From Pirellulales bacterium (lineage in GTDB: Bacteria; Planctomycetota; Planctomycetia; Pirellulales; PALSA-1355): a stretch of DNA of 64,000 bases. Under the pieces are notes generated by a model. The model was not told where the DNA came from and made no database searches. It was given only the letters and a program-made list of their open reading frames with translations. The stretch lies in the NCBI GenBank assembly GCA_963733035.1, contig CAVTBU010000006.1, positions 512,001 to 576,000 of the forward strand, given 5' to 3'. A program made the translations under genes and the position numbers. Below, in pieces: positions 1 to 64,000 of the stretch; within the stretch, counting starts at the first letter, position 1, and each line of letters opens with the position of its first letter.

Positions 1-950
1 CGCTCGATCTGGTCGCCGAACATGGTTTGCACGTCAATTGCGGTTCGCCGGACATGATCGAACAACTTGGCCAGATAGCCCCCGGCCGCGAGATCACCTT
101 GCGACTGAATCCCGGATTCGGCCACGGACATAGCCAGAAGACGAATACCGGCGGCGAGCAATCAAAGCATGGCATCTGGCACGCCCAACTCAGCGATTGT
201 CTGCGCGCGGCGGATCATCAGGGCCTGGGCGTCACCGGCCTGCACATGCACATCGGCTCGGGCACGGACCTGGAGCATTTGGCCCAAGTATGCGATGCCA
301 TGGAACAAGCTGCCCGCGAAGTCGGACGCACGATCACGACAATTAGCGCCGGCGGCGGTTTGCCGATTCCCTATCGTGAGGGAGATCAGCCAGTCGATAT
401 CGATGCCTATTACCAACTCTGGAACGCGACGCGAGGGCGATTGGAGGAGGAGTTTGGCCACAAGGTTCGTTTGGAAATCGAACCCGGACGTTACCTTGTC
501 GCCGAGAGCGGGTATCTGGTGGCTCAGATTCGCGCCATCAAACGAAGCGGGGCAAACACGTTTTACCTGCTCGATGCCGGCTTCAATAACCTGGCCCGGC
601 CGATTCTTTACGGGGCTTACCACCATATGTCGGTGGTTCCGAGCGGGCAGGGGGGGCTGACGAGGCCGCTGCACGAAGTCGTCGTGGGTGGTCCACTGTG
701 CGAGTCGGGCGATATTTTCACACAAGAAGAGGGGGGCTTTGTCCGCTCCCGTATGCTGCCCGTTGCCGAAGTGGGCGAGTACCTGGTTATCGAATGCGCG
801 GGAGCTTACGGTTTCGTGATGAGTTCAAACTACAATAGCAAGCCGATGGCGGCCGAGGTACTCATTCAGGCCGGCCAACCACACTTGGTCCGTCGCCGGC
901 AGACTTTCGCGGAATTGGTGGCCGGTGAGTCAATTCCTGGTGCCAAATAG
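1..950 (+). CDS. lysA: Diaminopimelate decarboxylase, 5' end outside window
   Basis: HMHIGS, GGG, EPGRY, GPLCESGD and GAYGFVMSSNYN motifs of fold-III PLP decarboxylases. Confidence 0.93.
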   Translation, partial: LDLVAEHGLHVNCGSPDMIEQLGQIAPGREITLRLNPGFGHGHSQKTNTGGEQSKHGIWHAQLSDCLRAADHQGLGVTGLHMHIGSGTDLEHLAQVCDAMEQAAREVGRTITTISAGGGLPIPYREGDQPVDIDAYYQLWNATRGRLEEEFGHKVRLEIEPGRYLVAESGYLVAQIRAIKRSGANTFYLLDAGFNNLARPILYGAYHHMSVVPSGQGGLTRPLHEVVVGGPLCESGDIFTQEEGGFVRSRMLPVAEVGEYLVIECAGAYGFVMSSNYNSKPMAAEVLIQAGQPHLVRRRQTFAELVAGESIPGAK

Positions 951-1169
951 GCAAGCCATTTTGACCGGCCGAAAGGTCCAAATCGCGGTGACTTTCCATC
1001 CAAACGCGGGGCCGTGACCGCGGATTTCAAGGTTCGCTGACGAAGCGGTTGGCTCCCTGCCGATTTGTTCCTATGATTAGACTGTTCGCACGTTGGCAGC
1101 GAATCCGTAGTTTGTAGGCCACGCGGAGAACTCCTTCGCGATCTCCATCTTGACTGAGGTACGAGTTCC

Positions 1170-1565
1170 ATGGCCAAGCAAGGCCCCCGCAAGAAGGTTC
1201 CCAAAGAACTGGCCGTTATTAATGCCGATAATTGCACCGGGTGCGAAAGTTGTTTGGAAGTTTGCCCCGTCGACTGCATCGTGAAGATCCAGCAGTACGA
1301 CGACAAGGAAAACCTGCAAAGCTGGTGCGAAATCGATCTGGAACGTTGCGTGGGCTGCGAAGTCTGTGTGCACATCCCAGGCAAGAAGACGAATCCCTAT
1401 GACCTGAAGGTCTGCCCATGGGATGCGATAGAGATGGTGCCCACGGAACTCGTGGCCCAGGTCGTCGCCCAAATCGGCGGTCCTCCCGAGTACGTCTATG
1501 AGAACTGGGATCGCCTGGTCGGCACGGCCCAACACCTGGCCGAGCTCAAAGGCGCGAGTGCGTAG
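1170..1565 (+). CDS. 4Fe-4S dicluster ferredoxin-like protein
   Basis: CTGCESCLEVCP and CVGCEVC...CP motifs; GAGG upstream. Confidence 0.88.
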   Translation: MAKQGPRKKVPKELAVINADNCTGCESCLEVCPVDCIVKIQQYDDKENLQSWCEIDLERCVGCEVCVHIPGKKTNPYDLKVCPWDAIEMVPTELVAQVVAQIGGPPEYVYENWDRLVGTAQHLAELKGASA

Positions 1566-1648
1566 CACGATTCCGCCGCGAATACAATCGACTCGGATCG
1601 GAAGCTTTGGGCTTGCCCGCCTGTTTTATTTTGCTTGGTCGCGTGAGC

Positions 1649-2476
1649 TCAGCTTTCGCTCACTGCACACAGCGTGGCTTGCATGTACTCAATGCTTTCT
1701 TTCGCCAATCGCTCGATGCCAGGGCTGTAGTCGAAGACCTCGACCGAGACCCACCCTTTGTAGTCGACTTCGCCCAGGGCCGCGAAGATGGGCTGGAAGT
1801 TCAGTTCGCCGAAGCCAGGTCCCTGCTTGTTGGGATCGTTGGCGTGGAAATGGGCCAACACTCCAATGTGTCGGCGGATCAAATCGGGGATCGGCGTCGA
1901 CTCGCTCGACATCGCCTTGCAATCAAGAATCAAACGGCACTGCGGGTGGCCGACTCTTTCGATGAGCTTCACGGCGTCGTCGGCCGTGTTGAGGAAATTT
2001 CCTTCCGCCGGCGCGAGCGGCTCCATGCACAATGTCACGCCGGTCGCTTCCAGAACCGGCAGACACTCGGTGACCACCTCCGCCGCATAGTCGAAGGCTT
2101 GCTCCGGCGCGACTCCTGGCATGATGTTCCGCTGCTGCGGAGATCCGAAGATCATCCGCGACCCCCCCACATCGCGGCATAGCCGAGCCAACTCCTGGAC
2201 ATAACCCGCGGTTCGACGACGGACTTCCGATTCCGGATGCGTCAGATAGTACCCGTTGGTCTTCGCCAGCAGCCAGTGCAGTCCGACCACTTCAAGGCCC
2301 TCTTTGTCGGCCAACCGACGAACTTCCTCGCGCTGGTTGGTGGTGATGTCCTTGGCGTCCGAGGCCAGCGTAAAGGGGGCGATTTCAATGCCCGTATAGC
2401 CGCACTCGGCGGCGAAGCCAAAGGCCTTGTCGAATGGCCAGTCAAGAAAGGTTTCGTTGCAGATGGCGAATTTCAT
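1649..2476 (-). CDS. Sugar phosphate isomerase/epimerase (xylose isomerase-like TIM barrel)
   Basis: MKFAICNE start; GIEIAP, MEPL, HFHAND, SVEVFD metal-binding motifs. Confidence 0.88.
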   Translation of the reverse strand: MKFAICNETFLDWPFDKAFGFAAECGYTGIEIAPFTLASDAKDITTNQREEVRRLADKEGLEVVGLHWLLAKTNGYYLTHPESEVRRRTAGYVQELARLCRDVGGSRMIFGSPQQRNIMPGVAPEQAFDYAAEVVTECLPVLEATGVTLCMEPLAPAEGNFLNTADDAVKLIERVGHPQCRLILDCKAMSSESTPIPDLIRRHIGVLAHFHANDPNKQGPGFGELNFQPIFAALGEVDYKGWVSVEVFDYSPGIERLAKESIEYMQATLCAVSES

Positions 2477-2620
2477 GATGTGTTGAACCGGGGGCACATG
2501 TTAGCTGGGGTGGATTTCGAAACGGGCATCGTAACACGGGTCTTGCACGAGCTTCAACCGGCAGATGACGGGCCGCAAGTACCGACTCGACGCATGCCAC
2601 AGTTTCGTATTGGATGCGGC

Positions 2621-3421
2621 TCAATCGAACTCAAACAGACCCGCGATCCGCGGCGCGCCATATTCCGCGCCGCCTGTCAGCACCTGCACGTTTCGTAGTG
2701 GTTGAGCTTCTCCGTGGCCGTGTGTGTGTCCGCAGAGGACGGTGAGGCGATTTTCGGGATGGGCATCCATTTGTTCAAGGATCACCTGGCCCATGGCGTG
2801 GCAAGTGAAGTGCGGCGACCACTGCGCATCGGAGATACGACCTTCATGCCAACAGGCTTCGAGAAACGGCGGCACGTGCGTCACCAGGACGACGTCGCGG
2901 TAGGACTCCAGGGCAACGGGCAGCACCTGGCGAATATGGTTGGCTGCTTCGTCGGCCAGTCCTTTGAGCAGCTCCCAGCGTGATTTGCGATCGTGCGACT
3001 GGAGTTCGTCAATAAGCTTCCAGTCAAGCATCTTTACGAGCGAGCGGGGATAGTCCCCCAGGCGTCCATCTGCCCAGCCGTCATGCCCGACAAGGCCAAC
3101 GTGCGTTGCCAATGCGTTCACGGCTTCGGCCGTAAGATAGTGCAAGCCTGCGTGTTCGTCGCAGAATCGGGTTACTCGCTGCCGCGTGTCACGAATCGAA
3201 CCATGATAAAAATCATGATTGCCGAGTACGAAGTAGATCGGCGCGCGAATCGCGGTCTGCAACTGGTCGAGAAAGTCGCAGACGTTGTGCGCTTCGGCAA
3301 TATCGCCGCTGATCAATACGCCGTCGGGCCTGGCGGCCACGACTTCATTCAGAAACGCCGACACGCGCGTCTCGGAAAGAAAGTTGAGATGGATGTCGGT
3401 CAGCCAGGCGACGCGTTTCAT
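2621..3421 (-). CDS. Calcineurin-like metallophosphoesterase
   Basis: DIH, GDI, GNHD, GHTH motifs. Confidence 0.9.
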   Translation of the reverse strand: MKRVAWLTDIHLNFLSETRVSAFLNEVVAARPDGVLISGDIAEAHNVCDFLDQLQTAIRAPIYFVLGNHDFYHGSIRDTRQRVTRFCDEHAGLHYLTAEAVNALATHVGLVGHDGWADGRLGDYPRSLVKMLDWKLIDELQSHDRKSRWELLKGLADEAANHIRQVLPVALESYRDVVLVTHVPPFLEACWHEGRISDAQWSPHFTCHAMGQVILEQMDAHPENRLTVLCGHTHGHGEAQPLRNVQVLTGGAEYGAPRIAGLFEFD

Positions 3422-3436
3422 CAGGTGGGTATCGCG

Positions 3437-4731
3437 CTATTTCGTACCAAGGCAATAGAGCCTCTGGCGTCCACGGATGAACAACTGCCCGGCGGCGGCG
3501 GCTGGCGATGCGAGAGTGCTGTCGTCAAGTTGGTTCTCGGCGAGCATTTCGAAGCTTGTGTTGGCGGAAACCACGGTGCAAAGCCCGGACGTATTTAAGA
3601 AGTAGATGCGCCCGTCGGCCGCTAGCGGCGAGGCCTTGAAATCGCCCCCCAGTCGTTGCGTCCAGTGTAGCTTGCCGGTCTTGGCGTCAAAGGCCCTGGC
3701 AATTCCGTCGTCGCTCACCGTAAAGAGTAGCCCACGCTCGACGACGGGGCAGGGAGTGTCGGGAGTCCCTTTTTCGTAGCGCCAAACGACGCGGCTTACT
3801 GGCAATTCGCCACTCCCGCCGGGGCGGACGGCCAACAACGGCCCCCGCATTCCATGCGTTATATAGATCAGACCGTTGGCCGCGGTTGGTCCAGTTACCG
3901 TGCGTCCGCCAACCAGTCCTGGCAAAAACCACAATTGCCGGCCTGTGCTGGGATCGTAACCGTCGAGTTGATTCGCCCCCATCACAACGAGTTGTCGCGT
4001 GCCGTCGATGTTGACCACGATCGGTGTGGTGTAGGAGTCTCCTTGTTCCGATGGCGCATCGGTCAACCTCATTGACTTCCAACGCACGTCGCCGGTTTGC
4101 AGATCGTGGGCCACGAGGTAGCTGGGCGCGATCTTTTCCGTCAGGTCCGCGAGCGAATCTTGCATACAGACCGAGATCACGGTGTCGTCGAAGATCACTG
4201 GACTGTTGGCGTGCCCCCACCAAATCGTATAAGTCCCGTGTTCGTCTTGCAGGTTGTGCTTCCAACGCTGGCGGCCGGCGAAATCATAGGCGGCCAGATC
4301 TCCGTTTCCGAAATGCACGACGACGGTCTGGCCATCGGTCACTGGTGACGGGCTGGCGAGGTTATGCAGTCGATGGAACTTCTGCTTCTCGCGCTCGGCG
4401 CTTCTCGGGGTACCTCCGCGGCCCCGACCTGCTGCGTCCATTCAATAGCGCCGCTTTGGCGATTGAGTTTGAGCACCAGTAGCTTCTGATCCTGCTGGGT
4501 TGTGACAAAGATGGCATTGTTCCAAATTGCCGGCGTGCTGGTACCCCATTCTGGCAGTGCGGTCGACCAGGCGATGCCACTTTCGTCGGACCACTGGACG
4601 GGCAATGCGACCGGGCTGGTGCTGTTTCCGCGCGGACCGCGCCAAGCTGGCCAGTCCTCAGCCCCGGCATCGACTGGAATCGCTGCCAGCACGCTGGCGG
4701 AAAATACTAACGTAATGAAGCAGCGTGGCAT
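3437..4731 (-). CDS. Secreted PQQ-binding-like beta-propeller protein, split by a frameshift near 4396
   Basis: ORF 4339-4731 gives the signal peptide and DWPAWRGP; ORF 3437-4441 continues with propeller repeats; adding one base restores ...EAPxREKQKF. Confidence 0.85.
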
Positions 4732-5816
4732 GCAAATTACTCCGCGCGTAGAACAAAATCAGCTTACTTTCATCACCCGCCGTTTCACGCACGTACCGAG
4801 GAACGGCATACCCGGGTAAACGGCTGCGCAATTTTCGGACCAGCTCTCGGCCACTCATCTCATCGACCTCAAAATGCGCCGCACCCGCCACGCGGTCAAG
4901 TTGGTGTAAATAGTACGGCATGACCCGTAAATCCACCAACCGCTCGCAGAGGTTAGTGAGGGTATCCAGATCATCGTTTATGCCGTGCAGAAGCACAGAT
5001 TGATTGAGCATGGGAATTCCCACGTCCGACAGCCGTGCCAGGGCGTTGACAACCGATCCGGTGAGTTCCTGAGCATGGTTGGCGTGAATCACTACGATTG
5101 GCGTCAACCGGGTAGCGGTCAGCCAGCTGAGCAATTCCGAAGTAATCCGCTCGGGAATCATCAGTGGCAAGCGGGTGTGGATGCGCAGCCGGTGGAGTTG
5201 CTTGATTTCGGCCAGCCGCTCGACAAGTTGCCGCAGATGGCCATCGACAAGCATCAGTGGATCGCCTCCGCTAAGGATGACCTCTCGCAGGCTTTCGTCG
5301 CCTGCGATGGCTGCCAGGGCCGGGTTCCAGTCATCCGGCGATTTTGGCCCATCCCCGTAGGGGAAGTGCCGCCGGAAGCAGTAACGGCAATGGACGGCAC
5401 AAGCCCCAGTTGTTACCATCAAAACCCTGGAATGGTACTTGTGAAGCAGACCGGCGGATCGGATTGCGACACGGTCGCCGACCGGGTCGGGGCCAAAACC
5501 TTTGACCTCGGCGAGTTCGTCCCTCAGAGGAAGCACCTGCCTCAAGAGCGGGTCGCCCGGGTCTCCGGGCGCATGCGGGCAACGTACCCGCGGGCGCAAA
5601 AACCGGAAACCGTTCGGCAGCTCCCGTTGCGTCCGAGGCAAACCGCGGCGGCAGACCGACGAGTTGGCAGAGTTCGTTCGGGTCTCGCACGGCATCCTTG
5701 ACCGCCTCCTGCCACGATTGGTAGCGGGGCTCGGCCAGTGGCATCCAATTGGATGCAGGCTTGGTTATGTCGGTGGCCGCATTTTCTGCCAGAATTGAGG
5801 ATTCGACGGTACTCAT
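4658..5816 (-). CDS. epmB: EF-P beta-lysylation protein EpmB (KamA-family radical SAM), with two 1-nt frameshifts near 5566 and 5593
   Basis: CAVHCRYCFRRHFPY, SGGDPL, YYLHQLD; divergent from efp-epmA; N-terminus in ORF 5331-5816, RGYVARMRP in a third frame; 3' end uncertain. Confidence 0.9.
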
Positions 5817-5907
5817 AGTTGCCGCACCAGCGATGCGTTTCTCGAAGCTTTCAAGTTAGTCCAGCATAATCCCCGACACGTTCAAAACGAAGTAGGAAAA
5901 CACGACT

Positions 5908-6477
5908 GTGGCCAGCTACAACACCAGCGATTTCAAGAAGGGCCTGAAAGTTCAGATCGACGGCGATCCGTATCTGATGGTCGAATGCAACTTCGTCAAG
6001 CCCGGAAAGGGTAACGCCCTTTATAAGTGCAAGCTGCGGAACCTGCTCCGCAATACGATACTCGACCGCACGTTCAAAGGTGGCGACTCGCTCGAAGCCG
6101 CCGACATCACGGAAATCCAAGCCCAATTTCTTTACCGCCAGGGTGAGATGTTCGTGTTCATGGACAATGAGAATTTCGAACAGTACGAGCTGACCAAGGA
6201 ACAGGTTGACGACGCCTGGAAGTACTTGAAGGAAGGTATGAACTGCTCAATGGTGTTGTTCAATGACAACCCAATCTCAGTCTCGCCACCGAATCATGTC
6301 GTACTGAAGATCGAATATTGCGAACCGGCTGTCAAAGGCAACACCGCCACGAACCTCACCAAACCCGTGACGCTCGAAACCGGCGCCGAAGTGATCTGCC
6401 CGGCCTTCGTTGAAATCGGCGATTTGATCCGCGTCGATACTCGCACCAATGAATACCTCGAACGCGCCCGCGAGTGA
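5908..6477 (+). CDS. efp: Elongation factor P
   Basis: KPGKG loop, KGNTA, LETGA and VDTRT..Y motifs; GTG start. Confidence 0.97.
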   Translation: MASYNTSDFKKGLKVQIDGDPYLMVECNFVKPGKGNALYKCKLRNLLRNTILDRTFKGGDSLEAADITEIQAQFLYRQGEMFVFMDNENFEQYELTKEQVDDAWKYLKEGMNCSMVLFNDNPISVSPPNHVVLKIEYCEPAVKGNTATNLTKPVTLETGAEVICPAFVEIGDLIRVDTRTNEYLERARE

Positions 6478-6520
6478 ATTGCGCGGGAGGCTCTGCCCGA
6501 CGCCTTGGTGAGCTACTGCC

Positions 6521-7513
6521 GTGAAGTTGCCGGCCAAACATGCTGATTTTCTACCGTCAGCCAACTGGGAACGACTTCGTTTGCGTTCGGAGTTGCTGGC
6601 CAAGACACGCAGGTTCTTCGCCGATCGCAGATTCATCGAGGTCGAGACGCCTCTGCTATCGGCCGACACCGTGATTGACAGGCATCTCGACCCGCTTACG
6701 GTCGTTTTGCCTGACGACCCTGCCCGACCGAACGTGGGTCGCACGCTGTACTTGCAGACGTCGCCCGAATTCGCCATGAAACGCCTGCTTGCCGCGGGGG
6801 CCGAGGCCATCTACCAGATTACGCGTGCATTCCGCGCGGGTGAGGCCGGCGCGTTGCACAACCCCGAGTTCACGATTGTCGAGTGGTATCGCCGCGGCGA
6901 CGATCTCGCACGAGGGATGCAGTTGCTCTCGGACTTGTCTGAAGCGTTGCTGAATCTTGGGCCTGCCGAACAAGTGGGCTACGCGGAAGCATTTTCCGTT
7001 CATGTTGGCGTCGACCCTCACACGGCGACCGTTGCTGACCTGGTCGCCGCGGCCCGCCACTGGGGCCTTTCTGCCTCAGAGAGCTTTGCTGACGACGATC
7101 GTGACGCCTGGTTGAACTTGCTGCTGACATCCCTCGTCGAACCGCAGTTGGGGCAAAGCGTCCCGACAATTCTGTACGATTACCCGCCCAGCCAGGCGGC
7201 GTTGGCCCGGCTGCACGGTGAGCCACCCGTGGCGGCGCGATTCGAACTCTATGTGCGGGGCATCGAACTGGCGAACGGTTATCACGAACTTCTCGACCCA
7301 GCCGTTCTCCGCGAGCGAAACCATGCGGCCAATCGCCAGCGCACCGCGGACGGTAAACCGACGTTGCCCGAGGAGAGTCGACTACTGGCGGCAATGGAAA
7401 ACGGGCTGCCCGAATCATCGGGCGTGGCGCTCGGTTTCGATCGACTTGTGATGCTCGCTGCGGGCGCGATGCGTCTGACCGAGGTCTTGGCCTTTCCAAT
7501 CGACAGGGCGTGA
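6521..7513 (+). CDS. epmA: EF-P lysine aminoacylase EpmA/GenX
   Basis: LQTSPEFAMKRLL, HNPEFT, ELANGYHEL, GVALGFDRL; follows efp. Confidence 0.95.
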   Translation: MKLPAKHADFLPSANWERLRLRSELLAKTRRFFADRRFIEVETPLLSADTVIDRHLDPLTVVLPDDPARPNVGRTLYLQTSPEFAMKRLLAAGAEAIYQITRAFRAGEAGALHNPEFTIVEWYRRGDDLARGMQLLSDLSEALLNLGPAEQVGYAEAFSVHVGVDPHTATVADLVAAARHWGLSASESFADDDRDAWLNLLLTSLVEPQLGQSVPTILYDYPPSQAALARLHGEPPVAARFELYVRGIELANGYHELLDPAVLRERNHAANRQRTADGKPTLPEESRLLAAMENGLPESSGVALGFDRLVMLAAGAMRLTEVLAFPIDRA

Positions 7514-7713
7514 ACGCGTCATTTGGTGCATCGGCGCCTGAATCGGACGTATCGTGCTGGTTCTGAGTTGGCTGGCTTGCGAACTCGCAAAAGATTCAAG
7601 GCACGCTCATCATTTGCTCACAAACAGTGTCTACGATTGCAAGCAAAACTTGAGGCGTATCGAGTGTGGCCCTCGACGCACTCAGGTGGTCTGTTTCAAA
7701 TTGGAGACTCGCC

Positions 7714-7929
7714 GTGTTACTTCTTTCTCGCAAGAGCGGTCAATCCATCGTGATCAACGACGATATTGTCGTGACGATCGTGGCGGTTGATCGCAATCGC
7801 GTGCAAATCGGCATCAAAGCGCCCGGCTATGTGCCGATCTACCGGCAAGAGATCGTCGAGCGGATGGTCGAGGCCGGCGAAATCGAGCCGCTTGCCTGCC
7901 TGGACCGTCCTCACCCCGCCACCGTCTAA
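7714..7929 (+). CDS. csrA: Carbon storage regulator CsrA-family RNA-binding protein
   Basis: LLLSRKSGQSIVI...VQIGIKAP..VPIYRQEI; GGAG at 7703 before GTG. Confidence 0.87.
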   Translation: MLLLSRKSGQSIVINDDIVVTIVAVDRNRVQIGIKAPGYVPIYRQEIVERMVEAGEIEPLACLDRPHPATV

Positions 7930-7956
7930 TTGTCACGAGGCGACAACTCAAATTCT

Positions 7957-8347
7957 TCACGTGCCGCGCGAGCGGTGGAAATGAACGTGCTTCCATCCAG
8001 TGGTTTGCCGCTGCCAGACGCGTGTTTCTTCAAAGGCTGTCGTGATTGGCACGGCGGATTCGTTCAGAAGTTGCGTTAGTCGCACGTAACTGACAATAGC
8101 CGTCTCGCCCAGCAGGCGACACGTGGGGAGACGAGAGCGTCGTGTTGCGCGGCCCGCTGCCGGCGCCAAGGTCGAAGTAGTAGCGGTGAAAGTCCATCCC
8201 CTGGACCAGATGCCCGACCGCTTCCGGCTCGAAACACGAGAGGGTTGGGTCGCACAGTTCGCTGTAGGTTTTCCAATCGGCCTGGGCAATGCTGTCGAGC
8301 AACTGCTGCGTGAGGCGGATCAGTTCTTGTTCGGTGCTTTCGGCCAT
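7957..8347 (-). CDS. NTF2-like CaMKII association-domain/DUF4440 protein, frameshift near 8120
   Basis: FEPEAVGHLVQGMDFHRYYF (ORF 8030-8347) joins EETRVW...WKHVHFHRS (ORF 7957-8289). Confidence 0.85.
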
Positions 8348-8360
8348 GACGGAAGGGATC

Positions 8361-9263
8361 CTATGCGGGCAGAACCTTCAGTAGCTGGAGCTTCTCGCGG
8401 CATTCGTCCCGCTCGCGACAGCGGGCTAGATCTACCCACGTGGGGTCCTGCACGGCAAGAAAATCCTCTTCGTTGGCCTGTGCGCGACCGCTGGCGGCAA
8501 GTCGTTGCATCAGCCGCGCAATCACGTCCCGGTCGAGACGAGTCAGGAAAACGCCCTGTATGCGGTAGTCGACGAATGCTTCCCAGACCAGTGGAAACAG
8601 TGGCTGGACGATTTGCTCGCCGATCGTTGTGGCGTACTCGCGAATTTCCCATTGGGCGTGGCTGTCCATCCGTAGCGCCAGGAAGTGCAATAGATTGTGC
8701 AGGTCGACTTTCCAGTAGGCCTCTGTATAGGTTGAGAGTGGCAAGTCCTTGCGAGCTTGCTCGCGTGCCACACCCTGGGCAATCCGCTCTTCGTATAGAT
8801 CACGCGAAGCGCGCTGGAATTCGGCTTCGGCGGCCGTAAGTTTTTCGCCGTCGCTACGCTCAATCGACGCGCCGCTACCTTGCCGGTTGTTGGCCGCCTG
8901 CGTGCGCCAGCCGTCGGGGGGAGTCGTTTGCATCGCGTCGATCGCCAGCGAATAGCGAGTACTATATTCGTTTACGTTGGCCGTGCGGTGCCGAATCCAC
9001 TGTCGCCAACAGTCCATCGGCACGCGCACCAGCAGCTTGATCTCCGCCATTTCGAATGGCGTTGTATGGCGATGCCGCAAGAGGTAACGAATCAGACCGC
9101 GATCGTCGGATACCTTGCGAGTACCTTCGCCGTAGCTGACTCGGGCTGCCTGCACGACGGACTGATCGTCTCCCATGATGTCGACCAGGCAGACATAGCC
9201 GTCGTTGAGTACGGGAAACTTCTTCCAGCGAAGCTGGGAGACTTGTTCGGCGTTGGTGGCCAT
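8361..9263 (-). CDS. thyX: FAD-dependent thymidylate synthase
   Basis: AARVSY, HTTPFE, RQWIRHR..NVNEYSTRY, AREQAR. Confidence 0.95.
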   Translation of the reverse strand: MATNAEQVSQLRWKKFPVLNDGYVCLVDIMGDDQSVVQAARVSYGEGTRKVSDDRGLIRYLLRHRHTTPFEMAEIKLLVRVPMDCWRQWIRHRTANVNEYSTRYSLAIDAMQTTPPDGWRTQAANNRQGSGASIERSDGEKLTAAEAEFQRASRDLYEERIAQGVAREQARKDLPLSTYTEAYWKVDLHNLLHFLALRMDSHAQWEIREYATTIGEQIVQPLFPLVWEAFVDYRIQGVFLTRLDRDVIARLMQRLAASGRAQANEEDFLAVQDPTWVDLARCRERDECREKLQLLKVLPA

Positions 9264-9275
9264 TGGGATCCTCGC

Positions 9276-9536
9276 TTACTTCCTGGCCATCAACTCTTCG
9301 ACGAGCTTGGCGATCAGGGCCGGGTTGTCTTGCTTGACCAGGTTGTCGATGCGGTTCTGCGGAATTCTCAATTTCTCAAGTGCCCCGACAACGCTCTTCC
9401 ATTTCCGCTCGCGGCTCTTGCCCTCGGCTAGGTAAAGTTCCGTGACCAACTCGCCAAGGCGCTGCAGCGCGATGGCGTCCTTGTTCTCGTAGTAGTTCTT
9501 GATAATCTTTTCTTGGTATTTAGATCGCTCGGCCAC
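9276..9536 (-). CDS. Small helical hypothetical protein (86 aa)
   Basis: GGAG then GTG at 9536; charged helical sequence; ends 12 nt before thyX. Confidence 0.75.
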   Translation of the reverse strand: MAERSKYQEKIIKNYYENKDAIALQRLGELVTELYLAEGKSRERKWKSVVGALEKLRIPQNRIDNLVKQDNPALIAKLVEELMARK

Positions 9537-9714
9537 TGTATTGCTCCTAGCGGACTGCCGGGTATCGGACCTCCATTTCACGTAGGAGAATCTTCTCCAA
9601 ATCACCCCACTTTGGCAACCGTTGGACTTCGGGGTCGCCAGACGCAGTTCGGATCCGTATCGACGAGCGATTCCGCCTTTCCCCGTTTTGCACGTCGGCC
9701 TAACATACCCGGCC

Positions 9715-11382
9715 ATGAACCGCGATTCCGCTCGACAAATCGTGCATGGCTTTCGGACGACCAGTCTCGGGACGCTGGCCAGCCGCCTGTTGGGGCTGGT
9801 ACGCGACATTGTCACGGCCTCGCTTTTGGGCCTTGGGGAGGGCGGGGTAATGGACGCCCTGGTCGTGGCACTGCGGCTGCCGAATTTCTCGCGACGAGTT
9901 TTCGGTGAAGGCGCGCTGGCGGCCAGCCTGTTGCCTGCGTTCACGGCCGAACATGAGCGGTCGCCCGGAAACGCCTGGCGGCTACTGAGCGTGGTGCTTG
10001 CCTTGCTGACCGTCGTGCTGGCGGCGGTCGTAATTGTGGGCGAGGTCATCTGCCTCGCTTGGTGGCGGATGGCCGGCAATGGGGACACCTATTCACCGCT
10101 GATTGGTCTGACGGCCGTGTTGCTGCCTTATATGATCTTTATTTGCATCGCGGCCCAGCTTGCCATATCGCTTCAGGGACTGATTCAGTTCCGCTGGCCT
10201 GCCGTAGCGCCCGCGTTGCTCAACCTTTCTTGGCTGGCGGCGGCCTGGCTAATCGCTCCCCACTGGGCGGGCGATCAGATAGCTCAGGCTTACGTGTTGG
10301 CGACTGCGGTATTGCTTTCCGGCGTTCTGCAAATGGCGGTGCTCCTCGTCCCACTCTATCTCACTGGCTTTCGTTTTGAGTTTGATTGGCACGCCACGGC
10401 GCCGGCGGTCCGGCAAGTCTTGCGAGCCATGCCGCCGATCGCCTTCGGGCTGGCCGTGACGCAAATGAATACCCTGATCGACAGTCTATTGGCCGTAGCG
10501 CTGGCGGCACCGGGCGGTTCGCGGACAATCGCGTGGCTGGGTGACATGGTTGACTACCCGTTCGAAACGGGTGCTGCCGCGGCCATCTATTACGGCGAGC
10601 GTTTTTATCAGTTGCCGGTCGGCGTGTTGGGAGTAGCCATTGCCACAGTGATTTATCCGGCACTTGCAAGACACGCGGCACGAGGAGACCGGCGCCAGAT
10701 AGGAGATGACCTGACCGTGGGCCTGCGGCTCGTCTGGTTCACGGCACTGCCGGCCGGCGTGGGCCTGATCCTAATCGCGGAACCAATCATGCGGCTGTTG
10801 TTCGTTCGCGGAGCGTTTACCGAACAGGACGCCCATCGCTCGGCGATGATGATCGCCTGCTATGCGAGTGCGGCCTGGGCATATTGCGCCTTGCCAGTAT
10901 TGGTTCGAGGCTTCTATGCCCTGGGAAAACACTCGACCACGGTTCGCGTGGGGATGCTCGCTGTGGGGATCGACTTGGTCGTCACGCTGGTTTTGATTTG
11001 GCCGCTGGCCGAACGTGGACTGGCCCTCTCGACGGCGCTGGCGGCCAGTATTCAGGTTGTGCTGCTTTTGGTGCTCTTTTCGCGGGCCGGCAGCCCGCTG
11101 GCCTGGAGAGACTTGAATTCAACGCTGATACGAGGAGCCCTTGCAACCGTCGCGATGGCTTTGGCGGTCGGCTTTTGGCAGCGCTCCTCGCCAATGTTGG
11201 CAACTTCGACGTTTGCACAAAGCGTGAATCTGGTCGTTGCCCTTTTTCTGGGGATTAGCGTTTACCTTGCCGTCGCGTGGCTGTTGGGCATGCAGGAACT
11301 GTCGTTGTTTTGGGAGCCAAAACGGCAGGCGACTGTCCGGACAAGTCGCGCGCCGATCGCGAAAACGCAGCGAACCGCGTGA
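9715..11382 (+). CDS. murJ: Lipid II flippase MurJ/MviN
   Basis: SRLLGLVRD, RLPNFSRRVFGEGAL, many TM helices, RGAF. Confidence 0.93.
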   Translation: MNRDSARQIVHGFRTTSLGTLASRLLGLVRDIVTASLLGLGEGGVMDALVVALRLPNFSRRVFGEGALAASLLPAFTAEHERSPGNAWRLLSVVLALLTVVLAAVVIVGEVICLAWWRMAGNGDTYSPLIGLTAVLLPYMIFICIAAQLAISLQGLIQFRWPAVAPALLNLSWLAAAWLIAPHWAGDQIAQAYVLATAVLLSGVLQMAVLLVPLYLTGFRFEFDWHATAPAVRQVLRAMPPIAFGLAVTQMNTLIDSLLAVALAAPGGSRTIAWLGDMVDYPFETGAAAAIYYGERFYQLPVGVLGVAIATVIYPALARHAARGDRRQIGDDLTVGLRLVWFTALPAGVGLILIAEPIMRLLFVRGAFTEQDAHRSAMMIACYASAAWAYCALPVLVRGFYALGKHSTTVRVGMLAVGIDLVVTLVLIWPLAERGLALSTALAASIQVVLLLVLFSRAGSPLAWRDLNSTLIRGALATVAMALAVGFWQRSSPMLATSTFAQSVNLVVALFLGISVYLAVAWLLGMQELSLFWEPKRQATVRTSRAPIAKTQRTA

Positions 11383-11398
11383 CGAAGGCATCCGCTGG

Positions 11399-12898
11399 TC
11401 AGGCAATGATCTCGCGGATCGGCTGCCCATAGTCCATGTCGAGCCGCTTCCGGCCCGGCACTTCCAAGCGTCGCGGATCGATGCCCAATTGCTCCAGCAC
11501 GGTGGCATGGATGTCGGTGACGTAGTGTCGGCTTTCGATCGCATGGAAGCCGAGGGCGTCGGTGGCCCCGTGTGCGATGCCCCCCTTGAGTCCACCGCCG
11601 GCCATCACGACCGAAAAACCAAACGGGTGATGATCGCGGCCGTCGGTTCCCTGGGTTCCTGGAGTACGGCCAAATTCGGTGCCGATGACGATCATCGTTT
11701 CGTCCAGCAGACCGCGCTGCTTGAGGTCCTTAAGCAGTGCCGCGATCGGCTGGTCGATCTGCCCACAGAGCTTTGAATGGCCATTCTTCAAATTGCCATG
11801 GGCGTCCCAGGCGCCAGCGCCGCCGTTGGAACCATGGAATATCTGCACAAATCGGACACCTTGTTCGACGAGTCGGCGGGCGACGAGGCACTGCCGGCCA
11901 AACGTTTCGGTGGTCTTCTGATCCAGACCATAAAGTTGTTGGGTAGCCGCGGTTTCCGTGGCACAATTGACCACGTCCGGCACGGCCGCTTGCATATGGA
12001 ACGCGAGTTCATAGGATTTGATGCGAGCCCGGATTGCGGCATCTTCCGGATACTCGACTGACGCGAGCCTATTCAGTTTGTTGAGCAGGGCGAACTCGGC
12101 CTGCTGTTCCTCTTGGTAGACGTCAGTTCCCGGGGAAGCGAATGGCAGCGGATTTTTGGGATCCACGCCCAATTGCACGCCGCTATGCTCAGGTCCCAGG
12201 TAGTTGGCGCCATGCGCGCCAATTCCGCCGCAGCAATCGGCGATCGGCGTACCCAGCACGACGAAGCTTGGCAGGTTGTCATTGATCGAACCGAGTCCGT
12301 AGTGCACCCAGGAACCGATCGTGGGATATTGGCCTTCAAGCACGTGCCGGCCGGTATGAAACTGAAGTTGTGCGCCGTGGTTATTGTCGGTTGTCCAGAC
12401 AGAGCGCACCACGGCCAAGTCGTCGGCGCAATCGCCCACATGGGGAAACCAATCGCTGATCTCCAGGCCGCTCTGTCCGCGCGGCTTGTACCCGACCTGC
12501 AACGGGTACAACTTATGGCGGATGTGGCCGTTGGCATCGTTCGGCACCACGACCCGCAGGTTTTCCGAGACGAAACTTGCCGTGAGCACATCCTTGTGAG
12601 GCGTTTGGCCAATCTCCTGACCGGCAAACTCATTGAGCGCCGGCTTGGGGTCGAAGCTTTCCATGTGGCTCATGCCGCCGACCAGAAAGATCCAGATCAC
12701 GCTCTTGGCTTTGGGTCGAAAATGCGGCTGCCCGGTGGGGGGCGACCAAGCGGCTGCTTCGTTCGCCCGCACGATACCGTCACGCATTAACAGTTCGCCC
12801 AGGGCGAGGCCGGTGAAACCCATGCCGACGTCGGCCAGAAAGGCACGGCGTGGCATCATGCGAAACGAACGGCTGGAGCGATTTGAGGGAGTGTTCAT
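11399..12898 (-). CDS. DUF1501 protein with Tat-like leader
   Basis: RRAFL, AKSVIWIFLVGGMSH, RRLVEQGVRF, EFGRTP, GRDHH. Confidence 0.92.
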   Translation of the reverse strand: MNTPSNRSSRSFRMMPRRAFLADVGMGFTGLALGELLMRDGIVRANEAAAWSPPTGQPHFRPKAKSVIWIFLVGGMSHMESFDPKPALNEFAGQEIGQTPHKDVLTASFVSENLRVVVPNDANGHIRHKLYPLQVGYKPRGQSGLEISDWFPHVGDCADDLAVVRSVWTTDNNHGAQLQFHTGRHVLEGQYPTIGSWVHYGLGSINDNLPSFVVLGTPIADCCGGIGAHGANYLGPEHSGVQLGVDPKNPLPFASPGTDVYQEEQQAEFALLNKLNRLASVEYPEDAAIRARIKSYELAFHMQAAVPDVVNCATETAATQQLYGLDQKTTETFGRQCLVARRLVEQGVRFVQIFHGSNGGAGAWDAHGNLKNGHSKLCGQIDQPIAALLKDLKQRGLLDETMIVIGTEFGRTPGTQGTDGRDHHPFGFSVVMAGGGLKGGIAHGATDALGFHAIESRHYVTDIHATVLEQLGIDPRRLEVPGRKRLDMDYGQPIREIIA

Positions 12899-12902
12899 GA
12901 TG

Positions 12903-15719
12903 CTACCGCACGGTCAAAAAGTCGTTGTGATTGAGTAGCACATGGACCAGATTCTCGCGAGCGCGTTGCTGCGGATTGGCTGCTGGCTCCACCGCATTTG
13001 CGTCACCCGCCGTGAACGCCGCGAGCTCGTTTGACTGCGCCAGTCGCGCCGCCTGTTCGGTGAGGAACTCAAGACAAGTGCTGGTTTCCTCGTCCGTGGC
13101 CGGCCGACAAAGGATTCGTTCGAAGGCAGCCGCAATGAATTTCCGGTCACTTTCCGAAGCCGGTTGCGCATCTAGCTCGGCTGTCATGTTTCCGGCCAGC
13201 TTCCGCGCCTGGGCGAGCGAGAGGGAGCTATTGACCATCGCCAACGCCTGCTGTGGGACCACTGTCTCGCTGCGTCGGTAGCAATCGGTTACGTTCGCTC
13301 GGTCGAAGGTATCGAGGAACGTCATCTTCTTTTCCTTACTGCTGCGGAAATACAGGCTGCGGCGAGGCACGCTCATGCCGCTTTCCTGATCGAGTTCGGG
13401 GCCACCCATTCTGACGTCGAGCGCATTCGCCACGTACAGCGTGCTGTCGCGAATGACCTCGGCCTCCATGCGTCGAGGATTGGCGCGCCATAGGTAGCGG
13501 TTTTCCGGGTCGCGTGCCAAATTCGATGCATCGGTGGCACCCGACCGCATCTGGTAGGTGCGACTCATCACAATCAGTCGATGAATGGCCTTCATCTGCC
13601 AATCTTGTTCCATCAATTCGACGGCCAGCCAATCGAGTAATTTCGGATGCGTGGGTTCGACCCCGTGCAGGCCGAAATCAAACACACTGGCGACCAGTGG
13701 CGTGCCGAAATGCCGCATCCAGATCTGATTGATGGCCACCCGGGCCGTGAGCGGATTGTCCTTCGAGGCGATCCAGCGGGCTAGCGCCGCGCGCCGACCA
13801 GTGCTTGCGTCGGGATAGACGTCACCGAAGTGGGCATAGTCGCTGTCGCTCTTGGCGAGCGCACCCTGATGTTCTTCTCGAACCTTTTTTGCCGTTTCGA
13901 GCTTCTTCTTCGCGGCTGCCACGCGTTGCTCGGACTTTTCGTCGGATGGTGCGGCAGTCTGCGCGTCGGACAATTCCATCTCGGCCCGCAGCAAGTCGAG
14001 CTGCGACTGCTGGGCATTGGCCACGCGCTCGGCACGGGCGGCCTCGCGGGCAAGCAGGGGGGCGTCCTCTCGCGGTGGCGAAGCAAAAGCGGCCTTGTCA
14101 GCTGCGATCGTCGCCCGCACCGAAACGAGCCGTCCGGCGGCAGCCAGGACTTCAGACTCGGCCAACGACACCGCGCGTTGGGCCGTGGCCACTTCTCCCT
14201 TCAGGCGTTCAGGATTCGCCGTGGAATCGGTCTCGCCGTTTTCCTTGGCAGGTTCCATCGGAGCGTCGGCACCGTTACCTGCCGGTGGATCGGTCGATTT
14301 CGAAGTCTCCTTGGCGGCAAGAAGCTCGGCATGCCTCTTTCGCAATTCAGCCAGCGCTGCATTGGCATGTCCAATTGATTTTTCTGCCCGGTCAACGTCA
14401 GATATGGCCTTGGCGAGCATTTCCTGTTGCACAAAGCTCCGCAAGCCCGGGTAGTAAGTCTCGGCCGGCAGCGCGACGGACACGATCCGCAATTCGTCGC
14501 CACCCAGTGCCTTTGGTACACCCGGGGAAAGCGGGTTGTCCTTATCCGGGTTGCCTTCGTTGCCGCGCATGAACAAGTATGTGGGCGCGTCGGCGTTTGC
14601 ATCATACGCGTGTACCAGACCATCCTGCTTGGTGTTGCTGACTCCCGGCACTCGATCGGTGCGTACCTGATGGGGTTCGAAGAACGCGCGAAAGCGATAG
14701 TAGTCCGTCTGCAAGATCGGGTCGTACATGTGGTCGTGGCAGCGAGCACAGTTCATGGTCACACCCAAAAACGCCTTGGAAGTATGTTCCACTGTGTTGT
14801 CGAGCCAGACGTTTCGGTTGAACTTGTACCAATTGCGGACCAGAAAACCGGTAGCCCTCCGCGCGTCCTCATCCAGCGGGGCGATTTCGTCGGCTGCCAG
14901 CATTTCCTCGACCATCTGGTCATAGGGCTTGTCGGCGTTCAGCGATTCGACAATCCAGTCGCGCCACCGCCAAATGTGCGGCTGGCTCTCACGAACTTCG
15001 GCCTGGTATCCGTCCCAATCGCTGTAGCGCCAAACATCCATCCAGTGACGTCCCCAACGCTCGCCGTAACGTGGGCTGGCAAGAAGTCGGTCGACGACTT
15101 TTTCGTAGGCATCATTCGACGTGTCGGCCAGGAACGCTCGCAGTTCTTCCGGCGTGGGTGGCAAACCAATCAAATCAACGTACACCCGGCGCAACAACAG
15201 ATTCCTGTCGGCGGGCGGCGCCGGCCGGAGTTGTTCGCGTTCATGCGATGCAGATACGAAGCGGTCAATTGGGTTCGACGCCCAATCGGCATTCTTCACT
15301 TCCGGCAATGGGGGCCGCGCGGGCTTCTGAAACGACCAATGTGCGACCGGATCCTCGGGTAGCGGCTCATCCGGTGCTGCCGCGCCAGCGTCGACCCAGG
15401 CTTTGATCGTGGCGATTTGCTCGGCGGACAGCGGCTTGGCATCCAGCGGCATTTGCTCGATATCGCCCGAGCCAGCGATCGCTTGGATCAGCGGGCTTTC
15501 GCTGCTGTCGCCGGTCAGGGCCGGCCCGCGAAAGCCGCCAGACCGCAGGAAAGTGATATGGTCAACCCGTAGATCCGACTTCTGCCGTAGAGCGCCATGG
15601 CAGCTATAACAATGCTTCTCCAAAATCGGCTTTACGTCGCGGTTGTAGTCGACTTCGACCGCACACAGCGCGGGTGAAGCGCTGAAAGCAAACAGCAGTA
15701 GGACGCCGGCATGTCGCAT
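12903..15719 (-). CDS. PSD1/planctomycete cytochrome c protein (DUF1549/DUF1553)
   Basis: CYSCH, CARCHDH, YGERWGRHWMD, PTHPKLLDWLA. Confidence 0.92.
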   Translation of the reverse strand: MRHAGVLLLFAFSASPALCAVEVDYNRDVKPILEKHCYSCHGALRQKSDLRVDHITFLRSGGFRGPALTGDSSESPLIQAIAGSGDIEQMPLDAKPLSAEQIATIKAWVDAGAAAPDEPLPEDPVAHWSFQKPARPPLPEVKNADWASNPIDRFVSASHEREQLRPAPPADRNLLLRRVYVDLIGLPPTPEELRAFLADTSNDAYEKVVDRLLASPRYGERWGRHWMDVWRYSDWDGYQAEVRESQPHIWRWRDWIVESLNADKPYDQMVEEMLAADEIAPLDEDARRATGFLVRNWYKFNRNVWLDNTVEHTSKAFLGVTMNCARCHDHMYDPILQTDYYRFRAFFEPHQVRTDRVPGVSNTKQDGLVHAYDANADAPTYLFMRGNEGNPDKDNPLSPGVPKALGGDELRIVSVALPAETYYPGLRSFVQQEMLAKAISDVDRAEKSIGHANAALAELRKRHAELLAAKETSKSTDPPAGNGADAPMEPAKENGETDSTANPERLKGEVATAQRAVSLAESEVLAAAGRLVSVRATIAADKAAFASPPREDAPLLAREAARAERVANAQQSQLDLLRAEMELSDAQTAAPSDEKSEQRVAAAKKKLETAKKVREEHQGALAKSDSDYAHFGDVYPDASTGRRAALARWIASKDNPLTARVAINQIWMRHFGTPLVASVFDFGLHGVEPTHPKLLDWLAVELMEQDWQMKAIHRLIVMSRTYQMRSGATDASNLARDPENRYLWRANPRRMEAEVIRDSTLYVANALDVRMGGPELDQESGMSVPRRSLYFRSSKEKKMTFLDTFDRANVTDCYRRSETVVPQQALAMVNSSLSLAQARKLAGNMTAELDAQPASESDRKFIAAAFERILCRPATDEETSTCLEFLTEQAARLAQSNELAAFTAGDANAVEPAANPQQRARENLVHVLLNHNDFLTVR

Positions 15720-15899
15720 GGTTCGGAGGGCCCTCCAGCGCGCGGGGCCAGGCGGGATTCGGCCCCCGGTCGCAGGTCATTTCCAACGGCGTTTATGATA
15801 CTGCGCGTTTCTGACAGGGGCAACCAGCGGAAGTGGGCCACGGCTGCTCAGCGGCCGTTTCACAGTAGTGCTCAGCCGGGCTTGGCCGACTTTGCCGCA

Positions 15900-16796
15900 T
15901 CACTCGTCCTCGTACCGCGACAACCAATCGAGATAACCACGTGCATAGGCGTCCAATTTCTCTGACGCGCCGCCCCCGCGAATTGGCGAACACATTTCGT
16001 AATTGGCGAGGCCGTCGAACCCACCCTCGCGCAGTCCGGCGAAGAACGCTTCGTAGTCGATAAATCCCTGACCAAACGGTACGGCCCGCACGAGGTCGGG
16101 CGAGTTTCGCTCGTAGTTGACCAGCTCCGGACGATAGCGAAAACGAGCGATACGAACGTAGTCGGCGTTGGTGGTCATCACCGTGTAGGGGGCCATTCGG
16201 CGAGCGGCGTCGAACAGCGGCTCGCCTCGTAACGCGGGCGACCAAGCGTCGAATCCTAGTTTAACGTTCGGGCGGTCAACATCTTCAAGCAACTCCAGCA
16301 GCGCCGCGCTTTCGACGCCTACGTCATGATGATTTTGTACGGCCAGCGTGATACCGTGGTCATTTGCCACATCGGCACACTCGCGCAAGCATGCCACCAC
16401 TTGATTCCAAGCAGAGGCTGGATTGGAATCTTGCGATTCGTATGCCGTGAAAATTCGCACGAGTTTCGCCTCTAGTGTCGATGCCAATCGACAGAGCGAA
16501 GTTACGTACTGTAGTTGCATTTCCACGAACGGAACTTCGGCCGCGCACTGCGCCGAGAAGTCTGTATATCCGGCAATCGCGGCGCAGCGCACCTGGTGCC
16601 GCTCAAGCGCCTCGCGTACCGCGTTCAAGGTTTGCTCGCCGGAGTCCAATGGCGACAAATGAGGCCGCTTGCCCATGAGCATCACGGTTCGATAGCCGAG
16701 TGTTGCGGCGCGAGCGATGAAATCCGGCAGGTCAAGCCGTTGTTGACCCCATAAGCCGGCATAGCTAACGGAAAACAAGCTGGATTCAAGGGCCAT
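15900..16796 (-). CDS. Sugar phosphate isomerase/epimerase family TIM-barrel protein
   Basis: LAVQNHHD, GFD, PFGQGFIDY, YEMC; TATAAT on minus strand at 16847-16852. Confidence 0.8.
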   Translation of the reverse strand: MALESSLFSVSYAGLWGQQRLDLPDFIARAATLGYRTVMLMGKRPHLSPLDSGEQTLNAVREALERHQVRCAAIAGYTDFSAQCAAEVPFVEMQLQYVTSLCRLASTLEAKLVRIFTAYESQDSNPASAWNQVVACLRECADVANDHGITLAVQNHHDVGVESAALLELLEDVDRPNVKLGFDAWSPALRGEPLFDAARRMAPYTVMTTNADYVRIARFRYRPELVNYERNSPDLVRAVPFGQGFIDYEAFFAGLREGGFDGLANYEMCSPIRGGGASEKLDAYARGYLDWLSRYEDE

Positions 16797-16922
16797 AACC
16801 GTCGCCTCGCAAGTCACACAGGGGTCGGCGTTGCCGCTGGGCGGCTATTATAGTGGGACGCCGCACGCGCGGCGTAGGCTTTTCCGTGAAATGCCGGCAA
16901 CTCTGAAACTGAGGCCATAAAG

Positions 16923-18419
16923 ATGGATGATCGTCGTTCTACACGGCGCGCTGCGCTGAAACAAGTCGCGCGTACGGCCGGATTCGCGCTATTCGGGTTG
17001 CCGCCGATCGCCCGGGCGAGCGAGACTTCGGGTTCGATCCGTGAAGAGAATTCCAGAGTCGGCACGCGCGAGTGGATGCTCTCCAAGACGGGGGTCGATC
17101 CGGCCACGAAGTATCGCTGCCGGTGGATCGAGGGCTACTGCTCCCACGCGAGTGCGATTGCCGGCGAGACGGTTCGCCTATACGTCAGTACCAACCCAGC
17201 CTCGCGGTTTACGATCGACGTCTATCGACTCGGATGGTACGGCGGCGACGGCGGGCGCCTGATGCGGCAGCTCGGCAGGTTCGAGGGCAATATGCAAACC
17301 GACCCACCCGTCGATGCCAAGCGGCTTCGTAATTGCGATTGGGAGGCAGCCACCGAACTGCAGATACCGGGCGACTGGCCCAGTGGCGTCTACGTCGGCA
17401 AACTAACCGCCGAGCAAGGCGGCTGGCAGAGCTATGTGACATTTGTTGTGCGCGACGATCGTCAGGCTGATTTCATGTTTCAGGTGAGCGACTTTACCTG
17501 GCAAGCCTACAATCGCTGGCCAAGCCAATTCGCGCTCTATGATGATGGCACTCACCCGTGGTACTGGGGCGGCGACGTGCGAGTCAGCTTCAATCGTCCC
17601 TACGGAAAGTATTGCCAAATCGTCGATGCACCGCTATCCACGGGGTCGGGCGAGTTCTTTCTGTGGGAATTCCCGCTCGCGTTTTGGATGGAGTCGCAAG
17701 GGTATGACGTCACCTACGTCTCGAACCTGGACACGCACCGCCACCCCCGCGGCCTGAAACGAGCCAAAGGATTCTTGAGCGTGGGGCACGATGAGTACTG
17801 GACGATCGAGATGTTCCAGAACGTTCAAGCCGCGATTCGGGCGGGAGTCAACGTCGGCTTTTTTTCCGGTAATGCCGTGTGCGGCCGTGTGATTTATGAT
17901 CCGGCCACCCGGTCGATTGAGCGCGTGGGCGTGTTTGGACCGCCGGGTGGCATGCGCGATTTCGAACACATGAAGGCGCTCGAGCACAAGCGGCCTTATG
18001 CAAACGAACTGATCGGTGCGCACAGCACAGGACCGGTCACGGGTGGCGCCGACTGGGTTTGCACCGCGCCGGACCATTGGATCTATGGCGGAACCGGAAT
18101 GAGAGAGGGTGATCGCATTGCGGGCCTGATCGGTTGGGAGTGGCACGGCGATCCGGCCGCGATTCCTGGGCTGGAGGTCGTGGCCACTGGGCCCACACAG
18201 CTGGCCCCTGGCCAGCCAAATGGCGGCCAATACACCGCCACGGTTTATCCGGGACCAAAGGGCAATTTCGTGTTCAACGCCGCAACCTGTTGGTGGGCCG
18301 ATGGCGTCAGCGCACCGCCAGGATATGTGCGGCCGAAGGTCTACACCGAACCACATGGCCCTGATGCACGCGTGCAGCAAATAACGCGCAACGTGCTGGA
18401 GCGGATGCGTCGAAGTTAG
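16923..18419 (+). CDS. Tat-exported N,N-dimethylformamidase beta-subunit-like protein
   Basis: TRRAALK leader; TWQAYN, VSFNRPY, GYDV, LSVGHDEYW, FFSGN. Confidence 0.8.
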   Translation: MDDRRSTRRAALKQVARTAGFALFGLPPIARASETSGSIREENSRVGTREWMLSKTGVDPATKYRCRWIEGYCSHASAIAGETVRLYVSTNPASRFTIDVYRLGWYGGDGGRLMRQLGRFEGNMQTDPPVDAKRLRNCDWEAATELQIPGDWPSGVYVGKLTAEQGGWQSYVTFVVRDDRQADFMFQVSDFTWQAYNRWPSQFALYDDGTHPWYWGGDVRVSFNRPYGKYCQIVDAPLSTGSGEFFLWEFPLAFWMESQGYDVTYVSNLDTHRHPRGLKRAKGFLSVGHDEYWTIEMFQNVQAAIRAGVNVGFFSGNAVCGRVIYDPATRSIERVGVFGPPGGMRDFEHMKALEHKRPYANELIGAHSTGPVTGGADWVCTAPDHWIYGGTGMREGDRIAGLIGWEWHGDPAAIPGLEVVATGPTQLAPGQPNGGQYTATVYPGPKGNFVFNAATCWWADGVSAPPGYVRPKVYTEPHGPDARVQQITRNVLERMRRS

Positions 18420-18427
18420 AGCAACCT

Positions 18428-18847
18428 TCAGGGCAGCGATGCAGTTTGGTTATACGTTGCCACTTCAGATTGGCTTGCTTTGCGGCGAGCGATGGCCGCC
18501 TCGCGCCGGGCAACTTCCGCGGCTCGACGCTCCCTAAGCGCGGCAATGCGTTCTTGGCGCTTCTGTTTTTTTACATCGGCCGCTTGCTGTGCAAACTGCC
18601 TGGCCGACTGTTGCATTTGCAGATAGTTCGTCCGGGCCATTTCCTGTTGTTGGACCTGCAGCATGTAACGCTGTGCCATTTCGGTCGAATTGACCAGAGG
18701 CATACGGAATGCCGAAGCCCGTTCGGTTCCCATTGATCCCATCGCGGGGCCACGACCGCCACCGCGGCAACCACCGCCTTGCGCAAATGCCGACGTGGCA
18801 AAACAGCCAAGCAGCGCAAGACTCAGAGTAACTGCACAAAATCGCAT
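18428..18847 (-). CDS. Hypothetical secreted protein with Gly-rich N-terminus and Q/R/A-rich coiled coil
   Basis: AGGAGA RBS; signal peptide ending AFA-Q. Confidence 0.6.
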   Translation of the reverse strand: MRFCAVTLSLALLGCFATSAFAQGGGCRGGGRGPAMGSMGTERASAFRMPLVNSTEMAQRYMLQVQQQEMARTNYLQMQQSARQFAQQAADVKKQKRQERIAALRERRAAEVARREAAIARRKASQSEVATYNQTASLP

Positions 18848-19389
18848 CACGAAGTCTCCTCTGTTCCTGGCGAGCCGCCGGCATTCTTGAGATGCCCTTG
18901 CGCCGCTTTTTGCCCCTTGATCGGCGATCCGGCTCGCACCAACCACATTTTAATACGTCTGGAACGCCAGGGCACGGAATTTTCCACCCGCGGCCGGCGA
19001 TTTTTGCACAACTTCAACCCGCTGCGATACGGCCCGCCCGACGCAAAGACCCCCCAACGGGACGTGTTCAGCCCGGTTAGGCCCTCAAGCCAAGATTGCC
19101 ATGATTTCTTCGACCCGGTTCCGAATGCAGCCCTGCGGGTTCCGGGAGATACCGCCGCCAAGTGGTTGACTGCGTCCCAGGTCAACGTCCCACGTCATCC
19201 ACGGTCCGCGGGACGTTTGCGGTTTGACTTTGCTCAACCAAGCGGCCGTACCCAAACCCGCTCGGAGTGTGCTATCGCGGTGTAAACAAAGCGAGGTTCT
19301 CGCTTTTCCGCCAGTGTGTTAGGTTGACCGGAGTGCGGCAGGGATACGCCGCTCCGAACTCATTTCAGGGAAGATGCGAGGGCCTCAAC

Positions 19390-20556
19390 GTGCGAGTGGC
19401 AATCGTTCACGATTGGTTGGTTACGTATGCGGGCTCCGAGCGAGTCGTGGAGCAACTGTTGGCCATCTTTCCGCAGGCCGACGTGTTCAGCCTGATCGAT
19501 TTCGTGCCCGCACAAGAGCGAGGTTTTCTCTGCGGCAAGACCGTTCGCACCAGCTTCTTGCAGCGGATGCCGTTCGCACGTCGTGCCTACCAAAATTATC
19601 TGCCGTTGATGCCCCTGGCGATCGAGCAGTTTGACCTCTCGGGGTACGATCTGATCATTTCTAGCAATCACTGCGTCGCCAAAGGTGTGATCACCGGCCC
19701 CGACCAATTGCACGTCAGCTACATCCACACACCCATGCGATATGCTTGGGATGCCCAACATGAATACCTTTCCGGTGCGGGTTTAGACCACGGGATGCGG
19801 GGAATGCTTGCTCGCTGGATGCTGCACAAGCTGCGAATGTGGGACGCTCGCAGTGCCAACGGCGTCGACGCGTTTGTGGCAAACTCCGAGTTTATTGCAC
19901 GACGTATTGAAAAGACATATCGTCGTACGGCCGGGGTTATTTACCCGCCAGTTGATATCGATTCGTTTGCCGCGCGTAGCGATCGCGACGAATTCTATGT
20001 AACCGCCTCGCGTCTCGTCCCCTACAAACGTACGGACGTGCTGGTCGAGGCGTTCGCTCGGATGCCTCAAAAGCGGTTGGTAGTGATCGGCGAGGGACCA
20101 CAACTCGAGGCGCTTCAAGCGAGGGCTACGCCGAACGTGACGCTATTGGGTTATCAGGGCTTCGATGTGCTTCGATCGCACTTGGAGCGGGCACGTGCGT
20201 TTCTGTTTGCCGGGCGCGAAGACTTTGGCATCGTGCTGGCCGAGGCCCAGGCCGCTGGTTGTCCGCTGATTGCCTTCGGCAAGGGTGGGTGTGCCGAGAT
20301 CGTACGAGATTTGGACCGAGAGCGGCCGACTGGGGTGCTTTTTGACGAGCAGACTGCCGAGTCTGTCGTGGCAGCCGTGCAGACGTTCGAAAGTGAACCA
20401 TTCGCGATTCAAGCCGCCGCCTGTCGGGCCAATGCCGAGCGTTTCGGACAGGCCCGCTTCCGCCGCGAGTTTCACGACCTGGTGATGGACGCCTGGGAAG
20501 ACTTTCGATCGATTCGCAATCGGTCTACGCTTGTGCCGGCGCTTCGAGCGGCCTAA
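19390..20556 (+). CDS. GT4-family glycosyltransferase
   Basis: VAIVHDWL..YAGSERV, HTPMRYAWD, EDFGIVLAEA. Confidence 0.92.
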   Translation: MRVAIVHDWLVTYAGSERVVEQLLAIFPQADVFSLIDFVPAQERGFLCGKTVRTSFLQRMPFARRAYQNYLPLMPLAIEQFDLSGYDLIISSNHCVAKGVITGPDQLHVSYIHTPMRYAWDAQHEYLSGAGLDHGMRGMLARWMLHKLRMWDARSANGVDAFVANSEFIARRIEKTYRRTAGVIYPPVDIDSFAARSDRDEFYVTASRLVPYKRTDVLVEAFARMPQKRLVVIGEGPQLEALQARATPNVTLLGYQGFDVLRSHLERARAFLFAGREDFGIVLAEAQAAGCPLIAFGKGGCAEIVRDLDRERPTGVLFDEQTAESVVAAVQTFESEPFAIQAAACRANAERFGQARFRREFHDLVMDAWEDFRSIRNRSTLVPALRAA

Positions 20557-20586
20557 TGCTGCAGCGCGTCCAAGTCAGTCAATCGG

Positions 20587-21591
20587 CTAGGACGATTGCG
20601 CACTAGCGAGACTGTCGACCGGAAGCAACTCCGGAGAGTAAAAGCGGATCGCTTCTCGTAGCCCGTCGTCGAGCGACCACCGAGCACGAAAGCCGGTGAG
20701 ATCCTGCAACTTTGCGATCGAGGGCAGACGCCGCTTGACACTTCCGGCCGGTGACGGGTGCAGCGTGATATCGTCGGGACTCTGTCCGACAAGGTGCATC
20801 ATGCGCTGTGCCAGTTCAAGCATCGTCAGTTCCTCGTTGCCGCCGACGTTGACGACTTGATTTGCCGTCCGTTCGCACTCACCCACCAGTCGCGTGGCTT
20901 TCACGGCGTCGTCGATGTAGAGGAACGCCCGCGTATCGCCGTGGCCATACAGTTCGGCAATGCCGCGACGCAACCGCGTGAGAAAGTCGGGCACGATGTG
21001 CTTGTCGCCCATGCGTGGGCCAAACACGTTGTGGTATCGAATAATCGAAAATGGCACGTTGAACTGGCGGCAAGCATTAATCACCAGCACTTCGCCGTGA
21101 ATCTTGGCGGCGGCGTAGGACCATCGCTCATTAAAGACGTCGTCCACGCACAACGGCACGTTTTCATCCGTTGGCACGGGCCAGTCAAACTTCGTGACCG
21201 TCGACGCGTATGACTCGGGCGTGCCGGCATAGACGAAGCGAGTCAGTCTTTTGGTGCCGGCATACTTGTCGATCAAGTAGAAGGTCGGAAGGGTGCCCGA
21301 CCTCAGGACCTCGTATGGCCGCTCGTAAAAGTTTTGCGTGCCATTGAGCGCGGCTTCGTGATAGATCGTATCGACATCGTCGGGCAAGGCTGCCACGGCT
21401 GCCGGATCGCAGAGGTCGATCGTGTATGGCTCGACGTTCGGTCGTTGGCACAACTTGCGGTAAAGTTCGTCGTTCGCGCCGCGCGAGTGGTTGTCGACGA
21501 GCACGAGTTCGACGTCCGGCCTCTCGCTGAGGTGCCGAGCCAAGTGGTAACCGATAAAGCCGGCCGCGCCGGTGACCATGATCCGCGACAT
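20587..21591 (-). CDS. NAD-dependent nucleotide-sugar epimerase/dehydratase (extended SDR)
   Basis: TGAAGFIG, YAAAK, RYHNVFGP. Confidence 0.9.
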   Translation of the reverse strand: MSRIMVTGAAGFIGYHLARHLSERPDVELVLVDNHSRGANDELYRKLCQRPNVEPYTIDLCDPAAVAALPDDVDTIYHEAALNGTQNFYERPYEVLRSGTLPTFYLIDKYAGTKRLTRFVYAGTPESYASTVTKFDWPVPTDENVPLCVDDVFNERWSYAAAKIHGEVLVINACRQFNVPFSIIRYHNVFGPRMGDKHIVPDFLTRLRRGIAELYGHGDTRAFLYIDDAVKATRLVGECERTANQVVNVGGNEELTMLELAQRMMHLVGQSPDDITLHPSPAGSVKRRLPSIAKLQDLTGFRARWSLDDGLREAIRFYSPELLPVDSLASAQSS

Positions 21592-21604
21592 TTTTACACC
21601 GTCT

Positions 21605-22897
21605 CTAGGCCGCCGTGCGGCAAAGTTTAAGGGTTGTTTTGGCCTGAAGAGAATCCTGGTCAAACGTGACTCGGCCCAAATCACAACAATCCCAAATGTC
21701 TACCACGCGAGTTCCATGCACTCGCGCCGCGTGAACGATTTTTTCGCGTTCGCGGCTATAGAGCGAATGATTCGTGGCGATGAGCACAAACTCCGCGTCA
21801 CGCAGCGCGACGTCGAGACTGGATGTGAACTCGACGCCGGGGCTCGGCTCGATCTGATCGGCCGTGAGAAAAGGATCATTAACTAGGATCTTGGCCGGCG
21901 TCTCGCGTTGCAAATAGCGTATTAGCTTCGGCGCGAGCGAATCGCGTACGTCGTCGGCGTCGCGTTTGAACGAGTAGCCCAGCACTGCCAGTCGCTTGCC
22001 GCGCAGACTGCCATAGCGACGCACTGTTAGGTCGACGAGGTACTTTGGCAGCGACTCGTTCACTCGCCACATTTCGGTGAGAAAGCCGCCGCTCCAGTAG
22101 CCCTCGGCCAACATTCCAAAATCCTTTCGCAAGCAAGTCCCGGCGGTGAAGCCCGGTTTTCCGTGCAGCTTGCGTGGATAGTCGCGATTGGCCAATTCAA
22201 GGACTTCGTGCGGTTCAACGCCCTGATCTAGCGCGATCATCGACAATGCGTTGATGATGCCAAAATAAGCGTAACGTGAGACGTTGCAGAATAGTTTCAC
22301 CAGTTCGGCCGTGGCCCAATCGCAATGCATCGGTTCAACGCCGAGTGCGTGAAACAGTCGTTCGGCGGCCTGGGCACTGGCCCCGTCTTCGGTGCCGATA
22401 ATCTGTGGCAGCTTGTGCAATTCTTCGCGAGCTTTGCCCTCGACGATCCGTTCGGGACAGCAGGCCAGATGGACGTCGCGACCGACTTTGTGAAAGGTCC
22501 GAGTCTCGATCAGATTGGCCACGTACGCGGTCGTCTTGGGCGCGGTCGTGCTCCGCATGATGATCGTCTGGCCGGGCGCGAGGAACTCGCAAATGGATTC
22601 GATCACTTTGGTGACGTATGACAGATCGGTTTCGATGTGGGCCAGCAGCGGCGTGCCGACTGTGACGATGAAATAATCGCAATCCGCGACGTCGTGTATA
22701 TCGCCAGTGATGTGCAGCTTGCCGGAGGCCACCAATTCATCGTAGCCGGGCTCATCGAACGGCATCCGTCGCTCGATGTTGATCGAGTGCCGCACACGTT
22801 CGTTCAAGTCCACCCCCAAGACCTGCACACCGGAGTCGACCAGCGACAACGCAAGCGGCAGGCCGACTCGGCCTGTGCCAATAATGGCGACCTTCAT
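21605..22897 (-). CDS. UDP-glucose/GDP-mannose dehydrogenase-family nucleotide-sugar dehydrogenase
   Basis: GTGRVG, CPER, AELVKL, catalytic GTCLRKD, GYSFK..DDVRDS. Confidence 0.92.
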   Translation of the reverse strand: MKVAIIGTGRVGLPLALSLVDSGVQVLGVDLNERVRHSINIERRMPFDEPGYDELVASGKLHITGDIHDVADCDYFIVTVGTPLLAHIETDLSYVTKVIESICEFLAPGQTIIMRSTTAPKTTAYVANLIETRTFHKVGRDVHLACCPERIVEGKAREELHKLPQIIGTEDGASAQAAERLFHALGVEPMHCDWATAELVKLFCNVSRYAYFGIINALSMIALDQGVEPHEVLELANRDYPRKLHGKPGFTAGTCLRKDFGMLAEGYWSGGFLTEMWRVNESLPKYLVDLTVRRYGSLRGKRLAVLGYSFKRDADDVRDSLAPKLIRYLQRETPAKILVNDPFLTADQIEPSPGVEFTSSLDVALRDAEFVLIATNHSLYSREREKIVHAARVHGTRVVDIWDCCDLGRVTFDQDSLQAKTTLKLCRTAA

Positions 22898-22917
22898 GGC
22901 GATTCCTTTCTCCAGAT

Positions 22918-24435
22918 TCAAGCAGCTCGATCCATCGAGCCGCGCGAGACGAATTCAGTCTCGGTGGGAGCTGTGTCGGTCGCGACCGACTCCCCCGCGT
23001 GCAAACGCTGCAGGAGTTCAAGCCACTGCTCTCGGCATCGCTCCAGCGAGTACCGCTCAATGCGGCGCCGTCCGCGGGCAACGAGCTCGCGCTGCAGCGA
23101 GGGTGAATCCTCAGCGGCAATCATTCGTTCGATGCTGTCGGCAATCGATCTAACGTCGTAAGAATCACAATACAGCGCCGCGTCGCCGAGGACCCAGCGG
23201 TGTTCGGGAATGTCAGAGGCAATGACCGGCACTTCGCACTGCATGGCTTCCACCGGTGGAAAGCCGAAACCCTCGGCGTGCGAAGGATAGACGAGCGCTT
23301 CGGCTTGCGAATAAAGCACGCGCAATTCCTCGGACGTGACGGATTCAAGGTGGATGATGTCGCCTCGCGCCACAAGCTCGCGCATGGCATCCAGAGTTGG
23401 CTCGAATCGCCAGCCTGGTGAGCCGACGATGAGCAGTTTCAGGTTGGGCACTGATCGGGCTACCGAATTTCGAAAGCGCACGGAATTGAAAGCTTGAATC
23501 AGCCCGGGAAAGTTCTTTCGCGGCTCGAGCGTTGATACTCCCATGATATACCGCGGCGTATGTTTGAGCGGCCTGCGCGGCGCATCACCGGTGGCCGTCG
23601 AGCGCCGAGTGCGGATGATCGAGTTGATCAAGGATTCATTTGGTTCAGGGCGGTACGCGTCCGAGAGCATGTACGGAATCGTGGCACTCCGGTCACGCAG
23701 CTCAGGGTACACGTCAACCAGATTCTCGCGGGTGGGCTCTGAATTGCACACAAAAATGCTGGCGGGGCTTTGGCGAATCGAGTTGTGATGCCAACGAATG
23801 TCCCGCAACTGGGGCATCGTGTCCGGTTGAATCATTGGAATCATGTCGTGGTAGCGGACGAGCTGCTTTGTTCCGGATGGGATTCGCATCGGCCGGGCGG
23901 TTTGCACGATAAAGAAGTCAAAGCCTTGCGTGTCGAGCTTAATGGGTGATCGATTGGCTACGACTCGGCGGTACATGACATCACCGGAGATGTTCAAGAA
24001 CAGGAACTTGCCTTCTTGTACGATCGGGCGATCGTCCGGTGCCAGACTTTGCGCGAACAGATTGCGCCATAGCACGTGGTGAAATGCATTGGTGTCGGCC
24101 GGTTCCAGTTGGCCGCTGGTCTGACCACGCGCAGCCACTTGCGTGCCCAACATGCGAAGGATGCGTTTCGGTAACGACCCGCCCGTGATCCAGGGTTCGT
24201 TCACGCCCCATAGAAAGCAGGCCTGATTAGCAACTCGGTCGGCGCGAGGCGCGATTGCGGGGCAAAATTTGTGCGGACGAATTCGCGAGAAACTCGGATA
24301 CAAAAGTCCGGTCACCTCGACTTCCGGACACAGCGACAACGTCTTAAACAGCAGTCGCGTGTCTTGGGGGATACCAGAATAACCACGCAGGGCCATGGAA
24401 AGGTCCAACAGCACGCGGATCTTACGCTGGGTCAT
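22918..24435 (-). CDS. GT4-family glycosyltransferase (paralog 1)
   Basis: GIPQDTR, HDMIP, STLEPRKN, EGFGFPPVEAM. Confidence 0.9.
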   Translation of the reverse strand: MTQRKIRVLLDLSMALRGYSGIPQDTRLLFKTLSLCPEVEVTGLLYPSFSRIRPHKFCPAIAPRADRVANQACFLWGVNEPWITGGSLPKRILRMLGTQVAARGQTSGQLEPADTNAFHHVLWRNLFAQSLAPDDRPIVQEGKFLFLNISGDVMYRRVVANRSPIKLDTQGFDFFIVQTARPMRIPSGTKQLVRYHDMIPMIQPDTMPQLRDIRWHHNSIRQSPASIFVCNSEPTRENLVDVYPELRDRSATIPYMLSDAYRPEPNESLINSIIRTRRSTATGDAPRRPLKHTPRYIMGVSTLEPRKNFPGLIQAFNSVRFRNSVARSVPNLKLLIVGSPGWRFEPTLDAMRELVARGDIIHLESVTSEELRVLYSQAEALVYPSHAEGFGFPPVEAMQCEVPVIASDIPEHRWVLGDAALYCDSYDVRSIADSIERMIAAEDSPSLQRELVARGRRRIERYSLERCREQWLELLQRLHAGESVATDTAPTETEFVSRGSMDRAA

Positions 24436-24607
24436 ATCGTCATCACTTCCATGTGGGACAATTGGCTTGTCGCTACTTCGAGACCTTCGTGCGGGCGAAA
24501 GTGTCGAAAGGTAGTGTGAAATTGGCGGGGGGGTACCTTCGGCCGAAAAATTAGCACACTTCGCGATTTTCAAAAAGATCAGTCAACGAATCGCTTTCGC
24601 AAGATGA

Positions 24608-26101
24608 TCAGGCTGCCGCGCCATGGTTCAATTCGGCGGCATTCTCCGCAACCAACTTTTCGCTAGCACGCCGCTCGGTTGGGCGCAGGCTTGAGAGCAA
24701 TTCCACCCATTGGCCGCCGCAGCGCTGCCGACTGAAGTGCCTGATTCGCTCATTGCCGCGAGCTACCATTTCTCGCCGCAAGGCTGGACCTTCGTCCGAA
24801 AGCACCAGTCGCTCAATCGTGGCCGAAATGGTCGATACGTCCATGGGGTCGCAGTACACCGCCGCGTCGCCGAGCACCCAGCGATGCGCCGGCAAGTCAG
24901 ACGCAATGACTGGTACTCCGCACGACATCGCCTCGAGCGGCGGAAAGCCGAATCCTTCGGCTGTTGAGGGGAACACGAATGCCTCGGCGTGCGTGTAAAG
25001 CATGCGCAGCTCTTCGGACGTCACCTGCTCCATATGGATCAGGTCTCCCTGATCGACGAGACCACGCATGGCCTTCAGAATGGGTTGGTACTTCCAGCCC
25101 GGACTCCCGACGATGATCAACGTCAAGTCCCGGCCCCGTGGCGTTCCCTTGAGCTTGCTGAAAGCCTGGACGAGCCTGAGAAAGTTCTTTCGCGGTTCGA
25201 GCGTCGAAACCATCATCACGTAACGCAGGCGAGGCCCCGGTCGGCGTCCTCGCCCGCTGGCCGACGACCGTCGCATTTCAATGATCGAGTGAAGTGCCGC
25301 GGCGTTGGGCTGGGCGCGATAGATATCGGACAACATATACGGGATTGTTGTGGCGCGCTGATCCAGGTCGGGATGGATTCGCGTTAACTCGTCGCGCGTG
25401 GGGTCGGAGTTGCAAACGAAGTAACTTGTGCGGTTTTCGCGAATCGCGCGATGGTGCCAATTGATGACCAGCGGATTCCCCATCGTGTCGGGCTCAAGCA
25501 CCGGGATCATGTCGTGATAACGCACGATTTGCCGCGTTTCGGGGCTGGTTCGAAAGGATCGTGGGCCTTGCACGATCAAAAAGTCGTAGCCGGTTGTATC
25601 GAGAGCGATCGGGCGTCGCCGGCTAAATGTCCGCGCAAACACCATGCCGTCGGTCACGTTCGACAACAAGAAGTTACCTTGCTGCACGAGTGGTATGTCG
25701 CTGGGTGAGAGCGTTTGAGAGAATAGCAGTCGCCACAGTGTGGGCCAAAATTTGTCCGTGTCGAGCTGGTCCACGGCGGCCCCACGCGCGGCCAGCGTAC
25801 TTCCTACCACCTGAAGTCTCTGCAGCCAGCGTGCCGGGCGAGATGCCGCCCAGGCGAGATTTGGTTCGGCAAGTTTCCACAAAAACTCAGCCTGATTGGC
25901 AATCCTTACGCCGCGCGTTTCGTAGGCGCGTCGAAAGCGATGCACTCGGGCGAACTTCTGCGGCCGATAGACGAGCCCCGTAACCTCAATTTCCGGGCAC
26001 AGGGATAAGGTTTTGTATAGCAGCCGCACGTCCTGGGCGATGCCGCAATAGCCGCGGGCGGCCATTGAAAGGTCCAACAGAACGCGTATGGGCCGTGACA
26101 T
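24608..26101 (-). CDS. GT4-family glycosyltransferase (paralog 2)
   Basis: GIAQDVR, HDMIP, STLEPRKN, EGFGFPPLEAM. Confidence 0.9.
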   Translation of the reverse strand: MSRPIRVLLDLSMAARGYCGIAQDVRLLYKTLSLCPEIEVTGLVYRPQKFARVHRFRRAYETRGVRIANQAEFLWKLAEPNLAWAASRPARWLQRLQVVGSTLAARGAAVDQLDTDKFWPTLWRLLFSQTLSPSDIPLVQQGNFLLSNVTDGMVFARTFSRRRPIALDTTGYDFLIVQGPRSFRTSPETRQIVRYHDMIPVLEPDTMGNPLVINWHHRAIRENRTSYFVCNSDPTRDELTRIHPDLDQRATTIPYMLSDIYRAQPNAAALHSIIEMRRSSASGRGRRPGPRLRYVMMVSTLEPRKNFLRLVQAFSKLKGTPRGRDLTLIIVGSPGWKYQPILKAMRGLVDQGDLIHMEQVTSEELRMLYTHAEAFVFPSTAEGFGFPPLEAMSCGVPVIASDLPAHRWVLGDAAVYCDPMDVSTISATIERLVLSDEGPALRREMVARGNERIRHFSRQRCGGQWVELLSSLRPTERRASEKLVAENAAELNHGAAA

Positions 26102-26384
26102 GAGATCCTCTCCGGGAAACAGTGTGCATCCTGCACGGGAGAAAACCTAACACATGCCCCGGCGATGAAAAATCCCAAGTCGGCGGGAATTCAAGTTTGG
26201 ACGTGTCGAGTGTGCTAGCAGCTTGATGCTATTTGCTCGTGAGGGACTTGTGGCCCAAATGCAATAAAACTCCGCGAGCAGAGCACAAACGACTTGAGAA
26301 TCGTCGCACAAGGAAGCTTGCCAACGCCGCAGCGTTCGAACCGCCCCACCCACTAGAGGCGAGGTCCGTCGACCAGTCGTCGCT

Positions 26385-27485
26385 TCAAATCCCGTGGCGC
26401 AGCCTCATTTCCTGATGTCGGGTTCTGGCGATTTGGTTCAACAGGAAATCTTGATTGCACTGAACGAGCAGCTCCTCGCGGAGGGAGCGACCTAGATCAA
26501 GCGAGCTGATGTGCTTGTTGGACACGTTCGCCCGTCGACTTTCAGCGGCAGGAAAGATTTCGCCAATCATTTGATTCGCGGCGTCGGAAGGTAGCAGGTC
26601 GGCATTGCATTTTGCAAGGTTTCTCAAGGCCGACTGGCATGTCGCGTCGTCCGCCAAAAAGGAACATTGTACGTTGCACGTGAAAAAACCGTTCTCGTAG
26701 CTGTTGGTAAAACTATCGGGATCCAGTCCGCGGTCGAGAAAGAGTTTGGGGTCCGCCAAATGTACGTTCGGGCGCCGATTCACGACGTCCACCGCAAAGT
26801 TGAATTCAGAGATGAAGGATTCCAGGGGATCTCGGACGAACACCACGACACGATCAAATGGACCGATGCAATGAAGGTGGTGAAAGAGTTTCCAATGACC
26901 CGTGATCACGACCCCGCGATTCGGATCCGAACTGACGCACACGGCAGATGCTAGTTCCTGTAGATTGTCGACCGCCCCGGAGAGCGTATTCGCATTCACA
27001 TATCCCCACCCGGTTTCGGTGGCCGCGTCGAAGAAGCTGGTCCCCGCGGTTTTGGGGATGTGAACATGCCACAGCCGTCGCATCATGGGGAATGCCCGAG
27101 CGAATAGCTGAGGCATATGCAGAATCGCTTCCTTACTGGTCAAAAGAGCAGTGACCAATTGATCAAGACCATTGCAGGTTTCGATTTGGTGCCGCACGAC
27201 CGTGCGATCTTCCGGGGCTCGCTGCAGGATAGCCCTGTATGCCAGTTCCACTTGCTCGGCGGTCGGTTTGACCGATCGCAGGGCGTCGTTTTCCGCGGCC
27301 ACGGACCCTGGACCGGCCTTGCCCGCACGGACCAACTTCAGATAGTTGAATGGCACCTGGAGTGGCGATGCGGAGTTGTGGAGTAAGTATTCGAATACTT
27401 CGGAGTATCGATCGCGGCTGAAAAGTTCGCAGATCGATTCCAAGGATGATTCGACGTCGTACTGGCGGTCGGCTGTCTGGCTCAT
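26385..27485 (-). CDS. Sulfotransferase-like protein with N-terminal DUF4214-like helical module
   Basis: HIPKTAGTS (5'-PSB-like) and VRDPLESFIS (3'-PB-like); AYRAILQRAPE...LLTSKE. Confidence 0.65.
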   Translation of the reverse strand: MSQTADRQYDVESSLESICELFSRDRYSEVFEYLLHNSASPLQVPFNYLKLVRAGKAGPGSVAAENDALRSVKPTAEQVELAYRAILQRAPEDRTVVRHQIETCNGLDQLVTALLTSKEAILHMPQLFARAFPMMRRLWHVHIPKTAGTSFFDAATETGWGYVNANTLSGAVDNLQELASAVCVSSDPNRGVVITGHWKLFHHLHCIGPFDRVVVFVRDPLESFISEFNFAVDVVNRRPNVHLADPKLFLDRGLDPDSFTNSYENGFFTCNVQCSFLADDATCQSALRNLAKCNADLLPSDAANQMIGEIFPAAESRRANVSNKHISSLDLGRSLREELLVQCNQDFLLNQIARTRHQEMRLRHGI

Positions 27486-27734
27486 GTCGTTAGGGTCGCC
27501 TCGATTGCTGGCCGAGCCGACATTTGGCGGCAAAACAGTGCGGACGATGCAAACGGCGGCCTCGATCCGTGTTTGTGCGCACGCTGCCAGCGACAATCAG
27601 CCGCGCTAGCAATTCGTGGCGTGTCCCTGAAATTTGCCAGTCATTTTGGGTTTCGAATTGCCAATCGTTCGCACGCAAACGACGTTCTTCGTATAGCCGA
27701 ATCGAACTAGTGAGGGAATGGCAATATGGGGGCT

Positions 27735-28490
27735 TCAGGCGGCACGGGCGCGGTTGTGGTAAGCGTCGATCACGCGCGCCGGGTCGCCGAACTCGACCAT
27801 GCGGCCGGACTCGAGTAGCGCCACGCGGTCGCTGATCCGGGCAACCGTGCCTACGTCGTGGCTTACGAAGATCATGGTCGTACCGCGATGCCGGAATTGT
27901 TCCATCCGGTTGAGGCATTTCTGCCGAAAGCGGGAATCACCTACGGCCAGCACTTCATCGACCAGCAGAATATCGGGATCAAGGTGCACGGCGACGGAAA
28001 AGCCCAACCGCACGACCATCCCCGAGGAATACGTTCGCAGTGGAGCATCGATGAAATCATTGAGTTCGGAAAAAGCGATGATATCGGCCGTTCGTTCTTG
28101 GACTTCCTGGCGCGTCAGCCCGAGCAGCACGCCGTTGAGCAGGATGTTTTCCCGGCCGGTCAGCTGCTGGTTGAATCCGGCCCCCAGTTCCAAGAGAGGA
28201 CAAATTCGCCCGTGCGTTTCCAAAGACCCTTGGGAAGGCTTGAGAACGCCGGCAATGAGGCCCAGCGTAGTGCTTTTGCCGGCTCCATTGCGACCGATCA
28301 AACTCAGACACTCGCCGCGACGTACTTCGAACGAGACATCGAGTAGGGCGTCGAACGGCTTTCGCCGCCGAATTGCCTTGATCTGGCTTGGTAGATGCAG
28401 CACGAGGTGCTTGAAGCCTTCCCCGACTGGACTGCCCAGGTAATAGCGTTTTGATACGTCGGTTAGCCGGATGGCCACATCGCTAGACAA
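27735..28490 (-). CDS. wzt: Polysaccharide ABC exporter ATPase (Wzt-like)
   Basis: GRNGAGKST, YSSGM, LLVDEVLAVGD; TTG start overlaps the wzm stop. Confidence 0.92.
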   Translation of the reverse strand: MSSDVAIRLTDVSKRYYLGSPVGEGFKHLVLHLPSQIKAIRRRKPFDALLDVSFEVRRGECLSLIGRNGAGKSTTLGLIAGVLKPSQGSLETHGRICPLLELGAGFNQQLTGRENILLNGVLLGLTRQEVQERTADIIAFSELNDFIDAPLRTYSSGMVVRLGFSVAVHLDPDILLVDEVLAVGDSRFRQKCLNRMEQFRHRGTTMIFVSHDVGTVARISDRVALLESGRMVEFGDPARVIDAYHNRARAA

Positions 28491-29295
28491 TTTCTGCGAA
28501 CCTCCACACCTTCTTGCTATAGATGGTGAATCCGAGTCCTGCGAGTGTGACGGACCAACCGGCGGCAGCTGCCAGGTGCGAGAGGTCCACGCTGTTGCCA
28601 TAGAAAACACCCTGCCAACAAAGGATCAAATTGGCGAATGGATTCACGTATAGAATCCAGTGGTACGATGCAGGAATCATGTCGACCGAATAGACAATCG
28701 GCGTCATGTAGAATAGCGCCTGCACGGCAAGTGATGTCAGACGTTCCAGATCGCGGAAGAACAAATTACAGGTGGCGATGGTCAGCCCCACTCCCGTCAT
28801 CATCAACAATTGTAGAGCGAGAAGCGCCGGAACGGCCCACAGCCAATCCCAGTGCGGGGTCCTGCCGTAGTACCACATGAACCCCAAGATCACCGGTATC
28901 GAACAGACGAAATGGATCGATTCGTTGAACACGCTCGAGAACACCAGCATGAAGCGGTGAAAGCGGACCTTTTTGATCAGCGACGCGTTACCGAGAAAAT
29001 AGCCGTTGGCGCCAAAACAGGTGTTGGCGATCCACTGCCAAGGAAACAGACTGGCAATCAGGTACAGCGTGTAGGCTGGTACCCGGACAAAAAAGCTGAA
29101 GAATAGCGAGAAAATTAGTGCCAATACCAGCGGATGAAGCACGCTCCAGGCATAGCCCATGAACGTGTTCTTATAGCGAACCTTGAATTCCTTGCCCAAC
29201 AGGACCAGAGTCAGGTCGCGGTAGTAGACGACGGTGCGGCTAGTTGGCCAGCCGCGAGCGAGTGCCGGACTTTTCAAATTCGCATTCCTTTGCAC
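28483..29295 (-). CDS. wzm: Polysaccharide ABC exporter permease (Wzm-like)
   Basis: KVRYKNTFMGYAW, LIKKV, FRD, TPIVY, NP; six TM segments. Confidence 0.92.
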   Translation of the reverse strand: MQRNANLKSPALARGWPTSRTVVYYRDLTLVLLGKEFKVRYKNTFMGYAWSVLHPLVLALIFSLFFSFFVRVPAYTLYLIASLFPWQWIANTCFGANGYFLGNASLIKKVRFHRFMLVFSSVFNESIHFVCSIPVILGFMWYYGRTPHWDWLWAVPALLALQLLMMTGVGLTIATCNLFFRDLERLTSLAVQALFYMTPIVYSVDMIPASYHWILYVNPFANLILCWQGVFYGNSVDLSHLAAAAGWSVTLAGLGFTIYSKKVWRFAEIV

Positions 29296-29720
29296 GAATC
29301 CTCGACGGCTGGCGACCGATAAACAGATTTGCGCGACAGCGTTTCAGTCACCTTGCCATGTGTTACGCATTCCTCGACATCCAGCCTTGACATGCACGTC
29401 CGCTTGCGGAGGTGTGCCTCTGAGTTTTTCAACCCTGACGATGCACACCACTTCGGGTCGTGCCGATGAAGTGAAGTTTGCCCGTCATTGGGGGATACTG
29501 TTGGCCGAACATCGAGCGAAACAATTTCGTTTCGCCGCGCAAACTACCGACGTGCAAGGCTATACCTGGAAAGTACCGAGCAGGTCAACATGTTTTTGTC
29601 GCTCGCGGCCGGCCAGTTCAGTTTTTGCAAGTCGGGCCGACAAAATGGTCTAGGTCAAGCAGGAGCCCCTTTGCTATAAGTCCGCCTCTTCCGTCCAAGA
29701 TGAACGGTCCGCTAGCTGCC

Positions 29721-30410
29721 ATGAAAACAGAAACATCACTTCCAGTTCGCTCGTTGACGCCGCCGTCTCGAAGCAGTGCGCGATCGTTGCCAAACGTGCC
29801 AATTGGTACAACCGTCGCGGCGCGCCCCATCGCGCAAATCGCCAGCCGGATGGTCGACGTCACGGTTTGTCTGGCCATGCTGGCGGTGTTGGCCGTACCC
29901 ATGCTGCTCATCGCGGCGCTAGTGAAACTGACGAGTCGTGGGCCAGCGCTCTATCGGCAGCAGCGAATTGGACTCAATGGACGGCCGTTCGTGATTTACA
30001 AGTTCCGCACCATGGGAGTCGACGCGGAAGTGGCCACCGGACCGATCTGGGCGAGGCGCGGCGACCCAAGATGCACCTTGATCGGTCATTTTCTGCGTCG
30101 TTGGTGCCTCGACGAACTACCGCAAATGTTCAATGTGCTGAAGGGGGAAATGAGTCTTGTTGGACCGCGCCCCGAACGTCCTTACTTCGTCAAGGAATTC
30201 TCTCAACGATACCCGCAGTACCCACAGCGGCATCAAGTTCTGCCGGGTATGACCGGCTGGGCACAAGTGAACGGCTGGCGGGGCGATTCGTCGCTCGAAA
30301 AGCGGATCGAGTTCGATCTGTACTACCTACGGCACTGGACCTTGCCATTTAATCTGAAGATTATCTTGCTTACGCCTTTCCGGCTGCTAATCGACCGTCA
30401 CGGCGGTTAA
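29721..30410 (+). CDS. Priming polyprenol-phosphate phosphoglycosyl transferase (small, catalytic domain only)
   Basis: KFRTM, LDELPQ, MSLVGPRP, PGMTGWAQVNG; alternative start at 29700. Confidence 0.9.
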   Translation: MKTETSLPVRSLTPPSRSSARSLPNVPIGTTVAARPIAQIASRMVDVTVCLAMLAVLAVPMLLIAALVKLTSRGPALYRQQRIGLNGRPFVIYKFRTMGVDAEVATGPIWARRGDPRCTLIGHFLRRWCLDELPQMFNVLKGEMSLVGPRPERPYFVKEFSQRYPQYPQRHQVLPGMTGWAQVNGWRGDSSLEKRIEFDLYYLRHWTLPFNLKIILLTPFRLLIDRHGG

Positions 30411-30431
30411 TTTGCCTCGTCGAGGGTTGGC

Positions 30432-32129
30432 ATGGACGCCACGCGGTATCGCCCCTATCTGCCACTGGCCGCGATTCTGCTCGGCACTGCCGTGTTGCAA
30501 GCCATTTTGCTTGTTCGCTTGCCGACAATCAGCGCCGACGGCATTATCTTCATCCGAGTTGCGCGCGAGTTGGCCGCTGCGCCGATCGAAACGATGCGAG
30601 CCGAAGACCAACACCCGGGTTTTCCGGCGATGCTCTTGGCCGCCACCTCCGTCTTGCAGGCGTGCGGATATCGCGACGATCCGGGTGTCTGGGTAACGGG
30701 CGGCCTGATTGTGTCTCTTTTGGCCGGCGTGCTGAGTGTGGCGGTCGTGTGGTGTTTTGCACGCGAGATGTTCGATACGACGATCGCCAACATTGCGGCC
30801 ATCGGTTTTGCGGTCCTGCCTGTTCCGCGCGCCGGAGCGGTTGATGCGCAGAGTGATACGCCGCACGCGTTGTTCTATCTGCTCGCGGCCTGGATGACCT
30901 CGACTGGCCTGGCCAACGGGAGCCTATGGCGGCTAGCCGCTGCGGGGCTTGCGAGCGGCCTGGCATTCTGGATTCGGCCCGAGGGCTTGGAAGTCGCGAT
31001 CGTCGCGTCACCGTTCATTCTTTGGCAGGCGTTTCGCGTAGCCTGGCCGTGGCGCAAATCGATCCTGGCGATGGTCGCGGTTGCTGGTCTGGCGTGTGTG
31101 ATTGCAACACCCTACATGCTGCTTGCCGGCAAGATTACCAGCAAGCAGTTGCTCATCTTCAAAGAAGAGCCACCCCCGAGCTATATCGAACGGCTGGCGG
31201 TGGCCGAGGAGACAGACGTAGAGCTGCCTGCTGAACAAGTTGCTAGCGGCGACAAAAGCGTGCAGCAAATCGTGTCTGCGGCAACTTCCGTGAGGTCGAC
31301 GCCGGCCTCCGGTCGGCCCACCAACGCCCCGTCCCCGCCATCCCCAATCGACGACGAGCCAGAATACTCCCCAGAACTCGTCGCGTCGGTGATCGGCTTG
31401 GCCTTTGCCGCATTCATCAATAGCATTTGTCAAGGGTTCAAGTTCGTCTTTATCCCGTTTTACTTACTCGGGAATGTGGCGCTGGCTTGGCGGCGCCCCG
31501 CCGGGATTCAGATCGCGTTTCTGGCTTGCCTTGGTGTTTCCCACATTCTGATTCTAATGGCAGTGTATGTCTTCTCGGGTTACATCGCACATCGACATAC
31601 GATTCCGTTGGTGGGATTGGCCATGCCGTTTGCCGCACTGGGGCTGTACCAGACATGTGGCGTTCTGGCCCGCTGGGTGCACGTCCCGCCGCGTTATTTG
31701 GCCGTCCCGACGTTGCTGGTCTGCTGTCTGACCGTGTTGCCGTACACGCTACGGCACTTGAACCGAGAGTTTCTACCGGTCATTGAAGCGACCACCTGGG
31801 TCAAGTCGCAACTGGCTCCAGGCGATGGGGTGGTCTGCAATTCGCCGTATGTGGGATTCTACGGTCGACTTCCTGTGGCCGAACTTTCGGCCCTTTCGCC
31901 GACGCTCGACGAAGCTCTATTGAAGGCACCCGACGCCCGCTACGACTACGTCGTCCTGCACGTCAATGCCCACGGCTTTCAGCCACGTTGGGTCGACGAG
32001 CTTGCACCATACTATCGGCCGGTCCGCGAATTTGACGATCCACAAACGTATCGCCATCCCAAGAAGGTGGTTGTTTATCGGGCCAAGGACGCGACGATTC
32101 GAAACGCCGCACGGCCGGCCAGGCCGTAG
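30432..32129 (+). CDS. GT-C-type (ArnT/PMT-like) membrane glycosyltransferase
   Basis: Early D-G..F motif after TM1, HPGFP, RPEG, many TMs, C-terminal soluble domain. Confidence 0.7.
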   Translation: MDATRYRPYLPLAAILLGTAVLQAILLVRLPTISADGIIFIRVARELAAAPIETMRAEDQHPGFPAMLLAATSVLQACGYRDDPGVWVTGGLIVSLLAGVLSVAVVWCFAREMFDTTIANIAAIGFAVLPVPRAGAVDAQSDTPHALFYLLAAWMTSTGLANGSLWRLAAAGLASGLAFWIRPEGLEVAIVASPFILWQAFRVAWPWRKSILAMVAVAGLACVIATPYMLLAGKITSKQLLIFKEEPPPSYIERLAVAEETDVELPAEQVASGDKSVQQIVSAATSVRSTPASGRPTNAPSPPSPIDDEPEYSPELVASVIGLAFAAFINSICQGFKFVFIPFYLLGNVALAWRRPAGIQIAFLACLGVSHILILMAVYVFSGYIAHRHTIPLVGLAMPFAALGLYQTCGVLARWVHVPPRYLAVPTLLVCCLTVLPYTLRHLNREFLPVIEATTWVKSQLAPGDGVVCNSPYVGFYGRLPVAELSALSPTLDEALLKAPDARYDYVVLHVNAHGFQPRWVDELAPYYRPVREFDDPQTYRHPKKVVVYRAKDATIRNAARPARP

Positions 32130-32256
32130 AAGCGGTCGAGCGGCAACGTTCGTTCCCCGTTATCCGCCGGTTGGACAACGCGAAAGTTGTGTGTTGTAAT
32201 GGGGATCAAGCACGCGTCTTCGCCTCAACGGTCCCGCCGGATTCCTCGCCGATCCT

Positions 32257-35200
32257 ATGCGACGCTATCTTTTCTTGCTGCTCGTGTGTGGCGCGTGTCT
32301 GATTGTTTCGGACAGGACGCCGGCTAGCGACTTGCCGCCGGTAGACTACGACCGTCAGGTCCGGCATATTCTCTCAAACCATTGCTATGCCTGTCACGGA
32401 CCGGATCAGGCACAATTGCAAGCCGGCCTGCGGTTGGACAAGCGTGAGCGTGCGCAGGCGGAGCTTGAGACCGGCGGACATGCCGTCATACCGGGCAATA
32501 GCGCGGCCAGTAAGCTCATTGCGAGAATTACTAGCGACGATCTGGATGAGGTAATGCCGCCGGCCGATGCTGGCAAGCCGCTCTCGCCAGAGCAGATCGA
32601 GATCCTTCGTCGCTGGATCGATGAGGGAGCCGAGTGGGAAGAACATTGGTCGTATCGCCCGATTAGCCGCGCGGTGCCGCCAGAGGTGTCAAACACGGCG
32701 TGGCCGCGCACGCCGATCGACAATTTTGTGCTGCGTCGACTGGAAGCGGAAGGGCTCGTTCCGGAGCCCGTGGCGGATCGCTCGACGTTAGTTCGCCGCC
32801 TAAGTCTTGATTTGACCGGCCTGCCGCCAAGCATCGAGGAAGTAGATGCATTCGTCGCGGACAACGATCCGGACGCCTACGAGCGGCTGGTCGATCGTCT
32901 GCTCTCCTCACCGCGATACGGCGAGCGGATGGCGCAAAAGTGGCTCGATCTGGCCCGCTACGCAGACACCAACGGTTACCACATCGACAACCATCGCGAC
33001 ATCTGGCTGTATCGCGATTGGGTGATTGAGGCATTCAATCGCAATTTGCCCTTTGATCAGTTCACGATTGAACAGTTGGCCGGCGACTTACTACCAAACC
33101 CAACCACGCAGCAGCGGATCGCAACGGGTTTCCATCGCAACACGATGGTGAACTTCGAAGGAGGGGCCGATCCGGCCGAGTATCTGTCGAAGTACATCGT
33201 CGACCGCGTCACGACCACTGCCACGGTATTTCTCGGCACGACGCTGGCCTGCACCGAGTGCCACGACCATAAGTACGATCCGTTCACACAGCGCGAGTTT
33301 TATCAGCTTTATGCCTACTTCAACAACGTGCCGGAGAAGGGACTCGACGGCAATAAGTCGAACCCCGTACCGAGCATTCGCGTCCCGCTGGAGTCGCAGA
33401 CCGAGCGACTGGGGGAATTGGACGCCAAGCGAGCCGAGGTCGAGCGGCGTGTCAGCGCCGAGTTGGCTAAGTATCGTGATATCGAGGTGCCGCAGAAACC
33501 CGTCGCTCCAGCTGCCGAGGCCCACGAGTTCGTGTGGGTCGACGACGATCTTCCCGCCGGAGGCACTCCTTCCGGCAAGGGCAAAGACGGATGGCAGTTC
33601 GTGGAGTCGCCGCATCCGGTGCTGAACGGAAGTCGCGCCAGCCATCGCCAGGCCGACGGCTTAAGTCAACATTTCTTCACGGGTGCCGCCGAGCCGTTGT
33701 TGATCGGCGAGGGAGACAAGCTGATCGCGCATGTCTGGATCGACCCAGCGAATCTGCCACAGGAGATCATGCTACAGTTCAACGACGGTGGCGGCTGGGA
33801 ACACCGCGCGTACTGGGGCAATAACACCATCGATTGGGGAAAGGCCGATTCATCCAGCCGGCGGTCAATGGGCGTCCTTCCCACGGCCGGACGCTGGATA
33901 CGGTTGGAAGTGGATGCCGCCAAGGTCGGCTTGCCGGCCGGCAGCACGATTGATGGCTGGGCCTGCACGCAGTTCGGTGGAAATGTCTATTGGGACAAAC
34001 TGGGAATTCTTACGTGTATGCCTCAGGGCGCGAGCGTCAACGAAACCCAGGGTACATGGGAACTCGCTGAGCGTGGGCGAGCCAAATCGGCAGCGCCGGC
34101 CGCCGTGCAAACGGCATTAAAAGTAGCCGTCAAGGATCGCGACGACGAACAGCGCAACGCGGTCCGCGACTACTTCGTCCGGCATTTCTATAGCAAGGCA
34201 CGTGAGACGTTTGCACCTCTTGAGCGAGAGTTGGCCGAAATCGCCAAACAGCAGGCCGAAGTTCGCGACCAGTTTCCCGCCACGATGGTGATGGACGAGA
34301 TGTCCGAACCGCGCGAGACGTTCGTGCTGGTGCGGGGCGATTTCCGCACCTTTGGCGACAAAGTCGAACCAAGCGTGCCGACGGCGCTCTCGCCTCTTCC
34401 AACAGGCGCGCCGGCCAACCGGCTTGGCCTGGCACAGTGGTTGGTGGATCCCAATCATCCGCTCGTGGCGCGAGTCACCGTGAATCGCTACTGGCAACAG
34501 TACTTCGGCGGCGGGCTGGTGAAAACCAGTGAGGACTTCGGCTCGCAGGGGGAACTCCCCAGCCACCCCGAATTGCTCGATTGGCTTGCGGCCCGCTTCA
34601 TTGACAGCGGCTGGAATATCAAGCAGCTACAGAAAGTGATTGTGATGTCGGCGACGTACCGACAGTCTTCACGAATTTCACAGGAAAAACTTTCCCGCGA
34701 CCCGAACAACCTCTTGCTTGCTCGCGGCCCACGTTTTCGGATCGACGCGGAGATGATTCGTGACAGCGCATTGGCCGTCAGCGGGTTGCTTGACGATCGC
34801 ATTGGTGGCCCGAGCGTGGCGCCCTATCAGCCACCGGGGCTATGGGAACAGGTCGGTTTCGGCGGTGACTTTACGTCTCAGAGCTACACTCAGAGCCATG
34901 GTCGTGATTTGTATCGCCGCGGTATTTATGTCTATCTGAAGCGGGCTATGCCGTATCCGCCGCTGGTGACCTTCGATGCACCAAATCGCGAAGTTTGCAC
35001 CGACCAGCGCGCTCGGACGAACACGCCGCTGCAGGCGCTTGTGCTGCTCAACGATCCCGGCTTCGTGGAAGCGGCACGTGCCCTGGCACAACGCGTGATC
35101 ATCTCCGGTGGAAGTTCACCGACGGAGCGGCTCGACTTTGCATTTAAGCTTTGCACGGCTCGGAAGCCCGAGATTGCCGAAGCACAAGTACTGTTGGCGA

Positions 35201-35370
35201 TCTACGAAGCACAGCTAGCGCGCTTCAAGCAGGACCCGGAAGCGGCCAAGAAACTGACGCATGTTGGCGAGTCTGCCGTGCCCGCGGGGCTTGATCCGGC
35301 CGAATTGGCGGCCTGGACGGCCGTGGGCAATGTGCTGTTGAATCTCGATGAGACAATTACCAAGGGTTAG
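32257..35370 (+). CDS. PSD1/planctomycete cytochrome c protein with central insertion
   Basis: CYACH, CTECHDHKYDP, PSHPELLDWLA, TNTPLQAL. Confidence 0.92.
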   Translation: MRRYLFLLLVCGACLIVSDRTPASDLPPVDYDRQVRHILSNHCYACHGPDQAQLQAGLRLDKRERAQAELETGGHAVIPGNSAASKLIARITSDDLDEVMPPADAGKPLSPEQIEILRRWIDEGAEWEEHWSYRPISRAVPPEVSNTAWPRTPIDNFVLRRLEAEGLVPEPVADRSTLVRRLSLDLTGLPPSIEEVDAFVADNDPDAYERLVDRLLSSPRYGERMAQKWLDLARYADTNGYHIDNHRDIWLYRDWVIEAFNRNLPFDQFTIEQLAGDLLPNPTTQQRIATGFHRNTMVNFEGGADPAEYLSKYIVDRVTTTATVFLGTTLACTECHDHKYDPFTQREFYQLYAYFNNVPEKGLDGNKSNPVPSIRVPLESQTERLGELDAKRAEVERRVSAELAKYRDIEVPQKPVAPAAEAHEFVWVDDDLPAGGTPSGKGKDGWQFVESPHPVLNGSRASHRQADGLSQHFFTGAAEPLLIGEGDKLIAHVWIDPANLPQEIMLQFNDGGGWEHRAYWGNNTIDWGKADSSSRRSMGVLPTAGRWIRLEVDAAKVGLPAGSTIDGWACTQFGGNVYWDKLGILTCMPQGASVNETQGTWELAERGRAKSAAPAAVQTALKVAVKDRDDEQRNAVRDYFVRHFYSKARETFAPLERELAEIAKQQAEVRDQFPATMVMDEMSEPRETFVLVRGDFRTFGDKVEPSVPTALSPLPTGAPANRLGLAQWLVDPNHPLVARVTVNRYWQQYFGGGLVKTSEDFGSQGELPSHPELLDWLAARFIDSGWNIKQLQKVIVMSATYRQSSRISQEKLSRDPNNLLLARGPRFRIDAEMIRDSALAVSGLLDDRIGGPSVAPYQPPGLWEQVGFGGDFTSQSYTQSHGRDLYRRGIYVYLKRAMPYPPLVTFDAPNREVCTDQRARTNTPLQALVLLNDPGFVEAARALAQRVIISGGSSPTERLDFAFKLCTARKPEIAEAQVLLAIYEAQLARFKQDPEAAKKLTHVGESAVPAGLDPAELAAWTAVGNVLLNLDETITKG

Positions 35371-35373
35371 CCG

Positions 35374-36820
35374 ATGAACTCGCTAGACGACCTCAGTCGC
35401 GAAATCACACGTCGGACATTGCTCGGCAATTCGGCGCGAGGTTTCGGTGCGCTGGCCCTGGCTTCGCTGCTCAACGGCGGCCTGCGTGCGGACACGTCGG
35501 ATCCGAGCCTTACCTCGTACGGCGCGCTCGGCACACTGCACTTTGCACCTAAAGCCAAGCGAGTCATTTATTTGTTCATGTCCGGCGGACCATCGCACAT
35601 CGACCTGTTCGACGCCAAGCCCAAACTCAAAGAGCTGACCGGCGAGGAACTGCCCGACTCGGTACGAATGGGTCAGCGGATTACCGGCATGACCAGCGGC
35701 CAGGCAAAGCTGCTGATGGTAGGGCCGGCCTATCCCTTCAAGAAGTATGGTCAGTGCGGCACTGAGATCACGGAAGCCATGCCGCACATCGGCAGCATCG
35801 CCGATGACATCTGCCTCGTTCGATCGTTGCATACAGATCCGATTAACCACGATCCGGCGGTCACCTACCTGCTCACCGGAAATCAACAGCCCGGCCGGCC
35901 GACGATCGGTTCCTGGGCTGCTTATGGCTTGGGGAGTGTAAACAAAAACCTGCCCGAATACGTCGTGCTACTTTCCGGCGGCGGGGGGCAGCCACTACTG
36001 GCGCTATTGGGGAAATGGCTTCTTGCCGAGCCAATATCAGGGCGTGCAATTTCGTTCGACCGGTGATCCCGTGCTGTACGTTTCCAATCCGGAGGGAATC
36101 GATCCCGCGACCCGGCGCCAGTTGCTCGACGGCGTGGAAAAACTCAACCGCATGCAACTCGAGGCGGTCGGCGATCCAGAAATTGCCACGCGAATCGACG
36201 CCTATGAAATGGCGTACCGCATGCAGACCAGCGTGCCCGAACTGATGGACATTTCCCAAGAGCCGCAGCAAGTCCTCGACATGTACGGCGCCGAGCCCGG
36301 CAAAGCGTCGTTTGCCAACAACTGCTTGCTGGCCCGACGACTCGCGGAGCGCGACGTGCGGTTCGTTCAGCTCTATCATCGTGACTGGGACCATCACGGC
36401 AGCCTGCCGAGTGAACTGAAGCGTCAATGCGGCCTGTGCGATCAGGCATCGGCCGCATTGGTGAAGGACCTCAAGCAGCGCGGCTTGTTGGACGAAACGC
36501 TAGTGATTTGGGGGGGTGAGTTCGGCCGCACGGCCTACAGCCAGGGAGCGATTAGCGAAAAGAGCTTTGGCCGCGATCATCATCCGCGTTGCTTCAGCAT
36601 TTGGATGGCCGGTGGGGGCATCAAGCCGGGGACGACGTTCGGCAAGACCGACGACTTTGGCTACAACGTCATCGAAAACGGCGTCCACGCCCACGACCTT
36701 CAAGCTACGGTCCTGCATCTGCTGGGCGTCGACCATAGGCGACTGACCTACCGGTACCAAGGCCGCGACTTCCGATTGACCGACGTTGCCGGAAAGGTAG
36801 TGCAGCCGATCCTGGCGTAG
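35374..36820 (+). CDS. DUF1501 protein, frameshift near 36003
   Basis: ORFs 35374-36066 and 36023-36820; adding GC restores [12 protein letters not shown]. Confidence 0.9.
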
Positions 36821-36906
36821 CACGATACGCGGCATACCTGTTTTCTCGTGCCTGTGGGATATTCTTCTCGTCCCAAATCCCGGCAAAGCCCCGGGACGGA
36901 ATGGGT

Positions 36907-36915
36907 TGTTATACT
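36907..36915 (+). promoter_or_regulatory. Extended -10 element (TGtTATACT) for the ECF sigma gene, near-leaderless
   Basis: Ends 8 nt before ATG at 36924; no Shine-Dalgarno visible. Confidence 0.5.
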
Positions 36916-36923
36916 GCTCGTAT

Positions 36924-37559
36924 ATGTGGCCCGACTCTTCTGAAACACAGGTCTTACTCAGCGCTGCGCGCGACGGCGACGCAGACGCGCGCAATCAATT
37001 GCTTGAGCGTCATCGCGAGGCGCTACGGCGGATGGTGGGGTTGCGCATGGATCGGGCGCTGTTGCGGCGGGTCGATGCCAGCGACATCGTGCAGGACGTG
37101 CTTGTTGAGGCAAATCGACGGCTAGCCGAATACCTCGAGTCGGCCGGAATGCCGTTTCAGCTGTGGTTGCGGCATCTGGCCCGTGATCGCATGATCAACG
37201 CGCATCGGCGGCACCATGCGGCCCGGCGGAGCGTCGACCGCGAGCAACCGTTGGAAGCGGCGCCGCATAACGATCAATCGGCATTTGATCTGGCGGCGCT
37301 CGTGCGCGATCGCGAGTTGACGCCGGCGGCTGCGGCTACGCATCACGAACTGGAGCGGCGGTTTCAAGCGGCCATCGAAACGCTCGATGACGCCGATCGC
37401 GAGGTGGTGCTGATGCGGCACTTCGAGCAGCTCTCCAACAAGGACGTTGCGCAGACCTTGGAAATCAGTGAATCGGCCGCCGGCATGCGCTATCTACGGG
37501 CGATGCGGCGCTTGCGGGCCATGTTGCAAGAGCCTCCTTCGCAAGCGAGCGAGTCGTGA
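36924..37559 (+). CDS. ECF sigma-70 factor, planctomycete-type
   Basis: RRVDASDIVQD region 2; region 4 REVVLMRHFEQLSNKDVA. Confidence 0.92.
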   Translation: MWPDSSETQVLLSAARDGDADARNQLLERHREALRRMVGLRMDRALLRRVDASDIVQDVLVEANRRLAEYLESAGMPFQLWLRHLARDRMINAHRRHHAARRSVDREQPLEAAPHNDQSAFDLAALVRDRELTPAAAATHHELERRFQAAIETLDDADREVVLMRHFEQLSNKDVAQTLEISESAAGMRYLRAMRRLRAMLQEPPSQASES

Positions 37560-39262
37560 ACCCTGATCCAGTCCAGCACGCCGACGAACAGTTGTTGGCC
37601 GAACTGGCAGCTCGGCTGGCCGATGAGATGCAGCGGGGCCAGTTGCCCAATGTGGATGCAGTAATATCGGAGCATCCGCAATTGGCCGAGGAGCTGCGGG
37701 GACTATGGGCCACGATGCTCGTGGCGGATTGCGTCGCCGCTGGTGCAAACAGTTCGTCGCAGCGCGGGAGCAAGAATGGCTCCGGTGCGCCAACTCACGG
37801 GCATCCATTGCCATTCTACGACGCGACGTCGTCACCGAGCACTGGCGACGCATTGGGTGACTATGAGCTGATCGACGAGCTCGGACGTGGCGGCATGGGC
37901 GTGGTCTACCGGGCGCGCCAAAGGAGCCTGGGACGTACCGTGGCATTGAAAATGATCTTGCGCGGGGCGATGCCGTCGCCGGCCGACTTGGCACGCTTTC
38001 GTACTGAAGCGGAAAGCGCCGCGCGGCTGGACCATCCGGCAATCGTGCCGATCTACGAAATCGGTCAGCACGACGGTCAGCCGTTCTTCACGATGAAATA
38101 CGTGGCCGGCACGACACTCGCCAAGCGGCTGGCCGAAGGACCGATGCATCCACGTGAAGCAGCCGAACTGCTCGCGCCCATTTGTCGCGCGATTCATTTT
38201 GCTCACGAACGTGGCGTGCTGCATCGCGACCTCAAGCCTTCGAACATTTTGATCGACGAAGAAGGTCGGCCGCATGTGTCGGACTTCGGACTGGCCAAGC
38301 GCGTGGAAACCGATGCCGAGCTCACTCTCTCGGGCGCCGTGCTGGGAACGCCGTCGTACATGGCCCCGGAGCAGGCGGCCGGCAAACGCGGCAAAATCGG
38401 TCGCGAGAGCGACGTCTACAGCCTGGGCACGATCCTCTACCAGATGCTTACCGGCCGTCCGCCGTTTCAAGCCGCCACGCCAGTCGAAACCGTGATGATG
38501 GTCGTCGAACAGGAACCGTTGCCGCCACGGTTGCTCAATCCGCGGGCCGATCGCGAACTGGAGATGATCGCGCTGAAGTGTTTGCAAAAGCCGCCCGAGT
38601 TGCGCTACGGCACGGCCGCGGAATTGGCCGACGATCTCGACGCCTATCTGGCCGACGAACCAACAGTCGCCCGCAGTGGACAATTCATGCAAGTTGTGGC
38701 CCGAGCGTTCCGCGAAACGCATCATGCCACGGTGCTGGAGAACTGGGGGCTGCTGTGGATGTGGCACAGCCTGGCGCTGTTTATCACGGCATTCCTAACG
38801 AACGTCTTGCAGTGGGTCGGCGCGACCTCACCGCTACCGTACCTGGCTCTGTGGACCGTCGGACTGGGGACTTGGGCGGCCATCTTTTGGAGCCTGCGAC
38901 GTCGTAGCGGGCCGGTGACATTTGTTGAACGACAGATCGCGCACCTGTGGGCTGCGAGCATGGTGTCGATTGCATTGTTATTTGTCGTGGAATTGATTCT
39001 CGGCTTGCCGGTGCTGACGCTCTCGCCTGTGTTGGCGTTGACCAGTGGAATGATTTTTCTGGTCAAAGCCGGTATGCTCACCGGGCAGTTCTATTTGCAA
39101 GCGGTGGCGTTGTTTGCCACGGCGATCGTCATGGCCGCACTGCAGCGAGCGAACATCCCGATTGCCATTACACTCTTCGGCGTCGTCTCCGCGGGATGTT
39201 TCTTCTTTCCAGGCCTGAAGTACTACCGGCAACAGCGGGCCGCCGAGAGCACGGACTCCTAA
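37556..39262 (+). CDS. Hanks-type Ser/Thr kinase with C-terminal multi-TM domain
   Basis: LGRGGMG, VALK, HRDLKPSN, DFG, GTPSYMAPE; GTGA overlap with the sigma gene. Confidence 0.93.
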   Translation: MNPDPVQHADEQLLAELAARLADEMQRGQLPNVDAVISEHPQLAEELRGLWATMLVADCVAAGANSSSQRGSKNGSGAPTHGHPLPFYDATSSPSTGDALGDYELIDELGRGGMGVVYRARQRSLGRTVALKMILRGAMPSPADLARFRTEAESAARLDHPAIVPIYEIGQHDGQPFFTMKYVAGTTLAKRLAEGPMHPREAAELLAPICRAIHFAHERGVLHRDLKPSNILIDEEGRPHVSDFGLAKRVETDAELTLSGAVLGTPSYMAPEQAAGKRGKIGRESDVYSLGTILYQMLTGRPPFQAATPVETVMMVVEQEPLPPRLLNPRADRELEMIALKCLQKPPELRYGTAAELADDLDAYLADEPTVARSGQFMQVVARAFRETHHATVLENWGLLWMWHSLALFITAFLTNVLQWVGATSPLPYLALWTVGLGTWAAIFWSLRRRSGPVTFVERQIAHLWAASMVSIALLFVVELILGLPVLTLSPVLALTSGMIFLVKAGMLTGQFYLQAVALFATAIVMAALQRANIPIAITLFGVVSAGCFFFPGLKYYRQQRAAESTDS

Positions 39263-39449
39263 CCGATCGACGAAGAAGACCCTGACGATTGTGCGGATCT
39301 TGCCCGACGTTTTGCGGCAAAAGCAATTCGACTTGAACATGGCGTGTCGTTGCCGAACTGGCACAAATCGGCGAACTGTGATATGATCAGGCAGTTCGCC
39401 CCGCCCCGATTTTCCCCGCCGTTTCAACTGCCGTTGGAGCCTCTCGCCT

Positions 39450-40784
39450 ATGTTGTCCATCCTCGGCAAACCCACTCAAGGAAGATTTTGCGATCGCGTT
39501 TCCCGTCGCGGGTTTCTCAAAATTGGCGGTTTGGCAGTCGGCGGGCTGTCGCTGGTGGACGTACTGCGGGCTGAAGCCGCCACGGGCAATCGCACAAACA
39601 AATCGGTGATCATGATCTTCCTGCCCGGCGGACCGCCCCACCAGGACATGTACGATCTGAAGCCGGACGCGCCGACCGAGATTCGGGGCGAATTCAAACC
39701 GATCGATACCAATGTGCCTGGCATTCAGGTTTGTGAACTGCTACCGAAAATGGCCGGCATGATGGACAAGCTAGTTCCAATTCGCACGATCGTCGGTTGC
39801 ACAGGGAGCCATTATTCGTTTCAGTGCATGACCGGTCGCCGCCATCAACAGCAGCCTCCCGGCGGTTGGCCCGAGTTCGGTTCGGTGGTCGCGAAGGTGA
39901 AGGGGCCGACGTCGCCGGCCGTGCCGCCATACGTTGGTCTTTCACCGCGGATGCAGCACCGTCCGTACAATTCGGGTTATCCGGGTTTTTTGGGAGCGGC
40001 TTATACGCCGTTTCAACCCAACGGCGATGGCAAGGACGACATGCTATTGCAAGGTATTTCGCTCGACCGGCTCGACGACCGCAAGGGGCTGGTCCAGGCG
40101 CTTGACAACTTCAACCGGCGCACTGATGCCAGCGGCATGATGTCCGGTATGGATGCGTTCCAGCAGCAGGCATTCGGCGTACTCACCTCCAGCAAGCTCG
40201 CTGAAGCGTTGGATCTGCAGCGAGAGCCCAAGCCGCTCCGCGATCGCTATGGCTATGGCACCGAAAAACATCAAGGCGACGGTGCCCCGCGGTTGATGCA
40301 GCAGTTCCTGGCGGCCCGACGGCTGGTGGAAGCTGGCGTGCGTGTCGTGACGCTGAGTTACAGCTTTTGGGACTATCACGGCTCGAACTTCAGGCTGGCT
40401 CGTGAGAACCTGCCGCAGCTTGATCAAGGCGTGTCGGCTCTGGTTGAAGATTTGCACCAGCGGGGATTGGATAAGGACGTGACCGTGGTAGTGTGGGGCG
40501 AATTCGGCCGCACGCCGAAGATCAACGCCCAGGCCGGTCGTGACCACTGGCCCAACGTGTCATGTGCCTTGCTGGCCTGTGGCGGATTGCGTACTGGTCA
40601 GGTCATCGGCACAACCGACCGCCATGCCGGCGAAGCTGTTGATCGCCCCGTGCGGTTCGAGGAAGTACACGCCACGCTCTACAACCGCTTGGGGATTGAC
40701 CCATTGGCCACGACCGTTGTCGACCTTTCCGGCCGACCTCAGTATCTGTCCGACCACCACCAACCGCTTAGTGAACTCATCTGA
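39450..40784 (+). CDS. DUF1501 protein
   Basis: [34 protein letters not shown]. Confidence 0.92.
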
Positions 40785-40815
40785 GGGAAAGCGGATCTGA
40801 ACGAAAGGCCTTGAT

Positions 40816-42081
40816 TCAGAGGTCTTCGGAGATTCGTAGCAGCCGGTTGTATTTAGCTAGCCGCTCGCCGCGAACGATCGAGCCAATCTTGATTAGTTCG
40901 GCTGCAGTGGCCACGGCCAGATCGGCGATTGTGGTGTCTTCCGTTTCACCGCTACGCGCCGATACGATGTAGCTGTAGCCCGCCTGCCGGGCGACATGGA
41001 TGGCCTCGAGCGTTTCAGAGAGCGTGCCGATCTGATTCAGCTTGATCAAAATGCCATTGGCCGCACCTTTTTGGATTCCCACCTTGAGTCGCTCAATATT
41101 CGTGGCGAACAGGTCGTCGCCAACCAGCCGGGCTCGCTTGCCCAGTTGCTGCGTGAGCCGCTGCCAGCCGGCCCAATCATCCTCGGCGAGCGGATCTTCG
41201 ATGCTTTTGACGGGATACTGCTCGACGAGCCGAGCCATCACGGCGATCATCTCGTCGCTGGTGAGCTTTTCTTCGCCGGTGGCGATCATACGGTAGCAGC
41301 GGCCGTCGTAGAAGTGCGTGCTGGCCACATCCAGGGCAATCGTGACGTCGCGACCGGGGCGTAGGCCGGCGGCTTCAATGGCCCGAATCAAGAACTCGAC
41401 TGCCTCGACATTGCTTTTCAGCCGCGGACCATAGCCTCCTTCATCCCCCACCAAACGTCCCTCGTAGCCGGAGACAGACAACAGTGTGCCGAGACGACGG
41501 TAAACGCGGACGATCCATTCGAGAGACTCAGCCAGGCTCTCCGAACCGACTGGTTTGATCAAAAAGTCCTGGAAGTCAAGATTGTCTCCGGCGTGCAAGC
41601 CGCCGGAAATCATGTTGACCATGGGCACGGGCATCCGCGGTGGCGGGGCAGCCGAGTCGAACTGCTTGAACAAATCGTGCAAGTGGCGGTAGAGCGGCAT
41701 CCGCCGGGCGGCCGCCGCGGCATGGGCAGTTGCCAACGAGACCGCCAGTATCGCATTGCCGCCCAGGCTGCGCTTGTCGCTCGATCCATCGAGGTCGATA
41801 AGCCGCGAGTCAACGCCGCGCTGATCGAGAGTCTCGTAGCCACTCACCGCGGGAGCAATCTTTTCGACGACGTTAACCACCGCTTGGCGCACTCCACGAC
41901 CATCGTAGCGCGACGCGGCGGTGTCACGTAGTTCGAAGGCTTCGGCCGAGCCAGTACTTGCTCCGGAGGGAGCAATGGCTCGGCCCCACGCACCACTCGA
42001 GGTATGAATTTCCGCTTCAACCGTCGGGTTGCCCCGGCTGTCAAGTACTTCGCGTGCCAGGACATTGGTAATCGTCGACAA
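40816..42081 (-). CDS. eno: Enolase-family protein with non-canonical active-site residues
   Basis: DSRGNPTVE, PSGASTG, GDEGG, IKLNQIGTLSE present; QDF and SARSGET differ from canonical. Confidence 0.85.
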   Translation of the reverse strand: MSTITNVLAREVLDSRGNPTVEAEIHTSSGAWGRAIAPSGASTGSAEAFELRDTAASRYDGRGVRQAVVNVVEKIAPAVSGYETLDQRGVDSRLIDLDGSSDKRSLGGNAILAVSLATAHAAAAARRMPLYRHLHDLFKQFDSAAPPPRMPVPMVNMISGGLHAGDNLDFQDFLIKPVGSESLAESLEWIVRVYRRLGTLLSVSGYEGRLVGDEGGYGPRLKSNVEAVEFLIRAIEAAGLRPGRDVTIALDVASTHFYDGRCYRMIATGEEKLTSDEMIAVMARLVEQYPVKSIEDPLAEDDWAGWQRLTQQLGKRARLVGDDLFATNIERLKVGIQKGAANGILIKLNQIGTLSETLEAIHVARQAGYSYIVSARSGETEDTTIADLAVATAAELIKIGSIVRGERLAKYNRLLRISEDL

Positions 42082-42141
42082 CTGAAATCACTCCGCTGGT
42101 CTTAGGGGTGGCGAAGTACAAAGGTCACTTTGTGCGGTGCT

Positions 42142-43209
42142 CTAGGGGTAGTCTTGGCCGAAGCCGACTTGCGCCATCCGCAAAAGCTCATTCAAGTCGC
42201 ACGGCCGTTGTTCAAACACCTCGCGACATAGTCGCCGGATGCGCTGCTGCTTTCCAAGATCAGTTAGATACTCCACCGGGCTCTTGCCGTCCAGGCGTGC
42301 CCAGGCGCAACCGGCTAAGTTTTGCACGCCACGGGTCCACAAGTTGGAAAGCTCATCCGCTGGTATTTTGGCGGCAAGAATTGTGTCGTATTGCGCGCGA
42401 AAAGTTTCTGCAAGTGCAAAGTACCGCGCGTGGTCCGGCGTCTTTTGACAGGCCTTGAGCAACAGGTGGCTGAGAAAAAACCCCAAGTCAAACGCCGGAT
42501 CGCCATAGTGTCCCGTTTCGAAGTCGACGAGGAATAGCCCAGCCGAAGAAATCAGCAGATTCTTCGGACTGAAATCCGCATGAACCAGCGAACGAGGCGA
42601 TTCTTCGAGTGATACAAGCAGGTGTTTGACCCCCTCCTTCGCGTCCGCCCGGTTAGCTGCCAGCGTGCGATAGTACGGATCGATTCGTAACTGTTCAAAA
42701 AGTGTCCGATCTCCGAAACGCAAGGCCATTTCGGTGTCTTGCCAACTGGCGGCGTGCAGACTTCCCAGCAAGGCGCCCGCAGCCGCAGCCACTTGGAGAT
42801 CGACGGTTCCGGCCAGAAGCTCTGCCTTCCAGACAATGTTTGGTCGAGGTGCGGCCGTCATCGCCAGTATGTACTCATCACGATCTTCGAAGAGTATTTG
42901 CGGCGTGCCGAAGGGAAGCGATGCGTCTGTGGTCACGGGCGCACGCGACAAGATTTCACTGCACGTGCGCAACACGTCGGCCTCGCGCCAGACGCGTTCG
43001 ATGTCGGAATACCATCGACTTTGCGTGCGCAGTTGAGCCCGGGCTTGTTTGAGCACGAAATCGCTGCCGAAAGTTTCGGATCTTTCGATCAACAGCACCA
43101 TGTTCGAAACGCCGCCGGTCAGTTCGCGGACAGTAACTTTCTCGCGGGGATCAATTCGTCCGGACCGGCGCAGGTAGTTTTCGGCGGACTCTTGATCGAT
43201 CAGTTGCAT
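42142..43209 (-). CDS. APH/choline-kinase-fold phosphotransferase (methylthioribose-kinase-like)
   Basis: GGVSN, VLKQ, HADFSPKN, VDFE..HYGDPAFD. Confidence 0.82.
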   Translation of the reverse strand: MQLIDQESAENYLRRSGRIDPREKVTVRELTGGVSNMVLLIERSETFGSDFVLKQARAQLRTQSRWYSDIERVWREADVLRTCSEILSRAPVTTDASLPFGTPQILFEDRDEYILAMTAAPRPNIVWKAELLAGTVDLQVAAAAGALLGSLHAASWQDTEMALRFGDRTLFEQLRIDPYYRTLAANRADAKEGVKHLLVSLEESPRSLVHADFSPKNLLISSAGLFLVDFETGHYGDPAFDLGFFLSHLLLKACQKTPDHARYFALAETFRAQYDTILAAKIPADELSNLWTRGVQNLAGCAWARLDGKSPVEYLTDLGKQQRIRRLCREVFEQRPCDLNELLRMAQVGFGQDYP

Positions 43210-43336
43210 TTGGCCAATATCTCCCTTGCCGCCGCGGTCGGTCAAGCGAGGCGCCGGCAGCTGGTCATGCGACTTCATTGACCGACGCCCGATGCTAACC
43301 TAAAACGCTAGTGACGCTGTCCAACGAACAAGTCCA

Positions 43337-44389
43337 ATGGACGGCGCAATATTGGCCCATTCGGAGTGCGTCGTGGATTCGCCGCTGCCGCCCTTTCGGC
43401 CGCATGTGCTGCTCAGGGGCGCTCACGCCCAAACGTTGGCCGGTGTCTACCTGCCGGGCCACCGCTACCCATACCGGGCACGTCAGCACCATGTCACCCT
43501 TTTGGACGGCGACCGACTTGTCCTCCACGACGATTGTCCGGATCAATGGCGGCCCGGGGATCGCGCCGCACTGCTGATTCACGGATTGGCGGGCTGTCAC
43601 GAAAGTGGCTATATGCAGCGCATTGCGCACAAACTTTCGGCGCACGGTGTGCGCGTTTTTCGCATGGATTTGCGCGGATGTGGGGCAGGCCAGCAGCTTG
43701 CCAGACTCCCCTATCACAGCGGCCGATCGGAGGACGCCGCGGCCGCATTGGCGGAAATCGCCCACATCGCGCCGCATACGCCGGTAACACTCGTCGGGTT
43801 TTCACTAGGGGGAAACATTGCGCTCAAGCTCGCAGGGGAATTGGAAGGCCGCCCGTGTGGGTACTTGGATAGCGCGATGGCAGTTTGTCCGCCGGCTGAC
43901 CTGGCGGCCTGTTCGCGGCAAATTCAAAAGCGGCCCAACACGCTCTACGATCAGTATTTCGTCAATCGGCTGCTCGAACAACTGGAAGCCCGGCGACATG
44001 CGTTGCCCCGTGAGCATGTCAGGCCGTTTGCAAGGGCGCCGCGAACCCTGTGGGAATTTGACAACCTATTCACGGCCGTGGTCTGCGGATTTGGTACGGC
44101 GGACAACTACTACGCGACGGCCAGTTCCCTGCCAGTTCTTTCGCGAATTCAACTACCGACTATGGTGCTGGCTTCGCGCGATGACCCAATGATTCCGCCG
44201 AGCGCGCTCGAGTCCGCGAAATTGCCGCCGGCCGTACGATTGCACATGACCGATCATGGCGGCCATTTGGGGTTTGTCGGTCGTGGCGGTGTCGATCCCG
44301 ACCGTCGGTGGATGGATTGGCGTGTGGTCGATTGGGTGCTGGCCGTCGATCGTGTGGTAACATCACAATCCGTGGCGGCACCCGGCTGA
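43337..44389 (+). CDS. YheT-family alpha/beta hydrolase
   Basis: HAQT, HGLAG, GFSLGG, DDP, GGHLGF. Confidence 0.88.
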   Translation: MDGAILAHSECVVDSPLPPFRPHVLLRGAHAQTLAGVYLPGHRYPYRARQHHVTLLDGDRLVLHDDCPDQWRPGDRAALLIHGLAGCHESGYMQRIAHKLSAHGVRVFRMDLRGCGAGQQLARLPYHSGRSEDAAAALAEIAHIAPHTPVTLVGFSLGGNIALKLAGELEGRPCGYLDSAMAVCPPADLAACSRQIQKRPNTLYDQYFVNRLLEQLEARRHALPREHVRPFARAPRTLWEFDNLFTAVVCGFGTADNYYATASSLPVLSRIQLPTMVLASRDDPMIPPSALESAKLPPAVRLHMTDHGGHLGFVGRGGVDPDRRWMDWRVVDWVLAVDRVVTSQSVAAPG

Positions 44390-44432
44390 ACGTGCCGTTG
44401 CCGTTTCCTGGTCATCCCGGAGCCTGGTTTCA

Positions 44433-45158
44433 ATGCATTGGTCGAGCTTTCACTATCTGCCGCCATTTTTCTTGCTATTGGCCGCGCTGTTGGCGGTGGT
44501 GGTATTCGTCCTGCAAATCGGCATTCTGGGGTACGCGTACGAGAAAATTGGAATCCGTCGCCGCACCGCCTACTTAATCCTGTTGCTTTCGCTGCTGGGG
44601 TCGTACGTCAACATTCCCGTGGCCGAATTGCGGGGCCCGCAGACGGTGCAGTACAACGTCTATCACGACCGATGGGGGACGCCGTACATTGCACCCCAGT
44701 TCGAGCAGATTGGCACGGTGCTGGCACTAAATGTTGGAGGGGCCATCGTGCCCACTGTTCTCTCGATTTACCTTCTGTCCAAGAACCAGCTCTATATCCC
44801 GGCGATCGCGGGCATCGCGTTTGTCGCAGCTGTGGTGCACTCGCTCGCGGAGGTCGTGCCGGGCATGGGGGTAACCGTGCCCATCTTTGCACCGCCCATC
44901 GTATCTGCGGTTGTAGCCATGTTGTTGTCTCGACACTACGCAGCGCCATTGGCCTATATCTCCGGGTGCCTCGGTACGCTGATCGGGGCGGACCTGCTAA
45001 ACCTTACTGCGCTGACCGAATCGGGCGCGTCAATTGCCTCGATCGGTGGCGCGGGCACTTTTGACGGCGTGTTTTTGACGGGTATGTTGGCTGTGCTCTT
45101 GGCCGTGAGTCCACGGCCGCAGACCGACCAGGATGATACGCCACCGCCGAACTATTAA
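44433..45158 (+). CDS. DUF1614 membrane protein
   Basis: GSYVNIP, NVGGAIVP, GADLLN, SIGGAGTFDG. Confidence 0.85.
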   Translation: MHWSSFHYLPPFFLLLAALLAVVVFVLQIGILGYAYEKIGIRRRTAYLILLLSLLGSYVNIPVAELRGPQTVQYNVYHDRWGTPYIAPQFEQIGTVLALNVGGAIVPTVLSIYLLSKNQLYIPAIAGIAFVAAVVHSLAEVVPGMGVTVPIFAPPIVSAVVAMLLSRHYAAPLAYISGCLGTLIGADLLNLTALTESGASIASIGGAGTFDGVFLTGMLAVLLAVSPRPQTDQDDTPPPNY

Positions 45159-45184
45159 ATGCATGCCTGCGCGACCTTGTCGCT

Positions 45185-45562
45185 TCAACTCGCCAATAGG
45201 CCGTACAGTAGTCCGGCCAAAACCAGACTCGAGATGACGACGTACGTCAAGTCGCGGCGATAAGCGAAGGCCAGCAGTGCGCCGATCACACGGGCGATCG
45301 GCGTGGCGACCAGCAAGAGCAGGCCGAGTTGGATCCAACCCTGCGGGTCGCGGTGGGCGGCATCCGCGACGATACCTCGAACGCTTTTCAGGTCGTCCGG
45401 CTCGCCGCGGAACAAGCCGTAGTGCGGGAGCTCACCGCCGTGCTGCGTCAGGAATGCGATTCCACCCAGACCGATGACCAGGGCGGCAATGATGGTGCCC
45501 CAGCGCAGCACCGCCCCTAGGGCAACTTCCGTGGTTTCCTCCACGTTTGCATCTGTGTTCAT
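45185..45562 (-). CDS. DUF1634 membrane protein
   Basis: LRWG, GLLLLVATPIARV; typical partner of TauE/SafE genes. Confidence 0.82.
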   Translation of the reverse strand: MNTDANVEETTEVALGAVLRWGTIIAALVIGLGGIAFLTQHGGELPHYGLFRGEPDDLKSVRGIVADAAHRDPQGWIQLGLLLLVATPIARVIGALLAFAYRRDLTYVVISSLVLAGLLYGLLAS

Positions 45563-45563
45563 G

Positions 45564-46416
45564 CTAGAAGTTGCCCCGCAGGCCGTTGATGATCATCTGT
45601 GCCGCAAGTGCCGAGACCAACACTGCAAATACCGCGCAGCACGCCGACCCGTCCGCGTGCAAGTAGCTTAGCGCCAATCGTGGCGCCACACAGCACCCCC
45701 AGGACGATTGGCATCGAAAGGCCCGGGTCGAGATAGCCGCGGTGCAAGTAAACACTGGCACTCGCAGCGGCGGTGACTCCAATCATGAAATTGCTGGTCG
45801 TCGTGGAAACCTTGAACGGAACCCGCATGGCCCGGTCCATCGCCAGCACTTTGACGGCACCGGATCCGATGCCAAGTAGTCCCGATAGTACGCCAGCCAC
45901 GTACATCAGGCCAAAGCCCAGGGGAACTGCGTGCACGCCGTACGCTTGCAAACCGGTCGGAGTGGGGTAAGTGGAGTTGAGCCTGAGCCGCGTCGAAAGG
46001 CGAGTGACCTGTGCGTCGGGCTTGACCGGTGGCACGCCTTTGAGCGATAAGTATGCCGAGAAAAGTAGCACGATGCCGAAGATGACGGCGATCAGATCCG
46101 CGCTAGCACCAATGGCCAGGGCCGCGCCCGTGAGCGCGCCGGCCGTGGTAGCGATTTCCAGCAATAGTCCGAGGCGGATGTTGGTATAGCCCTCACGCAC
46201 GTACGCAGCCGCTGCTCCGGAGGAAGTTGCGATGACCGCCAGCAGCGAAGTGCCGATTGCGTAGCGAATATCAACGCCGAACAGGAGCGTCAGCATGGGC
46301 ACGATAACCACGCCGCCGCCCAGTCCTGTAAGTGAGCCGAGAAGTCCGGCGAGGAACGCACCGGCGCCGACCAACAAGGAGAATTGCCAAATCGTCAGCC
46401 CAACGTCATCCAGCAT
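45564..46416 (-). CDS. TauE/SafE (TSUP) transporter, frameshift near 45634 in the last TM
   Basis: GLGGG, GIGSG, STTTSNFMIGVTA; last helix AVFAVLVSALAAQMI lies in another frame. Confidence 0.88.
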
Positions 46417-46443
46417 CGGTTTCCGACCCTTGCTGCGCAACAA

Positions 46444-46477
46444 AAGAGAAGGTCGCGCGCAAGCGCGACCTTCTCTT
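46444..46477 (-). terminator. Intrinsic terminator hairpin after the RRM gene
   Basis: AAGAGAAGGTCGCGC-gcaa-GCGCGACCTTCTCTT, 15-bp perfect stem. Confidence 0.75.
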
Positions 46478-46540
46478 TGTATCCTGACTTGGCTAACGCA
46501 CCAAGACGATCCCTAGCGCATCTCACCGAGCCTGAGACGA

Positions 46541-46873
46541 CTAATAGCGGCCGCGGCCACCGCCGCCGCCACCATAACCGCCACGACCACCGCGGCCACC
46601 ACCGCCGCCGCCGCCGCCACGGTCTTCGCGGGGACGAGCTTCGTTGACGGCCAACGGGCGACCGTTATGTTCTTGTTCGTTGAGACCGTTGATTGCGGCC
46701 TGGGCTTCGGCGTCACTGCCCATCTCAACAAAACCAAAACCCTTGCTACGGCCGGTCTCACGATCCTGAATCACCTGGGCACTGGTGACGGTGCCGAACT
46801 CGGAGAACATCTGCTCGAGTTCCGAGCTGTTCACGCCATAGCTCAGGTTTCCCACGTACAACTTCTTACCCAC
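46541..46873 (-). CDS. RRM RNA-binding protein with Gly/Arg-rich tail
   Basis: RNP2 LYVGNL, RNP1 KGFGFVEM, GGGR tail; AGGAG before GTG. Confidence 0.95.
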   Translation of the reverse strand: MGKKLYVGNLSYGVNSSELEQMFSEFGTVTSAQVIQDRETGRSKGFGFVEMGSDAEAQAAINGLNEQEHNGRPLAVNEARPREDRGGGGGGGGRGGRGGYGGGGGGRGRY

Positions 46874-47035
46874 TGCAAAACTCCTGTACGATGCGCACAA
46901 CACGACCCAACTTGACTTTCCGGGTCGCAGAAGAAAGGGGCCAAACTGGCGGCCCAACCGGTGGCAGGGCGATAGAGGCTACCGAGAGCAGCATGAACTA
47001 GCGTCGTGGACTCGCTCGACGAACCAACCGCGCAA

Positions 47036-47044
47036 AGTATATCA
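47036..47044 (-). promoter_or_regulatory. Extended -10 (TGaTATACT) for the RRM gene
   Basis: About 160 nt upstream of the start codon. Confidence 0.5.
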
Positions 47045-47183
47045 TGTTTTGCGATTGCGTATATAGCGGCCACGCGTTATGGGCGGTGCCGCATCGCACC
47101 ACCGCCGAATGTTTGTGAAATAAATCACAGCCCGGTCTGGCCCAACTTCGAATCGGGCGAGCCTATTTGGAAGCGAGACTCGA

Positions 47184-47678
47184 ATGGCGACAACAGCCAA
47201 GCCCTTGGTCGGCGTCATAATGGGCAGTAAATCCGACTGGGACACCTTGCGGCACGCGGACGAACTGCTGACCAGCTTTGGGGTTGAGCACGAGTGTCGC
47301 GTGGTTTCCGCCCACCGCACGCCCGATTGGATGCGAGAATACGCCACTACGGCCACGCAGCGCGGATTGAAAGTGATCGTCGCCGGGGCAGGCGGGGCAG
47401 CGCACTTGCCCGGCATGGTGGCGGCTCACACGACGCTTCCGGTACTGGGGGTGCCGGTGGAAAGCCGTGCCCTCAAGGGGTTGGACTCGATGCTTTCGAT
47501 CGTTCAAATGCCCGGCGGCGTGCCGGTTGCAACGCTGGCGATCGGCAAGGCAGGGGCCATCAATGCGGCTTTGCTGGCCATCAGTATCCTGGCCTTGAAC
47601 TCGCCAGAACTGGCGACCAAGCTGGCCAAGTTTCGCCAAGAACAAACCGACGAAGTGCTGAGGGTGGAATTGCCGTGA
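47184..47678 (+). CDS. purE: N5-CAIR mutase
   Basis: MGSKSD, SAHRTP, AAHLPGM, SIVQMP. Confidence 0.97.
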
Positions 47679-48826
47679 TGCACACAGTTTTGCCGGGCGC
47701 GACAATCGGCGTGTTGGGTAGCGGCCAGTTAGGACGCATGTTTGCCATCGCGGCACGACGGATGGGTTATCGTGTGCACACGTTTTCACCTGACGATGAC
47801 ACCCCGACCGGTCAGGTGGCCGACTGGGAGACAACCGCTCCCTACGAGGATCTCGATGCCGTCCGCCGGTTTGCCGAACACGTGGATGTAGTGACCTTCG
47901 AGTTTGAAAATATTCCTTCCAGTACGGTGGAGCGGGCGTCCCAGTACGTGCCCGTGCGTCCCGGAGGCGCCGTGCTTCACACCACGCAGCACCGGCTACG
48001 TGAAAAGACGTTCCTTTGCGGTGGGGGGTTTCCCGTGGTTCCGTTTCGTGCCGTGCGGTCGCTTAGCGACCTGACCTCGGCGCTAATGGAACTTGGCAGC
48101 CCCGCGGTATTAAAGACTGCCGGCTGGGGATATGACGGCAAGGGGCAAGCAAAGATTACCGCCCCTGACGAGGCACCCCAGGCGTGGGCCGCGGTCGACA
48201 CGCGCGAAGCCGTGCTGGAAGCATTCGTGGACTTCGAATGCGAGGTATCGGTCGTTGCGGCTCGCTCGATTGATGGAGAGCTGGCCGACTATGGTGTGAT
48301 CGGCAACAGCCATCGCGATCATATTCTTGACGTTTCGGTGGCGCCGGCGGACCTGCCGCGCGACGTGGCGCAAGAAGCCGTGCGAATTGCCCGAGCCGTG
48401 CTCGAGGCACTCGATGTCGTCGGAGTGCTGTGCGTAGAGTTCTTTGTCACCCACGAGCGAAACTTGCTAATCAACGAGTTGGCGCCGCGACCGCATAACT
48501 CGGGGCATTTGACGTTCGATGCGTCGGTGACCAGCCAATTTGAGCAGCAACTTCGCGCCATCTGCGGACTACCGCTGGGCTCGACCGAACTATTGCGGCC
48601 CGCGGCGATGGCAAACTTGTTGGGCGATCTATGGACCGATGGTGAACCCGACTGGTCCGCAGCCTGCGGAATGCCGGAAGTCAAGCTGCATTTGTACGGC
48701 AAGGAGCAGGCTCGTCTCGGCCGCAAGATGGGACACTTAACCGCGCTGGCGGCCGACCCACATGCGGCCGCCGAGGTGGTGCTTGCGGCTCGCCGCTCGC
48801 TGACAGTCGGGCGATTCAAAGGTTAG
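47678..48826 (+). CDS. purK: N5-CAIR synthase
   Basis: GSGQLGRM, TFEFEN, GYDGKGQ, NELAPRPHNSGH, RKMGH; TGATG coupling to purE. Confidence 0.96.
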   Translation: MHTVLPGATIGVLGSGQLGRMFAIAARRMGYRVHTFSPDDDTPTGQVADWETTAPYEDLDAVRRFAEHVDVVTFEFENIPSSTVERASQYVPVRPGGAVLHTTQHRLREKTFLCGGGFPVVPFRAVRSLSDLTSALMELGSPAVLKTAGWGYDGKGQAKITAPDEAPQAWAAVDTREAVLEAFVDFECEVSVVAARSIDGELADYGVIGNSHRDHILDVSVAPADLPRDVAQEAVRIARAVLEALDVVGVLCVEFFVTHERNLLINELAPRPHNSGHLTFDASVTSQFEQQLRAICGLPLGSTELLRPAAMANLLGDLWTDGEPDWSAACGMPEVKLHLYGKEQARLGRKMGHLTALAADPHAAAEVVLAARRSLTVGRFKG

Positions 48827-48852
48827 AGCGACTTCTGTAAGAAAGGCCTGCG

Positions 48853-49299
48853 ATGATTCTCGATGACCTGACAAACGCCAATCGGTATGCTGAATTCCAC
48901 GACGGATTTCGGGCCGGATTCGAGTTTCTCAAGCGGCCCGATCTCCTTACGCTGGAGGGCGGCCGGCACGAAATCGACGGGGATCGGGTGTTTGCCCTCA
49001 TCAATCGCGATTCGGGGAGAGGGCGCGCGGGAGCGCGGCTCGAGGCTCATCGCAAGTACATCGACATCCAGTTTCTCGTCGATGGCGACGAGGAAATCGG
49101 CTGGCGGCCAATCGGCGAGTGCCGGTCGTTGAGCGAACCGTATACCGACTCCAGAGACGTCATGTTTTACGCCGACCCGCCAGCCTCCTGGGTTGTACTT
49201 CCAGTGGGGAAGTTCATGATCTTCTACCCCGAGGATGCCCACGCTCCGCTGGCCGCACATGGTGACAACGTGAAGGCGGTCATCAAAGTAGCGGTCTGA
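48853..49299 (+). CDS. YhcH/YjgK/YiaL (DUF386) family protein
   Basis: EAHRKYIDIQ, FYPEDAH. Confidence 0.9.
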   Translation: MILDDLTNANRYAEFHDGFRAGFEFLKRPDLLTLEGGRHEIDGDRVFALINRDSGRGRAGARLEAHRKYIDIQFLVDGDEEIGWRPIGECRSLSEPYTDSRDVMFYADPPASWVVLPVGKFMIFYPEDAHAPLAAHGDNVKAVIKVAV

Positions 49300-49387
49300 G
49301 GGGGTTGTTTCTGGCCGATTTCCCCGCCTGCGTATAATAGGGCTGAAGCGAAATCGACCGGCTTGCCGCCAGCCCAGTGAGCATGCA

Positions 49388-49978
49388 TTGAACGAGCAGC
49401 CGTCACTCCCGCCAGACGAACACGACGCGACGCTCAAGACGCCGCAATTTTCGCTGCGTACCTTGTTGGTTGTCACCACCGTTGCGGCGGGATTACTGGC
49501 GCTAATGATGTCCGTAGGCGCCGTGTGGGCGATGGCGATCCTGTTCTTCTTGGCGCTAGTCGGTGCCCACGTGATTGGGAACTCGTTGGGAACGCGACTG
49601 CGCGATGGAGCGGTGGCGCGTTCGGACGTACGATCCGTAGTAGCCGGACCGGTGCGCGCGTCGAAGCAAACAACAGTTCCGGATCCAACGCGGCTGCAAG
49701 AACGCAACCGGCTGCACTGGATCAATGGGGTGTTCACAATCGCCGGTGCGATTGCAGGCGGCTATTATGGCGGGACTGCGCTCGCCGAAACCTATCCGGA
49801 AGCGACAATGGCGGCTTGCGTGTTGGCCTATATTTCGAGTGGCGTGCTTGGCGGGTTCGCGGTTTTCGCCGGCAGCAGTTTTTTGTCGGTCGTGCGGCAG
49901 GCATTGAGCGAGGCCCATGCTGGCAGCGATCGTCGAGGTCCTCAGATGCCACGCACCAATTCAATCGAGCGGAACTAG
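49388..49978 (+). CDS. Hypothetical membrane protein
   Basis: QFSLRTLL motif and about 4 TM segments; TATAAT at 49333. Confidence 0.7.
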   Translation: MNEQPSLPPDEHDATLKTPQFSLRTLLVVTTVAAGLLALMMSVGAVWAMAILFFLALVGAHVIGNSLGTRLRDGAVARSDVRSVVAGPVRASKQTTVPDPTRLQERNRLHWINGVFTIAGAIAGGYYGGTALAETYPEATMAACVLAYISSGVLGGFAVFAGSSFLSVVRQALSEAHAGSDRRGPQMPRTNSIERN

Positions 49979-50533
49979 CGTCTTTGAAAAGACAATCTCC
50001 ACGGCTGCGTCTTGATTGTAGGGCAAGTTCGGAAGACGCGTGAGCCGATCGGCAAAGCCAATCAACGCCGCGGTTTCCAGCCCCAAGAATCGCTCTTCAC
50101 GGACCTCCTTACGCACGCGGCGGAAAAGGGCACCGGCGCGGGCACCGAGTCGAGCGACTCCCGTCGGGCGACCTTCGCGGACTTTGACGCCGGCGGCGGC
50201 CAGCTTGATCAGGCCCTTGAGAAAGTCGGCCACGTCACCGCGGCGACCACAGGCTTGCCAAACCGCCTCCCAGGCTTCATGCGCTTCCCAGTAGTAGCCA
50301 TGATTGAATAGCTCGCAACCGAGCAAGTACTGGCGCGAGTGGCGCCAATTTTGCGAGTCGATCGCGTTCGCGCGCAGCTCATGGCCATGGCTGTGGCCCC
50401 CCGGATCTCTTGTGGGATGGGGATATCGTCCCGTGACGTACGAATACGTTGGCAGCTCTGCGTCGGGAACAAGTCGCGGTGGTTGCCGACACTTCTTGCC
50501 CAATGACTGGGGTTCGCACATCCGGTCGTTCAT
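49961..50533 (-). CDS. DUF309 protein
   Basis: LFNHGYYWEAHEAWEAVW, KGLIKLAAA. Confidence 0.85.
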   Translation of the reverse strand: MNDRMCEPQSLGKKCRQPPRLVPDAELPTYSYVTGRYPHPTRDPGGHSHGHELRANAIDSQNWRHSRQYLLGCELFNHGYYWEAHEAWEAVWQACGRRGDVADFLKGLIKLAAAGVKVREGRPTGVARLGARAGALFRRVRKEVREERFLGLETAALIGFADRLTRLPNLPYNQDAAVEIVFSKTLVPLD

Positions 50534-50543
50534 GTAGTTCGGT

Positions 50544-50873
50544 TCAACGGTCGCCATCATCTTGCTCCACAATTACCGCCGTACCATAGGCCAAAACCTC
50601 AGTTGCACCTTGCATGATTTCTGTGGCGTCGTAGCGTACGCTGATGATCGCGTTGGCATCCATTGCCGCGGCATGTTGGATCATCAAGTCAAAAGCTTCG
50701 GCCCGCGCGTGCTCACAGAGGTTGGTGAGAATTGAAATATTGCCGCCGAAGAGTGACTGCAAGCTCGCGCCGAGGTTGCCCACGACACTTCGCGAGCGCA
50801 CCGTGACACCTCGGACCACGCCCAAGTTCCGCGTAATGCGATATCCGGGCAACTCCCAGGAGGTGGTTACCAT
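50544..50873 (-). CDS. YbjQ (UPF0145) family protein; start uncertain
   Basis: LGVVRG.TVRSR, ANAIISVRYD, LAYGTAV. Confidence 0.88.
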   Translation of the reverse strand: MVTTSWELPGYRITRNLGVVRGVTVRSRSVVGNLGASLQSLFGGNISILTNLCEHARAEAFDLMIQHAAAMDANAIISVRYDATEIMQGATEVLAYGTAVIVEQDDGDR

Positions 50874-51105
50874 GGGATTCGTAACCAATGTCGCTTGCGG
50901 ATGAGGATGGACCGCTGCACTCCAACTTGCGTTACTCACTGGGTTACTCCTTTCGCTAACGCGAAGGTCCACATCGCCGGCCCTGAAATGCGGACCCGCG
51001 CGCGTTTTGTGCTTGCGAAATGCGGGCCCGGAAGGTCAAACTTGAAACCCCGGACAGCCGAACGGCGGCCGGGTTTCGACGTCTCTCTCGCTCTTGGAGT
51101 ATACG

Positions 51106-52428
51106 TTGCAAATCTCGGAACCTGACGAAACGGACGAAAACGGCATGTTGGGCGAGCTCGGGGAGTCGAACCCGGCCCGGCTGGGAATCTGGCAGCGCTG
51201 GCACCGTTGGCCACTTTATTTGCGGATCGTAGGGGCCGTGGCGCTGGGAGTGCTCGTGGGCATTGTATTCGGCGGTCAGGCGGAAGTACTGCAGGTGCCG
51301 AGCAAACTTGTGTTGCGCGTGTTGGGTGCGCTGGCCCCGCCGTTGGTGCTGCTGGCCATCGTGCAGGCCCTGATGCGGGCGGAGATCGGCGGGCGGCAGG
51401 CCTCGCGCTTGGCGGGCTTGCTGATTCTCAATACGTTCGTTGCGATCTCCGTCGGACTGTTGGTGGCAAACGTGATTCAGCCTGGGCATTGGGTGAAGGC
51501 CCAGCCACTAATACAAACGGAAGAGGTCGCTCACACGGTCGATCCGCTATCGCAGTTTCTGGACAACGTGCCCAGAAGCATCTTGGGTCCACTTTCCGAC
51601 GGTGGCAGTGTCTTGTCGGTCATCTTCCTGGCGGTGAGCTTTGGAATTGCCCTGCGTCAACTGCGCCATCACCAGCTCAACACGGTCGAAGACCTGGTGA
51701 CCATAGCGCTTTCGAGTTTGGTGATCATTTTGGGTTGGATCATCGACGTGATTCCGCTTGCGGTCTTTGGCATTGTGGCCAGCATTGTCGGCGTGAAGGG
51801 TTTTGGTGATTTCGTCGCGCTGGGGGCGTTTGTGCTGGCAGTACTCGTGGCGCTGTCACTGCAGGCCACCTACTACTTGCTGCGAGTTCGGCTAGGTTCG
51901 TGGGTGCGTCCCTGGGACTTGCTACGCGGAACGCGCGACGCGCTGGTCATGGCCTTTTCTACCAGTAGTTCGACCGCCACGATGCCGGTTACCTACGCCT
52001 GTCTGCGGGAGAAGGTCGGCTTGCGCGAAGAATCTGCCAGCATGGGCGCGCTTGTTGGCGCGAACTTCAACAATGATGGCACCGCGCTGTACGAAGCCAT
52101 GTCGGCGTTGTTTATTGCTCAGCTGATTGGTCAGCAGCTTTCGCTGGGCGAACAATTCATGGTTGTGATCACTTCCGTTGTTGCCTCGGTGGGGGCCGCC
52201 GGCATTCCCGAGGCGGGGCTCGTCACGATGACGCTGGTTTTTCGGGCCGTGGGCCTGCCAGTCGAATACATCGCCATGCTTCTGACGGTCGATTGGTTTC
52301 TCGACCGGTCGCGCACGGCGATTAATGTGATGGGCGACCTGAACGTGAGCTGCCTTTTGGACGGAAAGATTCCACCGGAGGCACTTTCACTGGCGGCGGC
52401 CGTGCCCGCGGAAGGCTCCGCGTCGTAG
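51106..52428 (+). CDS. Dicarboxylate/amino acid:cation symporter
   Basis: AFSTSSSTATMP, NNDGT, GAAGIP, DRSRTAINV. Confidence 0.93.
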   Translation: MQISEPDETDENGMLGELGESNPARLGIWQRWHRWPLYLRIVGAVALGVLVGIVFGGQAEVLQVPSKLVLRVLGALAPPLVLLAIVQALMRAEIGGRQASRLAGLLILNTFVAISVGLLVANVIQPGHWVKAQPLIQTEEVAHTVDPLSQFLDNVPRSILGPLSDGGSVLSVIFLAVSFGIALRQLRHHQLNTVEDLVTIALSSLVIILGWIIDVIPLAVFGIVASIVGVKGFGDFVALGAFVLAVLVALSLQATYYLLRVRLGSWVRPWDLLRGTRDALVMAFSTSSSTATMPVTYACLREKVGLREESASMGALVGANFNNDGTALYEAMSALFIAQLIGQQLSLGEQFMVVITSVVASVGAAGIPEAGLVTMTLVFRAVGLPVEYIAMLLTVDWFLDRSRTAINVMGDLNVSCLLDGKIPPEALSLAAAVPAEGSAS

Positions 52429-52465
52429 TTAGGCCGTGGACAAGTCTGACGGGCCGATATTCCGA

Positions 52466-53236
52466 CTAGCCGGCCCGCCGGCGTGTCCAAGGATCGGGTA
52501 GGCGTCGCAAGTCCGGACTTCCGTCGTCTTGCGCCGAATCGATCGCGGTGTCGCCATCGCGCATTGTCGAGAGGAATGAACTGCCGATCAGACTCAGGAA
52601 CGTGCCCAACACGCCGATGCCAACCAGCATCGTGATTACGGCCACCAAGCGCCCCGCAGCCGTCACCGGGTACAGATCACCGTAGCCGACGGTGGTCAGC
52701 GTGACGAACGACCACCAGACGGCGTCCCCCAGGCGACCGAACTTGTCGGGCTGTGCTTCGCGTTCGAATTCATGCATTGCCACGGAACTGGCCAGCAGCA
52801 CAATCACCGCCATGAAGCTTACAACCGCAAGTTCGTGTTGAACCCGACGAAATCCGTGCATGACCCGCTGCAGTGCATCATTGTACCGGTATAGCTTGAA
52901 CATCCACAGCAGTGGCAACACGCGAATCAACTTCAGCGATCGCAGATTCACCGTCAGGCCCAGTAGTGAGGGGACGATGGCAAGCAAGTCGATCGCTGCC
53001 AGCAGTGTAAAGGGATATCGTGCGCGGTTGTTGGCGTGGGCCCAGCGAAACAAGTACTCCGAACTGAAGAGCAGCAGCAGAGCCCGCTCGTTCCACAGCC
53101 AAAAGCCGCTGGCGGTCCGCGGCGTGCCAGGTTGCGTGAGCTCCGACTCCATGTAAAAAACCACGATGCTATAGAGCACGAGCAGTTGGCCGCTCAGCTC
53201 GAACCACCGCCGACCGGTGGATGTCTCGGGAAGCAT
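52466..53236 (-). CDS. 6-TM potassium channel
   Basis: TTVGYGD selectivity filter; DLLAI and S4-like basic segment. Confidence 0.92.
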   Translation of the reverse strand: MLPETSTGRRWFELSGQLLVLYSIVVFYMESELTQPGTPRTASGFWLWNERALLLLFSSEYLFRWAHANNRARYPFTLLAAIDLLAIVPSLLGLTVNLRSLKLIRVLPLLWMFKLYRYNDALQRVMHGFRRVQHELAVVSFMAVIVLLASSVAMHEFEREAQPDKFGRLGDAVWWSFVTLTTVGYGDLYPVTAAGRLVAVITMLVGIGVLGTFLSLIGSSFLSTMRDGDTAIDSAQDDGSPDLRRLPDPWTRRRAG

Positions 53237-53507
53237 CGACAGTCTCTCCAGGTCACGAGGCCGATGACCGCTGGGTGCGCGGCCGTCCTTTACGGGGGCG
53301 GCTAGGATATCGGTGAAGCCGATTTCGCAAAAGGCGAGCTACGGCGTCGTCGGCGAGTCGCATTGCTAGCAATGCTAGCAACCAGATACTGGCGCAGGCA
53401 GTGATTTCGGACCAACGTTCGCGGAGGTGGATACCCGATAACGAGAAATGACCGCTATTGGACAGCGGCAAACTGCAGCATAACCTTCGGACCGGAGGTT
53501 CCCACCG

Positions 53508-53702
53508 ATGCACGCCTCGCACCCACCTCGCTTTAAGGTCTCAACCGTGACCAAATTGGCCACCAGCCCTGCCGCTCAGGAAGCAGCGGCACTGCGCCGG
53601 TTTCTTTCGCAAGTCGGCGGAATCGAAAACGGGCGAATCGCGCTGGAGCTATTGGCGATCTTAACCGGCGGTGCGCCGAAGGACTTGCGCAAGGCCGCAT
53701 AG
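53508..53702 (+). CDS. Small hypothetical protein (64 aa)
   Basis: GGAGG at 53494-53498; fills an otherwise empty gap; ends RKAA. Confidence 0.6.
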   Translation: MHASHPPRFKVSTVTKLATSPAAQEAAALRRFLSQVGGIENGRIALELLAILTGGAPKDLRKAA

Positions 53703-53728
53703 CCGATTGTGGAGGATTTGGCGGGTCG

Positions 53729-54439
53729 TCAATCAAACAGCCTGCCCTGCGTTTTGGCCGGTGCGGCCGGTGCGAGGCACTGTGGCCCGTCGTAGCGCGG
53801 ACTGTTGACTTCCGCGCTCACCGCGTAGAGTGTCATCCGTTCAGCGGAGTAGGGGGCCAAGAGCGCCTCGAGCCGCGTCGTTTCTTGGCTGACCGGATCC
53901 AGCCAGGCTCCATAGTCCTTCGGATCGAGAATGACGGGCATCCGCTCATGAAGTGGTCGCAACAGCTGATTGGCTGCCGTGGTTACGATGGTACACGATT
54001 CAATGGCAAGTTCTCCGCGCTGCCAGTGGTCCCACACACCGGCGAACGCGAACGGTTGATCGTCCTCGAGCCGAATGTAGTACGGCTGCTTCGGTTTAGC
54101 TCCCTGTTTCCACTCATAGAATCCGTCGGCCACGATCAGGCAGCGGCGACGTTGAAACGCTTCGCGAAAGGCCGCCTTCGTGGCCAGCGTTTCGCTGCGT
54201 GCGTTGATCATGCGATTGCCGATTGACGGATCATCCGCCCACGAGGGGATCAGTCCCCAGTGAAACCAGGATAGAACGCGACCGTTGCCCTCAACTTGCC
54301 TGATGGCGGCCACGTTTTGCGTCGGCGCAATGTTGTAGCGTACCGGCCAGTCGGCACCATCAGGGAGCAATGTAGGCTCCAGATCAAACGCGTCGGCGAC
54401 CACACGCAGCGGCGTGCGAAGAGTGAAGCGACCACACAT
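53729..54439 (-). CDS. SRAP/YedK abasic-site-protecting protein
   Basis: MCGRF N-terminus, YNIAPTQ, INARSET, GFYEW, HERMP. Confidence 0.95.
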   Translation of the reverse strand: MCGRFTLRTPLRVVADAFDLEPTLLPDGADWPVRYNIAPTQNVAAIRQVEGNGRVLSWFHWGLIPSWADDPSIGNRMINARSETLATKAAFREAFQRRRCLIVADGFYEWKQGAKPKQPYYIRLEDDQPFAFAGVWDHWQRGELAIESCTIVTTAANQLLRPLHERMPVILDPKDYGAWLDPVSQETTRLEALLAPYSAERMTLYAVSAEVNSPRYDGPQCLAPAAPAKTQGRLFD

Positions 54440-54563
54440 GATGTCTTGAGTTGACTGCGGAGACAAACAACGTTTGATTGTAGTCGCCCAGGCACGCGAC
54501 CGATAGAATCGCACCAACCCGAGTACTCGTTGCAGATTTCTCGTAGCGTGGAGAAAGCAAAGC

Positions 54564-55349
54564 ATGGCTGAACTTGCAGGCATCTATCTCTACCCCTTCA
54601 AATCTCTCGACGTTCAGCAGGTCAGTTCGGCGTCGGTGCTGCCAAGTGGAGCGCTCGAATTTGATCGGCGGTGGGCCATCGTCGATCAGCAGGGCGATCC
54701 AATCAACGGGAAGCGGTTTCCAGTCGTGCACCAACTGCGCTCGACGTTCGACCTTTCGTCGCTGCGGATCAGCCTTCGCGATGTCGCGAATGCCCGCGAG
54801 GCGACATTCCATATCGATGACGAGCGATCGCCGCTCGAGGCTTGGCTGTCGGAGTTCTTTGGCCAATCGGCCACGGTGATTGAGAACGCCGCCGGCGGAT
54901 TTCCCGATGATACGGAATTCCCAGGACCGACAGTCATCAGCACCGCCTCGCTCGAAGCAGTGGCCCGCTGGTATCCGGGGCTCTCGCTTGATTCGTCACG
55001 TAAGCGGTTTCGGGCTAACCTCGAAATCGGCGGGGTCGAACCTTTTTGGGAAGATCGCCTGCTCGCTCCGGGGTTGGGTGTAGTGCGCTTTCGCATCGGC
55101 GACGCGGAGTTACAGGGTATGAATCCTTGTGCTCGCTGCGTGGTTCCTTCGCGCGACCCGCAAACTGGCGAGGTAACTCCGCTCTTCGCCAAGACCTTCG
55201 CAGGCGCGCGCCTGGCAAACCTACCGCAGTGGGCTGCCGCCCAGCGATTTGATCACTACTACCGATTGAGCGTCAACACGCAGACTGCCGCCGGCACAAC
55301 GCAACAAGTCCACGTGGGGGACGCCGTCGAGGTCCTTGGAGTCGAGTGA
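54564..55349 (+). CDS. MOSC domain protein
   Basis: YPFKSL, DRRWA, RFRANL, CARCVVP. Confidence 0.9.
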   Translation: MAELAGIYLYPFKSLDVQQVSSASVLPSGALEFDRRWAIVDQQGDPINGKRFPVVHQLRSTFDLSSLRISLRDVANAREATFHIDDERSPLEAWLSEFFGQSATVIENAAGGFPDDTEFPGPTVISTASLEAVARWYPGLSLDSSRKRFRANLEIGGVEPFWEDRLLAPGLGVVRFRIGDAELQGMNPCARCVVPSRDPQTGEVTPLFAKTFAGARLANLPQWAAAQRFDHYYRLSVNTQTAAGTTQQVHVGDAVEVLGVE

Positions 55350-55359
55350 ACGGATCCGG

Positions 55360-57744
55360 CTACCGGGATGGGGCACTCCATTGGTTTCCCCAGCCGGCGT
55401 AAAGGTCGGCCAGAAACGCTTCCCACTCTTGGCGGGTACGCGTTTCGGGGAATGGAATCGGCCGTTCCGCTTTGACTTCACTCCAGACCACTTCGAATTG
55501 GCCGTCAGAGCTAATCTTGCCAATCCGCGGTGTCTTGAAGGTATGCCGGTTGGTGGCGTCGATCGTCAACTCGCCTTCCGGTGCCAGGAGCTTTTGATTC
55601 CCAAATGCCTGGCGAATCTTGGCGCACCGGTCGCTACCAGCCTCGCGCACGGCATTGCCCCACATCCTAACGCCGACGTAGGCGACCTCCATCGGATCGG
55701 TGACGACGCGCCGTTGATCGTACTTCGCGCGAAAACGTTCGACGAACCTTTGATTCTCGAGTGAGTTGAGCGATTGGAAGTAATTCCAGGCAGCGAAGTC
55801 GCCCGCCATGGTGGCAGGATCAAATTGCTGAAGTTCGTTTTCGGCGATGGAAAACGAGATAGTGGGGGTCTTTTCAGGTGTGATGCCGGCGGCACGCAAG
55901 CGGCGGAAAAACGGCACGTTCGTGTCGCCGTTGATCGTATTGAGAATCATGTCAGGTTTGGATTCCACGATCTGGTCGATGATGCCCTGCACCTCGAACG
56001 CACCTAGCGGCAGGTATTCCTCGCCCACAATCTCGGCGCCCAGGTCGTTCAACTCGTCGCGAATGATTGCACCGGCCGTACGCGGGAACACATAGTCCGA
56101 ACCGACCAGGAAGAAGCGTCGCTTGCGCTGGAAGGCGAACGCCCAGCCGAGCGCGGGAATGATCTGCTGATTTGGCACGGCTCCCAAATAGATCACGTTG
56201 GGCGAGTCTTCCAATCCCTCGTACTGCACCGGGTAGACAAGCAGATTGTCGTGCCGTTCGAATATGGGGACGACTGTCTTGCGGCTGGCCGACGTCCAAC
56301 AGCCAAACACCGTGCAAACTTTTTCGTCGGCGATCAGGTTGCGGGCTTCCGTTGCAAAGACCTCGGGATTCGAGCGCCCGTCTCGAACGATGGCCTCGAC
56401 GGGCCGTCCCAGCACACCGCCCGCATCGTTCAGCTCTTCGATCGCCAGCAGAGTCGCATCGACAACCGGCGCTTCACTGGCCTGCATACTGCCGGTGAGC
56501 GAATGCAGCACGCCAACACGAATCGGTGTGCCCGCCGGGGGCGGTATGATGTTCGGAGCATCGGCTGATTCTGGTTGCGGCTTATCATCGCGCAACAGAA
56601 CGAAACCGCCAACACCAGCTGCCGCGCCGAGAGCGCCGAGACCGGCCACCGCCATCCAGGCACGACGCGATGTCCTGTCTTTGGTTCCCTGCGGCGCGAG
56701 CGGGCGTGCCACGGGGTTAATCCCACTACGGCTAGGCAACGCGATGTCCGTGGCACCAGAAAGCGTAGCGATTACGGCATTCAGGTCAGCCAACATTTCC
56801 TCGGCGTTTTGGTAGCGATCTTCAGGTCGCTTAGCCGTGGCGCGCTGCACAATGTGGGCGCAAGCCGCTGGGATCGTAGGCACGACCTTGCGCGGGTCGA
56901 GAGGTTCGCCGCTGACGTGGGCGAACATGATTTGCACGATGCTGCCGGCATCCTGATAGGGGTAGGCGCCTGTTAGCAGGCTGTAGTAGGTGGCGCCCAG
57001 CGAATAAATGTCGCTACGGGCATCGACGGCACGCGATTCACACTGCTCGGGACTCATGAAGTAGGGTGTGCCGGCCACCGACCCTTCTCGCGTCAACGAC
57101 ATGGTGGTGTCGAGCGTATGTTTGGCCAGACCAAAATCGGCGATCTTTACCGCGCCCTCACCCGAGCGCAGGAGGTTGGCTGGCTTAATATCTCGGTGCA
57201 CCAAGCCCACGCGATGCGCCGCGGCCAAACCGCGACAAGCGTCGGCGGTGATTTGCGTCGCGGCCAGCACCGACAGTGCTCCACCGCGTTCAAGTTCTTC
57301 GCCGATCGTTCCGCCGCCGACGTACTCCATTACCAGATAAAAGGTATCACCTTCTTGATCGACTTCGTAAACGCCAACTGTATTCGGGTGCGAAAGCTTG
57401 CCGGCTGCCTTCGCCTCGGACAAAAAACGGGCGAGCGCCGTTTCATTGGTTGAGAGTTCTTGTGGCAGCATTTTGATCGCCACGTCGCGCTCGATCGTGG
57501 TGTCATGGGCGAGGAAGACTATGCCCATTCCGCCGGTGCCCAACAGGCTGCGCAGTTCGTAGCGGTCGAGCCGCCGTCCAATCCATTGCTCGGCTGTGCT
57601 GGCGCCAGGGGCCTTGACGCCGGGGAACCGCGAAGACGTCTCTTCACCGTGGGCCATGGTTTCGCCGAACGAAGAGTCCTGCCGCGGGCCGTCCTCCGGA
57701 CGCGATCGCCGACCGGTCTGGCTGGTGCCGTCGTCGTTGGTCAT
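55360..57744 (-). CDS. Ser/Thr kinase fused via one TM to a UrtA/AmiC-like urea/amide-binding domain
   Basis: HRDIKPAN, DFG, SPE; then GVLHSLTG, FGCWTSASRK, YPVQYEG, PNQQ, GSDYVFPR. Confidence 0.92.
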   Translation of the reverse strand: MTNDDGTSQTGRRSRPEDGPRQDSSFGETMAHGEETSSRFPGVKAPGASTAEQWIGRRLDRYELRSLLGTGGMGIVFLAHDTTIERDVAIKMLPQELSTNETALARFLSEAKAAGKLSHPNTVGVYEVDQEGDTFYLVMEYVGGGTIGEELERGGALSVLAATQITADACRGLAAAHRVGLVHRDIKPANLLRSGEGAVKIADFGLAKHTLDTTMSLTREGSVAGTPYFMSPEQCESRAVDARSDIYSLGATYYSLLTGAYPYQDAGSIVQIMFAHVSGEPLDPRKVVPTIPAACAHIVQRATAKRPEDRYQNAEEMLADLNAVIATLSGATDIALPSRSGINPVARPLAPQGTKDRTSRRAWMAVAGLGALGAAAGVGGFVLLRDDKPQPESADAPNIIPPPAGTPIRVGVLHSLTGSMQASEAPVVDATLLAIEELNDAGGVLGRPVEAIVRDGRSNPEVFATEARNLIADEKVCTVFGCWTSASRKTVVPIFERHDNLLVYPVQYEGLEDSPNVIYLGAVPNQQIIPALGWAFAFQRKRRFFLVGSDYVFPRTAGAIIRDELNDLGAEIVGEEYLPLGAFEVQGIIDQIVESKPDMILNTINGDTNVPFFRRLRAAGITPEKTPTISFSIAENELQQFDPATMAGDFAAWNYFQSLNSLENQRFVERFRAKYDQRRVVTDPMEVAYVGVRMWGNAVREAGSDRCAKIRQAFGNQKLLAPEGELTIDATNRHTFKTPRIGKISSDGQFEVVWSEVKAERPIPFPETRTRQEWEAFLADLYAGWGNQWSAPSR

Positions 57745-57917
57745 TGCCGTGGTATCCCCGGTCGATCAGATCGTCTTAATCAAGCTATACGCAGGGCGAG
57801 CGCGTCTGGGTCAATCCTACCTCACTGGAGCGGGACAGCAATGCCACAGAGTCGACATAACCGGTCGATCGGCGAACGGTTTGTGTCGAATTCGCGCCCC
57901 TGGGCGCTACCCAGCGA

Positions 57918-58721
57918 TTACCATGCGTATCGCAGGCCCGTCGAGCCGATGTGGATCATCTGTTGACTGTTGACCTGGGTGTCGAAACCCGCAAACGTAC
58001 TCAGGCCGCCCGCGAAGTCCCAATGAAACCGTTTGCCAAAGATCGCCCAATTGTTACCGTAGTGGAGCCCTTGAGTCACGAAGATGGCGGTGTCGCCAGG
58101 CGCGAAAAAAGCAGTGTTTTGGGCACCAGGGGACTGCAGGTATTCACAGAGCCATAGCAGCCGCACCTCAGCTTCGAAACGGCTCTCCTGTTCCGGTGGC
58201 GCGTGCAGCAGCAATCGCCCGCCGACCACGCTGCGCTGGTCGTTGGCATCCAGGCTTGAAGTGGTGAGCTTGGGGCGAAATTCGTCGAGTTCTTCGAAAT
58301 CCTCCGGTGGAAGTTTGATGTTTATCAACTCATTTGCCTGATACAGCTTCATCACGTTCGAGAAGTCGGGAAATGGCATCGTGGGCCTTAGATCGGACAG
58401 GCTCGGTTCGGCAAACTGTGAGTCGTAGTGATCGATTGATTGACCGTGCTCGTGAAAAAGTGGTTTCGCGTCGGCCAGCAGTAGTGGACAATTGTCACTG
58501 TTTCGGGTGGAGTTGCTCGCCGCGCAACGTGTCGGCAGAGCGTTGCATTCCGCAGCGTCAGCCTGATGGCCCAGAGCCGTCGTGTAAGTCCAAGCGGCCG
58601 TCGCCAAGACCGCCGACAGGCACGCGCGGCGCAACGCGAACGCAGTCGTTTCCGGACGGTTCGGGAGCGACGTGTTGCCGTGCGTGCCCAAGGTTGCCAA
58701 GAGAAGCATCGATCTTGCCAA
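57918..58721 (-). CDS. Protein ending in a partial autotransporter-like beta-domain
   Basis: Amphipathic strands ending ...IHIGSTGLRYAW; hydrophobic N-terminal segment; start uncertain. Confidence 0.55.
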   Translation of the reverse strand: MARSMLLLATLGTHGNTSLPNRPETTAFALRRACLSAVLATAAWTYTTALGHQADAAECNALPTRCAASNSTRNSDNCPLLLADAKPLFHEHGQSIDHYDSQFAEPSLSDLRPTMPFPDFSNVMKLYQANELINIKLPPEDFEELDEFRPKLTTSSLDANDQRSVVGGRLLLHAPPEQESRFEAEVRLLWLCEYLQSPGAQNTAFFAPGDTAIFVTQGLHYGNNWAIFGKRFHWDFAGGLSTFAGFDTQVNSQQMIHIGSTGLRYAW

Positions 58722-58964
58722 AAGGGACCATGTCCGCGGTACTCTTGATTGATTCGACGCGCTGCTTGCCAGGCATTCACACTTATTGCCATTGATTTGG
58801 CGACGTTGCTAGCAAACTTCCCCGCCAGCAGCCGCAAAGTTCACCTCCCTCTGCAAATCGCTACATTTTCGCAGCGACTTCCGAGGCCAAACACGGTACG
58901 CCACGGGGACGCCGTTCGTGTATAATCGCCAGCGAAAAATGGACTCCCTACGAATCCGCCTTGC

Positions 58965-60191
58965 ATGGACGCCGCTTCTCGCCTTAACGTCGACGTAGTC
59001 ATTTTTGGCGGCGGCTGCGCGGGCTTGTGGCTGCTTGACGATTTGCGCCGCCGCGGCGCTTGTGCATTGCTGCTAGAAGCCGGCTGTCTCGGTTCGGGAC
59101 AAACGGGCAGCGCTCAAGGGATCCTGCACGGCGGGCTCAAGTATTCCTTGGCCGGCCTGCTTTCCTCTTCCGCTCGCATGGTGCGCGAAATGCCTCGCAT
59201 CTGGGAAGATTCGATCCACGGTCGCAGTGAGCCGGATCTATCGGCCGTAAGGTCGCGTGCCGATTCATGTTATTTGTGGCGAAGCCGTTCGCTAAAGGCA
59301 TGGACTTCCATGTTTGGCGCCGTGAATGCGCTACAGGTAAAGCCCGAATTGTTGGAGGAAAAACTTGTGCCTCCACTGCTCGCCCGGTGCCCACGGCCAA
59401 TCTATCGGTTGCCAGAACGCGTTATCGATCCCCTCAGTTTCCTGGGCGTGCTGGCCCAACGGAATCGCGGCTTGGTTTGGCAAGTCGACGCTCGCGCGGG
59501 ACTGCACTTCGAACGTCGCACTTCAACGAACGCGGCGCCAGTGATTTCGCTTCGCGACGCTCGCGACGATTCCGTTATGGAGTTGCACGCCAAATCTATG
59601 ATCTTGGCGGCCGGTGAAGGCAACGCCGGACTGCGCGACCAACTCGGGCTGCCAGCAGACGCCATGCAGCGTCGCCCCCTGCGAGTGGCCTTTGCGCGCG
59701 GAGATTTACCGAAGATTAATGGCCATTGCGTTGATGGCGTCAAGACACGAGTAACGCTTACCTCCGACGTCGACACCGCGGGGCGCACCGTGTGGCAACT
59801 CGGTGGACAACTGAGCGAAGATGGCATTACGCTCGCGCCGCAAGACTTTTTGTCGCAAGCGAAACGTGAACTAGCGGCGGTTTTGCCCGGCTGCGACATT
59901 GAGAAAATTCAATGGGCGCAAATTACTGTCGACCGCGCTGAGCGGAGCACGCGCGACGGTCTCATGCCGGGTGATGTGCAGATCCTGCGGGATGGCGATA
60001 TACTTACTGTCTGGCCGACGAAACTGGTGATGGCTCCGTTGCTGAGTCGTCGTGTCATGGAGATGCTGGAGTTTGAACGGTGTCCTGGCAACGAGAGTTG
60101 GCAGCGGTCGATCGGTGAAATCAATTGGCCAGCGCCTGCGGTCGCACGCCCACCATGGGACCGGGAGTTGTCATGGTTCAACGTCGGCTAG
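58965..60191 (+). CDS. FAD-dependent oxidoreductase
   Basis: IFGGGCAG, AQGILHGGLKY, WPTKL; TATAAT at 58921. Confidence 0.85.
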   Translation: MDAASRLNVDVVIFGGGCAGLWLLDDLRRRGACALLLEAGCLGSGQTGSAQGILHGGLKYSLAGLLSSSARMVREMPRIWEDSIHGRSEPDLSAVRSRADSCYLWRSRSLKAWTSMFGAVNALQVKPELLEEKLVPPLLARCPRPIYRLPERVIDPLSFLGVLAQRNRGLVWQVDARAGLHFERRTSTNAAPVISLRDARDDSVMELHAKSMILAAGEGNAGLRDQLGLPADAMQRRPLRVAFARGDLPKINGHCVDGVKTRVTLTSDVDTAGRTVWQLGGQLSEDGITLAPQDFLSQAKRELAAVLPGCDIEKIQWAQITVDRAERSTRDGLMPGDVQILRDGDILTVWPTKLVMAPLLSRRVMEMLEFERCPGNESWQRSIGEINWPAPAVARPPWDRELSWFNVG

Positions 60192-60940
60192 GCCTCGGTG
60201 GTCCTCTGGTTAGTCCAGTCGGCTTTGGTGCGTTCAAGATCGGACGCAACCAGAAGATCAAGTACGATCAAGCCTACGAGCTTCCCGATGAGGCCGAAGT
60301 GACACGCCTGCTGAATGGCCTGTTGGACGTTGGCATCAATTATTTCGACACGGCTCCTGCATACGGCTTGAGCGAGGAACGCCTCGGATCGGCCATTGGA
60401 CACCGACGATCGGAGTTCCGGTTGTCGACGAAAGTCGGGGAGACGTTCGAACGCGGTGAGTCCAGGTATGACTTTTCGCGTGTCGCTATCGAGTCGAGTG
60501 TTGTTCGTAGCTTGAAGCGTTTGCGTACTGACGTACTCGACGTCGTGTTTCTGCACTCGCCAGGAGACGACCTTGCCATCCTCAATCGTACAGACGCTGT
60601 TGCGACGCTCACGCGACTGCGCGAGTCGGGAGCCGTCAAAGCCATCGGACTTTCCGCAAAGTCTCCGGAGGGCGCTCACGCCGCTATCGATTGGGCAAAC
60701 GTCGTGATGGTGGAGTATCACCAGGGAGACCGCTCTCAAGAGGCTGCCATTGCCGCGGCGACAGCCGCCGGTGTCGGAGTCGTTGTGAAGAAGGGCCTCG
60801 CTGCTGGCAGCCTCCCCGCGAGCGACGCAATTCGCTTCGTGCTAGCCAATCCGGGCGTATCGAGCATGGTCATCGGCTCGCTTAGTCGAGCGCACATGGA
60901 AGACAACCTTCGCACCGCGTTCGACGTCCCCACTGGCTAG
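60173..60940 (+). CDS. Aldo/keto reductase
   Basis: FDTAPAYG, STKVG, SLKRLRTD..D...LH. Confidence 0.92.
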   Translation: MVQRRLGLGGPLVSPVGFGAFKIGRNQKIKYDQAYELPDEAEVTRLLNGLLDVGINYFDTAPAYGLSEERLGSAIGHRRSEFRLSTKVGETFERGESRYDFSRVAIESSVVRSLKRLRTDVLDVVFLHSPGDDLAILNRTDAVATLTRLRESGAVKAIGLSAKSPEGAHAAIDWANVVMVEYHQGDRSQEAAIAAATAAGVGVVVKKGLAAGSLPASDAIRFVLANPGVSSMVIGSLSRAHMEDNLRTAFDVPTG

Positions 60941-61594
60941 TCAGAATGGCGAGTCGGACGTCCACGCCATGCGTTGACCGCTCACGGGATGATCGATCGA
61001 CAATCGTACTGCATGCAACAACAGTCGCGACGACATCTTCAATGCTTCGGCATGCCCGTAAAGCGGATCGCCAAGAATCGGGTGGCCGACAGTCGCCAGA
61101 TGCAGCCGAATCTGATGGGAGCGGCCGGTGACCGGCCGGACTTCCAATCGGCTACGATCGTCCCCATGCTCACACAAACTCCAGCGGGTTTCGGCTGGGC
61201 GACCATCAATCAGATCGATCCTTTGCCTTGGTGGGCGATCGAAATCTTTGCGCATTGGTAGGTCAATCACGCCTTCGGCGCCGATCGGCATGCCATAGAC
61301 GATGGCGATATATTGTTTCTCGACCGTGCGCCGGGCGAACTGTCGACTCAGCTCACGCTGCACGTCGGGTGAAAGAGCCATAACCATCAGGCCCGATGTG
61401 TCACGATCGAGCCGATGCACTATGAGTGCCTGCGACAGCGCGGCTTGCACGCGGGCACTCAGGCAGTCCTGCAAATCGGGGCCGCGACCCGGTACGGCTA
61501 GCAGCCCGCTCGGCTTGTCGAGCACGATCAAATGTTCATCCTGGTAGATCGTTTGAAACGTCGACCGAGGCGGAACTTTGTGATGTTCATTCAC
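60941..61594 (-). CDS. RluA-family pseudouridine synthase
   Basis: DKPSGL, HRLDRDTSG, GRSHQIR, GDPLYG. Confidence 0.93.
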   Translation of the reverse strand: MNEHHKVPPRSTFQTIYQDEHLIVLDKPSGLLAVPGRGPDLQDCLSARVQAALSQALIVHRLDRDTSGLMVMALSPDVQRELSRQFARRTVEKQYIAIVYGMPIGAEGVIDLPMRKDFDRPPRQRIDLIDGRPAETRWSLCEHGDDRSRLEVRPVTGRSHQIRLHLATVGHPILGDPLYGHAEALKMSSRLLLHAVRLSIDHPVSGQRMAWTSDSPF

Positions 61595-61602
61595 TCAAGT
61601 CG

Positions 61603-64000
61603 TCACTCCGTCGGCAACGGCACCTGTTTTGAGCTGCGTAAATATGCCACCAGATCGCGGACGTCTTCCAACGGCAGCTTCGCCAGCAAGCCTTCGGGCA
61701 TCATGCTATTGGGAGTAGTGCGGCGTAGGTCGATTTCGTCCTTGGGTATCACGACCGCTTCAATGGCCGTCTGAAGTGTGACCCCAGTGTCGTCTTCGGC
61801 CTTGACGATGCCGCTGAGCACCCGGCCATCGGCGGTTTGGATGAGTTGCATGCGATATTCATTGGCCATCACAGCGCTGGGATCGAGTACGTTCGACAAC
61901 ACGTAGTCGAGGTTGTCTCGTTGTGCGCCCGTTAACTCGGGGCCAATGCGACCGCCGGCGTCAAATAAAGTATGGCAGGTCCCGCAGGTCTTTGCGAAAA
62001 CCGCTCGGCCGCGAGATCGATTGGCCGAAGCGAGCACGTCGTCGGTGAGCCGCCGTTTGTAGTCGGCAATCATCGCCAACCGGTCGGTTGCCGTAGGTCG
62101 CGCTGAGCCCCACTCGCTGACCAGCCACTCAGACACTCGGGCGTCATTCAGGCTCTGAAGTTGCTGAATGTGGAACGCGGATAGGTCCCGCTTGGAGATC
62201 GCGCCTTTCTCAACTGCATCGAGGAGTGTGTTGGCCCAGGCAGCACGCGACGCTAACACACTTACGGCCTCCTGCTTGGCCGGCGAGTCGAAGCTGGCGT
62301 AGGCAGTTAAAATCACCTCTGGCGTCGTGGCGTCGCTATAGCCGGCCAACCCACGCAAAGCGGCAACCCGAACCGATGGATCAACCACGAGTGGATGGAG
62401 GACCTCGGGCAGGGCAACGACCTTCGCCCGGGCCAGCGCGGCAATCGCCCGCGAGCGGTCGGCGTCGCTTTGTGTCGTATCGGTCGCGATCGAGCGCAGG
62501 TCGGCCACGGCATGCGGGTCGCCAAAGATCAGCGCCAGCAGCATTCCCTGTTCGCGGACCTGGGAATTCTTGTTGTTGACAAGTCGCGCGTACAGCGCCG
62601 ACCACCCTGCGGGTGCCGTCACGCGCCGCCGCGAACCGAGGGCTTCCCGGATGCCGGTCAAAATCGACTCCCGCAATCGGTCGTCGCCCGCTTGCATCGC
62701 AGCGACCAGTTCGGCCAGTTGTTCAGGTTCGGCATCGGCAGCAATCCGCCGGGCAATGTATTGCCGCAGGAGTGGCAACGGAGTGTCCGCCGCAAGTTGC
62801 AAGGCTCGCTTTGCGTCGCTTCCGGCCAGTGGCTCGACGCCGTACCAGAGCATCAGCGTCAGATTTGTGTCGTCGGCATCCTCGCCGTGTGTCGCCAGGG
62901 CCGTGGCGATTGGCCAGCGTTCGGACGGATTCAACCGCTGCAAGCCAGAGGCGAGCGCCATCCGCACCCAGGCCGAGGGATCGCTGGCGGCCAACTGCGA
63001 TAGTTTGTCGAGCACGCACGGCGCGGCCTTTCGGTCTTCGAGCTCCAGCTGTATTGCCCAACCGCGCACCACGTCGTAAGGACTCTCCATGACTCCGAGC
63101 AGCAGGCCCTCGTCGGTCGCTCCGATGGCGTGTAGGGTCCAGAGCGCTGCCAGCACGTCGACGTCGGCTTTCTCCTCGGCGAGCATAGTCAGCAAAGGCG
63201 CCGAGTCGATCTTCTTCCCAGCGGCGCGACGTTCTTGCAGAACCCGCCGGGCGTGCCTTACGAGCCATTGATTCTTGTGCGTTGTCAGATCGATCAACTC
63301 CGCGTCTGGCAACTTCGAAAGGTCGCCTCGCCATGGCTTCGTGTCACCGTAGGTGACCTTGTAGATGCGCCCGTTCGTGCGATCAACGACTTCGTAGTTG
63401 TGACACTCGCCGGTGTCGTTCCAATCGCTGACGTACACGCCGCCGTCGGGGCCATATTTCACCGCCAGGCCACGAAACCACGGGTCGCCGGCGTGCAACA
63501 CGTCATCGGCGTGGCGTGCCACGTAACCTGACGCATGCCGCTCCAGCACGTCACGGTTTAGTCGATTGCCATGCACGTTACACATGAAAATGTTGTTGCG
63601 GTATTCGTTAGGCCAGTTGTCACCAAGGTAGACCATGGCACCGACGTGGGCGTGTCCGCCACCGCTTGCATCATGCCGCTCTCCGCCACGGGCATCGGTC
63701 CAGTGGCCTCCGGCCCAATGGATGTGATCGGCCGCCGTACTCATCAGAGCGTAGGTATGCGGATTGAAATCCTGGCCAAACATCCGTTGAAAACGAGCCC
63801 CGGGAACGACGTGCCACAGGTGTTCGATCACGCAGTTGGTGATGAACGTCTGGCCGTAGGCGTCGAAATCGAGGCCCCACGGGTTGGTCGTGCCGGTGGC
63901 CACGACTTCGAACGTGCCCCGCGTGGGGTGTACCCGCCAGACGCCGCAGTTCATCGGCACGCGGTCGGTGTCCGGCGTGCCTGGCCGGCCAAGCTTGGAA
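61603..64000 (-). CDS. PVC-type heme-binding CxxCH protein (propeller + HEAT repeats + cytochrome c), 5' end outside window
   Basis: NPWGLDF, GPDGGVYVSDW, HEAT-like repeats, CGTCH, SMMPEG. Confidence 0.9.
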   Translation of the reverse strand, partial: SKLGRPGTPDTDRVPMNCGVWRVHPTRGTFEVVATGTTNPWGLDFDAYGQTFITNCVIEHLWHVVPGARFQRMFGQDFNPHTYALMSTAADHIHWAGGHWTDARGGERHDASGGGHAHVGAMVYLGDNWPNEYRNNIFMCNVHGNRLNRDVLERHASGYVARHADDVLHAGDPWFRGLAVKYGPDGGVYVSDWNDTGECHNYEVVDRTNGRIYKVTYGDTKPWRGDLSKLPDAELIDLTTHKNQWLVRHARRVLQERRAAGKKIDSAPLLTMLAEEKADVDVLAALWTLHAIGATDEGLLLGVMESPYDVVRGWAIQLELEDRKAAPCVLDKLSQLAASDPSAWVRMALASGLQRLNPSERWPIATALATHGEDADDTNLTLMLWYGVEPLAGSDAKRALQLAADTPLPLLRQYIARRIAADAEPEQLAELVAAMQAGDDRLRESILTGIREALGSRRRVTAPAGWSALYARLVNNKNSQVREQGMLLALIFGDPHAVADLRSIATDTTQSDADRSRAIAALARAKVVALPEVLHPLVVDPSVRVAALRGLAGYSDATTPEVILTAYASFDSPAKQEAVSVLASRAAWANTLLDAVEKGAISKRDLSAFHIQQLQSLNDARVSEWLVSEWGSARPTATDRLAMIADYKRRLTDDVLASANRSRGRAVFAKTCGTCHTLFDAGGRIGPELTGAQRDNLDYVLSNVLDPSAVMANEYRMQLIQTADGRVLSGIVKAEDDTGVTLQTAIEAVVIPKDEIDLRRTTPNSMMPEGLLAKLPLEDVRDLVAYLRSSKQVPLPTE

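What the first reader, a model, noticed from the sequence alone, without database searches (positions are those of the whole stretch)
19390..28490. Glycan-locus proteins share a C-terminal Ala-Ala tail: possible degron-coordinated surface-glycan pathway
Seen: five of the ten glycan-locus proteins end in AA. They are the GT4 at 19390 (...ALRAA), the dehydrogenase (...CRTAA), both tandem GT4s (...MDRAA, ...HGAAA) and the Wzt ATPase (...RARAA). The genes lie on both strands and use different codons (GCG GCC, GCT GCT, GCA GCC, GCC GCC), so this is not a DNA repeat. Among roughly 45 other CDS in the window, only the 64-aa ORF at 53508 (RKAA) ends this way. All five are predicted cytoplasmic; Wzm and the GT-C lack the tail. 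Known: C-terminal AA is the ClpX recognition motif of ssrA tags and of Caulobacter CtrA. Inference: synthesis and export of this glycan may be switched off together by proteolysis, for example with life-cycle stage in a budding, attaching planctomycete.
Basis: partly seen in the sequence, partly recalled or inferred. Interest (0 to 1): 0.8.

Follow-up and report, generated by a model that had tools for sequence, protein, structure and literature searches.

The report
Conserved Ala-Ala tails on glycan enzymes
Five soluble proteins of a planctomycete surface-sugar gene cluster end in the same two alanines, their relatives keep that ending although the sequence just before it has diverged freely, and it looks most like a shared destruction tag, though no experiment shows that yet.

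Summary
Five of the ten locus proteins end in Ala-Ala, with different codons and on both strands. Outside the locus, 1 of 46 window ORFs does, and 0 of 42 ORFs of at least 100 aa. In unrelated loci, 11 of 865 ORFs do.

The tail is conserved in relatives. Among listed homologues, 95 of 120 Wzt end in AA; 71 of 120 GT4a end in AA and 24 in VA; 58 of 120 tandem-GT4 end in AA and 29 in VA. Entropy is 1.2-1.9 bits at the last two positions and about 3.5-4 bits in the GT4 linkers. GT4a linker-plus-motif length varies from 7 to 39 residues. Relatives outside the planctomycetes lack the tail.

The shared motif is [R/K/Q]-[A/V]-A at the free C-terminus, on unrelated folds.

My best reading, at about 0.45, is an ssrA-like C-terminal degron for an AAA+ protease, giving joint turnover of the synthesis and export proteins. 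A non-proteolytic docking or targeting signal is the main rival. Proteolysis and the life-cycle link are untested. Six full-text searches found no prior report.

The parts
19390..20556 (+). GT4a, a family-4 glycosyltransferase of 388 aa ending in ALRAA. The Ala-Ala codons are at 20548..20553.
   Evidence: Pfam Glycos_transf_1 and Glyco_transf_4. Of 120 listed homologues, 71 end in AA and 24 in VA. In the AF2 model the last helix ends at residue 379, residues 380-388 are coil, and pLDDT averages 54 over 381-388.
20587..21591 (-). NAD-dependent epimerase/dehydratase. Soluble, with no tail (ends in AQSS).
   Evidence: Pfam Epimerase and GDP_Man_Dehyd. No membrane-like segment. Its orthologues were not examined.
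21605..22897 (-). Nucleotide-sugar dehydrogenase ending in CRTAA. The Ala-Ala codons are at 21608..21613.
   Evidence: NCBIfam TIGR03026, 284.6 bits against a cut-off of 189.8. Among 150 listed representatives, only the two closest end in AA (P0487, 75% identity; P0393, 67% identity). The relative at 59% identity does not.
22918..24435 (-). Tandem GT4 A, 505 aa, ending in MDRAA. The Ala-Ala codons are at 22921..22926.
   Evidence: Pfam Glycos_transf_1. Of 41 A-like homologues, 40 end in [AV]A: 30 in AA and 10 in VA.
24608..26101 (-). Tandem GT4 B, 497 aa, ending in HGAAA. The Ala-Ala codons are at 24611..24616.
   Evidence: Pfam Glycos_transf_1. Of 55 B-like homologues, 43 end in [AV]A and 48 end in Ala. 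The closest relatives, at 70-80% identity, show 1 AA and 4 VA, and 10 of 11 end in Ala.
26385..27596 (-). A 403-aa soluble protein, probably a sulfotransferase with a DUF4214-like N-terminal part. No tail (ends in RHGI).
   Evidence: No Pfam or NCBIfam hit. Language-model look-alikes are clusters carrying Sulfotransfer_2 (37-62% of members) and DUF4214, with scores of 0.93-0.96. This is a lead only.
27735..28490 (-). Wzt, the ABC-transporter ATPase, 251 aa, without a carbohydrate-binding domain, ending in RARAA. The Ala-Ala codons are at 27738..27743.
   Evidence: Pfam ABC_tran. The nearest NCBIfam models are TagH and the galactan Wzt, both below cut-off. Of 120 listed homologues, 95 end in AA, including 63 of 64 at 70% identity or above. 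In the AF2 model the tail is the end of the last helix, residues 237-250 of 251.
28483..29295 (-). Wzm, the ABC-2 permease. Membrane protein, no tail.
   Evidence: Pfam ABC2_membrane. Membrane-like segments found.
29478..30410 (+). Polyprenyl-phosphate phosphoglycosyl transferase, the initiating enzyme. No tail.
   Evidence: Pfam Bac_transf, E = 5e-64. NCBIfam TIGR03025, 295.2 bits against a cut-off of 295.55.
30432..32129 (+). GT-C-type (PMT_2) membrane glycosyltransferase, the likely periplasmic transfer step. No tail.
   Evidence: Pfam PMT_2. Six membrane-like segments.

Best explanation
The locus encodes an ABC-transporter-dependent pathway for a conserved surface glycan. It comprises an initiating phosphoglycosyl transferase, three GT4 enzymes, a nucleotide-sugar dehydrogenase, an epimerase, a probable sulfotransferase, Wzm/Wzt and a GT-C. 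Five of its seven soluble proteins carry a short motif, [R/K/Q]-[A/V]-A, at the free C-terminus. In the glycosyltransferases it follows a variable, disordered linker.

I think the tail is a genome-encoded, ssrA-like C-terminal degron. It would be read by an AAA+ protease, with ClpXP the prime candidate and membrane-bound FtsH the second. The glycosyltransferases, the dehydrogenase and the export ATPase would then turn over jointly, so the cell could reset or shut down glycan output after translation.

Shown here: the motif exists, it is enriched in the locus, it is under purifying selection, it has arisen on unrelated folds, and it is confined to planctomycete relatives.

Inferred: that a protease reads it, which protease that is, and when.
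For: 1. Enrichment. 5 of 10 locus proteins end in AA, against 1 of 46 other window ORFs, 11 of 865 ORFs in 77 unrelated loci and 2 of 92 GT4 homologues in those loci.

2. Conservation. [AV]A ends 95 of 120 Wzt homologues, 95 of 120 GT4a homologues and 87 of 120 tandem-GT4 homologues. Entropy at positions -1 and -2 is 1.2-1.9 bits, against about 3.5-4 bits in the GT4 linkers.

3. Anchoring to the free end. In GT4a the linker plus motif is 7-39 residues long, with the motif always last.

4. Trees built without the tails. The Wzt AA label needs 2 changes among 120 rows. In GT4a the AA label needs 13 changes and the VA label 9, but the combined [AV]A class needs only 5.

5. Convergence on unrelated folds: GT-B, ABC nucleotide-binding domain and Rossmann dehydrogenase. 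A sugar C-methyltransferase in a related cluster also ends in KRAA (L001:3757-5109).

6. Co-occurrence. In 28 of 33 putative shared contigs, every tail recovered is [AV]A. Contigs were matched by length only.

7. Accessibility. The GT4a tail is coil, with mean pLDDT 54 over residues 381-388.

8. Fit to published ClpX specificity.
- Ala-Ala with a free carboxylate is the main determinant (PMC7652416, passages).
- 91% of the top 100 tags in an E. coli screen end in Ala-Ala. FKLVA was degraded with a KM similar to YALAA. Upstream Leu, and Arg at position 2, are favourable (PMC10862746, passages).

9. Precedents.
- AA in 67 of 71 sigma-AntA orthologues correctly predicted a ClpXP degron that AA-to-DD abolishes (PMC7142297, passages).
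- LpxC carries a C-terminal FtsH degron, and poly-Ala tails go to ClpX in B. subtilis (table in PMC8138137).
- Tag-dependent ClpX substrate selection drives differentiation in Chlamydia (PMC13463777, passages). That Chlamydia is a PVC relative of planctomycetes is my own knowledge.
Against: No degradation data exist, and no protease or adaptor gene lies in the window.

The antepenultimate residue is mostly Arg, Lys or Gln rather than the Leu of ssrA. The dehydrogenase has Thr there, and short polar residues at that position were depleted in the E. coli screen. The tandem GT4 A family has Asp or Glu at -4, whereas enriched tags were neutral or positive. In that screen 39% of AA-ending tags were weak, so AA alone does not prove a degron.

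The closest tandem GT4 B orthologues end in SA, YA, PA or IA as often as in AA or VA.

A distant clade of 10 tandem-GT4 homologues conserves a tail ending in AAE. A terminal acidic residue was non-functional in E. coli (YALAD). So in that clade the tail is either not a plain AA degron or is masked.

The Wzt tail is modelled as the end of a fairly confident helix (pLDDT 84 for residues 241-250). It may not be free.

Two soluble locus proteins lack the tail. In L001 the tandem-GT4 orthologue ends in VV.

Dehydrogenase support rests on two fragment sequences.
Confidence: 0.45

Rival explanations
1. The tail is a non-proteolytic address or docking signal. A protein that binds C-termini, of the PDZ-like or TPR-like kind or a component of the pathway itself, would read the free [R/K/Q]-[A/V]-A end. 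It would gather the soluble enzymes and the Wzt ATPase into one membrane-associated assembly line, or place them at a particular site in the cell.
For: The conservation, end-anchoring, convergence and co-occurrence evidence fits this reading equally well. Family-specific conservation extends to positions -4 and -5: [SP]-L-R in GT4a and [LM]-[DE]-R in tandem GT4 A. That is more than a minimal AA degron needs. The distant clade with a conserved AAE ending, and one Wzt homologue ending in RAAE (P0218), would fit a receptor that co-evolves with its ligand. A tail on the transporter ATPase itself makes sense if the transporter belongs to the assembly.
Against: No candidate receptor was found. The window and the L001 neighbours contain no PDZ or TPR protein. 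The shared part of the motif is only 2-3 residues, which is little for a specific docking site. I cannot show that P0218 and the AAE glycosyltransferases come from one lineage.
Confidence: 0.25
2. Each tail serves a separate role within its own protein, such as packing against the domain, dimer contacts in Wzt, or membrane contact. The similarity between families would then be convergence without a common reader.
For: The Wzt tail is the end of a modelled helix, with conserved residues at -5, -7 and -8. The upstream preferences are family-specific.
Against: In GT4a the tail sits at the end of a variable, low-confidence linker, 7-39 residues beyond the last conserved residue. That argues against a fixed intramolecular contact. 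The same two terminal residues on at least three unrelated folds within one locus is unlikely without a shared cause.
Confidence: 0.1
3. The tails reflect chance, base composition, or a signal at the nucleic-acid level such as termination context or translational coupling, in an Ala-rich proteome with 59% G+C.
For: Ala makes up 10.7% of the residues in the window ORF set, and 7 of the 46 other window ORFs end in Ala. The finding was chosen after the fact from a large scan.
Against: The codons, stop codons and downstream contexts all differ. AA ends 1.3-1.7% of ORFs in the control loci, including the GC-rich ones. The tail is kept in hundreds of homologues while the adjacent linker positions diverge. 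The tree labels cluster far below the shuffled expectation: 2, 5 and 9 changes against shuffled means of 23-26, with 0 of 500 shuffles as low.
Confidence: 0.03

Closest known systems
ssrA-type (C-motif-1) ClpX degrons: the tmRNA tag, Caulobacter CtrA and Streptomyces sigma-AntA
   Same: Terminal Ala-Ala with a free carboxylate is the key element (PMC7652416). A VA ending is also accepted by E. coli ClpXP (PMC10862746). For sigma-AntA, conservation in orthologues (67 of 71) was the clue to the degron (PMC7142297). The CtrA degron listed in PMC8138137 ends in NAA.
   Different: Here the antepenultimate residue is mostly Arg, Lys or Gln, not Leu. The tail sits on five enzymes or transport proteins of one pathway, not on a single regulator or on failed translation products. 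No degradation has been shown.
The C-terminal FtsH degron of LpxC, in E. coli lipid A synthesis
   Same: An envelope-glycolipid enzyme whose level is set by an AAA+ protease through a non-polar C-terminal tail ending in Leu-Ala (table in PMC8138137). A membrane-bound protease would sit next to membrane-associated glycan enzymes.
   Different: LpxC is one committed-step enzyme, whereas here several steps and the exporter are tagged. The tail sequences are unrelated apart from the terminal Ala.
Ala-tails added by ribosome quality control and read by ClpXP in B. subtilis
   Same: A run of C-terminal Ala acts as a degradation signal (table in PMC8138137; introduction of PMC7652416). Several Wzt homologues end in 4-5 alanines, for example P0200, P0208, P0221 and P0222.
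   Different: Those tails are added after translation to stalled chains. These are encoded in the genes and conserved.
C-terminal tripeptide targeting signals and C-terminus-binding domains: peroxisomal PTS1 with its TPR receptor, and PDZ ligands (recalled, not tested here)
   Same: A very short motif at the free C-terminus, following a variable linker, shared by functionally related enzymes with unrelated folds.
   Different: No receptor or compartment is known here. The comparison rests on memory and on the logic of the motif alone.

Membership tests
ClpX C-motif-1 (ssrA-like) degron | Terminal Ala-Ala (or a close variant) with a free alpha-carboxylate | tested here: met
   All five window proteins end in AA. 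[AV]A ends 95/120, 95/120 and 87/120 listed homologues of Wzt, GT4a and the tandem GT4s. A VA tag was degraded like an AA tag in E. coli.
ClpX C-motif-1 (ssrA-like) degron | The tail is accessible or unstructured | tested here: inconclusive
   GT4a residues 380-388 are coil, with mean pLDDT 54 over 381-388. The GT4 linkers are variable and rich in Ala, Pro, Ser, Arg and Gly. The Wzt tail is the end of a helix with pLDDT 84.
ClpX C-motif-1 (ssrA-like) degron | Favourable upstream residues over about 5 positions. In E. coli the consensus is [LFYW]-[LAR]-L-A-A. Pro, His, Gly and short polar residues are disfavoured at position 3, and enriched tags are neutral or positive. | tested here: inconclusive
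   GT4a (L-R-A-A) and Wzt (R-A-R-A-A) look compatible. Tandem GT4 A has Asp or Glu at -4, the dehydrogenase has Thr at -3, and tandem GT4 B has Gly at -4. The rules come from E. coli, not from a planctomycete.
ClpX C-motif-1 (ssrA-like) degron | ClpXP-dependent degradation that AA-to-DD abolishes | not testable with these tools
   Needs experiments. No ClpX or ClpP gene lies in the window.
ABC-transporter-dependent (Wzm/Wzt) glycan pathway | ABC-2 permease plus ATPase, a polyprenyl-phosphate initiating transferase and cytoplasmic glycosyltransferases in one locus | tested here: met
   Pfam ABC2_membrane, ABC_tran, Bac_transf and three Glycos_transf_1 proteins. The nearest NCBIfam models are TagH and the galactan Wzt/Wzm, below their cut-offs.
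ABC-transporter-dependent (Wzm/Wzt) glycan pathway | A C-terminal carbohydrate-binding domain on Wzt, as in pathways that cap the glycan chain (this feature is recalled) | tested here: not met
   Wzt has 251 aa and consists of the ATPase domain only. It therefore resembles the class without a binding domain. This does not affect membership of the broader pathway type.
PDZ- or TPR-type C-terminal docking system | A cognate receptor protein that co-occurs with the motif | tested here: not met
   No PDZ or TPR domain in the 63 proteins scanned from the window and L001. The rest of the genome was not available.

The most novel reading that the evidence does not exclude
The [R/K/Q]-[A/V]-A tail is a pathway-wide address tag read by a dedicated, still unknown C-terminus-binding receptor. 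It would work like a bacterial counterpart of a peroxisomal PTS1 signal, assembling or localising a whole glycan production line, exporter motor included, in planctomycetes. The sister clade that conserves an AAE ending would mark co-evolution of tag and receptor.
Probability: 0.2. Interest if true: 0.9.

Novelty: new variant of a known kind. Interest (0 to 1): 0.72.

Why it matters
C-terminal Ala-Ala degrons are known on single regulators and on failed translation products. A conserved tag of the same kind on three glycosyltransferases, a sugar dehydrogenase and the export ATPase of one pathway would be different. It would amount to a post-translational regulon, in which one recognition machine sets the lifetime, stoichiometry or assembly of a whole surface-glycan production line.

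In transporters without a glycan-binding domain, chain length is thought to depend on the balance between synthesis and export (recalled). Joint control of both sides would therefore be meaningful.

The finding also gives a concrete, cheap entry point into regulated proteolysis in Planctomycetota. My searches found nothing published on that subject. In addition, it provides a simple sequence marker for finding the rest of the tagged protein set in any planctomycete genome.

Tried and rejected
1. Syntenic loci. Of 78 loci, only L001 is a close relative (59% identity), and it is only partly syntenic.

2. Dehydrogenase. The only search left was the library clustered at 50% identity, which holds few close orthologues. 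Support there is weak.

3. DNA-level explanation. Rejected, because codons, stop codons and downstream contexts differ.

4. Composition or chance. Rejected.

5. Receptor or protease in the neighbourhood. None was found by Pfam in 55 window proteins and 8 L001 proteins.

6. tmRNA, to compare the organism's own ssrA tag. The window has no tRNA or tmRNA gene and no Rfam family.

7. Same-contig pairing. It is a proxy, not proof.

8. Complex prediction was not run. There is no specific candidate partner, and a ClpX hexamer exceeds the size limit.

9. Taxon of the AAE clade. Not determined.

10. Prior reports. Full-text searches found no paper on this motif or on planctomycete Clp substrates. One search retrieved the LpxC literature only. 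Subscription-only papers are not covered by these searches.

Full report
**What is in the window**

The window comes from a planctomycete. It encodes PSCyt1, PSCyt2 and PSD1 proteins and several DUF1501 proteins, and has about 59-60% G+C.

Between 19390 and 32129 lies a glycan locus of the ABC-transporter type:
- GT4a, 19390..20556 (+)
- an epimerase/dehydratase, 20587..21591 (-)
- a nucleotide-sugar dehydrogenase, 21605..22897 (-), TIGR03026 above cut-off
- two tandem paralogous GT4 enzymes, 22918..24435 and 24608..26101 (-)
- a 403-aa protein with no Pfam or NCBIfam hit, 26385..27596 (-); its language-model look-alikes are Sulfotransfer_2/DUF4214 clusters
- Wzt, 27735..28490 (-), 251 aa, ATPase domain only
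- Wzm, 28483..29295 (-)
- a Bac_transf initiating transferase, 29478..30410 (+)
- a PMT_2-type GT-C, 30432..32129 (+)

These assignments rest.

The inferred pathway is as follows. The glycan is initiated on a polyprenyl phosphate and elongated in the cytoplasm by the GT4 enzymes. It is possibly sulfated, exported by Wzm/Wzt, and transferred in the periplasm by the GT-C. This follows from the family assignments and was not tested.

Five of the ten proteins end in Ala-Ala: ALRAA, CRTAA, MDRAA, HGAAA and RARAA. Their codons are GCG GCC, GCG GCC, GCT GCT, GCA GCC and GCC GCC. The stop codons and downstream sequences differ, and the genes lie on both strands.

A hydropathy scan finds no membrane-like segment in seven of the ten proteins. 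Five of those seven carry the tail, and the three membrane proteins do not.

In a mechanical ORF set of 58, 46 ORFs lie outside the locus. One of them ends in AA, the 64-aa ORF at 53508, which has no Pfam hit. None of the 42 ORFs of at least 100 aa does.

Fisher's exact test gives p = 3.6e-4 and p = 9.7e-5 for these two comparisons. As a wider background, 11 of 865 ORFs of at least 150 aa (1.3%) end in AA in 77 unrelated, mostly glycan-type loci from other phyla. In the loci with at least 55% G+C the figure is 7 of 420, and VA ends 1 of 865. Against 1.7%, five or more of ten has a binomial P of 3e-7.

The finding was picked after the fact, so this statistic alone would not settle the matter. 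Conservation does.

**The tail is conserved in relatives**

Counts are over the 120 best homologues listed per search. In each list one row is the window's own protein.
- Wzt: 95 end in AA. By identity to the window protein this is 11 of 11 at 80% or above, 52 of 53 at 70-80%, and 32 of 56 at 60-70%.
- GT4a: 71 end in AA and 24 in VA, with consensus [S/P]-L-R-[A/V]-A. The named homologues from Thauera and Halothiobacillus lack the tail.
- Tandem GT4: 58 end in AA, 29 in VA and 10 in AE. Split by best match, 40 of 41 A-like sequences end in [AV]A. Of 55 B-like sequences, 43 end in [AV]A and 48 end in Ala. Of 23 distant sequences below 45% identity, 3 end in AA and 10 in AE.
- Dehydrogenase: the only search left used a library clustered at 50% identity. 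Of 150 listed representatives, two end in AA, and they are the two closest (fragments at 75% and 67% identity). The next, at 59%, does not, nor do the remaining 147.

In the 77 unrelated loci, 2 of 92 GT4 homologues, 0 of 6 Wzt homologues and 0 of 11 GT4a homologues end in AA.

**Selection acts on the free end**

Entropy counted from the C-terminus is 1.2-1.9 bits at positions -1 and -2. In the two GT4 families it is about 3.5-4.0 bits from position -6 back. In Wzt the positions behind the tail are mixed: 2.1-3.7 bits over positions -3 to -15, because several belong to the conserved last helix.

The stretch from the last conserved domain residue to the end is 7-39 residues in motif-bearing GT4a homologues (median 26). 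It is 17-35 in the tandem GT4s and mostly 7 in Wzt. The motif is always at the very end.

Trees were built with the tails removed. The Wzt AA label needs only 2 changes among 120 rows. In GT4a the AA label needs 13 changes and the VA label 9, but the combined [AV]A class needs only 5. The tandem family needs 9 changes for [AV]A, and its AE group forms a single clade. Repeated Ala/Val switching within an otherwise stable class is what purifying selection on a degenerate motif would produce.

These are FastTree trees with weak support on many branches, and related sequences share labels. The counts therefore describe a pattern and are not a formal test.

In 28 of them, every tail recovered is [AV]A. 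This is a proxy only.

**Structure**

The GT4a model is confident (mean pLDDT 91). Its last helix ends at residue 379, and residues 380-388 are coil, with mean pLDDT 54 over 381-388.

In the Wzt model (mean pLDDT 83) the tail is the end of the last helix, residues 237-250 of 251. The pLDDT is 84 for residues 241-250 and 63 for the last residue. The glycosyltransferase tail looks free. The Wzt tail may be less so.

**The one related locus**

L001, from a Planctomycetia MAG, shares the GT-C, the initiating transferase and a tandem-GT4 orthologue, but otherwise carries a different set of sugar genes.
- A sugar C-methyltransferase there ends in KRAA.
- A GDP-mannose dehydratase ends in KTA.
- The tandem-GT4 orthologue ends in ERVV.
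- A further GT4 ends in AKV.

So the tail appears on yet another fold in a related pathway, but it is not universal.

**What it most likely is**

The shared element is [R/K/Q]-[A/V]-A with a free carboxylate. It has arisen on unrelated folds of one pathway, is confined to planctomycete relatives, and is exposed in at least the glycosyltransferases. A common reader acting in trans is the economical explanation.

The best-known reader of such ends is ClpX.
- In a random-tag screen in E. coli, 91% of the top 100 tags ended in Ala-Ala. The best tag, FKLVA, ended in VA and was degraded with a KM similar to YALAA. Upstream Leu, and Arg at position 2, were favourable. Yet 39% of AA-ending tags were weak, and YALAD was non-functional (PMC10862746, passages).
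- For Streptomyces sigma-AntA, AA in 67 of 71 orthologues led to the demonstration of a ClpXP degron that AA-to-DD abolishes (PMC7142297, passages).
- LpxC shows that an envelope-glycolipid enzyme can be controlled through a C-terminal tail by FtsH, and poly-Ala tails go to ClpX in B. subtilis (table in PMC8138137).
- In Chlamydia, tag-dependent ClpX substrate choice drives differentiation (PMC13463777, passages).

I therefore rate a degron read by an AAA+ protease at about 0.45.

**What speaks against it, and the rivals**

- The -3 residue is rarely Leu. Some tails carry residues disfavoured in E. coli: Thr at -3 in the dehydrogenase, Asp or Glu at -4 in tandem GT4 A, and Gly at -4 in tandem GT4 B.
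- The closest tandem GT4 B orthologues often end in SA, YA, PA or IA.
- A clade of ten distant homologues conserves an AAE ending, and one Wzt homologue (P0218) ends in RAAE. A terminal acidic residue should block a plain AA degron. It would fit a masked degron, or a different receptor that co-evolved with its tag.
- Two soluble locus proteins have no tail.
- No protease, adaptor or C-terminus-binding protein is encoded nearby.

A non-proteolytic docking or targeting signal explains the conservation data equally well, and I rate it at about 0.25. Separate roles within each protein get about 0.1. Chance, composition or a DNA-level signal gets about 0.03. The remaining probability is for something not considered here.

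**Comparison with what is known, and novelty**

The tail works like a C-motif-1 degron in its defining sequence feature, which was tested and met. Accessibility and upstream context are inconclusive, and protease dependence cannot be tested here. I do not file it as a proven member.

What is new is the context: a conserved, clade-specific tag on several enzymes and on the exporter ATPase of a single glycan pathway.

Five full-text searches found no report of it or of planctomycete Clp substrates. A sixth search was for LpxC and FtsH. Subscription-only journals are not covered.

I rate it a new variant of a known kind, with interest 0.72.

**What stayed unchecked**

- Tails of the other five locus proteins in orthologous loci.
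- A genome-wide census of C-termini.
- The organism's tmRNA tag.
- The taxon and gene neighbours of the AAE clade.

Noticed in passing
Homologues P0099-P0118 (tandem-GT4 family) and P0218 (Wzt family); no window coordinates: A distant clade of 10 tandem-GT4 homologues conserves a different tail, [D/E]-L-A-A-A-E, and forms a single clade on the tree. One Wzt homologue at 62% identity ends in K-R-A-A-E. This may be co-variation of the tag across families in another lineage.
   Followed up: partly
window 26385..27596 (-): A 403-aa locus protein has no Pfam or NCBIfam hit. Language-model look-alikes point to a Sulfotransfer_2 enzyme with a DUF4214-like N-terminal part, so the glycan may be sulfated. 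It has no AA tail.
   Followed up: partly
window 35374..36066 and 36023..36820 (+): One DUF1501 gene is split into two overlapping ORFs in different frames. They match Pfam profile positions 1-120 and 132-390. This is a frameshift, a pseudogene or a sequencing error.
   Followed up: no
L001:3757-5109 (-), L001:9947-11518 (+): In the only closely related locus, a sugar C-methyltransferase (Methyltransf_14, _23 and _13) ends in KRAA, while the tandem-GT4 orthologue ends in ERVV. The tail therefore spreads to a further fold but is not universal.
   Followed up: partly
Wzt homologues P0200, P0208, P0217, P0219, P0221, P0222: A subgroup of Wzt relatives at 60-66% identity ends in runs of 3-5 alanines. 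These resemble encoded versions of the Ala-tails added by ribosome quality control.
   Followed up: no
window 19390..28490, compared: GT4a and Wzt have relatives at 85-88% identity on many metagenomic contigs, and the motif-bearing locus recurs widely. That is unusually conserved for an O-antigen-like locus and suggests a housekeeping glycan.
   Followed up: no
window 4658..7513: An EF-P gene (5908..6477) is followed by a class-II tRNA-synthetase-like gene of 330 aa (6521..7513). A radical-SAM gene on the opposite strand lies upstream (4658..5695). From memory, this looks like an EF-P lysylation set (EpmA- and EpmB-like).
   Followed up: no
window 53508..53702 (+): This is the only other ORF in the window that ends in AA (RKAA). 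It has 64 aa and no Pfam hit, and whether it is a real gene is open.
   Followed up: partly
window 36906..39262 (+): An ECF sigma factor gene overlaps by 4 bases the start of a Ser/Thr protein kinase gene, just downstream of a PSCyt/PSD1 and DUF1501 pair. This is a possible regulatory pair next to the glycan locus.
   Followed up: no
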